DNA of 63,879 nucleotides, filler included, from Diploschistes diacapsis (Eukaryota): assembly GCA_023645945.1 (NCBI GenBank). It is 5 parts of 5 records of this genome, joined end to end, with 100 filler letters (N's around TTAATTAATTAA, not from the genome) between each part and the next. Parts side by side here need not be neighbours in the genome. Positions count along the whole stretch, not along the records: positions 16,402 to 24,497 come from JALAIB010001199.1; 4 more parts are not named here. One strand, written 5' to 3'. A program made the position numbers and the translations under genes. Each line of letters begins with the position of its first letter. Position 1 is the first letter of the stretch. Below, in pieces: positions 1 through 63,879 of the stretch. A model generated the notes under the pieces. That model searched no databases. It was not told the origin of the DNA and worked only from the letters and a program-made list of their open reading frames with translations.

Positions 1-591
1 GAGAGGAGGAGGAGGAGGAGGAGGAGGGGTGGAGGATCGTTGAGGTTGTGGATGTGCACTGTGTGGAGGGAGAGGATTACTTCGAATGCTGGGGAATGGT
101 AGGGGTCTGCTCTTGAAAGAAGACACCCGTTTTATGCAGGGATAATATATGTATGCACGGGGCATATTTTTGTGGAAGTAGTAGATGGATTTCTCTAGCT
201 ACACGCCACGCTCTCATCGTCCCAAGCAGTAACAAAGCTTCCATATAGCTCTCAAGCCAGAGCGAACTGAGCTTTTAAAGATCAAGCCTCGAAATGCTAG
301 GTCAAAACCAGATTCCCCGTCGAGGCTCTCTCGTTGAACGCCCATCTCCCTTCCACAATCGATAAAACAAAAAACAAATAAAGGAGTAAGCCGGGGGTAT
401 CTTTCGTCCATTTTCCGTCTTCATGATGCACCGATGCCACCACACCGTACCATACATACCATGTGATTTCGCTGTCCCTCAAACTCCAAGAACACCATAG
501 TAGTAGGAAATAAGCCGCGTATGCAAAACAGATCCAGTCCTTCGTCTCGTCTTCTCCTCTTCATGAACCAACCACCTCCTCACCGTCTCCC

Positions 592-2315
592 TCAGCGAAT
601 CAAAGGGCCAAACCCCGCATACATCCCAACCTGAATATTCTTCGGCCTCCTTCTGAGCACCAATCCCGCTCCCGCTCCCGCTCCCGCTCCTTCTCCAGCC
701 TTCTCGTCCGGACCCCCCTCGTTGGCGGCGAACCTGGTCCCAGGCCGCCAAGCCGCCAAGTTCGCCAGGATCGCGTCGCTCCAGATCCCCTGGCACCCGT
801 CACCCCTCATCTCGAAGTACGGATTCATGAACGCGTGTGGCGAATCCAGATCCACGTATCTGATCCTCATCGACTTCAGGTCCTTGAAGGCCTCGAGGGA
901 AGCCGTCGCGCCGATGACGAGTGCTTCGAACGCCTTGATGAAGTCCTGGTTGCAGATTCCGGCGACGTCGTTCCACGGCTCGCTCGTGTGCCGGCAGCAG
1001 TTGCGCGCTACGATGTCGATGCTCTTGAGGCGTGGATGGCGAGCGCGAGGGGAGGCAGCGAGCGCGGAAATGAAGAGCTGCGAGCAGACGCGGCCAGAGA
1101 GGGTAAGAGCTTCGAGCTGCGGAAGGACGGCGCCCAGGGAGCGGCAGAGGTGGTGGTTCTCACGCAGGTTGTTGGTTTTGGCGGCGGCGAGAGTCTTTTT
1201 GCTGTAGAACCCCTCCATACAGAGATGTAGGTGGGTAATGGCGGGTGGAAAGCTTTTCAGGATCTTATAGGTCGTGATGTAAGGCCTTATCTTGGGCGTG
1301 GCGTACATGGACTGCCAGTCCTTGAGATTAGGTAGAGCCGAGGAGAGGACGTCGAAGTCGGAGGAGCAGCGCATCATGTTCCAGGCTCCCTTCATGACAA
1401 GAGTGCGGATCTGAGGGAGGGACGGGAGGCGCCTCGTGGATGGGTCGCGGAAGTATTGCACCATTGGTGGTTTCTTGCAGGTTCCGCCCTCGATGGTCAA
1501 GATGCAGGCCTTTGAGAAAACGCACTGCACGGCATAGAAAAGTTCGTCTAGCGCGGAATTCTGAGCGGATAGTCGATAGACACTTGTAATCGGCTGCAGC
1601 GATGTTCGTTCAATCGGTGGCAGAACGCTTAGAAATCCTTGTAGTAGAGCTGGCGACTGCGGTAGTGGAAGAACTGCTCTACTGGGGCCTGAATCGATAG
1701 GTCTCTGCTCCCATACTGGTACCCAGAAGTCTACGTGCCGAACATAAGCCTGCAAATGCGTATGTTTCAAAAACCATTCAATGCAAGTTTCCAGGCTCTT
1801 TTGAGTTCCCTTGATCCTAACTTTTGCCCTTGTCAGTCTCTTTCCAGGTTTTCGTGGGGGAACCTGAACGTACTGTGCCGGTAGAGCCTCTCTTGAATTA
1901 TGCGCCGCCATGATGCGGAAACGAGGGCCAGATTCGTCAACTCTTTTGCTCGCGGGTGCCGCATAGCACTGTTCCAATTCCGCGTCCCATTCCTTGTTCC
2001 GACAGAGGAAGATGTCGAGCAGAGGTTCCCCACCAGGCAGTCCAGAATAGATTCTTGTACCTCTTCCGGTAGCGAATCTAAGCTTGTTCCCATGTTCTCA
2101 GGCTTCTCATGCTCTTCATGCACCTCATGCGCTTCCTTATCGGTCCGGCTTTCCATAAGCTGCAGAATCGATTTCGTATTCGAGACTCCTGTGCTGATAG
2201 ACAGAGAGCGAGTGCGCAGTGACGCCTGAAACTCTACCGTGGGCGCTGCAAGGCATGTTGCAGACTTCAGCAGATGGGCAGATGCTGGTGTGACCGTAGT
2301 AAGATGGATGTCCAT
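592..2315 (-). CDS. Conserved fungal protein with F-box-like N-terminal motif and LRR-like C-terminal region (2 exons)
   Basis: ORFs 1833..2408 and 592..1977 join in frame through a GTACGT...CTGAC...AAG intron at 1873-1821 (…RLYRH|IRIKGT…). LDSLPEEVQESILD and LALVSASWRRIIQERLY resemble an F-box. Start placed at MDIHLT (ATG 2315); downstream ATGs are possible. Confidence 0.75.
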
Positions 2316-3575
2316 ATTGCCGGGTGAGGTTAATATTGCCATTGCAAGCTCGCCAGAACGATCCTGTAAGAGGGCTTCCTGAGGGTATGTATCGGGTGCT
2401 CGAAGCAACAGTTGCGTGTTTGTCGTCTACCAACTAGTTACTACACTTAGATATCTTTTGTCCTAGTCAGATCTTGAATGAATGTACGGCAGTTGGTAGG
2501 AAAGTGACATATGGCTGACATTGTGGATAAATGAGAATTCTGTGTATCTACTAGTAAGTGTTACAGGGTAGCCGTTGCATTGGGTTAAATCAGCATGAAA
2601 GGAAGAAGGTCAATGCATGTCTTATCTGGGGACACATAAACAGGTAAAAGTAACTCTCCATTTCATATGCGTAGTCCAGTGAAGACGCCATAATAAATCA
2701 TTGTTCAATAATTTCAAGATAAGAAATCGGGCGCATCGCTTCATTGAGACGTCCAATCGATTACTCTTTTTCTGACATTGTGAAACGCTTGCGCTAGAAT
2801 ATCTTCAGTCAGAGCCGGTCACAGAGCTGAAACCCAAGGCTATCATGTGCGACAGCGATTGAGTCATGATCTATTCCATCATGTGGGTATATATACCAGG
2901 TAGTAGACAACTCAACAATCATGGTTGAACTTTTAAAAAATCACAAGACATCTAGATGAGCCTCACGAAGTCGGGATTACGATTCAAAGATGGTTGATAA
3001 CATTACATTATGCATTGCCAGCTGTATAATAATACAATGTGTAAGAAACAATTGCACAGTGCTTCCACATGCCAACAGACAATTCCAGCGGACAAGTTAC
3101 GGCTTCCTAGCTGAACCAATGAGACTGCAACCCCATACCATGACCGAGAACCAACAGATTGGGATGTAGAGCTTTTGCTCAAGAAAACCAGGAGTAATGG
3201 AAGCGAATCTCTCCCAATTTGAAAACTGACGAGCCCGAGGCTTTGATATCAGCACCGCTTCGGCACAGCCGCAGCCATTGAGCGGCCTGAACTGCAATTT
3301 GACATGTGTGCTTGAAGAAAGGCAGAAAAGGTAATGATAGCATCTTGAACACGTCCGACCCAGTAGATTGCCCGCATCGAGCCAGAAAGGTCCTATCAAC
3401 AATATTTAAAAAGAGCCCTCCAAAATCCGAGTCGCTCCATGATCCGATGGCCTAGTCTCCAGACATTTACACGCCCTAGCCATTGGTGATACATGTCGTA
3501 TGTGCAAAAGCCCTTAATCAGCTTCCTTCCAGTAATCGTACAGATCATAAACGCAGACAGGTAAAAGCATGAGCT

Positions 3576-5239
3576 TCACAGCTCCCCGTGGCCATGCAAA
3601 GCAGTAGTCTTCGGCTCCTCTGGCTGAGGCGGCCCCATTACTGCCGCTTGTATTTCTGCACCGGAGGGAACGACTAGCTTTGCACCCATGTACCAAGCGA
3701 TTCCGATCTGGTTACGGATTAGCTACGCCCATCGGAAAATGGCAAGTTTTTACCATAATGGCGGAGATGAACGCCAAGGTTGACCCGACGGCCAGTGCCA
3801 TGTATACTAAGGCCCCAGTATTAGCGTGCTTCATGAACGTACAATAGATGGTCTCACTCAGGTCCCATTTTGCCTCCTCTGCAGCTGCCTTGTCCTTCTC
3901 GGACATCTCTGCCGCGGCTACCGTCGCTTGACTGATCTTGACATCACTGCCTCCCACACCTGCTGCGACCTTGGGGTCTGGTTTCGGGAATAGGCCATCG
4001 ATGAACTTCTCCAGCTGTAACTCGACTCAGCCAGACATCAAGCTCATGCTTTGAGTATATTTACCTTCGAACACGTCATGCTTATCTTGAGGAAATTTGG
4101 ATCTCTAGGGTTGTTCTTCTTGAGGATCCTGTGCGCATAATCCCGAAAGATCTCGGAAACGACACGAAGGTTCTGGCTCGACTCCATCATCAAGTGACAT
4201 GCTTGCCCCTTCGTGATCTTTACATTCCGTTCAAACAACGAGTGGTTCTGGAACACTAATTCAAGCGTAGCGATAGCCATGCTCTGAGGTATAGCGCAAA
4301 AGTTGAAGACACTCTGCTCTTTGAGGCCTGCGAGATAGAACAAGCACTCTTCGGCATGCACCAGAGCATTCAATACCATCTCCGAGCTGCATTGGAGGGC
4401 CTTCTCCCTATTCTCAGGCTTGAAGAGATCATCAAAGTTTTGGACGTGCTTTGACCAGATTTCCTTCGGGTAGAACCTCCGCTTGTCCTCCCAATCTTCC
4501 CTGATATCTCGGATAATATTGGTTTTCTGAAGGAATAGACCCATCGACTCGTGGAGGTGCGGTCGGTCCAGAAGAAGAGGGTTGCCGAGCTTTGCCTCCA
4601 CGAAAAGGCGCGTCAAGCCTTCGCCCACGAGCCCAGCGACGTAGTGGCAGTAGAGATCATAGTCCTCAACAGTGTTCACTGCGTTGATGTTGTGTTCCGC
4701 TTTGTTACAGTAGTCAGCCATACCATTGCCCATCTTCTTCGTAATGTCCGCGATAATAGTCCTATATGCTGGTTTGATAGCTTTGAACTCCGTAACTACA
4801 CAATCGAAATGTACCAATAACTCTCGATCTCTCTCGTCGGGTCCACACCCATCAAAACTCCAGCCATCTTTCGCGATATTGTTGTGGAAATCACGGAGTA
4901 TAGGGCCTTTGGTCTCTAACGGTATGGTCATATCATCTTCGATGGTGTCGAGCCCTCGCAGGATCAGATAGAATAACGCGACTGGAAGTTTCAATTCCGG
5001 ATGAAGCTCTTGTATCACCGAGCTGAAGCTGCGACTCGTTTTATCAAGAAAGAAGTAGCATTTGGAGACCGTTTCCGACTCCTTGTCCTTTTCCCGCTGG
5101 TGGACCGGGTCATGGTACAATTTCCTTCCGCCGTCAATACGAGCAGTTGCAACATGCCTTACTACACATACCATTGAACAATCGATCTGAGCTCACCCGG
5201 ATGAAAGGTATAATAAAGAATTTCGCTTGCGGAGACCAT
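3576..5239 (-). CDS. ERG9: Squalene synthase (farnesyl-diphosphate farnesyltransferase), 4 exons
   Basis: Motifs [51 protein letters not shown]. Introns 5171-5125, 4064-4015 and 3753-3708. C-terminal TM helix; ends …TALHGHGEL*. Confidence 0.97.
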
Positions 5240-5479
5240 TTTGAAGGCTAGAACCGTGATTGAGAGTTTGGCACTGCAAAATACTGAAACTTTTATACAG
5301 ACAGGTGTAGCATCGTGGTCGAGGGGGGTGCAACTGAAGGAGAGGAGCTCAAGGAGGTGATGTTAAGATTAGCGAGGGAAAAACAGCATCATTCCCAGTG
5401 AGACCACTTGCGGATGCTTTGTAGTACTAGCTCCATTAGGTATTTAAGAGTGGGACGGAATCGGAGCCGGTCACCAGTC

Positions 5480-5489
5480 ATCGTACGAG
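5480..5489. promoter_or_regulatory. Candidate SREBP (SrbA-type) sterol response element
   Basis: ATCGTACGAG, one mismatch from the palindromic ATCGTACGAT type site, about 240 bp upstream of the ERG9 ATG. Confidence 0.35.
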
Positions 5490-6060
5490 AGATTGAAGGG
5501 CTCCCGAGCTTTTCGTGAAAATAATCTGGGGGGCGCTCCAGCCTCCAAATGAGCTTGGCCGGGGAGCTTCGTTGCCAAGAACCCAAGGACCCTAAAATCT
5601 GGGCAAACCCACGTGCGGGAACTTGTCTTGTTGAGATGAGGAAAATAACGTGAAGAAGGTCAGCTAGCTGTGTCAAGTGTCAAGTTTCTAGTGTACACTT
5701 GTAGGTCAAAGAAACTGGCTATCGGTTATAGTTTTTCCGCTTCGCTAAAGCACTTCCCCATCGGGCCTTTTTATCCTTTATCAACACTAACCACTTAGGT
5801 GCTAAATAGAATAACTGCGCTAAGTTCTGCATTCCCCCGTCTAACATGTGTTCAGCCCCACGTCGTTGATAAATTATATTTTCAGCCCAATGATCGGGGG
5901 CGATCTGCTTAGCATATACGACGTTGTCATTCCAAAGACTAGGGTACACTTAGGCAAGGCAGATCGCTGAGTCTCCTGGAGTACTTACATACCTTCTGGT
6001 TTATTTTCTCCGATTTGGCCTTCGCACCTTCCTGGCCTCTCCGTATCAGCAACGACCACC

Positions 6061-7752
6061 ATGGTTGTTGACACAACCTACTACGACGCTCTAGGCGTCA
6101 AGCCTACCGCCTCGGAGCTGGAAATCAAGAAGGCGTACAGAAAGCTCGCCATCACGACCCATCCCGACAAGAACCCAAACGATCCCACAGCACATGATCG
6201 CTTCCAAGCAATCGGTGAAGCTTATCAAGTCCTAAGCGATAAAGGTCTCCGCTCTGCGTATGATCAGTATGGGAAGGAAAAAGCGGTACCGGGAGGCGGC
6301 TTCGAAGATCCCGCCGAGTTCTTTACCATGATCTTCGGCGGAGATGCATTTGAAGACTGGATCGGCAAGATCTCTCTCATGACGGATCTGTCAAAGACCA
6401 TGGACATCACCATGCGGCAGATGGAAGAGGAGGAGGCGCTCGAAAATGCGGAGGCTAAGATGGCTGCGCACAATATTAAAGACAAGCAAGACACCGAGCA
6501 AGCTACACAGCATACCGCTGGCGCTCCACATACCGAAGCCACAGGGGCAGAGCATATGCCGCCGCCTCCAACGCCAGCGCTCAACATTCCAGACGCTGAA
6601 GAACATATTCCGGGACAGCCTGTGCCTCCCACACCCCGCGTTGTGCCGCCCACGCCCGGCATCATTCCACCAACACCAGGCATGCCGGTCACCCCGGGTG
6701 TGCCACCTTCGGCAGGAGCAGGCGGAGCAGAGCTTAAACCACCTCCGCGAGACACGACGGAGTCTCCGGTTGGCGTTGAAACTACAAGCTCAGGAACTTC
6801 GACACCGAAGCGAGTTTGGGGTCAGCAAGCGTTGATGGACAAGTCGGAAGAGGATGCGCGAATGGAGACAGCCGGTCTAACACCGGAGGAGAAAGAGCTG
6901 CGGAAGAAGGAAAAGAAGAAGGGACTCACAAAGGAGCAACGAGAGGAACTTGCCGCATACGAGGCTGAAAGGAAGCGCATAAGGGACGAGAGGGTGAACA
7001 CGTTGACCAAGAAACTCGTAGATCGACTCAGCGTCTGGACCGAAACGGACAAGGGCGCAGATGTTACAAAGGCCTTTGAAGAGAAGATGAAGCACGAGGT
7101 CGAGAGCCTGAAGATGGAGTCCTTTGGCTTAGAAATCCTGCACGCTATCGGCGCGACCTATCTTTCGAAAGCGTCATCCTTCCTGAAGTCTCAAAAGTTC
7201 TTAGGCATCTCAGGCTTCTTTTCTCGGCTAAAGGACAAGGGAACGCTGGTAAAAGAGACTTGGAGCACATTTTCTACTGCCATTGATGCTCAGATGACCA
7301 TGGAAGAGATGTCGAAATTGGAAGAAAAAGGGGGCGAAGACTGGACGGACGAAAAGAAGGCCGAGTACGAGCGAAGAGTTACCGGCAAGATCCTCGCGGC
7401 AGCTTGGAAGGGCAGCCGATTCGAAATCACCGGTGTGCTACGCGAAGTTTGTGACAGGATACTGAATGATAAGCATGTCAAGGTAGAGAAGCGCATTGAG
7501 CGGGCGCATGCTCTAGTTATCATCGGCAACGTCTTCCACCAAGTAAGGTCTCCTTCTGTGTTTCATGAACGTCATGCTAATTTGAAGTAGGCCAAGCGCA
7601 ACCCAGAGGAAGAAGGCGATTACATGGCTTTTGAGCAATTAATGGCAGATGCCGCCCTGAAGAAGGAGAAGGACAAGGACGTCAAGAAAGACAAGAAGCA
7701 GCATAGCTCGAAAGACAAGCCAGAGAAGGCGGACGCCAAAGTTATGCCATGA
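6061..7752 (+). CDS. DJP1: DnaJ protein with J domain and DnaJ-X domain (Djp1/Caj1 family), 2 exons
   Basis: J domain with HPD motif, FEDPAEFF…[20 protein letters not shown]-domain. Intron 7543-7590 (GTAAGG…GCTAAT…TAG); last exon ends …ADAKVMP*. Confidence 0.92.
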
Positions 7753-8101
7753 GCGGTTTTGTGGGGCGAAGATAGTTTCGGCTTGGATCTCCTCGTAGCT
7801 TATGTCTGATATCTACATAGGAGACTCTCCGCATATGAAATGTTCTAATGACTCAGGATATCAGGAATAGACGCGTGCTTGATTTGTGCAATAGTGGCAC
7901 ACGTTGCCCCATGTTCCCTTAATACCCGCTTGCTTCCCTGCTGCTACATAAGATGCCACGAAGGTGCAATATACCCAATACCACTCCTCCAACTTCTAGA
8001 GCTGAACCTGCATGCACGTCAAAGCGCCTCCATCTTGCCACAACTATGCTTTGATCAACGTCCGATCCCTATACCTCCCGCTGCTGCCCGCCCCGTTCCC
8101 C

Positions 8102-8201
8102 NNNNNNNNNNNNNNNNNNNNNNNNNNNNNNNNNNNNNNNNNNNNTTAATTAATTAANNNNNNNNNNNNNNNNNNNNNNNNNNNNNNNNNNNNNNNNNNN
8201 N
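8102..8201. other. Artificial contig spacer
   Basis: N-run with central TTAATTAATTAA (stop codons in all six frames). Confidence 0.97.
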
Positions 8202-8600
8202 CCGTTAAGTTTTATTTTTAATATTATTCCTGATTGGTCTAATTAGGACTCTAAAAGGTTTTACTGAACTAAGCTAAATCTCGGTAAGTTCAGATAACTG
8301 AACTCCCCGGGTTCTTCCATTGAACCTTTTGGATCCAGACGAGCTCACAGCCATGCCTTCCGTCTGCCTGCTCAACAGAACTAATTATTACTAATTATAC
8401 TAGCTTGAAATGTGCCTATAAAAGGCCTCTCGCCTCCCATTGTTCAAAGTCATTACCTTTATCATCATTAATACTAGTACTAAAAAACAGTCAGCTAAAT
8501 AGTCTAGGCAGGCTAGGAATTATTTCTTAGTTAGGATTAGCTCAGAATATATCTTAGCCTCTTCTCATTTTAATTAGAAAACTTCCACTACTTCCAACGC
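8202..8600. mobile_element. AT-rich degenerate repeat, possibly an LTR relic
   Basis: TpA/CTA/TAG-rich sequence at a contig end, TATAAAAGG box near 8417, no CpG in 8433-8597, no ORF. Confidence 0.4.
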
Positions 8601-8783
8601 CCGGAGATAGAGCAGGTTCGTTTCGATTTGTCGAGTAATCTTTAGTATAAAAAAAGTACACTAACAGGTTTGCTACGTTAGGCGGTTGGGACAGTCAAAT
8701 GCATTGCAGAATCGATCACATACTTTAAGAGTCTATCATTCATGTAAAATAGTTTTCTATTTTTTACAAAGCCTCGTTTGTTC

Positions 8784-9871
8784 ATGGCCACCAACGAAAG
8801 CTCCAGATATGCTATCCATGAAGCTGCAAGAGAAGGCAAGAGTATTATTACACACACAAAAATCACATCATCTTGTGCGGAGCTGCTAACTATTTGAAGC
8901 AATAGTTGTGGAAAGTTTTCTAAATGTAATATTATCTTGTAGGATCTCTAACTTGCCATGATTCTGTCTCACCTGCCCTAAGGCAAATATACGTCTTGCA
9001 TGGCGACGAGACGATGACAATAGGCTACCAATCCATTGGGCCGTTGCCTACAATCATACGGATGTAGTGGAGTTGCTGATGACGACTCCTGACTTTGATT
9101 TGAACGTGCAGGTGCGCCAGTCTACCCACCCTCCTGTCAAAGAATGTTGATTGATGTACATTTAGGACGGATCTGGCTGGACTCCCCTCATGATCGCTGC
9201 AAGCCTGCTAGAGACTCCACTTGTAGATATTCTGCTCCGGAGGGATGTCGATGTTGGAGTAAAAAGTAAAGTACAATTTGGTCTTTACACATCTGAAGCT
9301 TGAGAGCTAACCCTGCGAGTAGATTTCAATGGACAAGTTAGCAAGATGATTCCCCTGTGATGACCCTACAGCTCGCTAGAAAGGACAGACTGCGTTGCAC
9401 TTATGCGCTTCCAAAAACAACATCGAGGTTGCCCAGAGGCTGATAGAGCACAAAGCAACCACTCGTGTTAAAGACCAGCGCGGACAGCTTCCCTTACATC
9501 GCGCTGCAGCAATCGGATCTGTACCTTTGATTAAGATCCTCCTAGAAAATAAGAGCCCCTTGAATGCGACTGATGCTGATGGTCAAACCGCACTACATCA
9601 CGGTAGAGTCTGCGGGTATACCGAGCTGACGACTCTGCTGACGCTATTCACAGCAATCTCGGAAGGGCATGGGGACGCTGCACTGTTCTTGCTCAAAGAA
9701 GGAGCAGAGACGGACAAGCGCGATGTTAATAAGCACCTCGCTATCGAACTGGCACCAGATACTAAGGTTTTCCTGATCAGCAATCTTACATGGAATGCGT
9801 AATGCTAATTGTTGCAGATCCGTAATTTCGTGTTGCAAAGCGCAGAGCGAGAAGGCATACCTCTAGACTAG
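8784..9871 (+). CDS. NAS6: Ankyrin-repeat 26S proteasome assembly chaperone (gankyrin/PSMD10), 8 exons
   Basis: Spliced product MATNESSRYAIHEAAREGK…DDDNRLPIHWAVAYNH…DGSGWTPLMIAAS…NGQTALHLCASKNN…GQLPLHRAAAIGS…ALHHAISEGHGDAAL…EREGIPLD*. Donors at 8842, 8926, 9112, 9266, 9337, 9603, 9767. Confidence 0.9.
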
Positions 9872-9916
9872 CAATGTCATCCCACAACCATTGTGGATGC
9901 CAGGTTGAGTGCATTG

Positions 9917-12529
9917 TCATTTAACAGTGTCCTCTAACGTTGAACGATAGATTTCTTTCATGTCTAATATGTCAGCCTTCAGCTCTTCGACTAGCTCACT
10001 CTTTTCTCCAAGCATTTCCAGAGTAGTTTGTAAGCGAATATTGAGTTCCTGGATCTCCGCTCCCATCTCCACAAACTTCGTCTCTGTGGCACGCTTTCCT
10101 TCAATTTCGTCTATTAATGCCATTGCCTGAGTGCGCGCTTCATCCCTCTGGGATGATAGGCGATCAATTTCATCCCTCGAGGCCGCTTTCTCGCTTTCAA
10201 GCCTACGCACAGCGGCACTCATACGTTCCACGAGCTGCACGGAAGGTCCTGCGGCTGCGGTTGAAGTAGAACGCATGTCGTTGATGGTTCGGTCGGGCGT
10301 CTCAGGGGTTGACACACTATAGAGCAATTCCTCATTATTTTCCGAGATAATGGGAGGGGGCACCGGAAAACCTTCTTTGCGTTGGGCCTGTGGAATGGAT
10401 GCCGACGAATTTTGCCGCTGCGATAGAAAGTTCTGAGAAGGCTGCGTCGGCGTTCGCCATGAAATAGGGCGTTCCGAGTATGTGACAGTGGGGCTGCTGA
10501 CGCCATAACTAGGATTATCTGTAAAGCGCAAACTCTGAGCAGTGGGACCTTCCAAAGTAGCAGACCTTGGCACAGGAGAGTCTCTCTCAGATGTGTTACC
10601 ACGGCGCTCCTTATCTCCACGCTCACCAAGAACTTTAAAGCTCTCCTTAATTTGCTTCAGCTCACTTCGGACTTCGTAAAGCTGTTCCTCAGCCGTTGCC
10701 AAAGAAGCTTCGAGCGACAGAACATTTTCTCTCTCCTTTGTGCAGGCCTCTTCCAGTCCATGCGCCTTGCACAACTCTCGCTGAAGCTGCATCTCCAGCT
10801 CTCGGCATTTGTTACTGCCCTCGCGCGCTTTGCGGCGCAGATCTGACTCCTTCTTGTACAATTCACTCTGCTCCTTCTCGAAACCTGCAATCTTGGCCAG
10901 CAGGGAATTCTCAATACCCCTCCAGTTCTCGCTGGCCACAACATAGGAGCTTTGAAGGGTCTCAATTTGACGGGTGAGCTTCGCTTGAATATCAGCACTA
11001 CCCTTGGTGGACCTTTCCTCTGAGTGAGCTCTATACGCCTCAAGCCTGCGTTCCAAAACCTTAGGGCCACATAGGTAAGCATCACTCCAATATATTGTCA
11101 ACAACAAGAAACAGTTTACCTGTAATTCAGCCTTCAAATCTGTTTCATTTGCTTTGCTTAGAACTCTTTCCCGATATCGGTCCGTTTCTATATCACGCAA
11201 TTGCGACTTGTGACTATCGTTAAGCCGCTCCCTGTCCAATTCTGCGGTCGATAACTCTTCGCGTAATTTTGCCACAGTTGCCTGCTCCAATTCTAATCGA
11301 CATTTCCACTTCTCAACTTCTTCCACAACGCCCACGCAATTACTCTGTGTTATTTTTTGCTGTGGGTCGGAAACGTGGGAGTCTTTGGCTTCCAACTCGG
11401 CGGAAACAAAGTTAAGCTTTGACCGGGTGGGTGCTGGTGATTGGGCGCGCTGCGCCTCTGCTTGTTGGGAGGATTCAGAGCTCTTTAGCTTCTCCTTGAG
11501 AACTCTAACTTCATTGTGTAGGTCCACAACGCCACGTACCGCATGAGATCTAAACTTTTCCTCTTCGGCAGATCTTGCCCGCAGCTTCTTGATTGCATTC
11601 AAGAGTTTCAATTCTTTCTGTGACATTCTCATACCTTCTTCTATGAGAAGTGCGATGTGCTCATCCCTTTCAGCCAGTTGTCCTTCAAACTCGTTGGTTC
11701 CTGCTGCCGCTTTTGTATGTTTTGCTTGAGCAGAGGCTTGACCAGTCAAAATTTGTAGCTTTTTCTGTAGTGAGTAGATCTGTTCAAGAAGCTGATTCGC
11801 TTCACTCCGTCTTGCCCCTTCACCGACCTCAAGGTTGCCGCGCAGTCGCTGAACAAGTTCTCGATACTCGTCTAGGCCAGTTGGATCAGATGTAGTCGGA
11901 GCATCGTACGTGACCTCGGTTGCCAAACCGATCGAGAGCTCAGCGAGGCTTGACTCCACTCTTGGTTTGAAGTTCGAGTTTCGGAACGCGAATTCTGTAG
12001 AGATCCCATGGTTGCTAATATTATATGGGTCACTGTCACTGGACTCGACGGATATAGCAGTGATACAATGAGCATCTCCTTGCAGAGCACTGTACTTTAC
12101 CTCTTCCTCCTCGATGTACCGCTTATTATCAGAACTCGTGCGTTGCGACGTCGAGTTTCCGAAGGGAGTTCCTGTTCGGGGAGTGCTAACATTGGAATTG
12201 CTCGCTGACCCGGCTGGAATACGCCCGCTCATAGCCTTGGACAATCTATCTTGCAGGCGTTCTGTACTCTTGCTAGGAGGCCCTTTGCCTTTCGCATCTG
12301 ATATCTCATTATCAGCTGAACGACTGACTTGATACCTGAACCTGCCTTGTGCAAGCTGTCGATCACGCGACTCATCTTTACCGTATCCTGCCGTCGGTTC
12401 AGCAAACCTCTTCGAAGATGAGGAGGGTTGCTCGTCTTCTGCTAAGATGGTATCCAACCGAGATTCTACACCAGCAACAGCTTGCTGGAAGAACGAACCC
12501 CATTTTGAAGCAGGCTTGTTGTAGGCCAT
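9917..12529 (-). CDS. SGM1: TMF1/Sgm1-like coiled-coil golgin
   Basis: N-terminal WGSFFQQAVAGVESRLDTIL, long coiled coils, C-terminal TMF domain (GPSVQLVERMSAAVRRLESE…TTLEMLGEKSELVEELKADI.DMKEIYR). Probable in-frame introns 12345-12298 and 11119-11060. Confidence 0.85.
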   Translation of the reverse strand: MAYNKPASKWGSFFQQAVAGVESRLDTILAEDEQPSSSSKRFAEPTAGYGKDESRDRQLAQGRFRYQVSRSADNEISDAKGKGPPSKSTERLQDRLSKAMSGRIPAGSASNSNVSTPRTGTPFGNSTSQRTSSDNKRYIEEEEVKYSALQGDAHCITAISVESSDSDPYNISNHGISTEFAFRNSNFKPRVESSLAELSIGLATEVTYDAPTTSDPTGLDEYRELVQRLRGNLEVGEGARRSEANQLLEQIYSLQKKLQILTGQASAQAKHTKAAAGTNEFEGQLAERDEHIALLIEEGMRMSQKELKLLNAIKKLRARSAEEEKFRSHAVRGVVDLHNEVRVLKEKLKSSESSQQAEAQRAQSPAPTRSKLNFVSAELEAKDSHVSDPQQKITQSNCVGVVEEVEKWKCRLELEQATVAKLREELSTAELDRERLNDSHKSQLRDIETDRYRERVLSKANETDLKAELQVNCFLLLTIYWSDAYLCGPKVLERRLEAYRAHSEERSTKGSADIQAKLTRQIETLQSSYVVASENWRGIENSLLAKIAGFEKEQSELYKKESDLRRKAREGSNKCRELEMQLQRELCKAHGLEEACTKERENVLSLEASLATAEEQLYEVRSELKQIKESFKVLGERGDKERRGNTSERDSPVPRSATLEGPTAQSLRFTDNPSYGVSSPTVTYSERPISWRTPTQPSQNFLSQRQNSSASIPQAQRKEGFPVPPPIISENNEELLYSVSTPETPDRTINDMRSTSTAAAGPSVQLVERMSAAVRRLESEKAASRDEIDRLSSQRDEARTQAMALIDEIEGKRATETKFVEMGAEIQELNIRLQTTLEMLGEKSELVEELKADILDMKEIYRSTLEDTVK

Positions 12530-12740
12530 TTTCGAGGTTGACACACATGGGGAGAACTAAGTGGACTGATCGGGAGAATGTTTGATTCTTCCATCATACA
12601 TGAAGAAAGACATAAGATCAAACGTTCAAGCTATTTACAAAGGTATATGCGGAAGATCCGATAAACATACAACCCACGAGTAACATAATAAACGAGTCTT
12701 AGTATCCCCCAAGTGGTGCGTAAGCCCCGTAATTTGTGAG

Positions 12741-13179
12741 TAGAGTGTTGCCCCTAGTAACCGAGCGGACCCTAATAACCGATCATCCATAAGCGCTTTT
12801 TACATCTAAAATGCCCTCCCCTTTTTTATTCAATATAGGCTCCATATATATTTTTTATTAATTTAAACCTAGATATTCTCGATAATGGAAAATATTTCTA
12901 TCGAAACGAAAATTGAATCTTTTTCGTTATCGTTTCGTGAAATCGCTCGGCGTAACGGCGGCCTTTTTTTCTTTTTTTCGATAAGCTTAATGACCGTTCT
13001 AAAAGGTTTGTTGATAGGTTTGTTGATTATCAATCGTAGCAGTTTATAACGTGTTTCACCACATAACGGAACACGCCACTAAGCGGAACACAATCCCTGC
13101 ATTTTCGTAAAATATATTTCTTAATATTTTTATCTTTCGTACGATAATATTCTTTTATTATAAATATTCAAGAAGGCCG
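12741..13179. mobile_element. Degenerate pogo/Fot1-like DNA transposon fragments with two TIR-like ends
   Basis: 12741-12782 starts at TA and holds an internal direct repeat (CCCTAGTAACCGA / CCCTAATAACCGA); it matches the reverse complement of 55897-55936. A second end at 13047 (TA|ACGTGTTTCAC, direct repeat CGGAACAC) matches 62655-62667. Flanks are AT-rich. Confidence 0.65.
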
Positions 13180-13350
13180 TGTAACAGCGGGGGTAGTGCC
13201 TAATAGGTAGCGCTATCCCACTGAGCCAAAAGACTGAACACAATGCTTTCAGTAACCCCGAAGCACTTGTTTCCCTATTGCACTATATGTAGGTACGCAG
13301 CTGTGGCAGCAGGGGGACCTGTACCCCGGTGCGCACACTCGGGTGTTACA
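13180..13350. mobile_element. Short solo-LTR-like element (171 bp)
   Basis: Starts TGTAACA and ends TGTTACA (perfect 7-bp inverted termini, TG…CA), GC-balanced inside AT-rich DNA. No target-site duplication visible. Confidence 0.55.
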
Positions 13351-14526
13351 ACTATAACTACTAGTAGGATGTTTAACTATTGTTAGTAGGACTAGTGATG
13401 TTTCCTGAAGGTTTTAGAACCTTCAGGGTCACACTAATGACTAATTAATGAGACAGACTAACTCATTTAGATTAATAATCAGACATTAATTAGCATTAAA
13501 ACAAAAGAACTAAACTAAAAATCGTTATTACCATTTGGACATACAGCAGCCTATGAAATCTAACAAAAGGAATGAATGATAATTCGTAGCTAATCTGGAA
13601 CAAAATCTACTTATATAAAGTAGATGCCAAGCGCCATCGTCAGCGAGGTCGGCAACACCTGCAACCCAACGACTACTACCACATTAACCGTTAATCTATT
13701 ATATTGATCGTTCCAAACATGGGGATCTAAGGTCAAAGTTTTTACTTTAGCCTCTCGCTTGAGTCACGTTAGTTTTTCAATCAGCATCCAGACCTTCTGC
13801 CCCAATGGAGTATGCTTTGCCCGGGATGGCTGGCGACCGTTGTATAGAACTGTTTGCGCGCGAGCCAAATACGGGGTCATCGTGAATCGTCAAGTACGAG
13901 GTAGCATCAAGGCTTTATTTATCGAGCCTATCGACGAGTTGTGGTTGATCCTGACTGCTGACCTGCAACAAGTGTCTTGCATGGATCCCCCAACAAAGTC
14001 CCATAGTACCTCTCCTCTTCCTCTTCCTCTTCCACTTCCTCATCCCCCTCCGCAATTCCACGCTGCAGCTAGGCTAGTGCGTATTACCGGCCCCATGCAC
14101 CGTCTAGGAAAGTGCGTGGATCCCTTGCCAGCGACTCGTTGGTGTGTTGTTCAGAGTTCAGATAAGCTGCCACCCGTCAAAAGGGTCGTGTGATTTCTTT
14201 CCTCCACCAAGCAGGGACCGACACGCGCTCACTCGCTCACTCAATCCGACTTACTGGGGCTGAGAACACTGAGCTGAGAGATACGAGTTTGCTTGTTCTG
14301 GTTGGATTGAAAGATGTCTTTTTAACCTTAATATCTGATCCACCCTTCATCCATCCTCTTCGGCGCCAGTGTTGCGGTATCGATCTACAGGATATCTTGT
14401 GAGCTACTTACATTAAGTTTCACACTCTTTTTTCTTGTAACGGAGCGTTTCTACCAGCTTTGCGCTCCTCCTCTCTCCGCGCTCTCTCTTGTTGCTGTCA
14501 ACAATTGCCTGTGTCTCGTCATCACA

Positions 14527-16271
14527 ATGGCCGAGCCGGAGCCTACCCACAATAACACTATGGAGCCCGCCTCTGAAAAGGAGATCACCACCACTTCCGC
14601 TCCCGAAGTCCACAACGGCTCATCCACCCACGATGCCGAGCGCGGAGGCGTCACAGCTCACCTAATGGGCTGGCAGTACAAGCCACTTAGGTTCGGTCCC
14701 TGTAACCTGGGCTGGTATGCATCGCCCTCCTTTCAGCTCGTCATGGTCTCTTTCGTCTGTTTCCTCTGCCCTGGTATGTTCAATGCCATCAACGGTATCG
14801 GAGGTGGAGGGCAGGTTGACGCCACCACCTCCAACCAGGCCAACATCGCGCTCTACTGCTTATTCTGTGTCGTCGGTTTCGTTGCCGGATCCATTGTCAA
14901 CCGTATCGGCGTCAAGATCACCCTCAGTTTTGGAGGAATCGGTTACTGCATCTATGTTGCGAGTTTCCTCTGCTACAACCACACCGCCAACCGCGGCTTC
15001 ACGGTTTTCGCTGGCGCATTGCTAGGGCTCTGCGCCGCATTGCTGTGGACCGCACAAGGCGCGATTATGATGAGCTACCCCATGGAGGCGGACAAGGGCA
15101 AGTACATTGCTACCTTCTGGATCATTTTCAACCTTGGTGGTGTCATTGGAAGTCTGGTAGGGCCACACTATTACATGATCATCAGAAGCATACTGATCTT
15201 CCCAGATCCCTCTCGGCCAGAACATCAACAACGCCGGCAGCGGTAGCGTTACCGACGGTACATACGCCGGCTTTATCGTTCTCATGTTCCTCGGTGCCGT
15301 AGTGGCAACTTTACAGACAAATGCCGGCAACATCATCAGGAAAGACGGGTCAAGAGTGATCATAATGAAAAACCCATCATGGCGGAGCGAACTATCCGGG
15401 CTTCTCGCAGTCATGAAGACTGACTGGTACATTCTGCTGCTGTTCCCGATGTTTTTCGCTAGCAATTTCTTCTACACTTACCAGTTCCAGGACGTCAACC
15501 TGGCCAAGTTCACCCTCAGGACCCGGTCGCTGAACTCGGTTCTGTACTGGGCCGGTCAGATGGTCGGAGCCGGCATTTTCGGGACTGCGCTCGACATCCA
15601 GGCCGTAGGTCGTTCAACAAGGGCCAAAGCGGCTCTCATCGCACTATTCTGCCTTACGATGAGTATGTGGGGTTGGGAGAACGTACGGGATTGAACCAAG
15701 CTAACGATATACAGTCATTTGGGGCGGCGGATACGCCTTCCAAGCCACCTTCGACCGCACGACCAACCCGGGATCGAAGGAAACTCCTGCCTTCCGCCTC
15801 CTCGATTGGACCAGCCCCGGCTACGGCGGGCCCGTGGTCCTCTACATGTTCTACGGCTTCTTCGACGGTAAGCACATCCTCTACCCACCAGACCATCTAC
15901 CGTCCCCCTCCACCCCCGAATAGCACAAACTAACCCTTTTCTTTGCTACAGCCGCCTGGCAAACCTGCGTGTACTGGTTCATGGGCTCTCTGAGCAACAA
16001 CTCGCGCAAGCTGGCCAACTTCGCCGGCTTCTACAAGTCCATCCAGTCCGCCGGCGCCGTCATCGCGCCCGCCATCGACCTGGCGCTGGTGCCGTACATG
16101 AACGAGCTAGCGGCCAACTGGGGCCTGTTGGCGGGCAGTCTGCTGATTGCGGCGCCGATCATCTTCACGCGCATCCAGGAGAGCACGCCGCTGGAGGATG
16201 ATCTGGCATTCTCGGACGAGACGGTGGCGGATGTGGTGCCGGTGGGGACGGATGTTTCGGAGAAGTATTGA
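14527..16271 (+). CDS. UNC-93-like (DUF895) MFS membrane transporter, 4 exons
   Basis: VCFLCPGMFNAINGIGGGG, LLWTAQGAIMMSYP, FWIIFNLGGVIG, LLFPMFFASNFFYTYQF, YWFMGSLSN, GFYKSIQSAG. Introns 15157-15205, 15663-15714, 15868-15951. Confidence 0.9.
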
Positions 16272-16301
16272 GGATCGAGGAGGAGGAGACGGGGGAATTA
16301 C

Positions 16302-16401
16302 NNNNNNNNNNNNNNNNNNNNNNNNNNNNNNNNNNNNNNNNNNNNTTAATTAATTAANNNNNNNNNNNNNNNNNNNNNNNNNNNNNNNNNNNNNNNNNNN
16401 N
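16302..16401. other. Artificial contig spacer
   Basis: N-run with central TTAATTAATTAA. Confidence 0.97.
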
Positions 16402-16910
16402 GTTGGGGGGAACGAGGGGGGGAAATGGGACAGGTGAGAGGAAGTAGAGAGTTTTGATCTTAATTATGGTTTAGGTAGACATGGTTTCACTTCGGATGCG
16501 AGGAGAGATGGATGGTGGCTTGATCATGGATTGGCCCCGCTACCGGAGACTTTATTGTGGCTGCTAAAGATACTGCGTAGGATGCACCAAAGACACATCG
16601 CCATTGCATCCAATATCCGGCGTTATTGATACTATCCATCGTGTTCTCTGCTTTGACGTTGTCGAGATAGGGTAATATCTTATATGCTGAATTGGTTTCC
16701 CCTTCCGCACAATCTTCAATGCAGGGCTCTCGGCCTGGTAGCACATCGCCAAGCCTTGTTCCCTTCTTAATAAACCGGCCGTTCGCATGTTTGGAGTCGC
16801 CGCACATAATACAGAAGTGCCCCATTATAGGAGTTTCCGGGCGAGCAAGTTCATCCTTCCCAGACGCCAGACCGGCCGCACGCTGTAGGCAATGTCTCAA
16901 GTCACCAATC

Positions 16911-17438
16911 CTAGAATCCTCGTCGACCCCGTCCTCCTCCACGAGGACCACCCCTGCCTCTTCCGCCCCGCCCGCGCGGTCCACCACGGCCACCGCGATC
17001 CGTAGGCTCCTTCCTTGCCTTGTTCTTCGGTTTTGGCGCGTCGTCAATCAGTAAGCGATCGAGAGGCAGCGAATCGGGCAAAATGTAGTACCGGATCATC
17101 GAACCGCGGATGTTCAGGGACTCTAGGGCTATCGGATCGCGTCCTTTGAGTGTCATCTTGACTGCTCGGAGCGCGGTGTTCATTTGAGGGGAGACGGATG
17201 CTATTGTGCCGTGGACGATTGTGCCTGGTTCTGTGAGTATACTTCTGGGCGCTTTGGTGATGGAAGGAGGAACGGTCCATACCATTCTTTAGCTCGATCG
17301 TGACCGTCTCGTTGGTGCATTTCATAAGAAATCTAGGAGGGAGTTAGCCAGGATTGTTGGCTCGGGCCTTGCGAGAAGAGGTTTCAGCATTTTGCTCGCT
17401 GTGCATGGTGAGGGAACGACTTACCTGACGAGCTTCAT
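16911..17438 (-). CDS. SMD1: Small nuclear ribonucleoprotein Sm D1, 3 exons
   Basis: Spliced [29 protein letters not shown]…[13 protein letters not shown]…LLIDD plus an RG/RGG tail. Introns 17424-17333 and 17282-17225. Confidence 0.97.
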
Positions 17439-19089
17439 CCTGGTGACTGAATGCCTCAAATTAGGGAGTGCGCTTAAGATGATACTCGGTAATAGCGATC
17501 TTCAATAGGGTCTTGTCCAAGAGCTTGCGCGCGATGATCTGAATTTCGAGTTACCAAGATCAAAAAATCGAAGCTCAGATAGGTTGGTGCGATAAATAGG
17601 GCTGAAGTCAGGAAAGTGTTTTTCCGCTTAATTGGGACTACTAAGTTATCATTTCCTACCTAGAAGCCTTAAAAGCAGAATAAGTCATCTTTCTACGATT
17701 TGTCAGAGATCAGATACTATAAGCGATGCCTTAGTCTCAGTGAACTACCGTACTCACTGGGGAGAATAACCCTTGGACAAACCAAACAGGCTTAAAGAAA
17801 CTCGGGCAAGAAACTTGTTGACCAAGAAGCGAACCTACACTTTTCCCTACGCGGTAAGCAAAGATTGAAAGCAAATGATAGCTTATATCTGCCAGGCAGC
17901 TCATGCCTGGGACCTTCAATCAGAGAGCAAGACCTGACAGCAGAGGACTTGCTAACATAGTAACCAGATTCAGATGAGCGGATGGGACAGAAGCTGAAAG
18001 CAGCACCTGGCCAAAGCCTTGAAGTTGGAAGTCCGCTCAATCACTTAAGGGTGCTGCTCACTTGTTACGATATGATGGTTGAAGTGTTACGTGCCTGCCA
18101 ACGTTATATGATTGCTATAAGACTTGTACTTGCACATCTCCAAGAGGGTATAGTTTAAGTTTAAGGTGCAGCTGACTTTGCTACTGATATCTTTACTTTG
18201 CGATCAATTATTGAGGCGTCCACGGCTTCGCTATTCTGTGTTTAACATCGTTCTAATGATTATAAATTCATTGGTCTGTTTTCCCTTCTTACTTGAATTC
18301 TTCGGTACATGATGTCGTTCCAATTCCTTCTGCAAGGGATATACTCTCACCCCAGAATTGCTACTTTACGATGCTTATTTCCTGATATACATATCTATGG
18401 TTCCTGTTTTCTCTGGGGATGGCTTTTGTATATTTGAGTCGCCCAGGTGAGCTTTCTGCCAGGGTCAAGATATTGAAATGCTCATAAATACTCGAAGTCT
18501 TCGACCCACTCCCTCTGTACTTTTCCCCAGACGAATATCAACGCTTCCTTCACGAACATTCATTCCTCCAGAGCTAGTGTGTCCATGTGTGCCTCCATAT
18601 TTGTACTCTCTTTTACGGCGCAAAAATAACAAACTCCAAAACGTCCTCTCGGTTATGCACCATGTCCTATGAGGTAGAAAACGTTGAGCAGCCAAATGAT
18701 GAGCCACTACCGTATTCTAACGTGACTGGTTTCTACGGGAGCCGTTCACCTTCGACATTATGTCTGCAGTGGCTGAGTAGAGGCATAGGGGCTGCGCGAT
18801 GACTGCTCTACAATGGTTAAATAGATATCAGCAAGTAGAATACTGACAGATTATGACAAGAATAGCTAAATACATGAACATGAGTCGAGGATAGTAGTAT
18901 ACGCTATAGACTGTGTGGCACGATGGGCTCACGTCTTTTTCTTTTCTTCAACTAGAAAACTACAGATAAGCCAAGTTCAGCTCCATCCCCTACCGCTCAT
19001 AGCCCTTTCTCCTTGATTCTTGTCTTTTAATCCTGTGTTAATTCTCCTATCGTATATTCCTTGAAGCGGTATCATAGACGTCAGTCAAT

Positions 19090-19938
19090 CATGACTCGAT
19101 GTCGAAGCAACACGTCCTCACCCCAGACCCCCAACTATCCTTTCAACCCTCTGACCCAACCTTCCGACCTACGTGCAAGGCTCTTTGCCCAAGAAATTCG
19201 GCAATGGGACAAACACAGCGAAATACCCGGGCCCAGACCGTCCAGCAAGTGGTGGCTCAGCATCTTCCAACCGTCCAATAGACACGGCCGCAAGACCAAA
19301 TTTACCGTGTCTAAGAGCGTTGGACTGCCCACTGGCAGTGCCAACACCGATGCGAATGCAAATGCCCATATATTCAAGTTCTTTACGACCGGCCGGCAAA
19401 CTTCCATCCATACCGGTAGATACTGGGACGAATCTCCGCCCCGGCGCACCATGGGGATATCAAGATAATACGATTAGCAGCAGCTTCGAGTAAGCTGCCA
19501 ACGGGTGCATCAGGTCCTTGGCCACCGTTGCCACCTTCGTGGAAAGAAGGCTTGGAACAAGCGCAAGAATATATGAAGCGGGAAAGGCAGCTGCGACTCC
19601 AGGAGGCATCCGCTCGTCTTGGAGCGTCACGGGGCAGCACGGAGAAATATAAACCGCGCGTGATTGAAGAAGCGCAAGCGCGGAGACTGAACTGCTGGGA
19701 AACGTAGGAAAAGCAGAAGAGAGAAAGGTTGGAGAAGAGGGTCATAGCAAGTTGTCCCCAGAGCTTTTCTTTCCGGTAGAAGCTCTGCTTCGTGGGACGA
19801 GAGAAACGACAATCAATCGCATGCCGTATTAATGAGACCAGTTCGATTTGTGGCCTGCCATGTGTGGGAATCCTTGCCGAAGCGTGCCTTGGTGGGATTG
19901 GGCGACAGCCGCTGGTCATTGAGCTTGGATATACTTAG
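19090..19938 (+). pseudogene. Possible decayed orphan gene
   Basis: Frame 19420-19938 reads as a charged helical protein (GLEQAQEYMKRERQLRLQEASARL…EKQKRERLEKRVIASCP) interrupted by two in-frame TAG codons (19705, 19777). No family recognised. Confidence 0.25.
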
Positions 19939-20088
19939 TAGCTCGCCGGGAAATAATGCATGCAAAGGCACTTCAAAGGCGTGACAAGGATGAACACAAC
20001 ATTCTTTCGTATAAAACATGCCGTCCATCCCATGATAACTCTCGAAGAGAACGCTAGAGGACGCTAGAGGACGCTACCCATACAGTAA

Positions 20089-21494
20089 TTAATGGTGATC
20101 GGAGCTGTTCCCGAGGTGGTTGACTATTTGCATTAGTGATACATTCTTGTTAGTTCGTCTCAGTGCCTCTTTAACATCTTCGTAGGCTCTATCCAAGTCG
20201 GCTTCCCAGATAAACTTCATCTTCTCTTGAAGCGTGTTCGCCATAATAGGCACGCATTCCTCAACGTCTTTGTCAATCAGCTCTGGCAATTGCATGTCGT
20301 ACAGCGGCCCAGACTTCCTCGACGTCGCTTGCACCTTTTGAGCACGGGGAAGCCGGAGGTTTTGATACAGATCCGCGCACGCGTCCAAGGTTGGCAGAAT
20401 GTCGAGACTCTGTTTGCCAACATATTCGCCGAGCACGCGGCCGAGTATCCATCCGTCTTCGACTGCTTGACCTGCTCCCGCGCCGGCGTGCGGCAACACT
20501 TTGCACGCGTTCGTCAATGGGCGGAGAGATAGAACTATTGAAAGCACGGATACTCACTGGCATGCGCTGCATCGCCCAGCAGAATGACCTTGCCACCCAT
20601 GTAGCTCCACCTATCCAACGGCTCTCGGTCGTTGATGCGCCATTTGCTCGGCTGGTTCGGCATTAGACTAATGAGCCTCTGTACCGTCGGTTCAAACAGC
20701 CTGTAGTCCGCCTCGACTTCCGCCCTATCGCATGTCGAAGTCCACGACTCGGCGACCATCTCGGCGTCCTTCCCGGACGCGTTGGCAAAGGCAACCACGT
20801 TGAGCGTCCGATTGCATGAAATGGGGTAGGTGAGGAAATGCTTGTGCTTCCCGCACCACATGATGGAGTACGTCCCGAAGGGCCACCACCCCTCGAGCTC
20901 GGCCGTGGGGATTGTCGCGCGATAGGCGATCTGGCCCGAGTAGACGGGCCTGTCGTCTACGAATTGGCTACGGACGCTGGAGTGAATGCCGTCGCAAGCG
21001 AGCACAGCGTTTGCCGGCACGCTAGTCGAATCGGCAAAGTAAACCGTTACGTGACGATCGCCGTTATCCTCGACGCGGGAAAATTTCTTCTTCGTGTGCA
21101 GCTTCGCCGCTTTGCGCTCCTCGATCGCGTGCCGGAAGAGCTCCAGCAAGTCTGTCCTGGCACATGATGCTTGTCTGACGGCTTTCGTGTCATCGGCAGG
21201 TATGCTAATAATAGATTCGCCGTTATCGAAACGCCGGAAGTCGATCCAGACGCCGGAGCGGAAGCCCGATATGGCATTGAGCTTGTCCCCCAGGCCGATG
21301 TTGTGAACCATGCGTGCCGAGTTGATCGCGAGGCCAACGCCCGCGCCCACCTCCTTGAACTCGGAGGCCTGCTCGTAGACGTCGATGTCGACCGGCAGGT
21401 CCTTGCAGTTGTGATGGATGGCCAGGGCTGCGAACAGCCCTCCGATGCCGCCGCCGATGATGGCGACTCGAAAACGCTCGCTTGCTGCTGCCAT
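20089..21494 (-). CDS. FAD-dependent monooxygenase, salicylate hydroxylase-like, 2 exons
   Basis: VAIIGGGIGGL Rossmann motif, VYEQA…EVGAG, ACDGIHS (DG motif), LLGDAAHAMLPHAGAGAGQAVEDG (GD motif) after removing intron 20557-20499. Confidence 0.92.
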
Positions 21495-21769
21495 TGGTTG
21501 AAGTGTTTTCGGCGCAAAAATCTTTCTGTACCAGATCTCTTGGTGGCGAGCCTTGATTTTATCCTCGGGGCTGGTGAGATGCGACCAGCCAGTGGGGGGT
21601 TGCGCGTAGGCCAATATCGATTTCTTTCGAGGAACAAGAACGGTGACTCGGGTCAATGTTGTACCTGCTGCCGAAATTCCGTAATCGGGCTGCTAATAAG
21701 GGGGGTAATCTACATATATAGCCAGGGCAACTCCTCAGGTCCATAGCCATCTATTCTCCTACGCGCACA

Positions 21770-22520
21770 GAGTTACTCCCCTTAACATATGCATCTCCAT
21801 AAAAAAAAAGGCAGTAATAGCTCTCGGTGGCACTTCAAAGCCCTTTTTTATTTGAATTTTATATCTCCCTCGCTGCCTTCTCCCTCCTCCTTCAAGCCCT
21901 TCTAACCCTCGTCGTCGTTTCGGCGGTTATTTACACCGCCGCGCCGTGGCAAGCCGTTGTGTTTTTCAAACTGCCGTTCAATACCGCTCTTCCTCCCACC
22001 GTCCTTGCTCTTCTGCCCAGCCTTCCATTCCCCACTCTTATCTTTTCGTATTCAGTTAATCAGAATATTCCCTTTTTTTCCCCTTCCAACGGCAACGACG
22101 TAGACGCAGCGCTGCCGGTTATAGAACCAAGGCTAGAGACGAGGCGCGCACGGTAAGCGACGATGGCGAAAAAGTGCCAGGGTCAGGGCAGAGAGAAGAG
22201 AGAAGGCGGCGACGGAGATGTGCAAAGATATTAGCAGCAGAAGAAAAACAAAGGGGAGAGGAGACAGGCAATAGCGATGGAAACGGGCGAGGGAGGAGAA
22301 AAAAGAAGGGGCGAGACAAAAAGAAGGCGTGTCGCCGCAAGCCTTTCTGGAAAAAATTAAGAATTGGGAAGGGCTTAAAAAGCAGACGTATTAGACTCTG
22401 AGAATGAGTTTTAAAATGTACGAAGAGAAATAAAATTTTGGATTGTAAGGCTTGGTGTGAAATACAAAAAAAAGATTTACGAATTTATACGTTATCTCAT
22501 ATAAGCGTGTACGCAGTCTA
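21770..22520. mobile_element. Degenerate repeat/transposon relic
   Basis: 21908-21990 aligns by eye with 24119-24195 (TCGTCG…ATTTAC…CGCCG…GGCAAGCC…GCCGTT.A.TACCGC). Skewed composition, no credible ORF. Confidence 0.5.
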
Positions 22521-23799
22521 ATTCACAGCTTTTGGGAAGCAGGTGGTGCTCCTGAACCATCCGCTGCGTCGGTTCTCCCATCTACCTACTGCTGTATCGT
22601 GATGTCGAAAACGTCTTCTTGTTGTTGCTGGATAGTCTGTGGACCATCTTCTTAGGCATGGCCTCGGAAAAGGTGTCGAGCTTCGTCTGATCCTGGACGA
22701 GTGGTTTCATGGGTGCGGCCGGGCGTCTAGCTCTGGCCTCGCGAGTTCGGATATCTTCGGCGTCTACGACGTATGTGGTGAGGACAGCATCTTCGTTGCC
22801 TCCTACGATGTGGTTTTAAGATTGGGGGGAGTGTCGACCGCTGCGTTAGTTAGTCGCAGCGCCACTATAATCAACGCTTCCATCGCCGTCGGTAGATATA
22901 TGCCAGATAATTCTTGTGTCGGTTTTGGCTCCTGTTGAATTCTCCATAAATATAACTCGCTGAGAGAATGTCCTCTTGCTCCACTAATTGTAGCGGTTTG
23001 GAAGGATCGGGTGGCGGGGGACAATGCCGGAACTACCACTCTTTAGGACCTTGAAACTGAAAATGTGTTGAAAATCTCGTACTTTGATTGAAGAAAAGAA
23101 TATGGGTGCAGATCATTGGATGCTCAAGAGTCGAAAGAGTAAATGACTTTCTCACGTAGTAATGATTGTAGTGGGATGGAGTAAGTGACTCGATGAAGAA
23201 ATCTCGAAACATGTGCATTCTTTTTACGTACAGAGGCGATTGTAGTATTGAACCTCACAACTCGACGGGGAGGACGAACTCAGAGATGGCCATAGCAAAA
23301 AATTTGGAGACGGTGGAATGAAATGAGTGTGGAAGGATTGAGAAGTGCATCACATATTCTAGCCAGCATTACTTATGGAAACATGAAGGCTAGTATCAGA
23401 AGAAGGTATCATCAACTTGAGGCAGCGGTCCCAAAAAAACTAATACAAGAGAAGGTCAATCGGTATCTTGGGCTTATATCTGCATTTCATATAATGAGCT
23501 GATTAAGGGAAGGTTTGTATTGCGTATGGCAATTTCTTGCGTAGGGAAGCGTAACGATGTTAAAACAGGGCCATAGGGGGTTGTTCAGGAGGCAGATGGG
23601 TTTTGTCACTAAGATATGCCAAAACCTATCATGTTCTTTCTCCCAACACAAACTGCCTGAATCGGTTATCCTAAATCAAGAACTACCCTACCACATCGAC
23701 TTCTGTGCATATAAGATGGCGAGGCGATTCAGGAGCACCACCTGCTCCCCGCCCCGGTCATATATAGTGTGTCTGTTAAGCTGTTTAGTTCATATCTAG

Positions 23800-24497
23800 T
23801 TCCTATAGTAATTAATATATATTATATATACGAGTCATACTGCGTCATAAGCGTGTCATCTCCGATATATTTATATAAATTATAAAAAGTTGATTTTAAA
23901 GTAAACGCGGATTAAATCCGCCTAAATAATTATATAGGAGGCCAAATCTCTATATAGAAATGCCGTAAAAGATTAAAACTAATTAAATTAAGGCTTTAAA
24001 GCCCTTTACGCCCCAATATGACCCCTAAAAAACAGTTATTACACCTTTTATCAAGTTTTTATACCCCTTTCGCCGTTTCTTCTTCCTTTTCTTCCTTTTT
24101 TTCCAAAAATCTTTTACTCTTGTCGTCGCTTTAGAAGGGATTTACGTCGCCGCGGCAAGCCTTCTTACCTTTTAAAACGCCGTTTAGTACCGCCTTTTTT
24201 TTATTTTTCGCCCCCGTTTTCGATTAATTAACCTCTAAACTTCTCGAAAAGATAAAAACTTATTTTATTATTATTTCGAAAATTTATTTTATTATCCTTA
24301 CCGACGGCGAGATCTTCTTTATTTTTTTTAAAATCCACGAACGCGTGAAAAATTAAGTTTTTATTAACGATTATTACGTCGTCGTAAGACGTAAGTTTTA
24401 ACGATTCGTTTATAAATATTACGATAAATAAACGTTTAATATACGTAAATTAAACGAATTTTAAAAGATACGTAAAGCCACGTATGTTTATTAAAAA
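23800..24497. mobile_element. Heavily mutated AT-rich transposon relic
   Basis: Very AT-rich, TpA-rich, surviving C almost only in CpG; related to 21770-22520; runs into a contig end. Confidence 0.65.
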
Positions 24498-24597
24498 NNN
24501 NNNNNNNNNNNNNNNNNNNNNNNNNNNNNNNNNNNNNNNNNTTAATTAATTAANNNNNNNNNNNNNNNNNNNNNNNNNNNNNNNNNNNNNNNNNNNN
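24498..24597. other. Artificial contig spacer
   Basis: N-run with central TTAATTAATTAA. Confidence 0.97.
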
Positions 24598-25727
24598 GCA
24601 GCAGGGGGTCCCACCCCCTGCTGCTTTGTCTGGGCTGGCTCGAGCCCCCATTTCATGCGTCTGGGACTTAACAACACGATGCATTATTATCGCCGATCGG
24701 CTGGCAATGCTGCTTCACCCCGCTCACTATATAGCCCCCATGATGGGAACAGGGGGCGTTCGCAGCATGAAGTTCTACATTCGCGTCTTCTCCCCTCAAA
24801 GGAGTACTCTGCCCCCCCGCCCCCCACAAAAAACTCCACGCGAGCGAGCGTGTAGTCTCGGATTCATTCATCCGTCGTCAGACGAAAGGGCCCCTCGTTT
24901 CTGGTTCCGATTCTTATCCTTTCTGATTGGATTTTCATGCATGGGGCGATTGGGATGCTGGGTGAGTAGAGCTAGATTGCCCAGGCGGGTGGGTGACTTG
25001 GTCTGCGCGTCATGCTATGCTATATGCTCTGGGTGTCTCTGATGCTACGGGTATCATGCGGTACACGTACTGTGCTGTGCTGTATCAGGCCATGCCATGC
25101 TATTTCATGCCCGCTTGCCCTGCGCGTACTCTCTTCCCCCTGCCTCATCATGGCCCCCCGTCTTGGCCCGTTCTTCCATCCCCCTCCCCCCATTCATCCC
25201 ATGCCATCCATGTCATCAATGCCATCCCGTTCAGGCTGCCATGCACACTCTCTCAATGCAAGAACCACACCGCATCTGCCCCTGTGACTGCTCCTACTCC
25301 TGCTCCTACTCCTGCTCCCACTTCCCTGCCCCTAGTGCACTAAGCTCTCGACCCACCTCCTGTCCCTTTGCAGGGTGCAATTAATAATGTGAAGATGCTG
25401 CTCCAAGTGAAATCGATGAAAATCGGCTCCCGTGGGTATAGCGCGTGGAAGAGGGAAAAAGCAAGGAGCGTTTTGCCTTTGCCGCTGCCAGAGCGAGGAG
25501 ATTGAAGGAAGGAGCTCTGCTCCACGTCCTCGAGGAGCCTCCCCAACTTGGAAACGAGACCGCATGGGATCACCCAGTCCGCCTCTGTAGACCGAGGGCG
25601 CCGGAAACTGCCCAAAAAATGTCCCCTGCCGCTCTTTCCCTTTCCCTTTCCCACTCCGAAGTAAAAAGACCGTAGCCGTAACCACCAACGCCTTGCTAAA
25701 CCCAAGGGTAAAGAACCAGCCCGCATC

Positions 25728-26768
25728 TCACCGTTGATCATAAGCTGCAACCCCACCCGTCGTACCCGCCGGCCTCCAGTTTCTGCTCCCCGCTCTGCTT
25801 CGATAATCCCGTCGAAGCTGCCACCTCCCAAACGTGCCGAGACCGACGACGAGCGTGAACAGGAAAACCCACGCGCCCACTACGACGCCGCCGACGGGGA
25901 AGAACGCGGGCGCTACGCCGGGCAGGACGAAGGGGATGCTGGCAGCGGCGGAGGCGGCGGCCGCGGCGTTGGCGATGGCGGTCTTGGCGTAGAAGCCTGT
26001 TATGAAGGCGGCTTCGTCTGTGGGGAGGGTGGCATTGAGGAGTTGGCCGGAGGGGGTCAGGGCCGTGATGTGCACGATGGGGGTCAGGGCGAGCATTTGT
26101 TCGGTTCTTGGGGAACGTGAGTTAGTAAAGTGGGGGAGAGTAACGTTCTGAATGGGCAGAGGGGGAACGTACATATTGCTGGGGTTCCAAGAGCCCTGGT
26201 TGACTTGTCCCGAGTACTGCTGGCTGACAACCAGAACCGGGGCATCGTCTGGCGTGTCTGAGACACGCTTGAATATGTTCCTCTTTGTGACGGACATTTG
26301 CACGATGTTCGAGCTTGGATATCCGACGACATCCATAAGACTGCTGCCGTTGATGGTGGTCCAGTTGCCGGCGGCGGGGGAGACTTGGTAAAGGTAGACG
26401 TTCGAGATGAAAGCGCCGGTGTTTATGTCGAGGCTCGCAACGTCGTAGCACAAGGACATTCCCGTTAAGCTCGTAGCAACGCCGTTTAGATTTGAGAGTG
26501 CCGCTGCGCACAGATCGGTTGCGTTACCCATATCAGGCGCAGAGGACTCTGCCGTGTCGGCCGTAACGGTAGGCGATGGACCGACGGAGCCTTGTACTGA
26601 TGATGGAGCTTGAGGTTGTGCCACCCGCCTGTAAAGGGCGTCGTAGTCGACCGACATCTCGGTGCTTCTTCTCCCTAATCGCACCTCCGCCAAGAAAGCC
26701 TTTGCCTCCACATTGTATACTTGCTCCGCCAGGAAAGCGAGAGCAAGGGCAGCGTACCTGAGCTGCAT
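25728..26768 (-). CDS. Uncharacterised fungal type I membrane protein (signal peptide, Ser/Thr-rich ectodomain, C-terminal TM), 2 exons
   Basis: MQLRYAALALAFLA signal; C…L…G.SLCY.V..LD..TG.F…YLYQVS core; FVLPG…FPVGGVVVGAWVFLFTLVVGLGT.GR…R..YR.R TM and basic tail. In-frame 66-nt intron 26172-26107 (GTACGT…CTAAC…AAG). Confidence 0.8.
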   Translation of the reverse strand: MQLRYAALALAFLAEQVYNVEAKAFLAEVRLGRRSTEMSVDYDALYRRVAQPQAPSSVQGSVGPSPTVTADTAESSAPDMGNATDLCAAALSNLNGVATSLTGMSLCYDVASLDINTGAFISNVYLYQVSPAAGNWTTINGSSLMDVVGYPSSNIVQMSVTKRNIFKRVSDTPDDAPVLVVSQQYSGQVNQGSWNPSNMYVPPLPIQNVTLPHFTNSRSPRTEQMLALTPIVHITALTPSGQLLNATLPTDEAAFITGFYAKTAIANAAAAASAAASIPFVLPGVAPAFFPVGGVVVGAWVFLFTLVVGLGTFGRWQLRRDYRSRAGSRNWRPAGTTGGVAAYDQR

Positions 26769-28815
26769 CTTGACCGTTGGATCGGACGACGACGACCTGT
26801 CAAAGGATCGACAAGAAGATGGCGTGCAGAGGCCTAGTTATTAAGGATTGGGACGGTTAAGCGGCAAGTGCACAGCACAAATCTCACCCGCATAGAGAGA
26901 AAATGCCACTACCTTCAGTCGAAGAGCCAGATGGTTGGGGAGAGGTTAGGAACTGTGGAAGGTGGGCGCCTAATTAATAGGGCATGACAGAATCGCCAGA
27001 ACAGCGTAGGCATATAGAAACGAACCCTGCGTCGTATGCTCGGAAACCCAAGCTTTGGACTTCATGCTTCAAGAAGAGAGAAAGCGTTTGAGGCAAGCAT
27101 GAAGCAATAGAGATGAGACAACCTACATGAAGCACACGCAAAAGACGGGGAAGCATGAGATGCGGTCTGACCCGAGGCATTTGGCGTGGATGGATGGCTA
27201 GAGAGGTCTGTGCACTGCTCGTGAACTCGTCTTGCATTGAACAACATGGTGTATACAAGCCAGTAGAGAGCTGAGTAGTCTAAGGACTCTCTCGATGAAG
27301 GCAGGTGAAGAAGCATTGGATGATTTAAACAGAAAGGGCGCGTAGAGAGAAGCTTGGCTCATGCTTTGTGGGTGGACGCTAAACCACTAGTGGAAGAGCC
27401 GCACCCGAGATTAGGGCTGACTCGGCTGAGCAGGGATGTCAGCTCGTGGAAACCCCAGCGATTGGTCGTTGACCGCACCAATCGAATCGCATGCTTTAAC
27501 GCCCGAAGTGTCCCACCTTCGCTCCCAGATTCATGCACGGCAAAGGCAAAGGCCTTCCATGCCACCAGATAGTCTGTCCCATCGTCGAATCGGGCTCCAA
27601 AGACCCTTGTCATCTCCATACCAAAGCTGTTCCAACGCAAGCATGCCAAAGCACCATTGAGCATGTAGAATAGCACGCATAGTCAAACCATCCTCAAACC
27701 CTCATCTCCCCGTCAACTATCGACAGACAGCCGTTGGCATACATAGAAGTCCAACAAATCATACCACTAGAAACTGACAAGAACCATCAACGGTTGGGTT
27801 GCGACAAAGTAGTACATCGCAAAAAAATTATCGAACAACAGTATCAACAGCTAACAATCAAAGCGATTATCCCATATAGAAAGAAGCGTGCATAATCATC
27901 ATTGCAACCTGCCGTGGTAACTGTGTCCGTGCCTCGCTTATATGCCATCATCATCAGCCCTTTTCTCATGTCCCATGTTCAGTCTCCCTTGGCCTTGAAG
28001 CCCCATCTGCTACAAGTACTGCACCAAACCAAATATGCAACTGCCTGCTCGGTCCCGACAACCTTACGAACTTACTGTATGTACCCCCTATGTCATTCAG
28101 GTACACATTCAGTTATGCTTTCGTCTGCGACAGTAAATGCTTCCTCAACTTCCTACCACACGTGTAATTTTATGTATTTTGTACGTCACCTGCATTCGTA
28201 CTGCTTGCTACCTTCCAACTACGGGCTTTCGGATACTTCATGTCTCGCATTCATAGCTCTCTCTCTCCTCCGGTGGAGTAGTAGTTAAGCAACCGGACCG
28301 CTCTTTAGACGAGCATTGTCTACTGTTATGCAGTCCAGGACACTACAGCCGAAGCCGTAGAGCAAAGTCTCGCCCCGCGGCCCGGATTGCTGTAAAGAAC
28401 TCGGCTGGGTACCGAGAGCATAAGTCCAGTGACGAACGGCAGGCGGCAATGGACAGCAACGAAAAGCAGAGAGACTACACGGTGGACCAGTAAGGTATCA
28501 CGGTGCCTGCAACCTAGCCAAAATAAATGTATCTATAGTTGCGATTCCGGGTATCTTCCTTGTAGTGCATGACAATGTTTTCTTCAACCCAGGTACGATA
28601 AAGCAGACGTCCGCATCATCTGTCCATAAAGCATGTCTTTGCAGGGCCAGGGCAAGCCGCCCTCTCGGTTTCGTCAATCTGCCATATCCACCACATCCAC
28701 GTACAGGGAAAGTAATCAAGATGAATCTGTACCGCTCAAGCATACTATATCGAACCGCAATCAGACAACCAACACATAAGAGGGGGTATCACGCATCAAC
28801 GTCCCAAACGCATCC

Positions 28816-31800
28816 CTAACGCGGCGGCCCAATAGGGCCTGGGTATCGTTCGTTAAATGAATGAGAAGTCGCCGGACGCCCGCTATCAAAACTGGGCCGG
28901 GGCTCGTGCCTGGGCGTCGAGTCCCCCGGTATGCCAGTGAAAGAGGAGGAAATACTGGTACCAATACCAAAAGGAGAAGAAGCCGAAGAGGAGGAAGAGG
29001 GCTTCGTGAGATCCGTCTTGCTCTGGTGGCCGGTGCTGAAGCGCACGGGCCAGCCATTGCTGTACGTTTCGGTCGTATCGTCGGTGGAGAGATTGATGCC
29101 GCTGTCGTTCCAGGGATTGCGATAACCGCTGTCCCGGGATTCCATCGAGACGAGAGAAGCTTTGGACGCGTTGCTGGATGCGTGTTTGAAGAGAGAGGTC
29201 GAGGAGGAGGACTGGTTCTTGCGGCGTTCGAGGAAGGAAGACAACGAGGAAATGCTGCCGGGTTTGCGCAGCTTGTCGAATATTGAGCCACGCTCGCTCA
29301 CACCGTCACCAAAAGTGGAGCGGGTCGGGGAGTCGGTCGGGCCGTTGGATGGCTGGGTCCGTTGAAGTAGTTTGGAGTCGAAAAAGGGGAGCGTCTCTTC
29401 AAAGGTGTCCGATTTGGGTCGAGGAATGGCTCCTTTGACGGTTGTTGCGTCCAAGCCGTGGGGGACCAGTCGATTCACAAGGAATTCGATGGCGTCCTTC
29501 AGGCCACCGGCATTGTTCCTCGTGTAAGCAAGGATGAGACGCTCATCCCCATCGTCAGGGCCAACCACATCTCCGTCGCGCACGATCAAGTCGACTTCGT
29601 ACTGTGCCTTGAGCTTCGCATGGACTTCGTTCTCAAACTCTTCGGTGCCAAAGAAGGCTTTCAGTTGTGGGTGGCTCGGGACAACTATTTCATGCTCTTC
29701 AGGAACCATGCCCTAGAATTACTCAGTATCTTTGCCGCATGGGTAGGGGGTGCGCTTCAGCATACCAGGAACTCGTCAAGGGCTTGAGGGACTTGGTACT
29801 CAGGACCAGATATTGTGACTACATCACTGGCCATTTCCGTGCTCGGAAAGTCGATCTTGCAGTTCCATTTCTTCTCAAGCTCTTCGATCTTGGACATCCG
29901 AGCAATGAGTTCTCTATGGTACAGACGGTTGATGACGACGGTTTCGGAGACAAACTCCGCGTCCTTAACGTTGCCAAAGCATGTCAGACGTTGTACGTCG
30001 ATATCAGATTGAAGGTGCAAGAGCATCTTCCTCGATGTCAGGATTACGTACCACTTTTTCAACCATGTCCATGATCTCGGTCTTGACCAAGTCCAGGCTT
30101 TGCGCATTGCGAGCGGGCGTACGGCAAATGACATTGTCGACTTTGATGTCGTCTTCTTCCTTGCCCATGCCCCCGCGGTCCATAGCATTCGAGAACTTGA
30201 CGAACACGGAATACTTCTTCATGATGCGCTGAATGTGCTGGCCACCAATACCTATGATACGCTTGTGATATTGATCCGGAACGTGAAAAGAGATCGACGC
30301 TGGCATCTCTTGTTCGACGAGATCGAGGCCATTCTTGACGGCGTCGTATTGACCTCCACACACGTCAATGTAGAAGTTGTATTCATTGAACCCGTCAAAG
30401 ATTATCTGCACATTGCCTGGAAATTGTCAGTGCTGTACGTGATGGGAAAGGAAGCATCGCAGGGGGCATACTTTGACCCATAATCTTATTAATCTTTCCG
30501 TTCTTCTTGCCGCTCACGAATTCCTTGTGCTCGTTGGCCAGCTCTATCTTGACGCGCATCTGGTACTGAGCACGGTTCACGAACGGGATCTGATGGATGA
30601 CGACCATGGCGTCCTTGACTGCATCATCCGAACCGTTGATGGAGAAGGAGAACTTCTCGAATGCCAAGTCGGCCCCAGAATTGGTGCACACGTCGGATAA
30701 CATGGCTCGGATATCCCCCGGACCGGGGGGCCGGGAAGCTTGAACCGGATCGGGTTGAACTATCCACCAAGTTGCGCTGTAGAATTGACCAGCCTATCCA
30801 CGTCAGCTTCGATCAAAGGAAGACCCAATGGCGGACTTACGAGTGCCATAATCTCCCTGACGGTCCGCTCGACGTGAAGGATTTCAGTGCCTTGAACCTG
30901 CACCCGGGTCCGCTGGCTTCCCAAGGGCGGAAACATCACATACGATCCATTGAGTTCCATGACTTTACGAACTTTATCCAATCGATCCAGCAGGATGCTG
31001 TCAATCTTGCTAGCGGAAAGCATCACTTCCTTCACGTAGCATTTTGTATTTATGACGAGCTCGTGCAGCTTCTTCTTCGCCTGATTGATGTTGTCTTGTG
31101 TTTCGCCGGTGATGAAAATCTCATCTTCCCCCCGGCGGTGAGCGCCAGGCGGAGTATAGCCATAAACACGCGGGAAGGGCGGCGGAAAATAGATGGCAGT
31201 CTTCGAAGCTGCTTCGATGAGCCTAATGTTCTTTCTTGTTCGGCCACATATTATCTTATGAAGTGAGTGCTCGAGTTTCATCATGTCCACCACCCGTTTC
31301 AGCTATGCTCCCGTCAGTGCCAATCAAATCTTTGTTCCGATGTCCCTACTATTTGGTCAATCATGATGAGAACCCTCATCTTCGCATGCTCCGAGCTTTC
31401 AGAGTCTCCATATATAGCTATACGCAGTCGCTGTTCGAGTGTCTGGTCGGATCCGTGGATGTAATTAGCGCTCATGCTGTCTGGATCTGCCTGCTTCGCT
31501 TGAAGGAGGAAGATGTCACAACCAGTGAAGATTGCAATCTTGTCAATATGTTCGAGGACCGACGGTCTGATGGCGTCGTTCGCAGGATCGATGACGAATT
31601 TCGTATCAATCATGACGGTGGCACATTTCTGTTCTTGTCAGCAAAGAGGCGCAAAATGTCGAGCGTCTGGTTCATACCAATGCGATTGGCGTATCGTTCA
31701 AGATCTTTGCTCTAATCTTGTAAACGATCTCTCCATCGCCAGATACACACACGTTTGTGGTCAAGCCTTTTTTGGGAACCCGTTGGTTCGGCAAGGACTT

Positions 31801-32118
31801 TGACTCGGATGAGGTCACGGTAGCTTCCAGGCGACCGCCACTGCTTTCACTTAGTCCTTTGCACAACTCCCTCAAGCGATCGACATTCCGGATATGAACG
31901 GGTAATCTGTGAGTGGGCGTCCCGTCTGATGTACCGATAGGGTGCAGCCATCGCTGCAGAGCACCAGGGCTCGGGTGTAGAATCTCATCGTGCTCGGGCC
32001 CAGTCAAGTTCGAGGCAAAGGGCACATTGAATGAGAGACTTATGAAAGACTCGGCCGGGTTGTGAGGAGACATGGGAGTGGTTGCATGTTGCTTCCTCAG
32101 CTGTTGTTGTTGCGGTTG

Positions 32119-32149
<31 letters not shown>

Positions 32150-32259
32150 TGCGAGGGTAGCCCATTCTGAATATGAGGGCGACCCATGCCAAAGCCAGCA
32201 GGTGTCATTTTCTCCCAGCCATGTCGAGCTTGACCGGTAAAACTGGTCAGCTTCTGCAT
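28816..32259 (-). CDS. Multi-KH-domain RNA-binding protein (YLL032C/Mug60/Bicaudal-C-like), 7 exons
   Basis: KH signatures HKIICGRTRKNI, HKEFVSGKKNGKINKIM, HKRIIGIGGQHIQRIMK. ORF fragments join through canonical introns (e.g. 31677-31629, 30051-29964). N-terminal poly-Q. Confidence 0.85.
32100..32151. repeat. CAG/CAA trinucleotide tract encoding poly-glutamine
   Basis: (CTG)n/(TTG)n on the + strand, reading Q12-P-Q4 in the KH protein. Confidence 0.9.
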
Positions 32260-33052
32260 TGTGAAAAGGTCGGCATGAAAAGGCCTCGAGCTCGAGATTG
32301 AGGCAGAGTGAGGACAGGAACGGATGAAAGAAGAAAGATGAGGAGGCTTTGAAGGGGAAAAGGGCGCAGGTGCAGCAAGTGTAGGTGCGTTCGAGCCGGA
32401 GAAGGAAAAGGCCCGGGGTTTGCAAGACGCGCCCCCGGTACACTCGGCTCCCAGCTGGGTACGTTTAGATAAGTTCAAGCTGTGCAGCTAAGCAGCACTA
32501 TTATTACCGTGGACACTGTTCAACGACTCGGGGGTACTTTGAGTCCTTGAACAAATGCTGTTGTTAACTCAAACACCCTAACTCCGTAATCACCGTTGAA
32601 AGATAAGCAGCCGTAGCCAACCACAACTGACCTCCGCAGCTCCCGTATGTGGAAAGTATACTAAGCGTTGAACTTGGAACTTACCTAGATACATACATAA
32701 GCGTGTAGGCAACCTGGAAGTGTTTTGAGCTCAGTCATTTTGGCTGGCTTGTCAATCGAAAGCTTTTATCAGTATACTTGTAGACAAAAAGTAAACAGCC
32801 CGAGAGCATACAATCAGCTTGCGCGGTGCGCCAAAATAGGAGATCTTCGAAACACATTGTAGCAAACCGGCAATTGAGTTGTACTAAAACGACCGCTCTT
32901 CCATCTCAAAGCACCTAGCTAGCTATCGTCAAAAGCTCGCAGATAGTTGCGAGTTGCTTCATGTTGTGCTTGTAGTCCTCCTAATCTTACAGGTCCGAAC
33001 AATGGCTCAAGATAATCCACCGGCTTCCATGCATGCATACATCCTCACCTTC

Positions 33053-35581
33053 TTATCCCATCCTAACATCATCCCCTTCAATAGCTCTAGGTCCCGAGCC
33101 TGATCCATGGGACGTTGTTACGTAGCGATACCTTGGCCTGCCCGGCTCACCGTACATTTGTGCGCCATATGGGTCTTCTGGTCGTACACTCACTTCTCTC
33201 ACTTCCCTCACATAACTTGCCCCATTTCTTGAGACATCAACAAAACGATGCTGTTCCGGCTGCACAGTAGTCACGCGTTGGTACCTATCGTTGGGCACAA
33301 CATAATGAACTTCTTGCGGGCGGACACTGGGCATTCTTGCAATGCTTTCGCGAGGCCTCTGAAAATCTTCGTATCGCTCGACTCGTCTGTCCTGTGGATT
33401 TTCTACTACCCGAATAACCTCGTTTCTGCTTCGACCTTCGGCTTCGTACATTACTCGGCCCGGCGCAGGCTGTAAAGAAGCCCGATACTGAACATACTGT
33501 GGTGAGGGAGGCTGTGGTGAGTTGTACCCTCTAGTATATCCATCATCGTGATAGACTCTCACATTCTCTGGTCTGACGCTTCCCCTAGCCGTCGGAACTT
33601 GGTCAAGGTACCTAGGGACTTGAGGGGCATACCGTGCTTCTGGCATCACTGAAGCCCGTCTGTCGGATACAGGCGCTTCGTACCGTCTGTTGCCGCGAGT
33701 ATCTTCAAGTAACTGTCCGTGAGGCGGACCCATCGAGATTGATTCGGGCTCTGGCGGTGGCTGACGAACATACTGAACGATCGGAGATGCACGACGGTCA
33801 TCGGCAAGGTAAGCTGGACGCTGTGGCTGGACAGAGGCTCGATAGACAGCTTGCGGCGGTTCTTCAAGGGGAGCTGCGTAATGTGACATAGCTCTTGCAG
33901 AACGTGGTTGTTCAGAAACACTCACAAAGCCTTCCATTGGTGATACAGGCCGTTCGATGTATCTTGTACTAACCACACGACGAAGGTCTGGCTCTCTGTA
34001 TAAAGCTTGGTGAGAAATGGGACCAGATACTACACGTCGAACGGAAGGGGAAGAAACACGACGGAGGCCGGATCCATCCAGGTTATGGTGGTCATCACGC
34101 ATCGGCTGATAGACAACGCGTTCTCTGTGCCGAGGCGACGGAGGCCCCATTCCAAGAGGTCGCCTAACCTCTTCGTGCTGAAATGTGCGGCTCGGGGGCA
34201 AAGGCATAGCCTGAATGGAAGGTGGGGAAACCGGCTCTTCTTTGATGTAGGGTACAGGAGACTCGATATGTCGTCGGGGTGCAACATTTCTCGAAGCATC
34301 GTTGACATCAAGTTCACGTCTGCGCTTCCTGGCCCTGGAAGGAGCCCCGACAACAGGCGTATGCTGGTCACTGGTCTGTTGTCTTGCTTGACGCGGAGAG
34401 TTCTCACCTATATCCGGACGTATACGTTCAACTCTAGATACTTTTGCGACAGCCAAGGGCGATACACGAGACGGCTGTGGGGCAGCTGGGGATGTTATAT
34501 GGTTCCGCACGATCCTCCCCTCTTTGCTTTGAGGGCTCACACGCCTTGGTTGACGGCCTTCTGCTTGGGATCTTGTCCTTTGCATATTACGTTCACCCTG
34601 AGTCCGCGGACCCTGCTCGTGCGGAGGTCGCCTATTGTAATCGTCAACCGGGGCCTGGAAAGCGGGACTGTATGGTGCATCCTCGACAAGTTCCCCGGAT
34701 TCTCTGCTATCATAAGTAGGGGAGTCACGTATTTTTCCGCCTCTCGCGGTAAATCCTTGTGCAGTGGTCCGGGCATTTGGGACAGGTTCGCGCTCTGAGG
34801 TTTCGGCGTGGGCTACCTGAAGCTTTTGCTTGAATGCTGGGTCATGTGAGAACGTACAATTATTTCCCTTCTTGCAGGATCCTTCAAAGTAGAAACGGCA
34901 AGGCTTGGTAGCTCTTCTCTTCGGATGGCCCTCAACTTCGCCGTCCTCGGCGGACTCGTTGGCTTGGCTCGAGTAATATGTGTTATCATCCACAGTGTCG
35001 CTTGAAGATACCTGCCGATTCGCAAGATTTGCATCACCAACGTCGATAGGTTTGACCAACTCTTGCGCTTGATAGAATACCTCCGATACGTCAAAGTCTG
35101 GCAGGATATCTTGGTTAGATTCGCGCTGCCTCGATGCATGACTTCTCTGCTTTATCTGTTCTTGCAGTGATCTCTCAATACGTTGCCGTTCTAATTTCAT
35201 TTTGGCTTTGACAACAACTTCGGATTCCTGCAGAAATATTGGGTTTAGGCCAGAAGCATGCGGTACGGGCGAAATAGGTTTTGCTGTTAGATTTGATGAT
35301 TGATTAGCGAAGACCTTGGAGTTAGTTATAGCAATATCATTCAATGCTGGCAGCGCATGGCTCCCACCATTAGGCAACACAGGCAAAGTAACTGGCGGTA
35401 AGGTAGCAGCAGTATCCTCCTCCAGCAAAGGGACAGGAAGTTTTATCCTTGGATGCTTGCCAGCAATTATTTCATCACGCAGAGACAGAATTCGGTCGTA
35501 TTGCGCAAGCTCAGCGCTCGGGGTCAGAGGCTGATGAGAAAACCCGTTGCTTTGCTGCAGGAGAATTACTGCCTCCGCCAT
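33053..35581 (-). CDS. Large low-complexity protein with one CCCH zinc finger
   Basis: Uninterrupted 2.5-kb ORF; CRFYFEGSCKKGNNCTFSH (C-x7-C-x5-C-x3-H); N-terminal LRDEIIAGKHPRIK; Arg/Pro/Ser-rich remainder. First ATG at 35581. Confidence 0.8.
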   Translation of the reverse strand: MAEAVILLQQSNGFSHQPLTPSAELAQYDRILSLRDEIIAGKHPRIKLPVPLLEEDTAATLPPVTLPVLPNGGSHALPALNDIAITNSKVFANQSSNLTAKPISPVPHASGLNPIFLQESEVVVKAKMKLERQRIERSLQEQIKQRSHASRQRESNQDILPDFDVSEVFYQAQELVKPIDVGDANLANRQVSSSDTVDDNTYYSSQANESAEDGEVEGHPKRRATKPCRFYFEGSCKKGNNCTFSHDPAFKQKLQVAHAETSEREPVPNARTTAQGFTARGGKIRDSPTYDSRESGELVEDAPYSPAFQAPVDDYNRRPPHEQGPRTQGERNMQRTRSQAEGRQPRRVSPQSKEGRIVRNHITSPAAPQPSRVSPLAVAKVSRVERIRPDIGENSPRQARQQTSDQHTPVVGAPSRARKRRRELDVNDASRNVAPRRHIESPVPYIKEEPVSPPSIQAMPLPPSRTFQHEEVRRPLGMGPPSPRHRERVVYQPMRDDHHNLDGSGLRRVSSPSVRRVVSGPISHQALYREPDLRRVVSTRYIERPVSPMEGFVSVSEQPRSARAMSHYAAPLEEPPQAVYRASVQPQRPAYLADDRRASPIVQYVRQPPPEPESISMGPPHGQLLEDTRGNRRYEAPVSDRRASVMPEARYAPQVPRYLDQVPTARGSVRPENVRVYHDDGYTRGYNSPQPPSPQYVQYRASLQPAPGRVMYEAEGRSRNEVIRVVENPQDRRVERYEDFQRPRESIARMPSVRPQEVHYVVPNDRYQRVTTVQPEQHRFVDVSRNGASYVREVREVSVRPEDPYGAQMYGEPGRPRYRYVTTSHGSGSGPRAIEGDDVRMG

Positions 35582-36427
35582 GTTGGCAGAAACCCAATGC
35601 TTCTTGCACTTGGGGAAAGCACCGATTCGCAAGATGCGAGAGATCGAAGGGATATGATTCTACAGCAGCTTTATCCGGGTAATACCTTGCAAGAGAAGGA
35701 AGAAAGAAACGAAAAGAACAGTGGCCAAGAAGTAATGAAGTGGTGACAAGTCGAGTAAGAGCAAAAAAGCAAAAAAATGCCAACGTATTAAGAATTAGAG
35801 ATTCTACTTGTGATTACTAACGGAATTAGTGCTGAGTTTGATTTACGCTAAGATCCAGTACTATTTTACTTCTATAACCTCTCAGCCTTAAGAATCATGT
35901 AACAACCATTGAATACGGCTGAAGAGCTGCCCTACAAGATCTTGGTGGCCATCGCAGGCTCAGTTTAAAGGTACAGACGCAACTACTAGGCACAGGTAGG
36001 TACCAGGTGTTATCGCCATATTACAGAATCCATGCTATAGCAGTAAGTACCTATACTGTGGTCTTGCTCATATACTGCATCCAGTTAGTTCAAATACTGT
36101 TGGGGTCTTTTTGGCACAGATTGTTAGATTAAATTCCTGCTTGTAGGAATAGAGGCAAAGAGCAGGGACTGAACGAGCTAAACAGTTGGGAAACAATAGA
36201 GGTTGTTATGCTAGTTCTAACGTCTGTGATAGGTATGTACCCAGTAATGGCAGCATCCATCACACCATCTGTCGCCATCATCGACTACATCAAGCTTGTC
36301 CTGACACATTATAACATTATAATATACAGTTCATAGTCTCTGCTGCACGTTCTTTTCAGGATAATCCGCTTGCATCAGCACCCTGATCCTCGCCTCTTTT
36401 CATTCTTATAACCAAAGGCCCCAACAC

Positions 36428-37748
36428 TCATAGCTGCTCATTCACAAACAAGCCAGCCATTCCTTGTCCCGTACCAATGCACATGCTCGTCAACAGAATC
36501 TGCTTCCTCTGTCTCCTGCACTCGCTCAGTCCCGTCACAATCTGCCTCGCGCCCGTTGCACCAAGCGGGTGGCCGAGCGCAATGGCTCCGCCCCTCACAT
36601 TCAATTTCTCGTGGTCAATCTTTAAGATATCCTTGCAGTACACCGCCATTGACGCGAACGCCTCGTTAATCTCAATAATTTCAATATCTTGGTGAATGTC
36701 GAGATTTAATCTGGTCAGCAGCTTCGGAATCGCCACGCTCGGTCCGATGCCCATGATCCTGGGTGGCACGCCCGCCACGGTCGCGGCAACAAACTTGCCA
36801 AGGATCGGCTGCCCCAGCTCTTGCGCCTTGGAGCGCTTCATCATCAGGATCGCTGCCGCGCCGTCCGTCACCTGCGAGCTGTTGCCGCCCGTGCTCTTGT
36901 CTCCAAACTGCTTGAACGCCGGACGTACCTTCTGTAGCACCTCGAACGTGGTGCCCCATCGTGGTCCTTCGTCCTTGGTGAGCGTCACCTCCTTCTCTTC
37001 GCCCGTCTTCGGATCCTTGACCTTGGCCCTGAACGGTACGATCTCATCGTCGAACCACCCGGACTTCTGAGCCTTCTCCGCACGCTGGTACGACTCTGCC
37101 GCGAATCGGTCCTGCAGCTCCCGCGTGATATTGAAATCTCGGCCGACGTTCTCAGAGGTCTGCCCCATAGGCTGCATGCAGTCCCGCCCGTCCGGGTGCG
37201 CGAGGATCGCATCCGTGAAGGGCTTTTCGAGCCGGTCCCCACCCTCGCTCATGCTCTCTGCGCCAATCGCCAGGCCGCACTCGATACTACCTACAACAAT
37301 CTGATTCGCAATATCTTGGACGGCCTTCAGGCCAGAAGAACAGAAGCGGTTCACCGCCGAAGCGGCAGAGGTTGTGGGGATACCGGCAGCGAGGGAGGCG
37401 GCGCGGGCGATAGAGGCGGCTCTACCGTTGGAGACGTTACCGAGGCAGACATCCTCGATCAATTCTGGGTTGAGCTTAGAGAGGCGGAGTGCGTCTTTGA
37501 TTATGGTGAGGACCATCAGGTCGAGCCCGGTGTCTTTGAGGCCGCCCTTGCCGGCTTTGCAGAGAGGAGTGCGGATGGCGAGGGTGATGACGATGTCATC
37601 GGGGTTTTTCTGGGTGCTGAGGGAAGAAGTTAGTAACGATGTGAAATGCCTGAAGCCAGAATCAATATTCTGGTACGTACTATGTGGATGCGCCGGATTT
37701 GGAGGGGGAGAGTTGTTTGAGTATCGACCCGAGTCTTTCTGTCGCCAT
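36428..37748 (-). CDS. POT1: Peroxisomal 3-ketoacyl-CoA thiolase, 2 exons
   Basis: NRFCSSGL, NEAFA, GGAIALGHPLGATG, MCIGTGQG. N-terminus MATERLGSILKQL carries a PTS2 (RL-x5-QL) and joins through intron 37680-37617. Confidence 0.93.
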
Positions 37749-37945
37749 TGTTGCTGGTTACTTGTCACAGGGAGTGCCTGAAATCGTTTCGAAAGCGTTA
37801 GAGGTGAGAGTAAGAGAATTGTTCAACTTGAAAATACTTTGCTTTAATCACAATGGACGAGGAGGGAAAAGAAAAGAAAAGGAAAGGAAACTGTCATTCA
37901 AGTCGTAATCCCATCATAAGGTCCGTTTACCCAGCAGCGGAGATG

Positions 37946-37951
37946 CCGAGG
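37946..37951. promoter_or_regulatory. FarA/FarB (Ctf1) fatty-acid response motif CCTCGG
   Basis: CCGAGG about 200 bp upstream of the thiolase ATG; this hexamer is the established site in fungal beta-oxidation promoters. Confidence 0.5.
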
Positions 37952-39554
37952 CACGTTCAACGGTGGCGACTTCGGCAAATCTCGGCAGCAGTTGGATGAG
38001 TGATCGGAAAGACACGGCTGTTTCTCCATGACTAAGCGGGAGAAAGAGTTTAGCCCTTTCAGTTGGCTGTTGAACTCCTGTCCGGGATTCTGTACATGCA
38101 TGGTGCGAGCAGTAGATGCTTCGGGGTGCTGCATAGGATTACTGATTACTGCATCCTACGTACAGAATAGTCCTTTGCTGGGGTTGCTATATGCTGCTGT
38201 CTCGTGAACCGTGCCAAGGCTGCATTTGAATAACTAGTCCGGTGCCGGGTGGGACGATACACATGGTGGCTGGTGTTTCCGGTCGTTCAAGAAGATTGGT
38301 CGAGGACTCTCATCCCATCAGAGACTGGAGAAGAGGGCATAATGGCGAGTTTTGATCAAGCAAGGGTTACCGAAGCACACGGGCGAGTACAGCGTAATTT
38401 GTATTGTCCGTATCCGTCTTACACCCGTCTCACTGAAAGTAAAAAAGCTGTCAACAACGCGGGGCGGGCCGGTAGCCACTCATTACAAGACAAGGAAGTG
38501 AGGTGCTTCAAGCAAAAGGGGAGGAAAAGAATAACGATGACGGGAGAATTTACGCACCGCACTTTAAGTGCATAAAAGAAGTGCATAAAAGTTGTGCCTA
38601 AGGTTTGGGGAGGGAACAACTTTTATCACCACTCAAAGACAATCTTCTCACGTACAACTACTTCTGCTTTCAGCTTCAAAGCACGACCCGCGGGAGACAA
38701 TACTCGCACAGAACATGCGGAAGCAAAGCGGTCACGCTATGCTATTGGAGGCTGCATCGTGCATCGAATATTCGTTGTTATTAGCAAGGGGTGATGATCA
38801 ATAGGACGCTTTCCCAGGTACCATGCACACCCCATCATGTCCTACCATTCCCCCTCAATCTCTTATAGTCCCAGAAGCGCAAACGAAAGGGGAGCCGACA
38901 TGGCGACCTGCTCCTCCCGAGCTAGCTAGCGTTCTTTTTTCTCGAAGAGCCTCTCTCCAGATCAGTCTCACGTTCAGAGTTATGGGGACTACTTACCATC
39001 GCCGAGCGTTTTGCCCCCCATGATGGAGAAAGAATTGCGAGGCATTTCGTACCATTAGACACACTATCTTACCCGACGAGAGCACTTGAGACCACTGGCT
39101 GCTCGATCCCTGCCACGGTATCTCTCATGTTTGCTGCTATATCCGAACTGGCGTGACAGGTAATCCGATTGTACGGGTTGAGACACGCCTGTACGCCAGA
39201 AAAATCCCAGAAATCAATGAATGATGACGCCGAGAAGAAATGGACCTACCGGCTAGCCAGAGGATTCAACATACCGTACCCGCACTTATGGAGCTGCATT
39301 TTGCAGGGTCAGCACGTAGGAAATTTCTTGTTCTTTGTATCATTCTTCGAAGCCTTCCCCCGAGTCTTCTGTTTATATATATGCAGCGCTTCGCGAGTTC
39401 TACTCTTGTCGTTTTTGCACCTTGTCTGGACTCGGTTGCGCGATCTCTAGGCCTGCTTCTTTGAGTTCTATACATGCCATGAACGCTGAATGCTTCTGAT
39501 TATGCGCGAGCTCTGATTGCCTTGTATTTGGTGCAGATTGCACTAGGTTCGAGG

Positions 39555-41088
39555 ATGGCTATATCTGACGATCAAATTCTCTTTGGTACTCCCTTGGACA
39601 ACGATATTACCACCAACAAGACCTCCTTGATCACTTCCACGGCGATCGCTCTCATCGTTCTTACTTTTGCGGCTGTAGTATTAAGGTTTCTTTCACGATG
39701 GGTCATCAGAGTTCCATTCCTGCTCGACGACTGGTTGATACTAGCAGCGCTGGTCGGTCTATCCCCATAATGAGCTGCTTGTTCTCATTCGTACATAGCC
39801 CTTCGCCTTGACTCTGCCGGCGATCGATATGTATGGGGCGACTTTGGGCTACTTTGGACGTCACTTATTGGTTGCACCTGACCCATTGGGCTATCTTCCG
39901 GTCTTCTTAAAAGGCATGTTCGTCTACGACATTTGCTACAACTTTGCCATAGCCCTTACCAAGCTTTCCCTACTGGCCATTTACTGGCGCATTTTCCACA
40001 CCAAATCCGTCCAGCTTCCTCTCCTCATAACGGCCGGCGCCACGATGGCATGGCTGGTAGCCTGTGTACGAGCGAGCCCCCAGAGTCCCAGACATGGTTG
40101 CTAAGACGTGGTGGCAGACGCTTGTAGCTATTTTCTCGTGCGTACCAGTCGCGGGATTTTGGGACCCTACCGTCCCGTCGACATGCATCAATAATCTCTT
40201 ATTCTGGCTCGGCCAAGCCGTCTGCAACATCGTCCTTGATATTGTTTTACTAGCGATTCCAGTCTTTCGCGTTGTCAAGCTTTCCATTTCCACATCTCAA
40301 AAAGTCGCCGTATCCGGCATCTTCTTAATCGGAGCATTGTGAGTGTGCCGAAGTCTTTCCGAGGAGGTTTTGACTACACTCCGTACAGTTATGCTGACGG
40401 GGAGGGCAGTACCACCATATGCTCAGCTCTACGACTTAATGAACTCATTCGCTCGCTCAACGTTCCCACCCAAGACCCTACTCTCGAGCTTGTTGGTGCC
40501 GGCGTGTGGTCCATCATCGAAAGCAGCCTTTCCATCGTCTGCGCTTGCCTGCCCACCATGCGCCCACTCCTCCGCCTCATCCTTTCCGGCAGTCCTTACC
40601 CAACGACGGGCAACAATCCACCGGCACAGACGGGAAATGCGTGCTACAGCCGCTCTAATTCGAGGGCAACGAGCAGGACGCCTAGCAATTGGCCTTTGCA
40701 GAAGAGGATCTCGGGCTTGGCCAGCCCCCAGCGGTCCAGTTTCCGCCTCTCGCAGCCCGACGGTGCGCACATTGCGCCTCCCAGCCCGGCAAACGGTGGA
40801 GCATGGGAAGGGTGGGGTGAGCGTCCGCTCATGCAGAATGCAAGGTCCTTTGCCACAAACCGGTATCATACCTCTGCAACGGCTGGAAATAAGGGAGAGT
40901 GTGGGGATATAGAGATGACGGATCGAGGCTATGGTGGTGGTGACGGTAGCGTTGGGGGCAGTGGCGGTGTGGGCGTGGCGAGGACAACGGCCTTTGACGA
41001 AGTCAGTGAGAACGAAAATAGTGTGACCACGGAAGACACTGACACGTTCAAGCACCTGGAGGACACGCGGCCCGTTGACGGCTTTTGA
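39555..41088 (+). CDS. PTH11-like GPCR / fungal rhodopsin-family membrane protein without CFEM domain, 4 exons
   Basis: VVLRFLSR…LDDWLILAAL, KLSLLAIYWRIF, CVPVAGFWD, NIVLDIVLLAIP, WSIIESSLSIVCACLPTMRPL. Introns 39753-39798, 40066-40117, 40339-40409. Confidence 0.9.
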
Positions 41089-42011
41089 TTAACCTGTGGA
41101 ACGAGAAAGCAAGAGGCTCGAGTTCTCCACCACGAAAATGGTTACACCTGTTCGCTGTACTAGGTATACAGCGACGGTCAAGTTCTTTGGCATGCACGGA
41201 TACCTCGGGCCGGTGGGCGGCTATTATGTTGTCAATCTAGCGAAGCGACGGGAGTCTTGCGGTTTGGATCGTTACTGGAAAAGCACGGGCGGCTGCTCTG
41301 TTTCTGATCCTGTCTCGGATAAATGATGGGCTGCTAGGACGCAGCGGGGCTACCTACGTGTAGCTGGCGAGTATGTGTACTAATACGTGTACGATGACTC
41401 GAATACTCTGGTGATAGACTGTCGACACCATCTGTCCTGTCAGTATTTCTTCCCCGTTAGATTGTATCCTGCTGGCCTTGCGCTGTGACCCTTAGCTATC
41501 CACTGCAATGCACGCTCGTCCTCTACCCTTTACGCCTCCCACGAGAAACGTTCATCCATGTTCTTTCCCTCCCGCGACAACTAGGATCATTTCGAGGTTT
41601 GATGTTCCGAAGACAGCACCTTTCCAGAAACCCAGGAGGACCCGACTCAAAACAATTGTCCCATCTCCTTTAAACCTCGGTACTGGACCATGGCGAACCG
41701 AAATCCTTCTCAGGCTGCAGACCCGTTACCTCCAGTAGACCAACGATTCGATTCGAGTCGGTGATTTTTATTGAATCCCACAGCCGTACATTCCACGGCC
41801 AGCACCGTTGCTTCATTCGCCTACTCTATGCTGCAGACGCGTCGACTCAGAACCGCCGGAACCAATTTCATTACACTTCGGGGGGCCGATGGTTACTGTT
41901 GCGCTGAAGCTCCTCTTGGGTGGTCGGTCCATAGACTTATCCTTCCTTGTCATCTCCGGCGCTGTTACCTCGCCTGTTCGTTTGTATATCTTAGCACTTA
42001 TCAACCGCCTT

Positions 42012-42032
42012 TCTCTCTCACTCACTCACTCA

Positions 42033-42106
<74 letters not shown>
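42012..42106. repeat. (CT)n microsatellite preceded by (CACT)n
   Basis: Directly visible, about 70 nt of near-perfect CT. Confidence 0.95.
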
Positions 42107-42113
<7 letters not shown>

Positions 42114-42368
42114 CCTTCCTATTCCTCCCCTCCAACCCCCTTTCTTCTCTCCTGGAACCCAGCGGAAAGCGAAACAGAACAGAAATGAACACCGCAACAC
42201 CAAAAAAAGGGAAAATGATAACGAAAGTGGTCGCTGCTTAGAGGCGTCGATTAGGATAGGAAATATCTCTTCCAACCCCAAACCCTCCTTTTGCCCAGTT
42301 TCCCCCTCTTTGCCGTTTCCCACAAGGATCGGCACACCAAGAGTAGCTGGCACGGGGACTGATGCTTG

Positions 42369-42403
42369 GGGAACGGAGGCAGGGAACGGAGGCAGGGAAC
42401 GGA
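42369..42403. repeat. 13-bp tandem repeat GGGAACGGAGGCA (about 2.7 copies) followed by poly-A tracts
   Basis: Directly visible. Confidence 0.8.
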
Positions 42404-43082
42404 AGAAAAAAAACCCCCAAAAAAAAAAAAAAAAAAGGGGGTGGGAGGTGAAGGTTGGGAAGATGGAGGGGTGGAGGCGGAGGTAAAGAAGAAGAGAGAA
42501 GCCAAAACGGTCGGAGGAAGAACAAAGTAAAAAGTTGCTCCTCGCAGGAGGACAAAGGAGGGCGCCCCGTTCCACGGCGGCTCCATAACGTAAATCTACT
42601 TCCTTTTTTTCCAGTATGATTACTGTATTTCCTTTCCATTCTCTTCTTGTATTTTACTTTCATTTTCCTTCCTTCTTCTTCTTCTTCATCATCATCCTCC
42701 CTTGGTTCGGGTTATATCAAGTTTATCAATTTCTGAACTAAGGGGTATATGACGGGAGGAGCCTACTTGAAGACACTTCCCTTACCATGAGGCTTAATCC
42801 TCTGCATTGTTTGCAATGGTGTACTGAAACGTCTCTTATGGGACGCCTTGAATTTCTCTACCCCAGTAGGTATGAATAACTGGTTACATGGTACTAGAAG
42901 GGTGCAATGTCTGGTCCACGCTATCTCTAGGTCAGTCCCGCTTCTTCCTGTCCAACATTCAATGCATGCGCTTTTATTGTCAGTTCAAGTCTATGCAAGT
43001 CTAGAGATCTAGGTGCGCAGGTGCGGTCTTCCCATCTTTACGCCTCTTCTCCCCCCTTTTTCGCAAAATCAAGTACCCATAT

Positions 43083-46071
43083 CTACCTCTTTCCCGGTTT
43101 CAATGGCTCAATGTTCCAGATGCTCTCCGCGTACTCCTCAATGCAGCGGTCGCTGGAGAAGAAGCCCATTCGAGACACACTGGTGATGCACTTGGTCGTC
43201 CACTCGTCTTGATCTTTGTACGCCTCGTCCACGAGCTTCTGCGTATGATTGTAGCTGTTGAAGTCGTCGCTGACAAGATAGTAGTCGCCGTGGTCGGTGA
43301 CGGCTCTGACCAGTGCCGAGAACTCGTTCTGGTCACCGAAGGTGCCGCTGCGTACAGCATCGAAAACTTTACCAAGGTCCGTGTCAATGTTGTGCTGGCC
43401 GTAGGTGTGGGCATGACGAAGGTCCTCGACGTCCTCGGCGAGGTTACCGAACAGGAAGATATTGTTCTCCCCTATCTCGCGAGTGATCTCAATCTGGAAA
43501 TAGTTAGCAAAAGAAGTCGAATCGAAAGATCTTGAAGAGCGTACGTTGGCTCCATCGCAGGTACCGATGATCAAACCACCGTTCAGGACAAACTTCATGT
43601 TGGATGTACCGCTGGCTTCCGTTCCGGCGGTTGAGATGTGCTCGCTAATGTCAGATGCTGGGCAGATGATCTCGGCCTTGCTGACGTTGTAGTCCTCGAT
43701 GAAGATGACCTTGAGCAGATCGCCAACGTCCTTGTCGTTGTTGACGACCTTGCCGACGCTGTTGACCAAGTGAATGATGTTCTTGGCCATCCAGTACCCT
43801 GGAGCAGCCTTTCCACCAAATATAGACACTCTGGGAGTAAGTTTCTTGCGCTCGTCGGCGCTCATGGCTTTGATGGTCAGATATCGGTGGATGACACCAA
43901 AGATGTTGAGCTGCTGGCGTTTGTACTCGTGGATACGCTTCACCTGAATGTCGAACAGCGCCTTTGGGTTGACGCTCACACCCGTCGCGTTCATGATGTG
44001 CTGAGCCAAGCGAACCTTGTTGGCATACTTGATCCCTTGCCACTCCTTCCTGAAGGCCTTGTCGTCAACGAAATTCTCGAGCTTGTTGAGCAGCGTCAGA
44101 TCGGTCAAGAAGTCGTCGCTGCCGACCTTGGAAGCAATCAATTCCGACAATCGAGGGTTTGCCTGGTGCAGCCAGCGGCGAGGTGTGATGCCGTTGGTCA
44201 CGTTCGTGAACTTGTCTGGTCCGTAGATCTTGACAAAGTCCTTGAAGATGGTGGTTTTGATCAGATCGGAGTGAAGCTCAGCAACACCGTTGACCTTGTG
44301 AGAACCGATAATGGCCAGGTATGCCATGCGCACCATCTTCGGCTGAGACTCCTCGATGATGGAAACCTTGGTCAACATGTCACGGTCCTGTGGAAACCTT
44401 CGCTCTACCATTTGCAAGAAGTTCAGGTTCACCTCATAAATGATCTGAAGGTGGCGAGGAAGAAGATGCTGAACGAGAGGAACGGACCATTTCTCAAGGG
44501 CTTCGGGGAGTACAGTATGATTGGTGTAGCCAAACGTCTCGGTCACAATCTTCCAGGCCTCGTCCCATTCAAGGCCCTCGATATCGATAAGTATGCGCTG
44601 CAATTCGACAATGGCCAGAGTTGGGTGGGTGTCATTCAGCTGAATTGCGACTTGATCGGGGAACTCGGACCAGGCTCGCTTGGACTTTTTGAAGCGACGA
44701 ACAATGTCGTAAAGCGAAGCGGCACACCAGAAGTACTGCTGCTTCAGTCGAAGCTCCTTTCCACGCTCCAGACTATCATTGGGATACAGAACCGCAGAGA
44801 TGGTCTCCGCACGCTGCTGATCACCGACGGAGCTCTCATACTCGCCGGAATTAAACTTCTGGAAGTCGAACTCGCCCCTCGAAGCTTTACTCGACCACAA
44901 GCGCAAATTGTTGGTTGTGGCCGTCTTGTAGCCGGGGATTGGCATATCGTAAGCGACGGCATCGACAATCTCGCCACCCTCCCAGACGGCGTGTGTCTTT
45001 CCGTCCTCGTCCTGGTACTTCCTCACATAACCGTAAAATTGGATATCGACGGTGATATCGTTCCTCGGGAACTCCCAGGGATTGAAGTCGAGCCAGTAGT
45101 CCGGGATCTCAACCTGGTAACCATCCATGATCTCTTGTTTGAAAATACCGTACCGGTAGCGCAGGCCGTAACCCCACGCTGGGTAGTTGAGCGAGGCCAT
45201 GCTATCGAGGAAACATGCGGCCAAACGACCTAGACCTCCATTGCCGAGTGCAGCATCGTGCTCCTGGGAGATGACATCCTCGATTCGAAACCCAAGGTCA
45301 GCGAGTCCAGCTTTCAGGCAATTAGCCCAAGGTTCGGAGGCCAGCAATAGAGCTTACACTTCGCGACATCCTTCAGGCCGACGTTAAGCATAGCGTTGTC
45401 TAATGCTCTACCCATAAGAAATTCCAGAGAAAGATCTGTAGGGTCAACACTCCGACTTTTTTGGAGCAGTAAGAAAAAGCTTACAGTAGATTCGCTTTTG
45501 ATCAGCAAAGGTCTGACGCTGCTGCGTTCTGTTCCAGTCGATGACCAAGCGGTCTCTGAAAGCTAGGGCTGCACCAGAATAGGCGGCACTCGAGAAAGGT
45601 CAGTCCATAGTTCATGGGGACCAAAGTCCAACCTACAGAGCATCACAGTTGTAAAGCGAGCGGGCCAAGGTCGTCTCAATGTGACGGACTACCTCTTTCT
45701 GGATATCTTTAGTGGGTGCCCTGGCGTTTATATCGGCAGTAATTACCTCGAACTCTTCTTTGTTGGAGAACCCTTGAGCAGACTGGGCTTACGTTAGCGT
45801 CACGAAGGTTGTGGGAGCTGGAGTACGTACGAATTTCTTCCATCTAGGGGCTAGTTAGCAAAAAAAGCCTTCGGTATCAGTTGGAGGGGAGGACGTACGC
45901 TTCACGCTGTCCCTCGGGAATACTGGCCTCGACGCTCTTGATCTCGCCTGCTCCGAAGCCAGTGAAGACACGCTTGTGTTTTGGACGGCTGAACTCTGGG
46001 CCAATTGGCCCTTGGAGCTCAGAGATGGGAGCACTGGTAGAGGGCTTGCGTTCGCGGGTGGTAGTAGCCAT
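43083..46071 (-). CDS. GPH1: Glycogen phosphorylase, 8 exons
   Basis: LSLEFLMGR, ALGNGGLGRLAACF, QLNDTHP, KRIHEYKRQ, EASGTSNMKF (PLP lysine). Seven introns, including a 13-nt microexon at 45843-45831. Confidence 0.97.
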
Positions 46072-47391
46072 GGTGATGGATGTTTAGAAAAACGAAGGTG
46101 AAATGCGGTCCTTGAAAGAATAAACGACGGGACCTTTGGGCAGGTTAGTAAAGGGGAAGAGTCACTGCCACAGGGGAGGATACCGGTGCTAAAAGCCCCA
46201 ATTGAAAAAGGTTGCTTTGTCTTCCAAAATATGCGAAGTCGGAAAGCAGAGCCGATGAATGCCAGGTCAAGTTTAAGACAAAAAGAGGTCAGGCACAGAC
46301 CCTATAACAGAGCTTGCAGCTTATCGTCTATCTATCGCTCAAAAAATATTGAACGTGAAGGTTGGGAGGGTGTGTGGGGGTGTGTGGGGGGGCAGTTGAG
46401 GGTTTCAATTTTGTTAGGGCTGGCCTAACGCTCCCAACCGTGCACCACTATACACTAAACCACTCCGCACCGTTAGCAAAGAACCAATAAATTCACATTA
46501 ACAAGCGACAGAATTCTCAACAGACCAAGTCCACCATGCAATACCTTGTGCAGAGAGACCGGTGCGACCTTTGGTCTGTTGCCCGATGCTGCATAATTTC
46601 GTCCTTCCTCCATGCAGATGCATATCGAGAGAGAGCGATCCCGGGCATGCTCCAGGTAGAGTACTGCTGATGCGCATGAATAAAAATCAGTTAGCTGAAG
46701 CTTAATATGCTACCTATACTATAGGTCGGACATCCGAGAATGGCCTTCAGGCGTCATCCCTCACCATATACATACCCCACCTTACCAAGACCACCCACAA
46801 CGATGGTTGGTAAGCATACAATGACAGCAGCGCTTCGAGCACTACCAAGGGCTCTTACAGACGGAACCTCAGCCGGTGATATCAGCATCTCTAAAAACAC
46901 ACAAGGATGAGGTTTTGATTAACAACGTTGAAGCTTTTCATTCGTCCCATACATACACATAGCCAGCCTTAGGATCTGCCTGGGCTTGCTCGGTCCATGA
47001 AGCTGCTGCTATAGATCGCGCTTTTCCAAGGTCGCTTGGCCGCGAGCTCGGGAACTTCCAAGATCCATGCGAGAACTTCATAGCTATCCCAAGCATGTAC
47101 CTCCGGGAGCGCATTAGACCAAGCTATTGCGTTTTTCCGCCGGACCCCGCAGGCTGTTTCATCGCAATCGTGGCTAGATAGCTCCAAGCTTTTTTCAGAC
47201 CAAGGGTAAATGCCAACCATCCGTGGCCATCATGAGCCCCTAAACGCCCCACCGATGCTCTCAGTACCATGAACTGCACAGAAGCCCATCCAACGCCTTG
47301 CCGCATAGCTGCTCAATTATCATACAAGTATGGCGTGACAGGGCGTGAAAGACCATTTATGGACAGAAGTGGAACCAATGGACAGACGTGA

Positions 47392-48735
47392 TCATAATAT
47401 GCCGGATTCGGCGAGGGCATTATGTAGAATGGTATCTTTAACCGCGGCGAAGACGAGCTTGATGTTCGAGGTATCTGTAGCTTGTGTGAGACTAGGTGTA
47501 GATTAGCGTGACGCAGGGAAGAGGTTTATTGTTGGCTCTCACTGGGGGTAGAGGTTCAGGTGAGCTCTGTTGACTTGATTGAATCGCCATAGAAGGTATT
47601 TCGCCGCCTTATTCACATCGTCGCTGCCGGTGTAGTCGGGGAAGTATCTTTCAAGCGGAGATCTCCCAAGCTTGGCTTTGAACAGATCGACTTTGTTCAG
47701 GAAGAGGATGATACTAGTCCTCATGAACCATCTAGAATTGACGACCGAGTCGAAGAGCACTAGACTTTCCACCATGCGATTCTGTAGATTTGTAAGCATT
47801 AATGCGGAGAACAACCGCTGAGAGTCCTACCTGACTGCTTTCCTCTAGGAGTACCTGGTCGTACTCACTCAGTGCCACGCAGAATATGATCGACGTGACG
47901 TTCTCGAAACAATGTATCCACTTCTTTCGCTCGCTCCGTTGTCCCCCAACATCGAACATGCTGGAGCAGGCCTTAGCAAACTGCCGATTCCACCAAAGAC
48001 AGTACACTTACTGTATGCTCAATTGCCCCATCGTAAACCTTGTCTCGTATATACCAGTGGTCTTGGTTCTCGCTCGGAGAACGTCGGCCTCATTTGGTAT
48101 GTAGTTGGGGCTTGCTATTCGCGTGACCTCCTCGAAGAAACTAGACTTCGTGTCAGCGAATGGTCGAGGGTGGAGAGAACATAGAGAGCTTTTGCAGCAA
48201 CGTAACGCGAAACATACTACGGCGCGGAGTCCATCAGGTAGAATTCACTCTGGTGCTCCATAACTCTAGCATAGCTCATATCGTGACAGACCGCAGCGAT
48301 GGCCTCTGCAACTTCCTGTTCAAGAGTCTTCTGGGGGTCTGGGTCCACCTGGTAGTCCATGAGGTACTCACAGTACCGTGTTATTTTCTCATCATCGGGT
48401 ATCACGTCGAACTGCTCCATTGCAGCGATCAGTGATTTCGCACAATCAAGAACATTCTTGTAGATTGTAAGTCGGTAAAGCGCGAGCTCTTCGACGGTGT
48501 AACCATTCTGATGGATGATCTTCATCTGCTTGACGATTGTTGATTTGCCGCTCTCGCCAGAACCTGCCGATTATTAGGTCATTCCTGATCTGGTAGGCGA
48601 AGACGTACCTAGAAGCAATATCTTGCACTCTTTTCTTAGTCTTCTTGCATCTTCTTCCAATGCCGCGTCGATAGCCCGGCTCTTCTTCTTCTGCTCAACC
48701 TCCCCTGCATTCTCAGAACTCATGCAAGCTCCCAT
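47392..48735 (-). CDS. GPA2: Heterotrimeric G-protein alpha subunit, fungal group III (GanB/GNA-3/MagA type), 6 exons
   Basis: MGACMS myristoylation site, [51 protein letters not shown], ends DSGIL*. Confidence 0.95.
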
Positions 48736-49589
48736 CTTGATTGTCTGTACTAATCCCAGACCTAATTCGATCCTCTGCTTCCGCCGTACGAGCTTTCGAG
48801 CTTGTTCAGTGCCAATGCGTAAGTTGCTGACGTTGTAATATCGATCTCATTCAAGATCCGAAGATGAGCTACTGACTAGCGCTTGGGCCAGCCAAGAGAA
48901 TCAGGCGCTCCAAATGGACCGGTTTCAGATTCAGAAACTAGTCGTCGTACCCGGTAATTTAGTGTCTAGATTTACAATATCGTAGCAATGGTGTCGCTGT
49001 GCTGGCGGGATGAGTCCAGCGTCGCCGCTGATCGGATGTTGTATTGCAGGTGTTGGTCGCACGTCGCCGGTGTGAGCTCATTCGGAGGCACAGGGTTGTC
49101 GCAGCCAAGCCACTGACAGGTTCCAAGTTAACGTGTAAAGAGCCTCTGTCATAGCCTCATAGCACTGACTTTATTGGGAATGTTTGCAACCGCGAGGCAT
49201 CTGGGTTCCGCTGATGCGCAGGTTGTGTGCGGCTTGTTGGGCGGTTGCAGGCGGAGTAGAAGCGGGCAATGGTTCATGTACCAAGTAATCAAAGTGAGAA
49301 CGGAAGCGGTGAGTAGCAGGTCTTGATTTTATCTTGTAGGTGTAGTCTAGATGGCAATAGGCTGTTGCAGGTTGAAGTCGTTGTTGCTGCGTTGATTCTG
49401 TAATGTCAGAAGATAGTCTAGCAGATGTAGAAAAGTCGTCATGAGCGCAGCGGTGGTGGTATGTGCAGTATAGTATAGTACAGGCAAGTACTGGGTACTA
49501 CTGGAGGGCCACGGACCAGGCAGAACGTGCTTGTGCTTGCTTGCTTGGCACTTGGTTACTCTACTGTATATACATATATATATATACCT

Positions 49590-50600
49590 TTTTAACGGGA
49601 ATTCGGCCACTTTAAATCATCATCATTATTTTATGGTCTTTAAACATATTTCATCCGTTATAATCCGAATTTAATCTATCCCAATCGAGATTATTATACT
49701 TATTAAACAAAGTAATGGTGTTAATGTGTTTGACGGGTTACTGACACACGCCCACAATTAGGCCACGTTATATTATTAAAATTTATTTAACGTTCCTATC
49801 TCGGACTTTGACCTTGGCGCCCTAGTTGTCAAGCCCCTTTAGGTTAGCCTTCAGCGTTAGCCCTTTCGGATTAGCTGCTGACAACATATTAGTAAGTTCT
49901 ACAGTCTAAGGGCGTAGAAGCGTATTTTAATAATTACGGATTCGTATCGGGTTTTATTTATTCAAAAACTATTGTTCGAGTCCGTAAATAGCCGATGTTA
50001 TTAATTACGAAACTTAAAAAATTTTTATATAAAAAAGTTTTTTTGCCATTCTTTATTGATGTATCAAATATTAAAAATTCTGTACGTAAATATGGTTTAA
50101 ATTTTCGCGTTGATTGAATGCGACTCCATTTTAATTCAAAATCTTAATTATCACGTATTTTTAAAGCATTTTATATCGACGATATTTTAATAGAGGGTAT
50201 AATAAAGTGATAGTAGCGTTAGCGGCAGCGTCAGTAACGGGATTAAAGAATGCTGGGGTGCTGGAGGTGCTGAAGGTACTAGAGGTGTTGGGGGTGCTGG
50301 AGGCGTTGCAGGCGTTGCAGGCGCTGGCGTAGGTAACGCTGGTGCTGGGGGTGCTGGTTTAGGCCTAAATTATAATCGAAAGGTCCAAATGCGCTATCAA
50401 ATGCGTCATTTGTCATTTTAAAAGCCTCGAAAAGGTGCTCGAAAAGAGGTTACGTACTAGCGTAAAGATATTTGACAGGAAAAAGTGCTTATAGCATCTA
50501 AAATAAGCTAAATTAGCGTAAAATTGTACAAAATGGTTTAAATTTCGTAAGCGAAGGTTAAATTGTTCCTTTTATAACCTTCCGCCCCCAGACCTTACAG
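49590..50600. mobile_element. Composite AT-rich transposon relics including a pogo-like end
   Basis: 49599-49680 aligns with 62688-62771; AT-rich body with CpG survivors; GC-rich 9-bp-period repeat at 50252-50357. Confidence 0.6.
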
Positions 50601-51395
50601 TAGTTGACGATTGAATCAGCATCCGCTAACGCCAATGAAGCTTCTTAGGGGAGACTAACCCGAATGGGGCTTAGGCTCCACTATTGGTCTAGGTCCTAAG
50701 GCAACATTCGAATACATCTTCCCAAAAAACATCTGAATATTTTTTTCGACTACCACGACAATCTTTCACTTTGTCAGGTGACTTGTTTCTTCCATTGTAA
50801 TCAACTGGACGCAAATTCAGTATCAGTAATTATCCGCGTATCTAAGTTTCTCGTTCAATTATTATACGTTAATTAATTAAATTATAATTACGTTTAAATA
50901 GAGTGTTGACCCGTGTCGCAGCATTTAGTAAGAGCTTGCTATTGGTCGAGTTTTGGCCAACGACGATGGCACTGGGGGATCCCCCGGCCACGTCTTACTT
51001 ACTCTACTACTACAGTCTACAGAGTATTGCTCGACTGGCTTAGCGGGTCAAGAAGTAAAGACCCCGGGCCGGTTAGCAGTAGTAGACTCCGAGATCGTAC
51101 TTTGCCAGTAGCTTTAAATTGGAGAGAGGACCTTTTACTCTTCCGTACGAAATGCCCCAAACATCCTAAGCGATTGTCCACTCCGACTTCTACATCCTCA
51201 ATTGTGAAAAAGCTTCGTCTCTGCTCCAAGAGCTTCACATATCATCGCTGAACTACCTCCACATTATAGCTGCGGACAAGGCTCCGTAGCTTCGCAGCCC
51301 CACCTACACCGACCCATCGATATCCAGGAGCAACTAGTCGTACAGTAGGAGTACACAATCTCAACGGCAACCAGCTCCAAGAACGCGCTCTCAAT

Positions 51396-52908
<1,513 letters not shown>

Positions 52909-53436
52909 AGGGTTTTTGTTGCGAGCTCGGAACGTGGACTTCGGAAACGGGATCATGCAGGTCATCATACCGAATTAGCAGCAAGATACCTCGAAATAGC
53001 ATTGGCATCCCTTGTTTTGACTGAAATGTCCATAGTGGGGGTAGCGCGTGGCTTATTTGTTTCGGCCAAAGGCATAGACGGGTCAGCAGCTTTTTAATGG
53101 ACTTTATCCGTTGATAGTAAAGAGCTCAGTTCTCCATTCAAGATTGGTATGCTCTCAATCATAAAGTCAAGTACAAATGAATCTGATTATTCTCCTTGCT
53201 ATTTCGGTTAGAGGTAATGCTCTATGTTTTGTTTTGCATGCACCATGAGCTGTACATTCAAAAACCCTTGCTTTCCCCACATAGCTATATTCTGAATCTC
53301 ACACCTCAACGCCCTGAGCAATTGACTGGAATCCGCATTTTCTACCTCGCTTTGTATTCTTGTATCCTTGTATCCTAGACGTGGGAACATGGACAGACTT
53401 CACTCTTCTCCATAGCTTTTTGCCCGATTGCCTACA

Positions 53437-55689
53437 ATGGCCGCAAAACCTATCTTCTCGCCTGCCATTTGCGTGGTGGGCTTTCACCATGCCCGGTATG
53501 ATTAGCTCCGCAGCTCTGCTCATTTGCATCTAGTTTCCTACCTTACTAACCAGAGTACTGATAATCACTCTAGAGGCCCCGAAATAGAGACGTGGTTCGG
53601 TATCGACCCCAACACCGATCCCGCCGCAGACAATGACTGGAGTTTCCTCCCCTTCATGGCCCTGTCTGATGGGGCGCATACGTACGCTCTGTCATTCTTC
53701 ATCCCAAACTCTTCCCTTCTGTACCGGCAATGCTGACGTGCCATCATATGCTGGACAGCTTCTCGGAAGACTTCTCCTACTTCACCCTTCGGAAAAAGGC
53801 CATGGGCGAGTCCGCCGCTACTTCCGTGTTCGGCATGTCCTGCACACGGCAGCTGGATGCGAAAGAGTTAATTGAGAGGCCAACCGATGTTACGCGGAGT
53901 ACGGTGCAGAAAAGCGTGGTGATAGTCGCACAGGGTCCGCATTTGTTTCCGGGTTGGAGGGAGAAGCTAAGTCTGGTGACGAGGGCGTGGTTCATGCAGA
54001 GGTAAGCGGGAACTCGACTATTGAAAATGGTACTATTGAGAGTATCAATTCACTAAATCGCCATGCGTCTCGGAAGCATCGGGCATTATTCTAGCATCGA
54101 AGTGCTCCGGGGCCAGATGACGATAGCTTGTCTGTGAAATATCCCTAACGGTCGTTGGCTAATACAGGTGTTCACAGGGACTTTCGAGACACCCAGATCT
54201 TGAAGGTTGGTGAGTGACCGTGTACAGAAGCCGCCTGGAATCCGCTAACAGTGATGGCAGGACTTTCAGGAAAGTCTAGGATCTGACCTTGACCCTGATG
54301 ATAATAGGGAGCAATTTATGGGTATGTGTTGCTTCTGAATGGAGCCAATCGGTGGCTGACATGTTCAGGGCTATCCTTGAGAGAGCTCATTTATGAGTTC
54401 AAACACCTGGCACTCGTTCTGTTCAAATGCAGCTTGCTTCAAGCAAAGGTAGTAATCACCACCCACCTCCTCTAATGTAAGCTAATGCGAATAGATGTTG
54501 TTCTTCGGCTCGAGGTGTGAGAGGCTTTGCATGATACAGTTTGGCCTGATATCGCTCATTCCCGGTTTAATACGGCATTTGGAAGACTGTGCAGATCCCG
54601 AGCTCGACAGCTACGAAAAGAGCATGGTGCAGCCGTCGTCATTAAGAACAAGCGACCGGAATTCTTGTGGGTCTCTTGTCCCGTGCATGTTATGTTCGCT
54701 CACAGGCGATAGTGTTATCGTATATGGGGCTTCCCCTCCAGATTTTTGGCAAGGTAAGCTGGTAAGCCATTCGGTAAATATGTACTAAGATAACTTCGAG
54801 GGCTGTCATTTTGGACCATACACGCCCCTGCAGCAATTGGATATGCTCGCAGATCACGATACGAAATCATATTTTGTGGGCTCGACCAATTCCCTGCTCC
54901 TGCAACAGAAAGACCGCTATTCAGACGTAATTATAAACGTATCACAACCCGCCATTCATCCCTCATTTCTTCACTAACCACCCCAGCTTGATGATACCAC
55001 TGTTTCCATTACATCCTCCTTCCTTCGCTCATCCCTTTCCCTGACCCACGCCGACCGCCGCTGGATTGACTTTCTCCACGCCAAAGTCTCTGCGACCTGG
55101 GACCCTTCCGACCCTTCCCGCCCAACAAACCATGGCTACCTTGGCTCCGAAGAGTTTATCCGCCTACAGTTCGAAGAGTATCTCCTCGCCCTTCTCTCCG
55201 CCACGAAGTACCACCTCTACCTCTACTCCGTCCCGCACTCGAAACGAGATCTCTCCGCCTTCACGGACATCGAGGGCGATCCCTCTCTCGACTTCGGCGA
55301 AGCCTGGCTCGAAGCCTGGAAAGTGACTAGCAATTACAAGCTATGGAACAAGTACACGGACTCCCATCTTTTCGACATCGTGGACCCGCGGCACCCGACA
55401 GCCGGGGCGCTATCGATAGAGGACGTCAACAGGAGGCTGGCGGCGCAGATCGAAGACCTGCATTTGGAAGAGAGGTTCGCAACAAGCAAGGAGACCATCA
55501 ACAAACACCTGGCCAGCGGCAAGAAGCAGGTGAGCACGGCCTTCAACAACCTGTGGGCGGACGTCGAGACGTTCCGGAGTGCACAGCGAGCGAAAGCCGT
55601 CGCTGCCGGCTACCAAGACCCCTTCGCTACTCACTCTAACCCACCCATCGCGGTAGGTTCCAGCGCCCCCTCGCCACCCCCAACAGCAC
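53437..55689 (+). CDS. AVL9: Late secretory pathway protein Avl9 (DENN-like), multi-exon, 3' end lost in the gap
   Basis: CVVGFHHARGPEIE, LPFMALSDGAH, FGMSCTRQL, DVTRSTVQKSVV, GPYTPLQQL, GSTNSLL, GSEEFIRLQFEEYL. Confidence 0.92.
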
Positions 55690-55789
55690 NNNNNNNNNNN
55701 NNNNNNNNNNNNNNNNNNNNNNNNNNNNNNNNNTTAATTAATTAANNNNNNNNNNNNNNNNNNNNNNNNNNNNNNNNNNNNNNNNNNNN
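55690..55789. other. Artificial contig spacer
   Basis: N-run with central TTAATTAATTAA. Confidence 0.97.
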
Positions 55790-55936
55790 GGGTCAGATAT
55801 AGCTATTATTCGATTAATAGGGCTTCAAATCAATCACTTTTAGAAATATTTTGCTTTAAATATTTACTATTATAGTTTTGCTCTTGTATCACGTATTCGG
55901 TTATTAGGGTCTGTTCGGGTACTAGGGTCACGACTA
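55790..55936. mobile_element. End of a pogo/Fot1-like DNA transposon relic
   Basis: TCGGTTATTAGGGTCTGTTCGGGTACTAGGGTCACGAC|TA, reverse-complement homologue of 12741-12782, preceded by AT-rich sequence. Confidence 0.6.
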
Positions 55937-56181
55937 TATCCATAGACTAAAAACTGTCCTCTGATTGATTCGAATTAAGGTCTAATCTGCTATATACCCT
56001 GATTCCTGATCTACAACATCCCTCTGTGGCTTCATAGTCCGCTCCTTACGTACTGCGAAAAAGTTCACCTTCGTACCATATCGGCACTTGTTCAGGGAGG
56101 AGTTTGCTTCACTGTGTTCAATCGCTCACGGGCCTCTTCTGGCGGCTTCTTCATCTATAAACAACTCCCTAGGCAGTCATC

Positions 56182-57512
56182 ATGGCTGACGAAAAGCGAA
56201 AAGATGATTATACGATAGAGATGGGCGAACGCAATGGCGACCGCTTCGAGCCTCCAAGGCCAGCTTACCCTCCACCGGCCCCATCAAGACGAAACATAAT
56301 GGGCCATCCGATGACACCCATTCTCAGCTATTGCTGCTCTTCCATCCTCATGACCGTGCTGAACAAATATGTTCTATCGCCGAATTTCACACTCAACTTC
56401 TTCCTTCTCATGGTTCAGGTTCGTGGAAACCAGGCAGTGGCCGCAAAAGAGTAGACGGCTAATGGAATGTTACAGGGCCTAGTCTGCGTTACTTTCATTC
56501 AATCATGCAAAACAGCTGGCCTGATCACCTATCGTGATTTCAATGCCGATGAAGCCCGAAAATGTATGCATTAATGCTTCGGCTTATCCGTCTCCCGTTC
56601 TCTGATCTAACATCGTCTTAGGGTTCCCCGTCTCCCTTCTCCTAGTCGGTATGATCTATACTGGCAGCAAAGCAATCCAATTTCTCTCCATTCCTGTTTA
56701 CACCATCTTCAAGAACCTGACCATTATCATCACGGCCTATGGCGAGGTCCTCTGGTTCGGTGGCTCTGTGACCCGTCTTACACTCTTTTCCTTCGGCCTC
56801 ATCGTCCTGAGCTCCGTCGTCGCTGCCTGGGCCGATATCCAGCACGCGCTGCAGAGCTATGGCCACGCTAGCTCCGAAGCCTCCGTTAAGATCAGCGTTT
56901 TGAACGCAGGCTACATGTGGATGTTGATAAATTGCTTCTGCACCAGCACATATGTGCTCGGCATGCGGAAGCGCATCAAGCTGACAAACTTCAAGGACTT
57001 CGACAGTGAGCCCCTTCGTAATGCCCAACCTAAACTTGCCCGCTGACGCCGTGTTACCAGCAATGTTCTACAACAACCTCCTTACAGTTCCCATCCTCGC
57101 CCTTACCACCTTCTTCTTCGAAGACTGGTCCGCCGCATCCTTGAACCAAAATTTCCCACCCGAGTCCCGTAATAATATCATTATCGCAATGGTCGTCACC
57201 GGCCTCGGCACAGTCTTCATCTCCTACACCTCCGCCTGGTGCGTGCGCGTCACCTCAGGCGCAACGTACTCCATGGTCGGCGCGCTAAACAAGATCCCCA
57301 TCGCCGTGTCCGGCTTGGTCTTCTTCGATGCACCAATAACGCTGCCAAGCGTGTCTGCTATCATGATCGGTGCTTCGAGCGGTATCGTGTACGCTGTTGC
57401 GAAGATTAGACAGCAGGAGGCGAGCAAGAAGAGCGCGGGACTGCCGACTACGGCGGCGGTAGGGATGGTCAGCGCAAGCAGTCAGAGTGCAAGGGACTCG
57501 ATGCGGTCTTGA
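56182..57512 (+). CDS. VRG4: Golgi GDP-mannose transporter, 4 exons
   Basis: [46 protein letters not shown] motif. Introns 56419-56475, 56564-56621, 57006-57060. Confidence 0.96.
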
Positions 57513-58130
57513 GATTAAGTGAGCTAGAGGCGAGTTGATGTGGTCTGATAATTGGGACCATGGAGAGCATGCAATAAGCTGTTGTGGATATGTAAGACAT
57601 ATAAGGAAGGAGCTGAGGTAGGTTTTTCGCTTGCAGAACACTCCGCCAGCACGGCGTATTGCAGTGGCGCTTCGGGCTGCTAATGATAGAAGAGGAATAT
57701 GCGGGACGAAAGGCATCTCCACCAGGTGTCTTTGGGTTGTTTCGAGGAACGGAGCACGGGCTGGACTTGGAAACGCCCTGCGTTTTCAACGCCGTTGTAC
57801 ACTTTAGTGGCGCGGTAGAGCACTGTCGGATCCTTGAAATCTATCCGTTTCTCTAAGTTATAATTTCTGGTGTTTAAGCCTGACTGCCGATAATCCCACT
57901 TATCGAGGCGTGGAACGCAACCACTTGAGGGCTGCAAAGAGCCATGGATGTGCTCTTCTGGCAGTGGGCAACGGCGTTACCAGCCTTCAGCGTCCTTGCA
58001 CGGAAGCCCGTCTTCCTCGGGCCCATGTGAGCTTGAGCAACGGCCACCTTGCATATATCGAAGGGCACGTCTTTGAGTGGGGCCGATGTGGCGTCCAGTA
58101 TAGTTATACTTTCGTACCCCCCTCTGACCA

Positions 58131-59719
58131 TCACGAAACCAGCGTACCCGGCATCGGCCCGGGCATGTGCCATTCCACCTCCGCCCTCCCGCCAGCCACG
58201 TTCGAGTTCTCACCCGGCATATGCGTTGATACCCTGCCATTCGTGTTCCCAGCTCTCTTTTCCACAGAAGCTCGCGCCATCCCCATCGCCGCCGTCGCTC
58301 TAGCGTCCTCTCCGGTACCGAGCCCGAAGCCCCTCCGCCTCAACCCATCCCACTCCCTTCCCACATCCTCCCTCTCTTTTCTTCTCTGCTGCCCCTCTTC
58401 TAGTTCCCGTCTAGCTTCCTCCCGTAGGTCCCTTTCACCTTCACTGCCGCTGTCCTCGGCCACGGCGCTCTTTCCTCCCTCCTTGACGACATTCTTCATC
58501 CGTGGCCACAGGCTGGGCACGACGATGCGCTGTGTGCGCGGCGAGACGCACCGCTCCTCGAACCAGCCTCGGAGCTGCGCCTCGATGATCTGTGCGATTT
58601 TCGGTATGTCCTGCAAGCGGCTCTTACTGCCCAGCAGGGAGCGCGTGCTTAGCGATAAGGTATACGACGGGGAAAAGGAAAAGGATAGAGTTGTGGGGGT
58701 CCGCTTCCCCGGTGCAGGTGGAGGCAGCATCGGCAAGATCGGTGCAGTAGCTGAGTTGCTAGCAATTGTGGTGCTATCCGGTACCGGAGCACTAGACGCG
58801 GGTAAGAAGGAGATGCTGAGCGTGCCGGAGAACCGGACGACACTGACAGAGAGGGCGACGGGGAGAACGGCGATGCGCGGGCGCGGGTAGTTGAGCACCA
58901 TTGTTGTTTCGATACCGAGGGTGAGTGAGTCAGAGAGGTCGACGTCCATTCTCGCCTGTAGCCTCCCTCCACCTCCTCCTGCCGCTCCCGCCCCAGCGCC
59001 TGTCGCCTCTTCATCATCTGCCTCGACAGGCCAGACCCGACAGTTACTGAAAATCGGGAATTCCTCGCCCAACCCAACCTCCGTTATGCGCACAGGCCCC
59101 ATCCAAGAAGGCTTCTTCTCGCCATTGAGCAATGCGTTTAGGCTGCCTACAAGATTGCCTTCTGCCAGCGCATCGCTTCTCAGCTGCGCGATGGTCTGCG
59201 CGATCAGCACATTGAACCAATCCAGGCTCTCGGGCTGGTGGGCTGAGACATTGTAGTATGTTTTGGAGAGTATACTTGCTGGTGTTGGGGGAGGGTGAGG
59301 GCGGAGGATGTGGGTTGAGGACTTGAGTCTGAGAGTGGGTGAGCGGGGTTGTGAAGAGTGTTTACCAGGAGAGGAGGAAGTAGAGAAAGAGATGCCGCGG
59401 TCCCGTTGGGGGCTAGGGGCAGAGATTCGAGGGCTGGTGGCTGTAGTAGAAGAAGACGGTTGGGGTTCGCCGAAGACGAAGAATTTGATGAAGGCGCCGA
59501 TCAGGAGGACGATGGACAGTTGGCCGAGGATGAAGCCTTGGATAAAGGAGAGGCTTTAAAGTGTGTTAGTGAGGGACATTGCATGAGGCGAGTAGGATCC
59601 TTTAAGGGAGGAATACCTCGAGGTCTGAGAAGACGTTTGCGCCGGCCCATCTGCACTCAGTTAGCTTGAGGTATATCATTAGGTACCAGGGGACTTGACT
59701 TGCTTTGTATGGTGGACAT
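58131..59719 (-). CDS. MMM1: ERMES subunit Mmm1 (SMP domain), 3 exons
   Basis: LSFIQGFILGQLSIVLLIGAFIKFFVF TM, HQPESLDWFNVLIAQTIAQ, LGEEFPIFSNC, RSLLGSKSRLQDIPKIAQ. Introns 59703-59651 (GC-AG) and 59616-59554. Confidence 0.95.
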
Positions 59720-60228
59720 GCTAAATAAAGCTCAAAGATTGTGTTACCGCATCATAGGCTACTCATCAGAGATCTCTGTCAGGTTGTAGGACCGGAGAAA
59801 TCCTTCTATACATACATGACGTCGAGGGCGAGGCGGGAATTCGTCCCATCGGAGCCAAGTCCGATGCGACATTTGCAAGAAAAAGGACTTTTCGTAGTCC
59901 TGAATTCGAGTGCACACATGGCTCGTTCTCAAATGTAATCTGGGATCGCAACACCTAGATACAACCATGCTCTGGCCTACTTGAGTTCATCGTCATTGGG
60001 CTTATTTGTTCATTGGCACTGGAACACGTATGGCTTATTGCACACGGCGCGCAATATAGTCTACCAAGCTATATAGGAACTTGATTTCCTTTGTATCTTC
60101 GAGGCTTTGACCTCTGGTCTCTCAATTCTGACTATACATCGCCAAAAGCCAGACCAATTCCACAGCAGGCCTTTACCCGTCTCCCACCTAGCCGCACATG
60201 GCAAAGCAATACATGAACTCGAGAACTT

Positions 60229-61776
60229 TCAATCTGAGCGCTTCACGCAAAAGGCATTGGGTGTGAATATGCCGTCTGGATCGGCCGACTTTCTTATTTT
60301 CTGGAGCTTTTGGTACTTCTGTCGATCTTCATAATACTGATTCCAGCTCGCATCCAGATCAAAGCTGCCATACGAGCCCCAGAGCACACGACGGTCCTGC
60401 TTGCCGAAGATACCGTTAGGACCCATACCTTCTTCATCATTAACTTTTTCCCAGTCCTCTGCTCTTGTTTTCTCGGAGTCTTTATGGAAACAGTCGAGCG
60501 TGCAGCAAACAGTTGAGTCTCGCCAGCTGTAGGAAGTGCCGTTATCAGCATTGGCAGTGAATCTGGAATACTTGCCACCAAAGCACTGAAGCTGAGCAGA
60601 TAGCCAGCACCGATTATCCTCGGGCTCGACTATTGCATCGATACGCTTGGTGACCCAGCTGGGCCAGCCATCTTTGGCAAGTGTCCTCGAATCGGTAAGG
60701 TATGTGCGCTTGACGTAGGGGTGGTCAAACTCGCGTACATTGCGAAAGATCCATTGGGCCGTGAGCTCCGACATTGGCTTTTCCTTCACGCCTTCATGGA
60801 AAATGGCGTTTTTGCTAATCCGATCAAACCAAGCTTGATCGGGAACATCGTTCTTGTGAAATGGAACCCATTGCGCATATACGATAATAGTCCGCGGCCA
60901 GAATGGGATACCGTCCTTTCCAAAGATTTCTGGGTGCGACTCTTTCATCCGATTGTCCAGATCAGGGAATAACGATGGCAGATGAAACGTTGAGCTGAGC
61001 ACGCTGACGCAATAGTCGTAGTTGCGTGGAAACTCTTCGTTGTCAGACATCTCCACCAATATATCCAAAAGACTTTTCAATGTCTTGGTATTGTACCAAA
61101 ATAACGCTTTCAGGCCGCGAGAGCCTTGATAGTCGCTATCGCGGTAGACCTCGATCGTGAAATGGGTCAATACGCCAAGGTTGCCGGGACTACCTCCAAG
61201 AAGAGCCCAGAAGAGGTCGGAATCGGTAATCTTTGTGACTTCTTTGAACTTTCCCTCGTGGTCGATAATCTCAAGCGAGATGACATGGTCTCCCAACAGA
61301 CCGAAGCTGCGGCCTAGTTGACCATATCCACCGGTCTGAACATGACCTCCCAGATGGACGTTGGTGCATTGCCCGTGTGGTACGAATAACTTATGTGCTC
61401 CAAGATATGCGTTGAATTCCCCCAAGCTCCAACTGACGCTTGTGCGAACGAAGCTTTTACCATCTTTCTGAAAGACTGCCCGATCGTCAGGGCCTCTGAA
61501 AGTCTTTTGTAAGTCTAGCTGGATGTTTGGAGAGCTTGTGGAAGAGGCGCCACTATACTGGTGCCCACCGGTCCTGATTGCAACAGCTATCTTTTGTGCT
61601 TTGGCGTACTGGAGCGTGAGTGCAATATCATTCTTATCCTTCGCCTGGACTATCAGCCCTGGGTTCATGTTATGATCCACCTCATGGCTAGAGGAAGCGT
61701 ATTGGTATTTTTCATTTTCCCATGCAAGCGTTCCTTTGACAAACTGATTGCCTTCGACACCAGCGATAGTGGCCAT
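60229..61776 (-). CDS. FAD-linked oxidoreductase, berberine-bridge-enzyme/VAO-like, intronless
   Basis: RTGGHQY (flavinylation His), HGQC.NVHLGGHVQTGGYG, LFWALLGGSPGNLGV, C-terminal LQKIRKSADPDGIF. No signal peptide evident. Confidence 0.9.
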   Translation of the reverse strand: MATIAGVEGNQFVKGTLAWENEKYQYASSSHEVDHNMNPGLIVQAKDKNDIALTLQYAKAQKIAVAIRTGGHQYSGASSTSSPNIQLDLQKTFRGPDDRAVFQKDGKSFVRTSVSWSLGEFNAYLGAHKLFVPHGQCTNVHLGGHVQTGGYGQLGRSFGLLGDHVISLEIIDHEGKFKEVTKITDSDLFWALLGGSPGNLGVLTHFTIEVYRDSDYQGSRGLKALFWYNTKTLKSLLDILVEMSDNEEFPRNYDYCVSVLSSTFHLPSLFPDLDNRMKESHPEIFGKDGIPFWPRTIIVYAQWVPFHKNDVPDQAWFDRISKNAIFHEGVKEKPMSELTAQWIFRNVREFDHPYVKRTYLTDSRTLAKDGWPSWVTKRIDAIVEPEDNRCWLSAQLQCFGGKYSRFTANADNGTSYSWRDSTVCCTLDCFHKDSEKTRAEDWEKVNDEEGMGPNGIFGKQDRRVLWGSYGSFDLDASWNQYYEDRQKYQKLQKIRKSADPDGIFTPNAFCVKRSD

Positions 61777-62654
61777 AGCTTTTGGAATTGTTCTTTAGGA
61801 GTGATCAGTGTCAAAAGCTGCCTTTGCGATTTCAGAGAGAACCTGTTCTATTTATGTGCGCACATACTTACCACTTAATGCTGATCTTACTTCGGCCATG
61901 CAGGGCTTCCTTTGTCTGGGCCTCAGCAATTGCGCTCTTCCAAGCCATTTCCTTTTGCCATCGAAGCAGATGATTCGAGATGTTACTAAGCCAGGTAGGA
62001 GTCCACACAGAGTCCAGTCTCACCTCAGCCAGCCTCATTCGTTTCCTTTGAGACCTTTCTATCTTGGCCACGTGCTCTTCAATACCACTTCCATCGCATG
62101 ACTCTTTGACTGTCTTCAGCCCCGTCGAATTTCAGCCAGCCTCTTTCCCTGTACAAGGAATAGGACGCAGCTTGGGATGGCCATCACAGCCAATTCACCG
62201 CAAAATGGACTAATCGGAAGTACAATACACAAAGCGGGCTTAGGCTCGTCAGAGTATAGCCTAAGCTATAGCAAGTAAGTATATCCCTCTTGTACCCAGA
62301 AATGAACCTTGGACTTTATCCAGTGAATTCCTGGCTGCCCACCGCCCATCTGGCCTCCTAGCAGCGGCTGAAGCATACATTGCACAGCTGGACTTGGCAG
62401 ACAAAGATCCGAAAGGGGCGGAGACTAAGAGAGTTTGGCGGACGGCTGAAAAAAAGGCTTGTCTTATTCTGCCTACTTGTAAAATTGTGTAATATATTTG
62501 GTGGGGCCCTAGTAATGCATTCTACCTAGTTAGTGATGCATTCTGCCTAGTTCGCTGTGGCTCTGCCAGGTACTTAGATCTCTATATAATTTATATACAA
62601 ATGCATGTCAATTACAGAAATACGCGGAATTACATAAAATAAATAAAATATAAT

Positions 62655-63100
62655 TAACGTGTTTCACGGGGATTCCGGCCACCCCCAGATTCCGGCCACC
62701 TCAAATCACTACCGCTAACATTCTACGGTTTTTAAATATAACCTATTCGTCGCAATCAGAATCTAATCGATCTAAATCGAATCTATCTTTTTCCTTTTTA
62801 TCCTTCTCGATTTTAGAAACGCGACGACGTTTTTTACGCGTTATAAATCGTTTCGAAATTATTCGACTCGATTTAATCCGAATTATTATTTTAAAAACTT
62901 CGTTTATATTAAACATAAAACGACCTTTTAATTCGATTTATTTATTTAATTTACGTTTTTTATAATTATTAAGAAACGTTTTTTGTTCTCGGTTTTCTTT
63001 ACGAAACGTTATAAATTTAATATATATCGATTTAAGCATACGGGTTATTTAACTCGAATAACGTTAAATCGGGTTAATTAGTTCTAAAACGGCTCGCAAC
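62655..63100. mobile_element. Degenerate pogo/Fot1-like DNA transposon end
   Basis: TA|ACGTGTTTCACGGGGATTCCGGCCACCCCCAGATTCCGGCCACC: TA target, ACGT start and internal direct repeat GATTCCGGCCACC, followed by AT-rich eroded DNA. Confidence 0.7.
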
Positions 63101-63879
63101 TGTTACGATCCAAGGTACTGTTCGGCAGTACTTGGCACGCAACAGCTAGTCGGGCACTTCCCAGCCATTTCTTGTATATAGTCCAATTAGGGTGACACGG
63201 GTCACGTGACGAGTAGAAGGTCTTGGAGACCATTTTATTTAGTCGTGGGTAGAAAGGGAGAACGGTAGTTCTATTCATCTATTTATTTATTCTACTAAGG
63301 GAGTTGTTGGTTATATAAGAACGTCGCCATGGCTTTTATGAATTTAGGGCGTGTTCACTTTCATAAACATCTTGAGTTATTACTCGGGATTAATTTATAT
63401 TCGTTATTTTTATTATTTTAGAGCCTTTTTATTAGAAATAATTCAAGATCTGTAACTGCTTTATTTTCTTTTCCTGTCACATTCCTCTTCTAACAGAAAT
63501 TAAACCCATCTTGATTTTACTCGTGTATATCTTGTATAGATAAAGATTATAACACTTGAACATCCTCAAGAATGAGTATTATTAATAATATAACCGGGCG
63601 ATCGCTATCGATGACTAAATCTATAATATTTAAAACAGCAGCGCCATCAGATGAAACCGATGTCCTAATAACGGACATAGCGGAAGCTAGAGGCGACAAT
63701 TCCGGAAGTAACGATAAACCTGACGAAGACAAATCGTATAAAGAACTTATTATAAAAACTATAAAGCTAATAATGTTCTACGGAAACCGAAAGAAATTAG
63801 AATATTAAATATTTTAATTTTTAATATATTTTTATTAAAACCCGCATATCATAAACGATTAAAGAAAACGAATAATCTT
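63101..63879 (+). mobile_element. Degenerate Ty3/Gypsy-like retrotransposon: LTR (about 63101-63457) and gag relic, continuing beyond the window
   Basis: TGTTACGATC…GATCTGTAAC imperfect inverted termini, internal TATATAAG; downstream …MFYGNRKKLE resembles the fungal Gypsy gag 'F.G.R.KL' motif. Confidence 0.55.

Follow-up and report, generated by a model that had tools for sequence, protein, structure and literature searches.

CpG-retaining AT-rich repeat copies in a lichen-forming fungus are consistent with near-saturating, CpH-directed RIP

Two AT-rich patches in the genome of a lichen-forming fungus have kept much of their remaining cytosine and guanine in CpG, and we read them as the product of ordinary RIP, directed at CpH and near saturation, on short dispersed repeats. 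We put the probability of this reading at about 0.8; it requires neither shielding of CpG nor a new enzyme. The window, by which we mean the whole stretch of 63879 bases that was analysed, is not a single molecule. It consists of five contigs (1-8101, 8202-16301, 16402-24497, 24598-55689 and 55790-63879) joined end to end by identical artificial 100-nt linkers (N44-TTAATTAATTAA-N44) at 8102-8201, 16302-16401, 24498-24597 and 55690-55789.

The large ORFs of the window are ordinary fungal ones and include squalene/phytoene synthase, a DnaJ protein, thiolase, glycogen phosphorylase, MMM1 and a TMF-like protein, as well as a FAD-monooxygenase-like ORF on the minus strand (20535-21656). No DNA methyltransferase was found among the 14 large ORFs scanned in the window. 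The closest named relatives of the MMM1 ORF belong to the Lecanoromycetes Stictis, Trapelia, Xylographa and Lasallia (54-63% identity), and one public run, labelled as a lichen metagenome, contains 91% of the words sampled from the fifth contig. An ESM Atlas search with the glycogen phosphorylase ORF was uninformative as to taxonomy. The host is a lecanoromycete-like lichen fungus. Across the whole window CpG o/e is 0.94, the value of a genome that at large has undergone no CpG decay. The GC-normal sequence of the window, which serves as background, holds 24% of its C in CpG and has a CpG density of 6.2 ± 1.8 per 100 nt.

Extent and base composition of the patches

Patch A (24046-24497) has the features of an AT-rich, RIP-degraded copy of a dispersed non-coding repeat and is cut off by the end of its contig. 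The linker at 24498-24597 adjoins its last base; thus, the patch ends there at an assembly boundary and not at a biological edge. An earlier note on this DNA had given the extent as 24301-24497, which lies inside the patch and falls short of its true width. The most eroded part of patch A is a core at 24311-24497 with a GC content of 0.25, in which 16 CpG (8.6 per 100 nt, o/e 5.67) stand beside 4 CpA+TpG, 7 CpT+ApG and 2 CpC+GpG. Patch B (62687-63090, plus strand), an AT-rich, CpG-retaining repeat copy, is internal to the fifth contig and has a GC content of 0.28, 32 CpG (7.9 per 100 nt, o/e 4.07) and 9 CpA+TpG. Two short AT-rich stretches within 12825-13170 (patch C) have a weaker form of the same look; the 29 C of 12825-13000 (GC 0.31) comprise 13 in CpG, 2 in CpA, 10 in CpT and 4 in CpC.

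A recount returned exactly the numbers that the earlier note had given for two sub-windows. In 24361-24497 (137 nt, GC 0.24, CpG o/e 6.6), 13 of the 15 C are in CpG, one each is in CpA and CpC, and none is in CpT; in 62941-63080 (140 nt, CpG o/e 5.6), CpG holds 10 of 14. These sub-windows are the extremes of their patches, and the whole patches are less extreme. Between 24100 and 24497 (GC 0.30), 33 of 69 C are in CpG, 4 in CpA, 16 in CpT and 16 in CpC, and the 51 G are distributed over CpG (33), TpG (3), ApG (11) and GpG (4). Likewise, between 62700 and 63090, 31 of 64 C are in CpG, with 7 in CpA, 19 in CpT and 6 in CpC, and the 43 G comprise 31 in CpG, 1 in TpG, 5 in ApG and 6 in GpG. A bisulfite-like conversion artefact would affect one strand; as G has been lost along with C, we rejected it.

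Six stretches were shuffled 20000 times each at the mononucleotide level, and no shuffle of any of them had as many CpG as the real sequence (e.g., 13 CpG observed vs 1.98 ± 1.24 expected). Other AT-rich 200-nt windows, at 8401-8600, 13401-13600 and 53101-53300, are CpG-poor (o/e 0.30-0.43), indicating that the CpG-only look is not a by-product of AT-richness. Two further recurrences that had been proposed, at 12880-13150 and 49920-50200, are present but weaker, with many CpA and TpG left: CpG holds 21/48 C in the first (o/e 2.6; 10 CpA and 10 TpG remain) and 15/32 C in the second (o/e 3.5; 7 CpA and 10 TpG remain). The patches are no poorer in CpG than GC-normal sequence (7.9-8.6 vs 6.2 per 100 nt), and their CpG o/e of 4-5.7 is the opposite of the CpG depletion expected of methylation-driven decay.

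Paralogues and copy number

Part of patch A (24046-24310, plus strand) aligns with a GC-normal, CT-rich paralogue at 21846-22095 (copy 1, plus strand), which is located upstream of the FAD-monooxygenase-like ORF and 2.2 kb upstream of patch A on the same contig. In a transition-tolerant local alignment the pair scores 170.5, compared with 85 ± 11 and a maximum of 124.5 for shuffles of local composition. Identity extends over 147 of 243 columns; the differences include 37 C>T, 17 T>C, 8 G>A and 5 A>G changes, read from copy 1 to patch A, and 29 transversions. Copy 1 has a GC content of 0.49 and a CpG o/e of 1.36. From copy 1 to the aligned part of patch A, CpA+TpG falls from 21 to 4 and CpG goes from 16 (6.4 per 100 nt) to 19 (7.2 per 100 nt). 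The core of patch A, 24311-24497, is without a significant paralogue within the window, its alignment against 22096-22700 scoring 53.5 (shuffles 44 ± 5.5, maximum 64.5), and alignment of the upstream flanks was likewise not significant.

Patch B has its paralogue on another contig, at 49598-49969 (copy D, plus strand; score 121, shuffles 69.6 ± 9, maximum 95). Copy D, which overlaps 49920-50200, is moderately AT-rich (GC 0.36) and has not strongly retained CpG (17 CpG, 4.6 per 100 nt, o/e 1.42; CpA+TpG 31), and its alignment with patch B is dominated by transitions in about the first 100 columns only. Alignment revealed no significant mutual similarity among patches A, C and D, or between A and B or C and B. 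When 10 ORFs of 82-121 aa within or near the patches were scanned against Pfam, no family was detected at E values up to 0.01.

To follow copy number outside the window, we placed Logan contigs of three public runs (X1, X2 and X3) on 16402-24497 at a likeness of at least 80%. The stretch from 16402 to 23749 is single-copy and is represented in X1 by one exact contig with a depth of 100.9 that ends at 23749; single-copy depth is about 100 in X2 and about 4.5 in X3. X2 has coverage gaps at 16942-17751. Across 23692-24497 many contigs pile up in all three runs, and the summed depth of the bin 23692-23961 amounts to 1770 in X1, 2172 in X2 and 1528 in X3. Loose contig ends cluster at 23723, 23759-23762 and 23813-23835, and a high-copy short repeat of normal GC (23723-23835) borders patch A; a partial inverted copy of this repeat is found at 22534-22556 (96% complementary over 23 nt). 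Within patch A itself, summed depth in X3 is 230-422 vs about 4.5 for single-copy sequence, and, among the sites listed, the variant letter at one site is carried by up to 32 X3 contigs. One X1 contig connects 21943, in copy 1, to 24215, in patch A. In JGI metagenome contigs, neither an exact 24-mer of the high-copy repeat nor a purine/pyrimidine-degenerate version of 24368-24410 in which the CpGs are preserved matched any locus.

The X1 contigs differ from the window at 197 places, comprising 189 transitions and 8 transversions. All 197 lie in the repeat, because the single-copy part is one exact contig with no differences. The patches are thus duplicated sequence, as judged from paralogues in the window and the contig pile-up in three runs, and their copies differ mainly by C:G to T:A transitions. 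Together with a (CpA+TpG)/(ApC+GpT) index of 0.11-0.21, these observations bear out the view of the earlier note that the patches are repeats eroded in the manner of RIP.

A different origin also has to be weighed. Candidates would be native AT-rich spacers or regulatory sequence, DNA of organellar or foreign origin, and a chimera created in assembly, each with a composition that owes nothing to repeat-directed mutation. Patch A lies at the end of its contig, beyond a very high-copy repeat. The patches are short (about 400 nt), the 10 local ORFs contain no transposon protein domain, and exact X1 contigs of patch A have a depth of 5-13 vs 100.9 for the adjoining single-copy contig. This low depth may reflect AT-dropout, a minor variant or a chimeric join, and the assembly may have created the junction at about 23750 by passing through the high-copy repeat. 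However, the patches are multi-copy with copies that differ almost solely by transitions (189 vs 8), CpA and TpG are nearly absent from them whereas other AT-rich stretches of the window are CpG-poor, C has been lost on both strands, and patch B is internal to its contig. An origin other than RIP is therefore very improbable.

Mutation contexts and simulated RIP

RIP indices were evaluated with the thresholds that appear in passages of PMC2621366 and PMC3897900, TpA/ApT of at least 0.89 and (CpA+TpG)/(ApC+GpT) of at most 1.03. Both are passed in 24101-24500 (1.21-1.43 and 0.11-0.21, respectively) and in 62801-63100 (1.05-1.26 and 0.11-0.18); TpA/ApT in 62701-62900 is 0.87, just below the threshold. 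A stringent index scan in 200-nt windows flagged 15 regions, several of them GC-normal and within genes; at 200 nt the indices are too noisy for mapping RIP, and we did not use them for this purpose.

Between copy 1 and patch A, C>T and G>A changes (45) exceed T>C and A>G changes (22), beside 29 transversions. Sorted by context in copy 1, C>T changes affect 5/12 CpA, 13/25 CpT, 16/34 CpC and 3/15 CpG, all of them small numbers. With both strands combined, 5/29 CpG positions are changed vs 40/88 non-CpG positions (Fisher p = 0.008), in an alignment that is old and noisy and that CpG-containing blocks may anchor. In the patch B/copy D pair the difference is not significant, neither in the first 120 columns, which are the credible part (CpG changed 7/26 vs non-CpG 21/51), nor over all columns (32/94 vs 55/141).

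In a listing of 40 of the 579 variant rows of the public contigs, all 12 variable sites of patch A are transitions, 6 of them in CpT/ApG, 4 in CpC/GpG, 1 in CpA and 1 in CpG. None of the 7 listed sites at which the window has C or G is in CpG, though 66 of the 120 C+G of patch A (55%) are. At 24337, within a CpG, the family carries G and the window A, showing that CpG is not untouched; CpG sparing is relative, not absolute. Among the bases flanking CpG, CCG/CGG accounts for 13/128 against a background of 0.242 (p = 4.7e-5), and from this depletion CpC also seems to be mutated. On a small sample of about 800 nt, CpA leads the context order in this genome, CpT and CpC come next, and CpG trails by a wide margin. 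The Neurospora-type rank, in which CpG is mutated more than CpC, is not what we see (CpC 16/34 vs CpG 3/15, with CCG/CGG flanks depleted; the numbers are small). The differences between the contexts, the flanks and a CpG density of 7.9-8.3 per 100 nt agree with the claim of the earlier note that CpG is relatively spared and that cytosines before A, T and C have disappeared.

We simulated RIP on 130 GC-normal 400-nt segments of the window, run down to a GC content of 0.28. When CpA and CpT were targeted and CpG left untouched, the products had 6.2 CpG per 100 nt and 44% of C+G in CpG, and, per 400 nt, 3-12 CpA+TpG, 23-33 CpT+ApG and about 26 CpC+GpG. The corresponding values of the observed patches are 7.9-8.3 CpG per 100 nt, 55-58% of C+G in CpG, 7-8 CpA+TpG, 25-27 CpT+ApG and 12-20 CpC+GpG. 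The context ratio of Neurospora RIP is 64:18:13:5. With this ratio the model left 2.9 CpG per 100 nt and 21% of C+G in CpG (CpA+TpG 14.3, CpT+ApG 50.1 and CpC+GpG 22.3 per 400 nt), and a context-free model left 1.7 and 12% (41.1, 41.5 and 14.4, respectively). Plain CpA+CpT RIP that spares CpG thus reproduces the patches, and a Neurospora-like spectrum fails to do so.

The simulations also set limits on how far each specificity can go. Targeting of CpA alone stops at a GC content of 0.385 and the patches are at 0.24-0.30, so that CpT is to be counted as a target too. Both CpA and CpT are therefore mutated, and CpG is non-preferred (7.9-8.3 vs 6.2 per 100 nt; p = 0.008 in the first pair of copies, not significant in the second), which is the signature of CpA+CpT-type RIP. 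At saturation, Cp[A/T] targeting arrives at a GC content of 0.163 with 76% of C+G in CpG, and Cp[A/T/C] targeting at 0.125 with 99%.

An ordinary Neurospora-like spectrum could have left the same CpG share if it had acted on progenitors unusually rich in GC and CpG, the CpG then being inherited and not spared. Patch CpG density is above the genome mean and in the upper 15% of GC-normal segments, 14.6% of which reach 7.9 per 100 nt, so some ancestral CpG richness is possible. Copy 1 has a CpG o/e slightly above 1 (1.36), and the sub-windows singled out in the earlier note are the most striking ones. However, under the 64:18:13:5 spectrum CpG drops from 6.2 to 2.9 per 100 nt once GC content is down to 0.28; about 17 per 100 nt would be needed to leave 8, and the maximum among the 130 segments is 11.5. 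The less-mutated paralogue has 6.4 CpG per 100 nt, not more than the 7.2 of the relic. The earlier note had named a strongly CpG-enriched ancestor as evidence that would speak against sparing; with 6.4 CpG per 100 nt and an o/e of 1.36, the GC-normal paralogue does not point to one, and we regard inheritance of the CpG share as highly unlikely.

The sparing might instead be a distinct biochemical property, with CpG actively protected by maintenance methylation (e.g., of the DNMT5 type) or by a bound protein, or with a RIP enzyme that has evolved strict non-CG specificity. Several observations are compatible with this explanation: patch CpG density is not reduced (7.9-8.6 vs 6.2 per 100 nt), none of the 7 listed variable sites with C or G in the window is in CpG, CpC is apparently mutated more often than CpG, contrary to the order quoted for Neurospora in PMC5496416, and the GC floor predicted for exempt CpG (0.125-0.163) falls in the 10-20% range that passages of PMC12542154 give for RIPped TEs of Cladonia. 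The present data, however, do not tell protection from an intrinsically low preference for CpG, and they comprise about 800 nt in two patches. Methylated CpG decays faster, via spontaneous deamination. Against protection by methylation, CpG has persisted between paralogues with 12% transversions, and the genome at large is without CpG decay (o/e 0.94). Moreover, CpG is changed at 7/26 positions in the patch B/copy D pair. Active protection or an evolved strict specificity is thus unlikely. The atypical enzyme specificity or CpG shielding that the earlier note had drawn from the patches is not called for, as a CpA+CpT model without CpG suffices when applied to the genome's own sequence.

Relation to known RIP systems and implications

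By analogy with known RIP, near-saturating CpH-directed mutation would proceed as follows. Short dispersed non-coding repeat copies would be recognised as duplicated DNA before meiosis, and their cytosines would then be converted to T on both strands. Close to saturation, every non-CpG C and G would be turned into T and A, which would leave CpG as the sole stable home for G+C and the CpG-only look as the end state. Such a look is to be expected, and shielding is unneeded, because in CpG, unlike all other contexts, the C of both strands escapes targeting. RID and/or DIM-2 homologues would be the likely agents.

RIP at CpA and CpT is described for Botrytis cinerea, Sclerotinia sclerotiorum and Magnaporthe oryzae in passages of Amselem et al. 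(2015, PMC4352252) and Derbyshire et al. (2017, PMC5381539), whose authors conclude there that CpA and CpT are the targets of RID-type RIP and attribute CpG changes to a separate, methylation-based process. A CpA/CpT-type RIP without CpG targeting is, in these passages, already published for all three genera (PMC4352252). The patches resemble it in that CpA and CpT are mutated, CpG is a non-target there, copies are dominated by transitions and the products are AT-rich. They differ in that CpC is seemingly mutated too (13/128 flanks), in the lichen-forming, lecanoromycete-like host, and in scale, with about 800 nt here compared to genome-wide TE families.

With the RIP of Neurospora crassa the patches share the targeting of duplicated DNA, CpA as the strongest and CpT as the second context, and products with high TpA/ApT and low (CpA+TpG)/(ApC+GpT). 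In contrast to Neurospora, CpG density is undiminished here and CpC ranks above CpG; the Neurospora ratio removes about half of the CpG by a GC content of 0.28. The order quoted for Neurospora in PMC5496416 is CpA>CpT>CpG>CpC, with CpG third of four, and CpA~CpG is given in the same passage for T. reesei. Passages of other studies report prominent CpT changes in N. crassa Tad1 and in S. nodorum (RIPCAL, PMC2621366) and in the control genomes of a survey (PMC7882544), and DIM-2 methylation that is mainly non-CG with a preference for CpT (PMC13297926). A further group favours CpG, according to passages of PMC4352252, PMC2621366 and PMC5496416: C-to-T changes in Microbotryum (at TpCpG), Tuber melanosporum and rusts, and RIP at CpG and CpA in A. 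nidulans and T. reesei. In these fungi, too, C-to-T transitions accumulate in repeats, but CpG is depleted there, whereas here CpG is what remains.

Among lichen fungi, heavy RIP, homologues of RID and DIM-2 and TE-derived DNA at 10-20% GC are on record for Cladonia rangiformis (passages of PMC12542154), and RIP is also described in passages on the LRARs of Xanthoria (bioRxiv 10.1101/2025.11.25.690456) and on Endocarpon pusillum (PMC3897900). The patches are akin to these RIP compartments, in the same or a related host group, in forming sharp AT-rich islands beside GC-normal genes and in that assemblies break at RIPped DNA. The regions in those genomes measure 4 kb or more, unlike the few hundred bases of the patches. 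The three papers work with GC content and RIP indices only, and 'CpG' occurs 0 times in each main text (PMC12542154, bioRxiv 10.1101/2025.11.25.690456, PMC3897900), as it does in the main text of a paper on a lichen Helitron (PMC13535494). A literature search at the level of main texts found no publication of the RIP context spectrum of any lichen fungus.

RIP relics are thus carried by a lichen-forming fungus represented by fragmented metagenome contigs, and they give an initial look, from a small sample, at the contexts that RIP uses in the group. The process is a known one with a modest nuance specific to the lineage, not a new mechanism; what may set the lineage apart, on about 800 bases, is that CpC outranks CpG and that CpG is retained so completely. 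RIP patches are where assemblies of such genomes break, GC-based binning may lose them, and standard RIP indices see only CpA/TpA and therefore miss the CpT/CpC component.

A broader proposal, which we advance tentatively and consider somewhat doubtful, is that RIP in Lecanoromycetes is strictly CpH-directed with CpG exempt, so that the GC content of RIPped DNA settles at a floor roughly double the CpG density of the ancestral sequence. If true, strict exemption would set a predictable floor, at 12.5-16% GC for the sequence of this genome according to the simulations, and would explain the 10-20% GC plateau of RIPped TEs in Cladonia. RIP compartments would then be unusually CpG-dense, AT-rich DNA that could be read by CpG-specific methylation or binding factors, and RID/DIM-2 specificity or CpG protection would differ from the Neurospora model. 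If CpG exemption extended genome-wide, it would also bear on whether RID or DIM-2 is the methyltransferase at work in lichen fungi.

Composition of the window and relation to the public runs

The window is a string of separate contigs of 8101, 8100, 8096, 31092 and 8090 bases. They are separated by four identical copies of an artificial linker, N44-TTAATTAATTAA-N44, at 8102–8201, 16302–16401, 24498–24597 and 55690–55789, and therefore distances and neighborhoods that span a linker are meaningless. We compared the third contig with Logan contigs from three public sequencing runs, X1, X2 and X3. Over the single-copy region 16402–23700, X2 and X3 contigs differ from the window by ~3–6% among the pieces listed, which also carry many small indels; X2 and X3 contain related strains or species, whose genome is different from that of the window.

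Repeats around the AT-rich patches

A motif around AACGTGTTTCAC / AATGTGTTTGAC, recognized by eye at 13047–13063, 49720–49740 and 62654–62672, lies beside three of the AT-rich patches (C, D and B, respectively) and hints that these patches belong to one repeat family whose copies have been rearranged. Immediately after patch D lie seven copies of a 9-nt repeat, GGTGCTGGN (50250–50357), which could encode a Gly/Ala-rich repeat. A 53-nt inverted match (77% complementary) has its arms in two different contigs, at 12730–12782 and 55897–55949, each adjoining an AT-rich stretch, and may represent a further short dispersed repeat. A long CT/CTCA microsatellite, ~100 nt of it (CT)n, occupies 42009–42138.

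Depth over patch A and the adjacent high-copy element

The RIP-degraded, CpG-retaining repeat copy at the end of the third contig (patch A) is unevenly represented in the runs. Across 23980–24418, X1 contigs identical to patch A have a word depth of 5–12.8, as compared to 100.9 for the adjoining single-copy contig, and in X2 the depth is 17 versus ~100 for single-copy sequence; X3 contigs are close to single-copy depth. The low values in X1 and X2 possibly reflect dropout of AT-rich DNA from these two libraries; patch A might also be a minor variant, or the assembly might have been joined via the adjacent high-copy repeat.

Beside patch A, summed contig depth and loose contig ends define a short element of normal GC content and very high copy number at 23723–23835, with a partial inverted copy at 22534–22556. 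Its bin reaches a summed depth of 1500–2200 in all three runs, loose ends fall at 23723, ~23760 and 23813–23835, and the single-copy X1 contig terminates within the element, at 23749. RIP seems to have spared this high-copy element, possibly owing to insufficient length.
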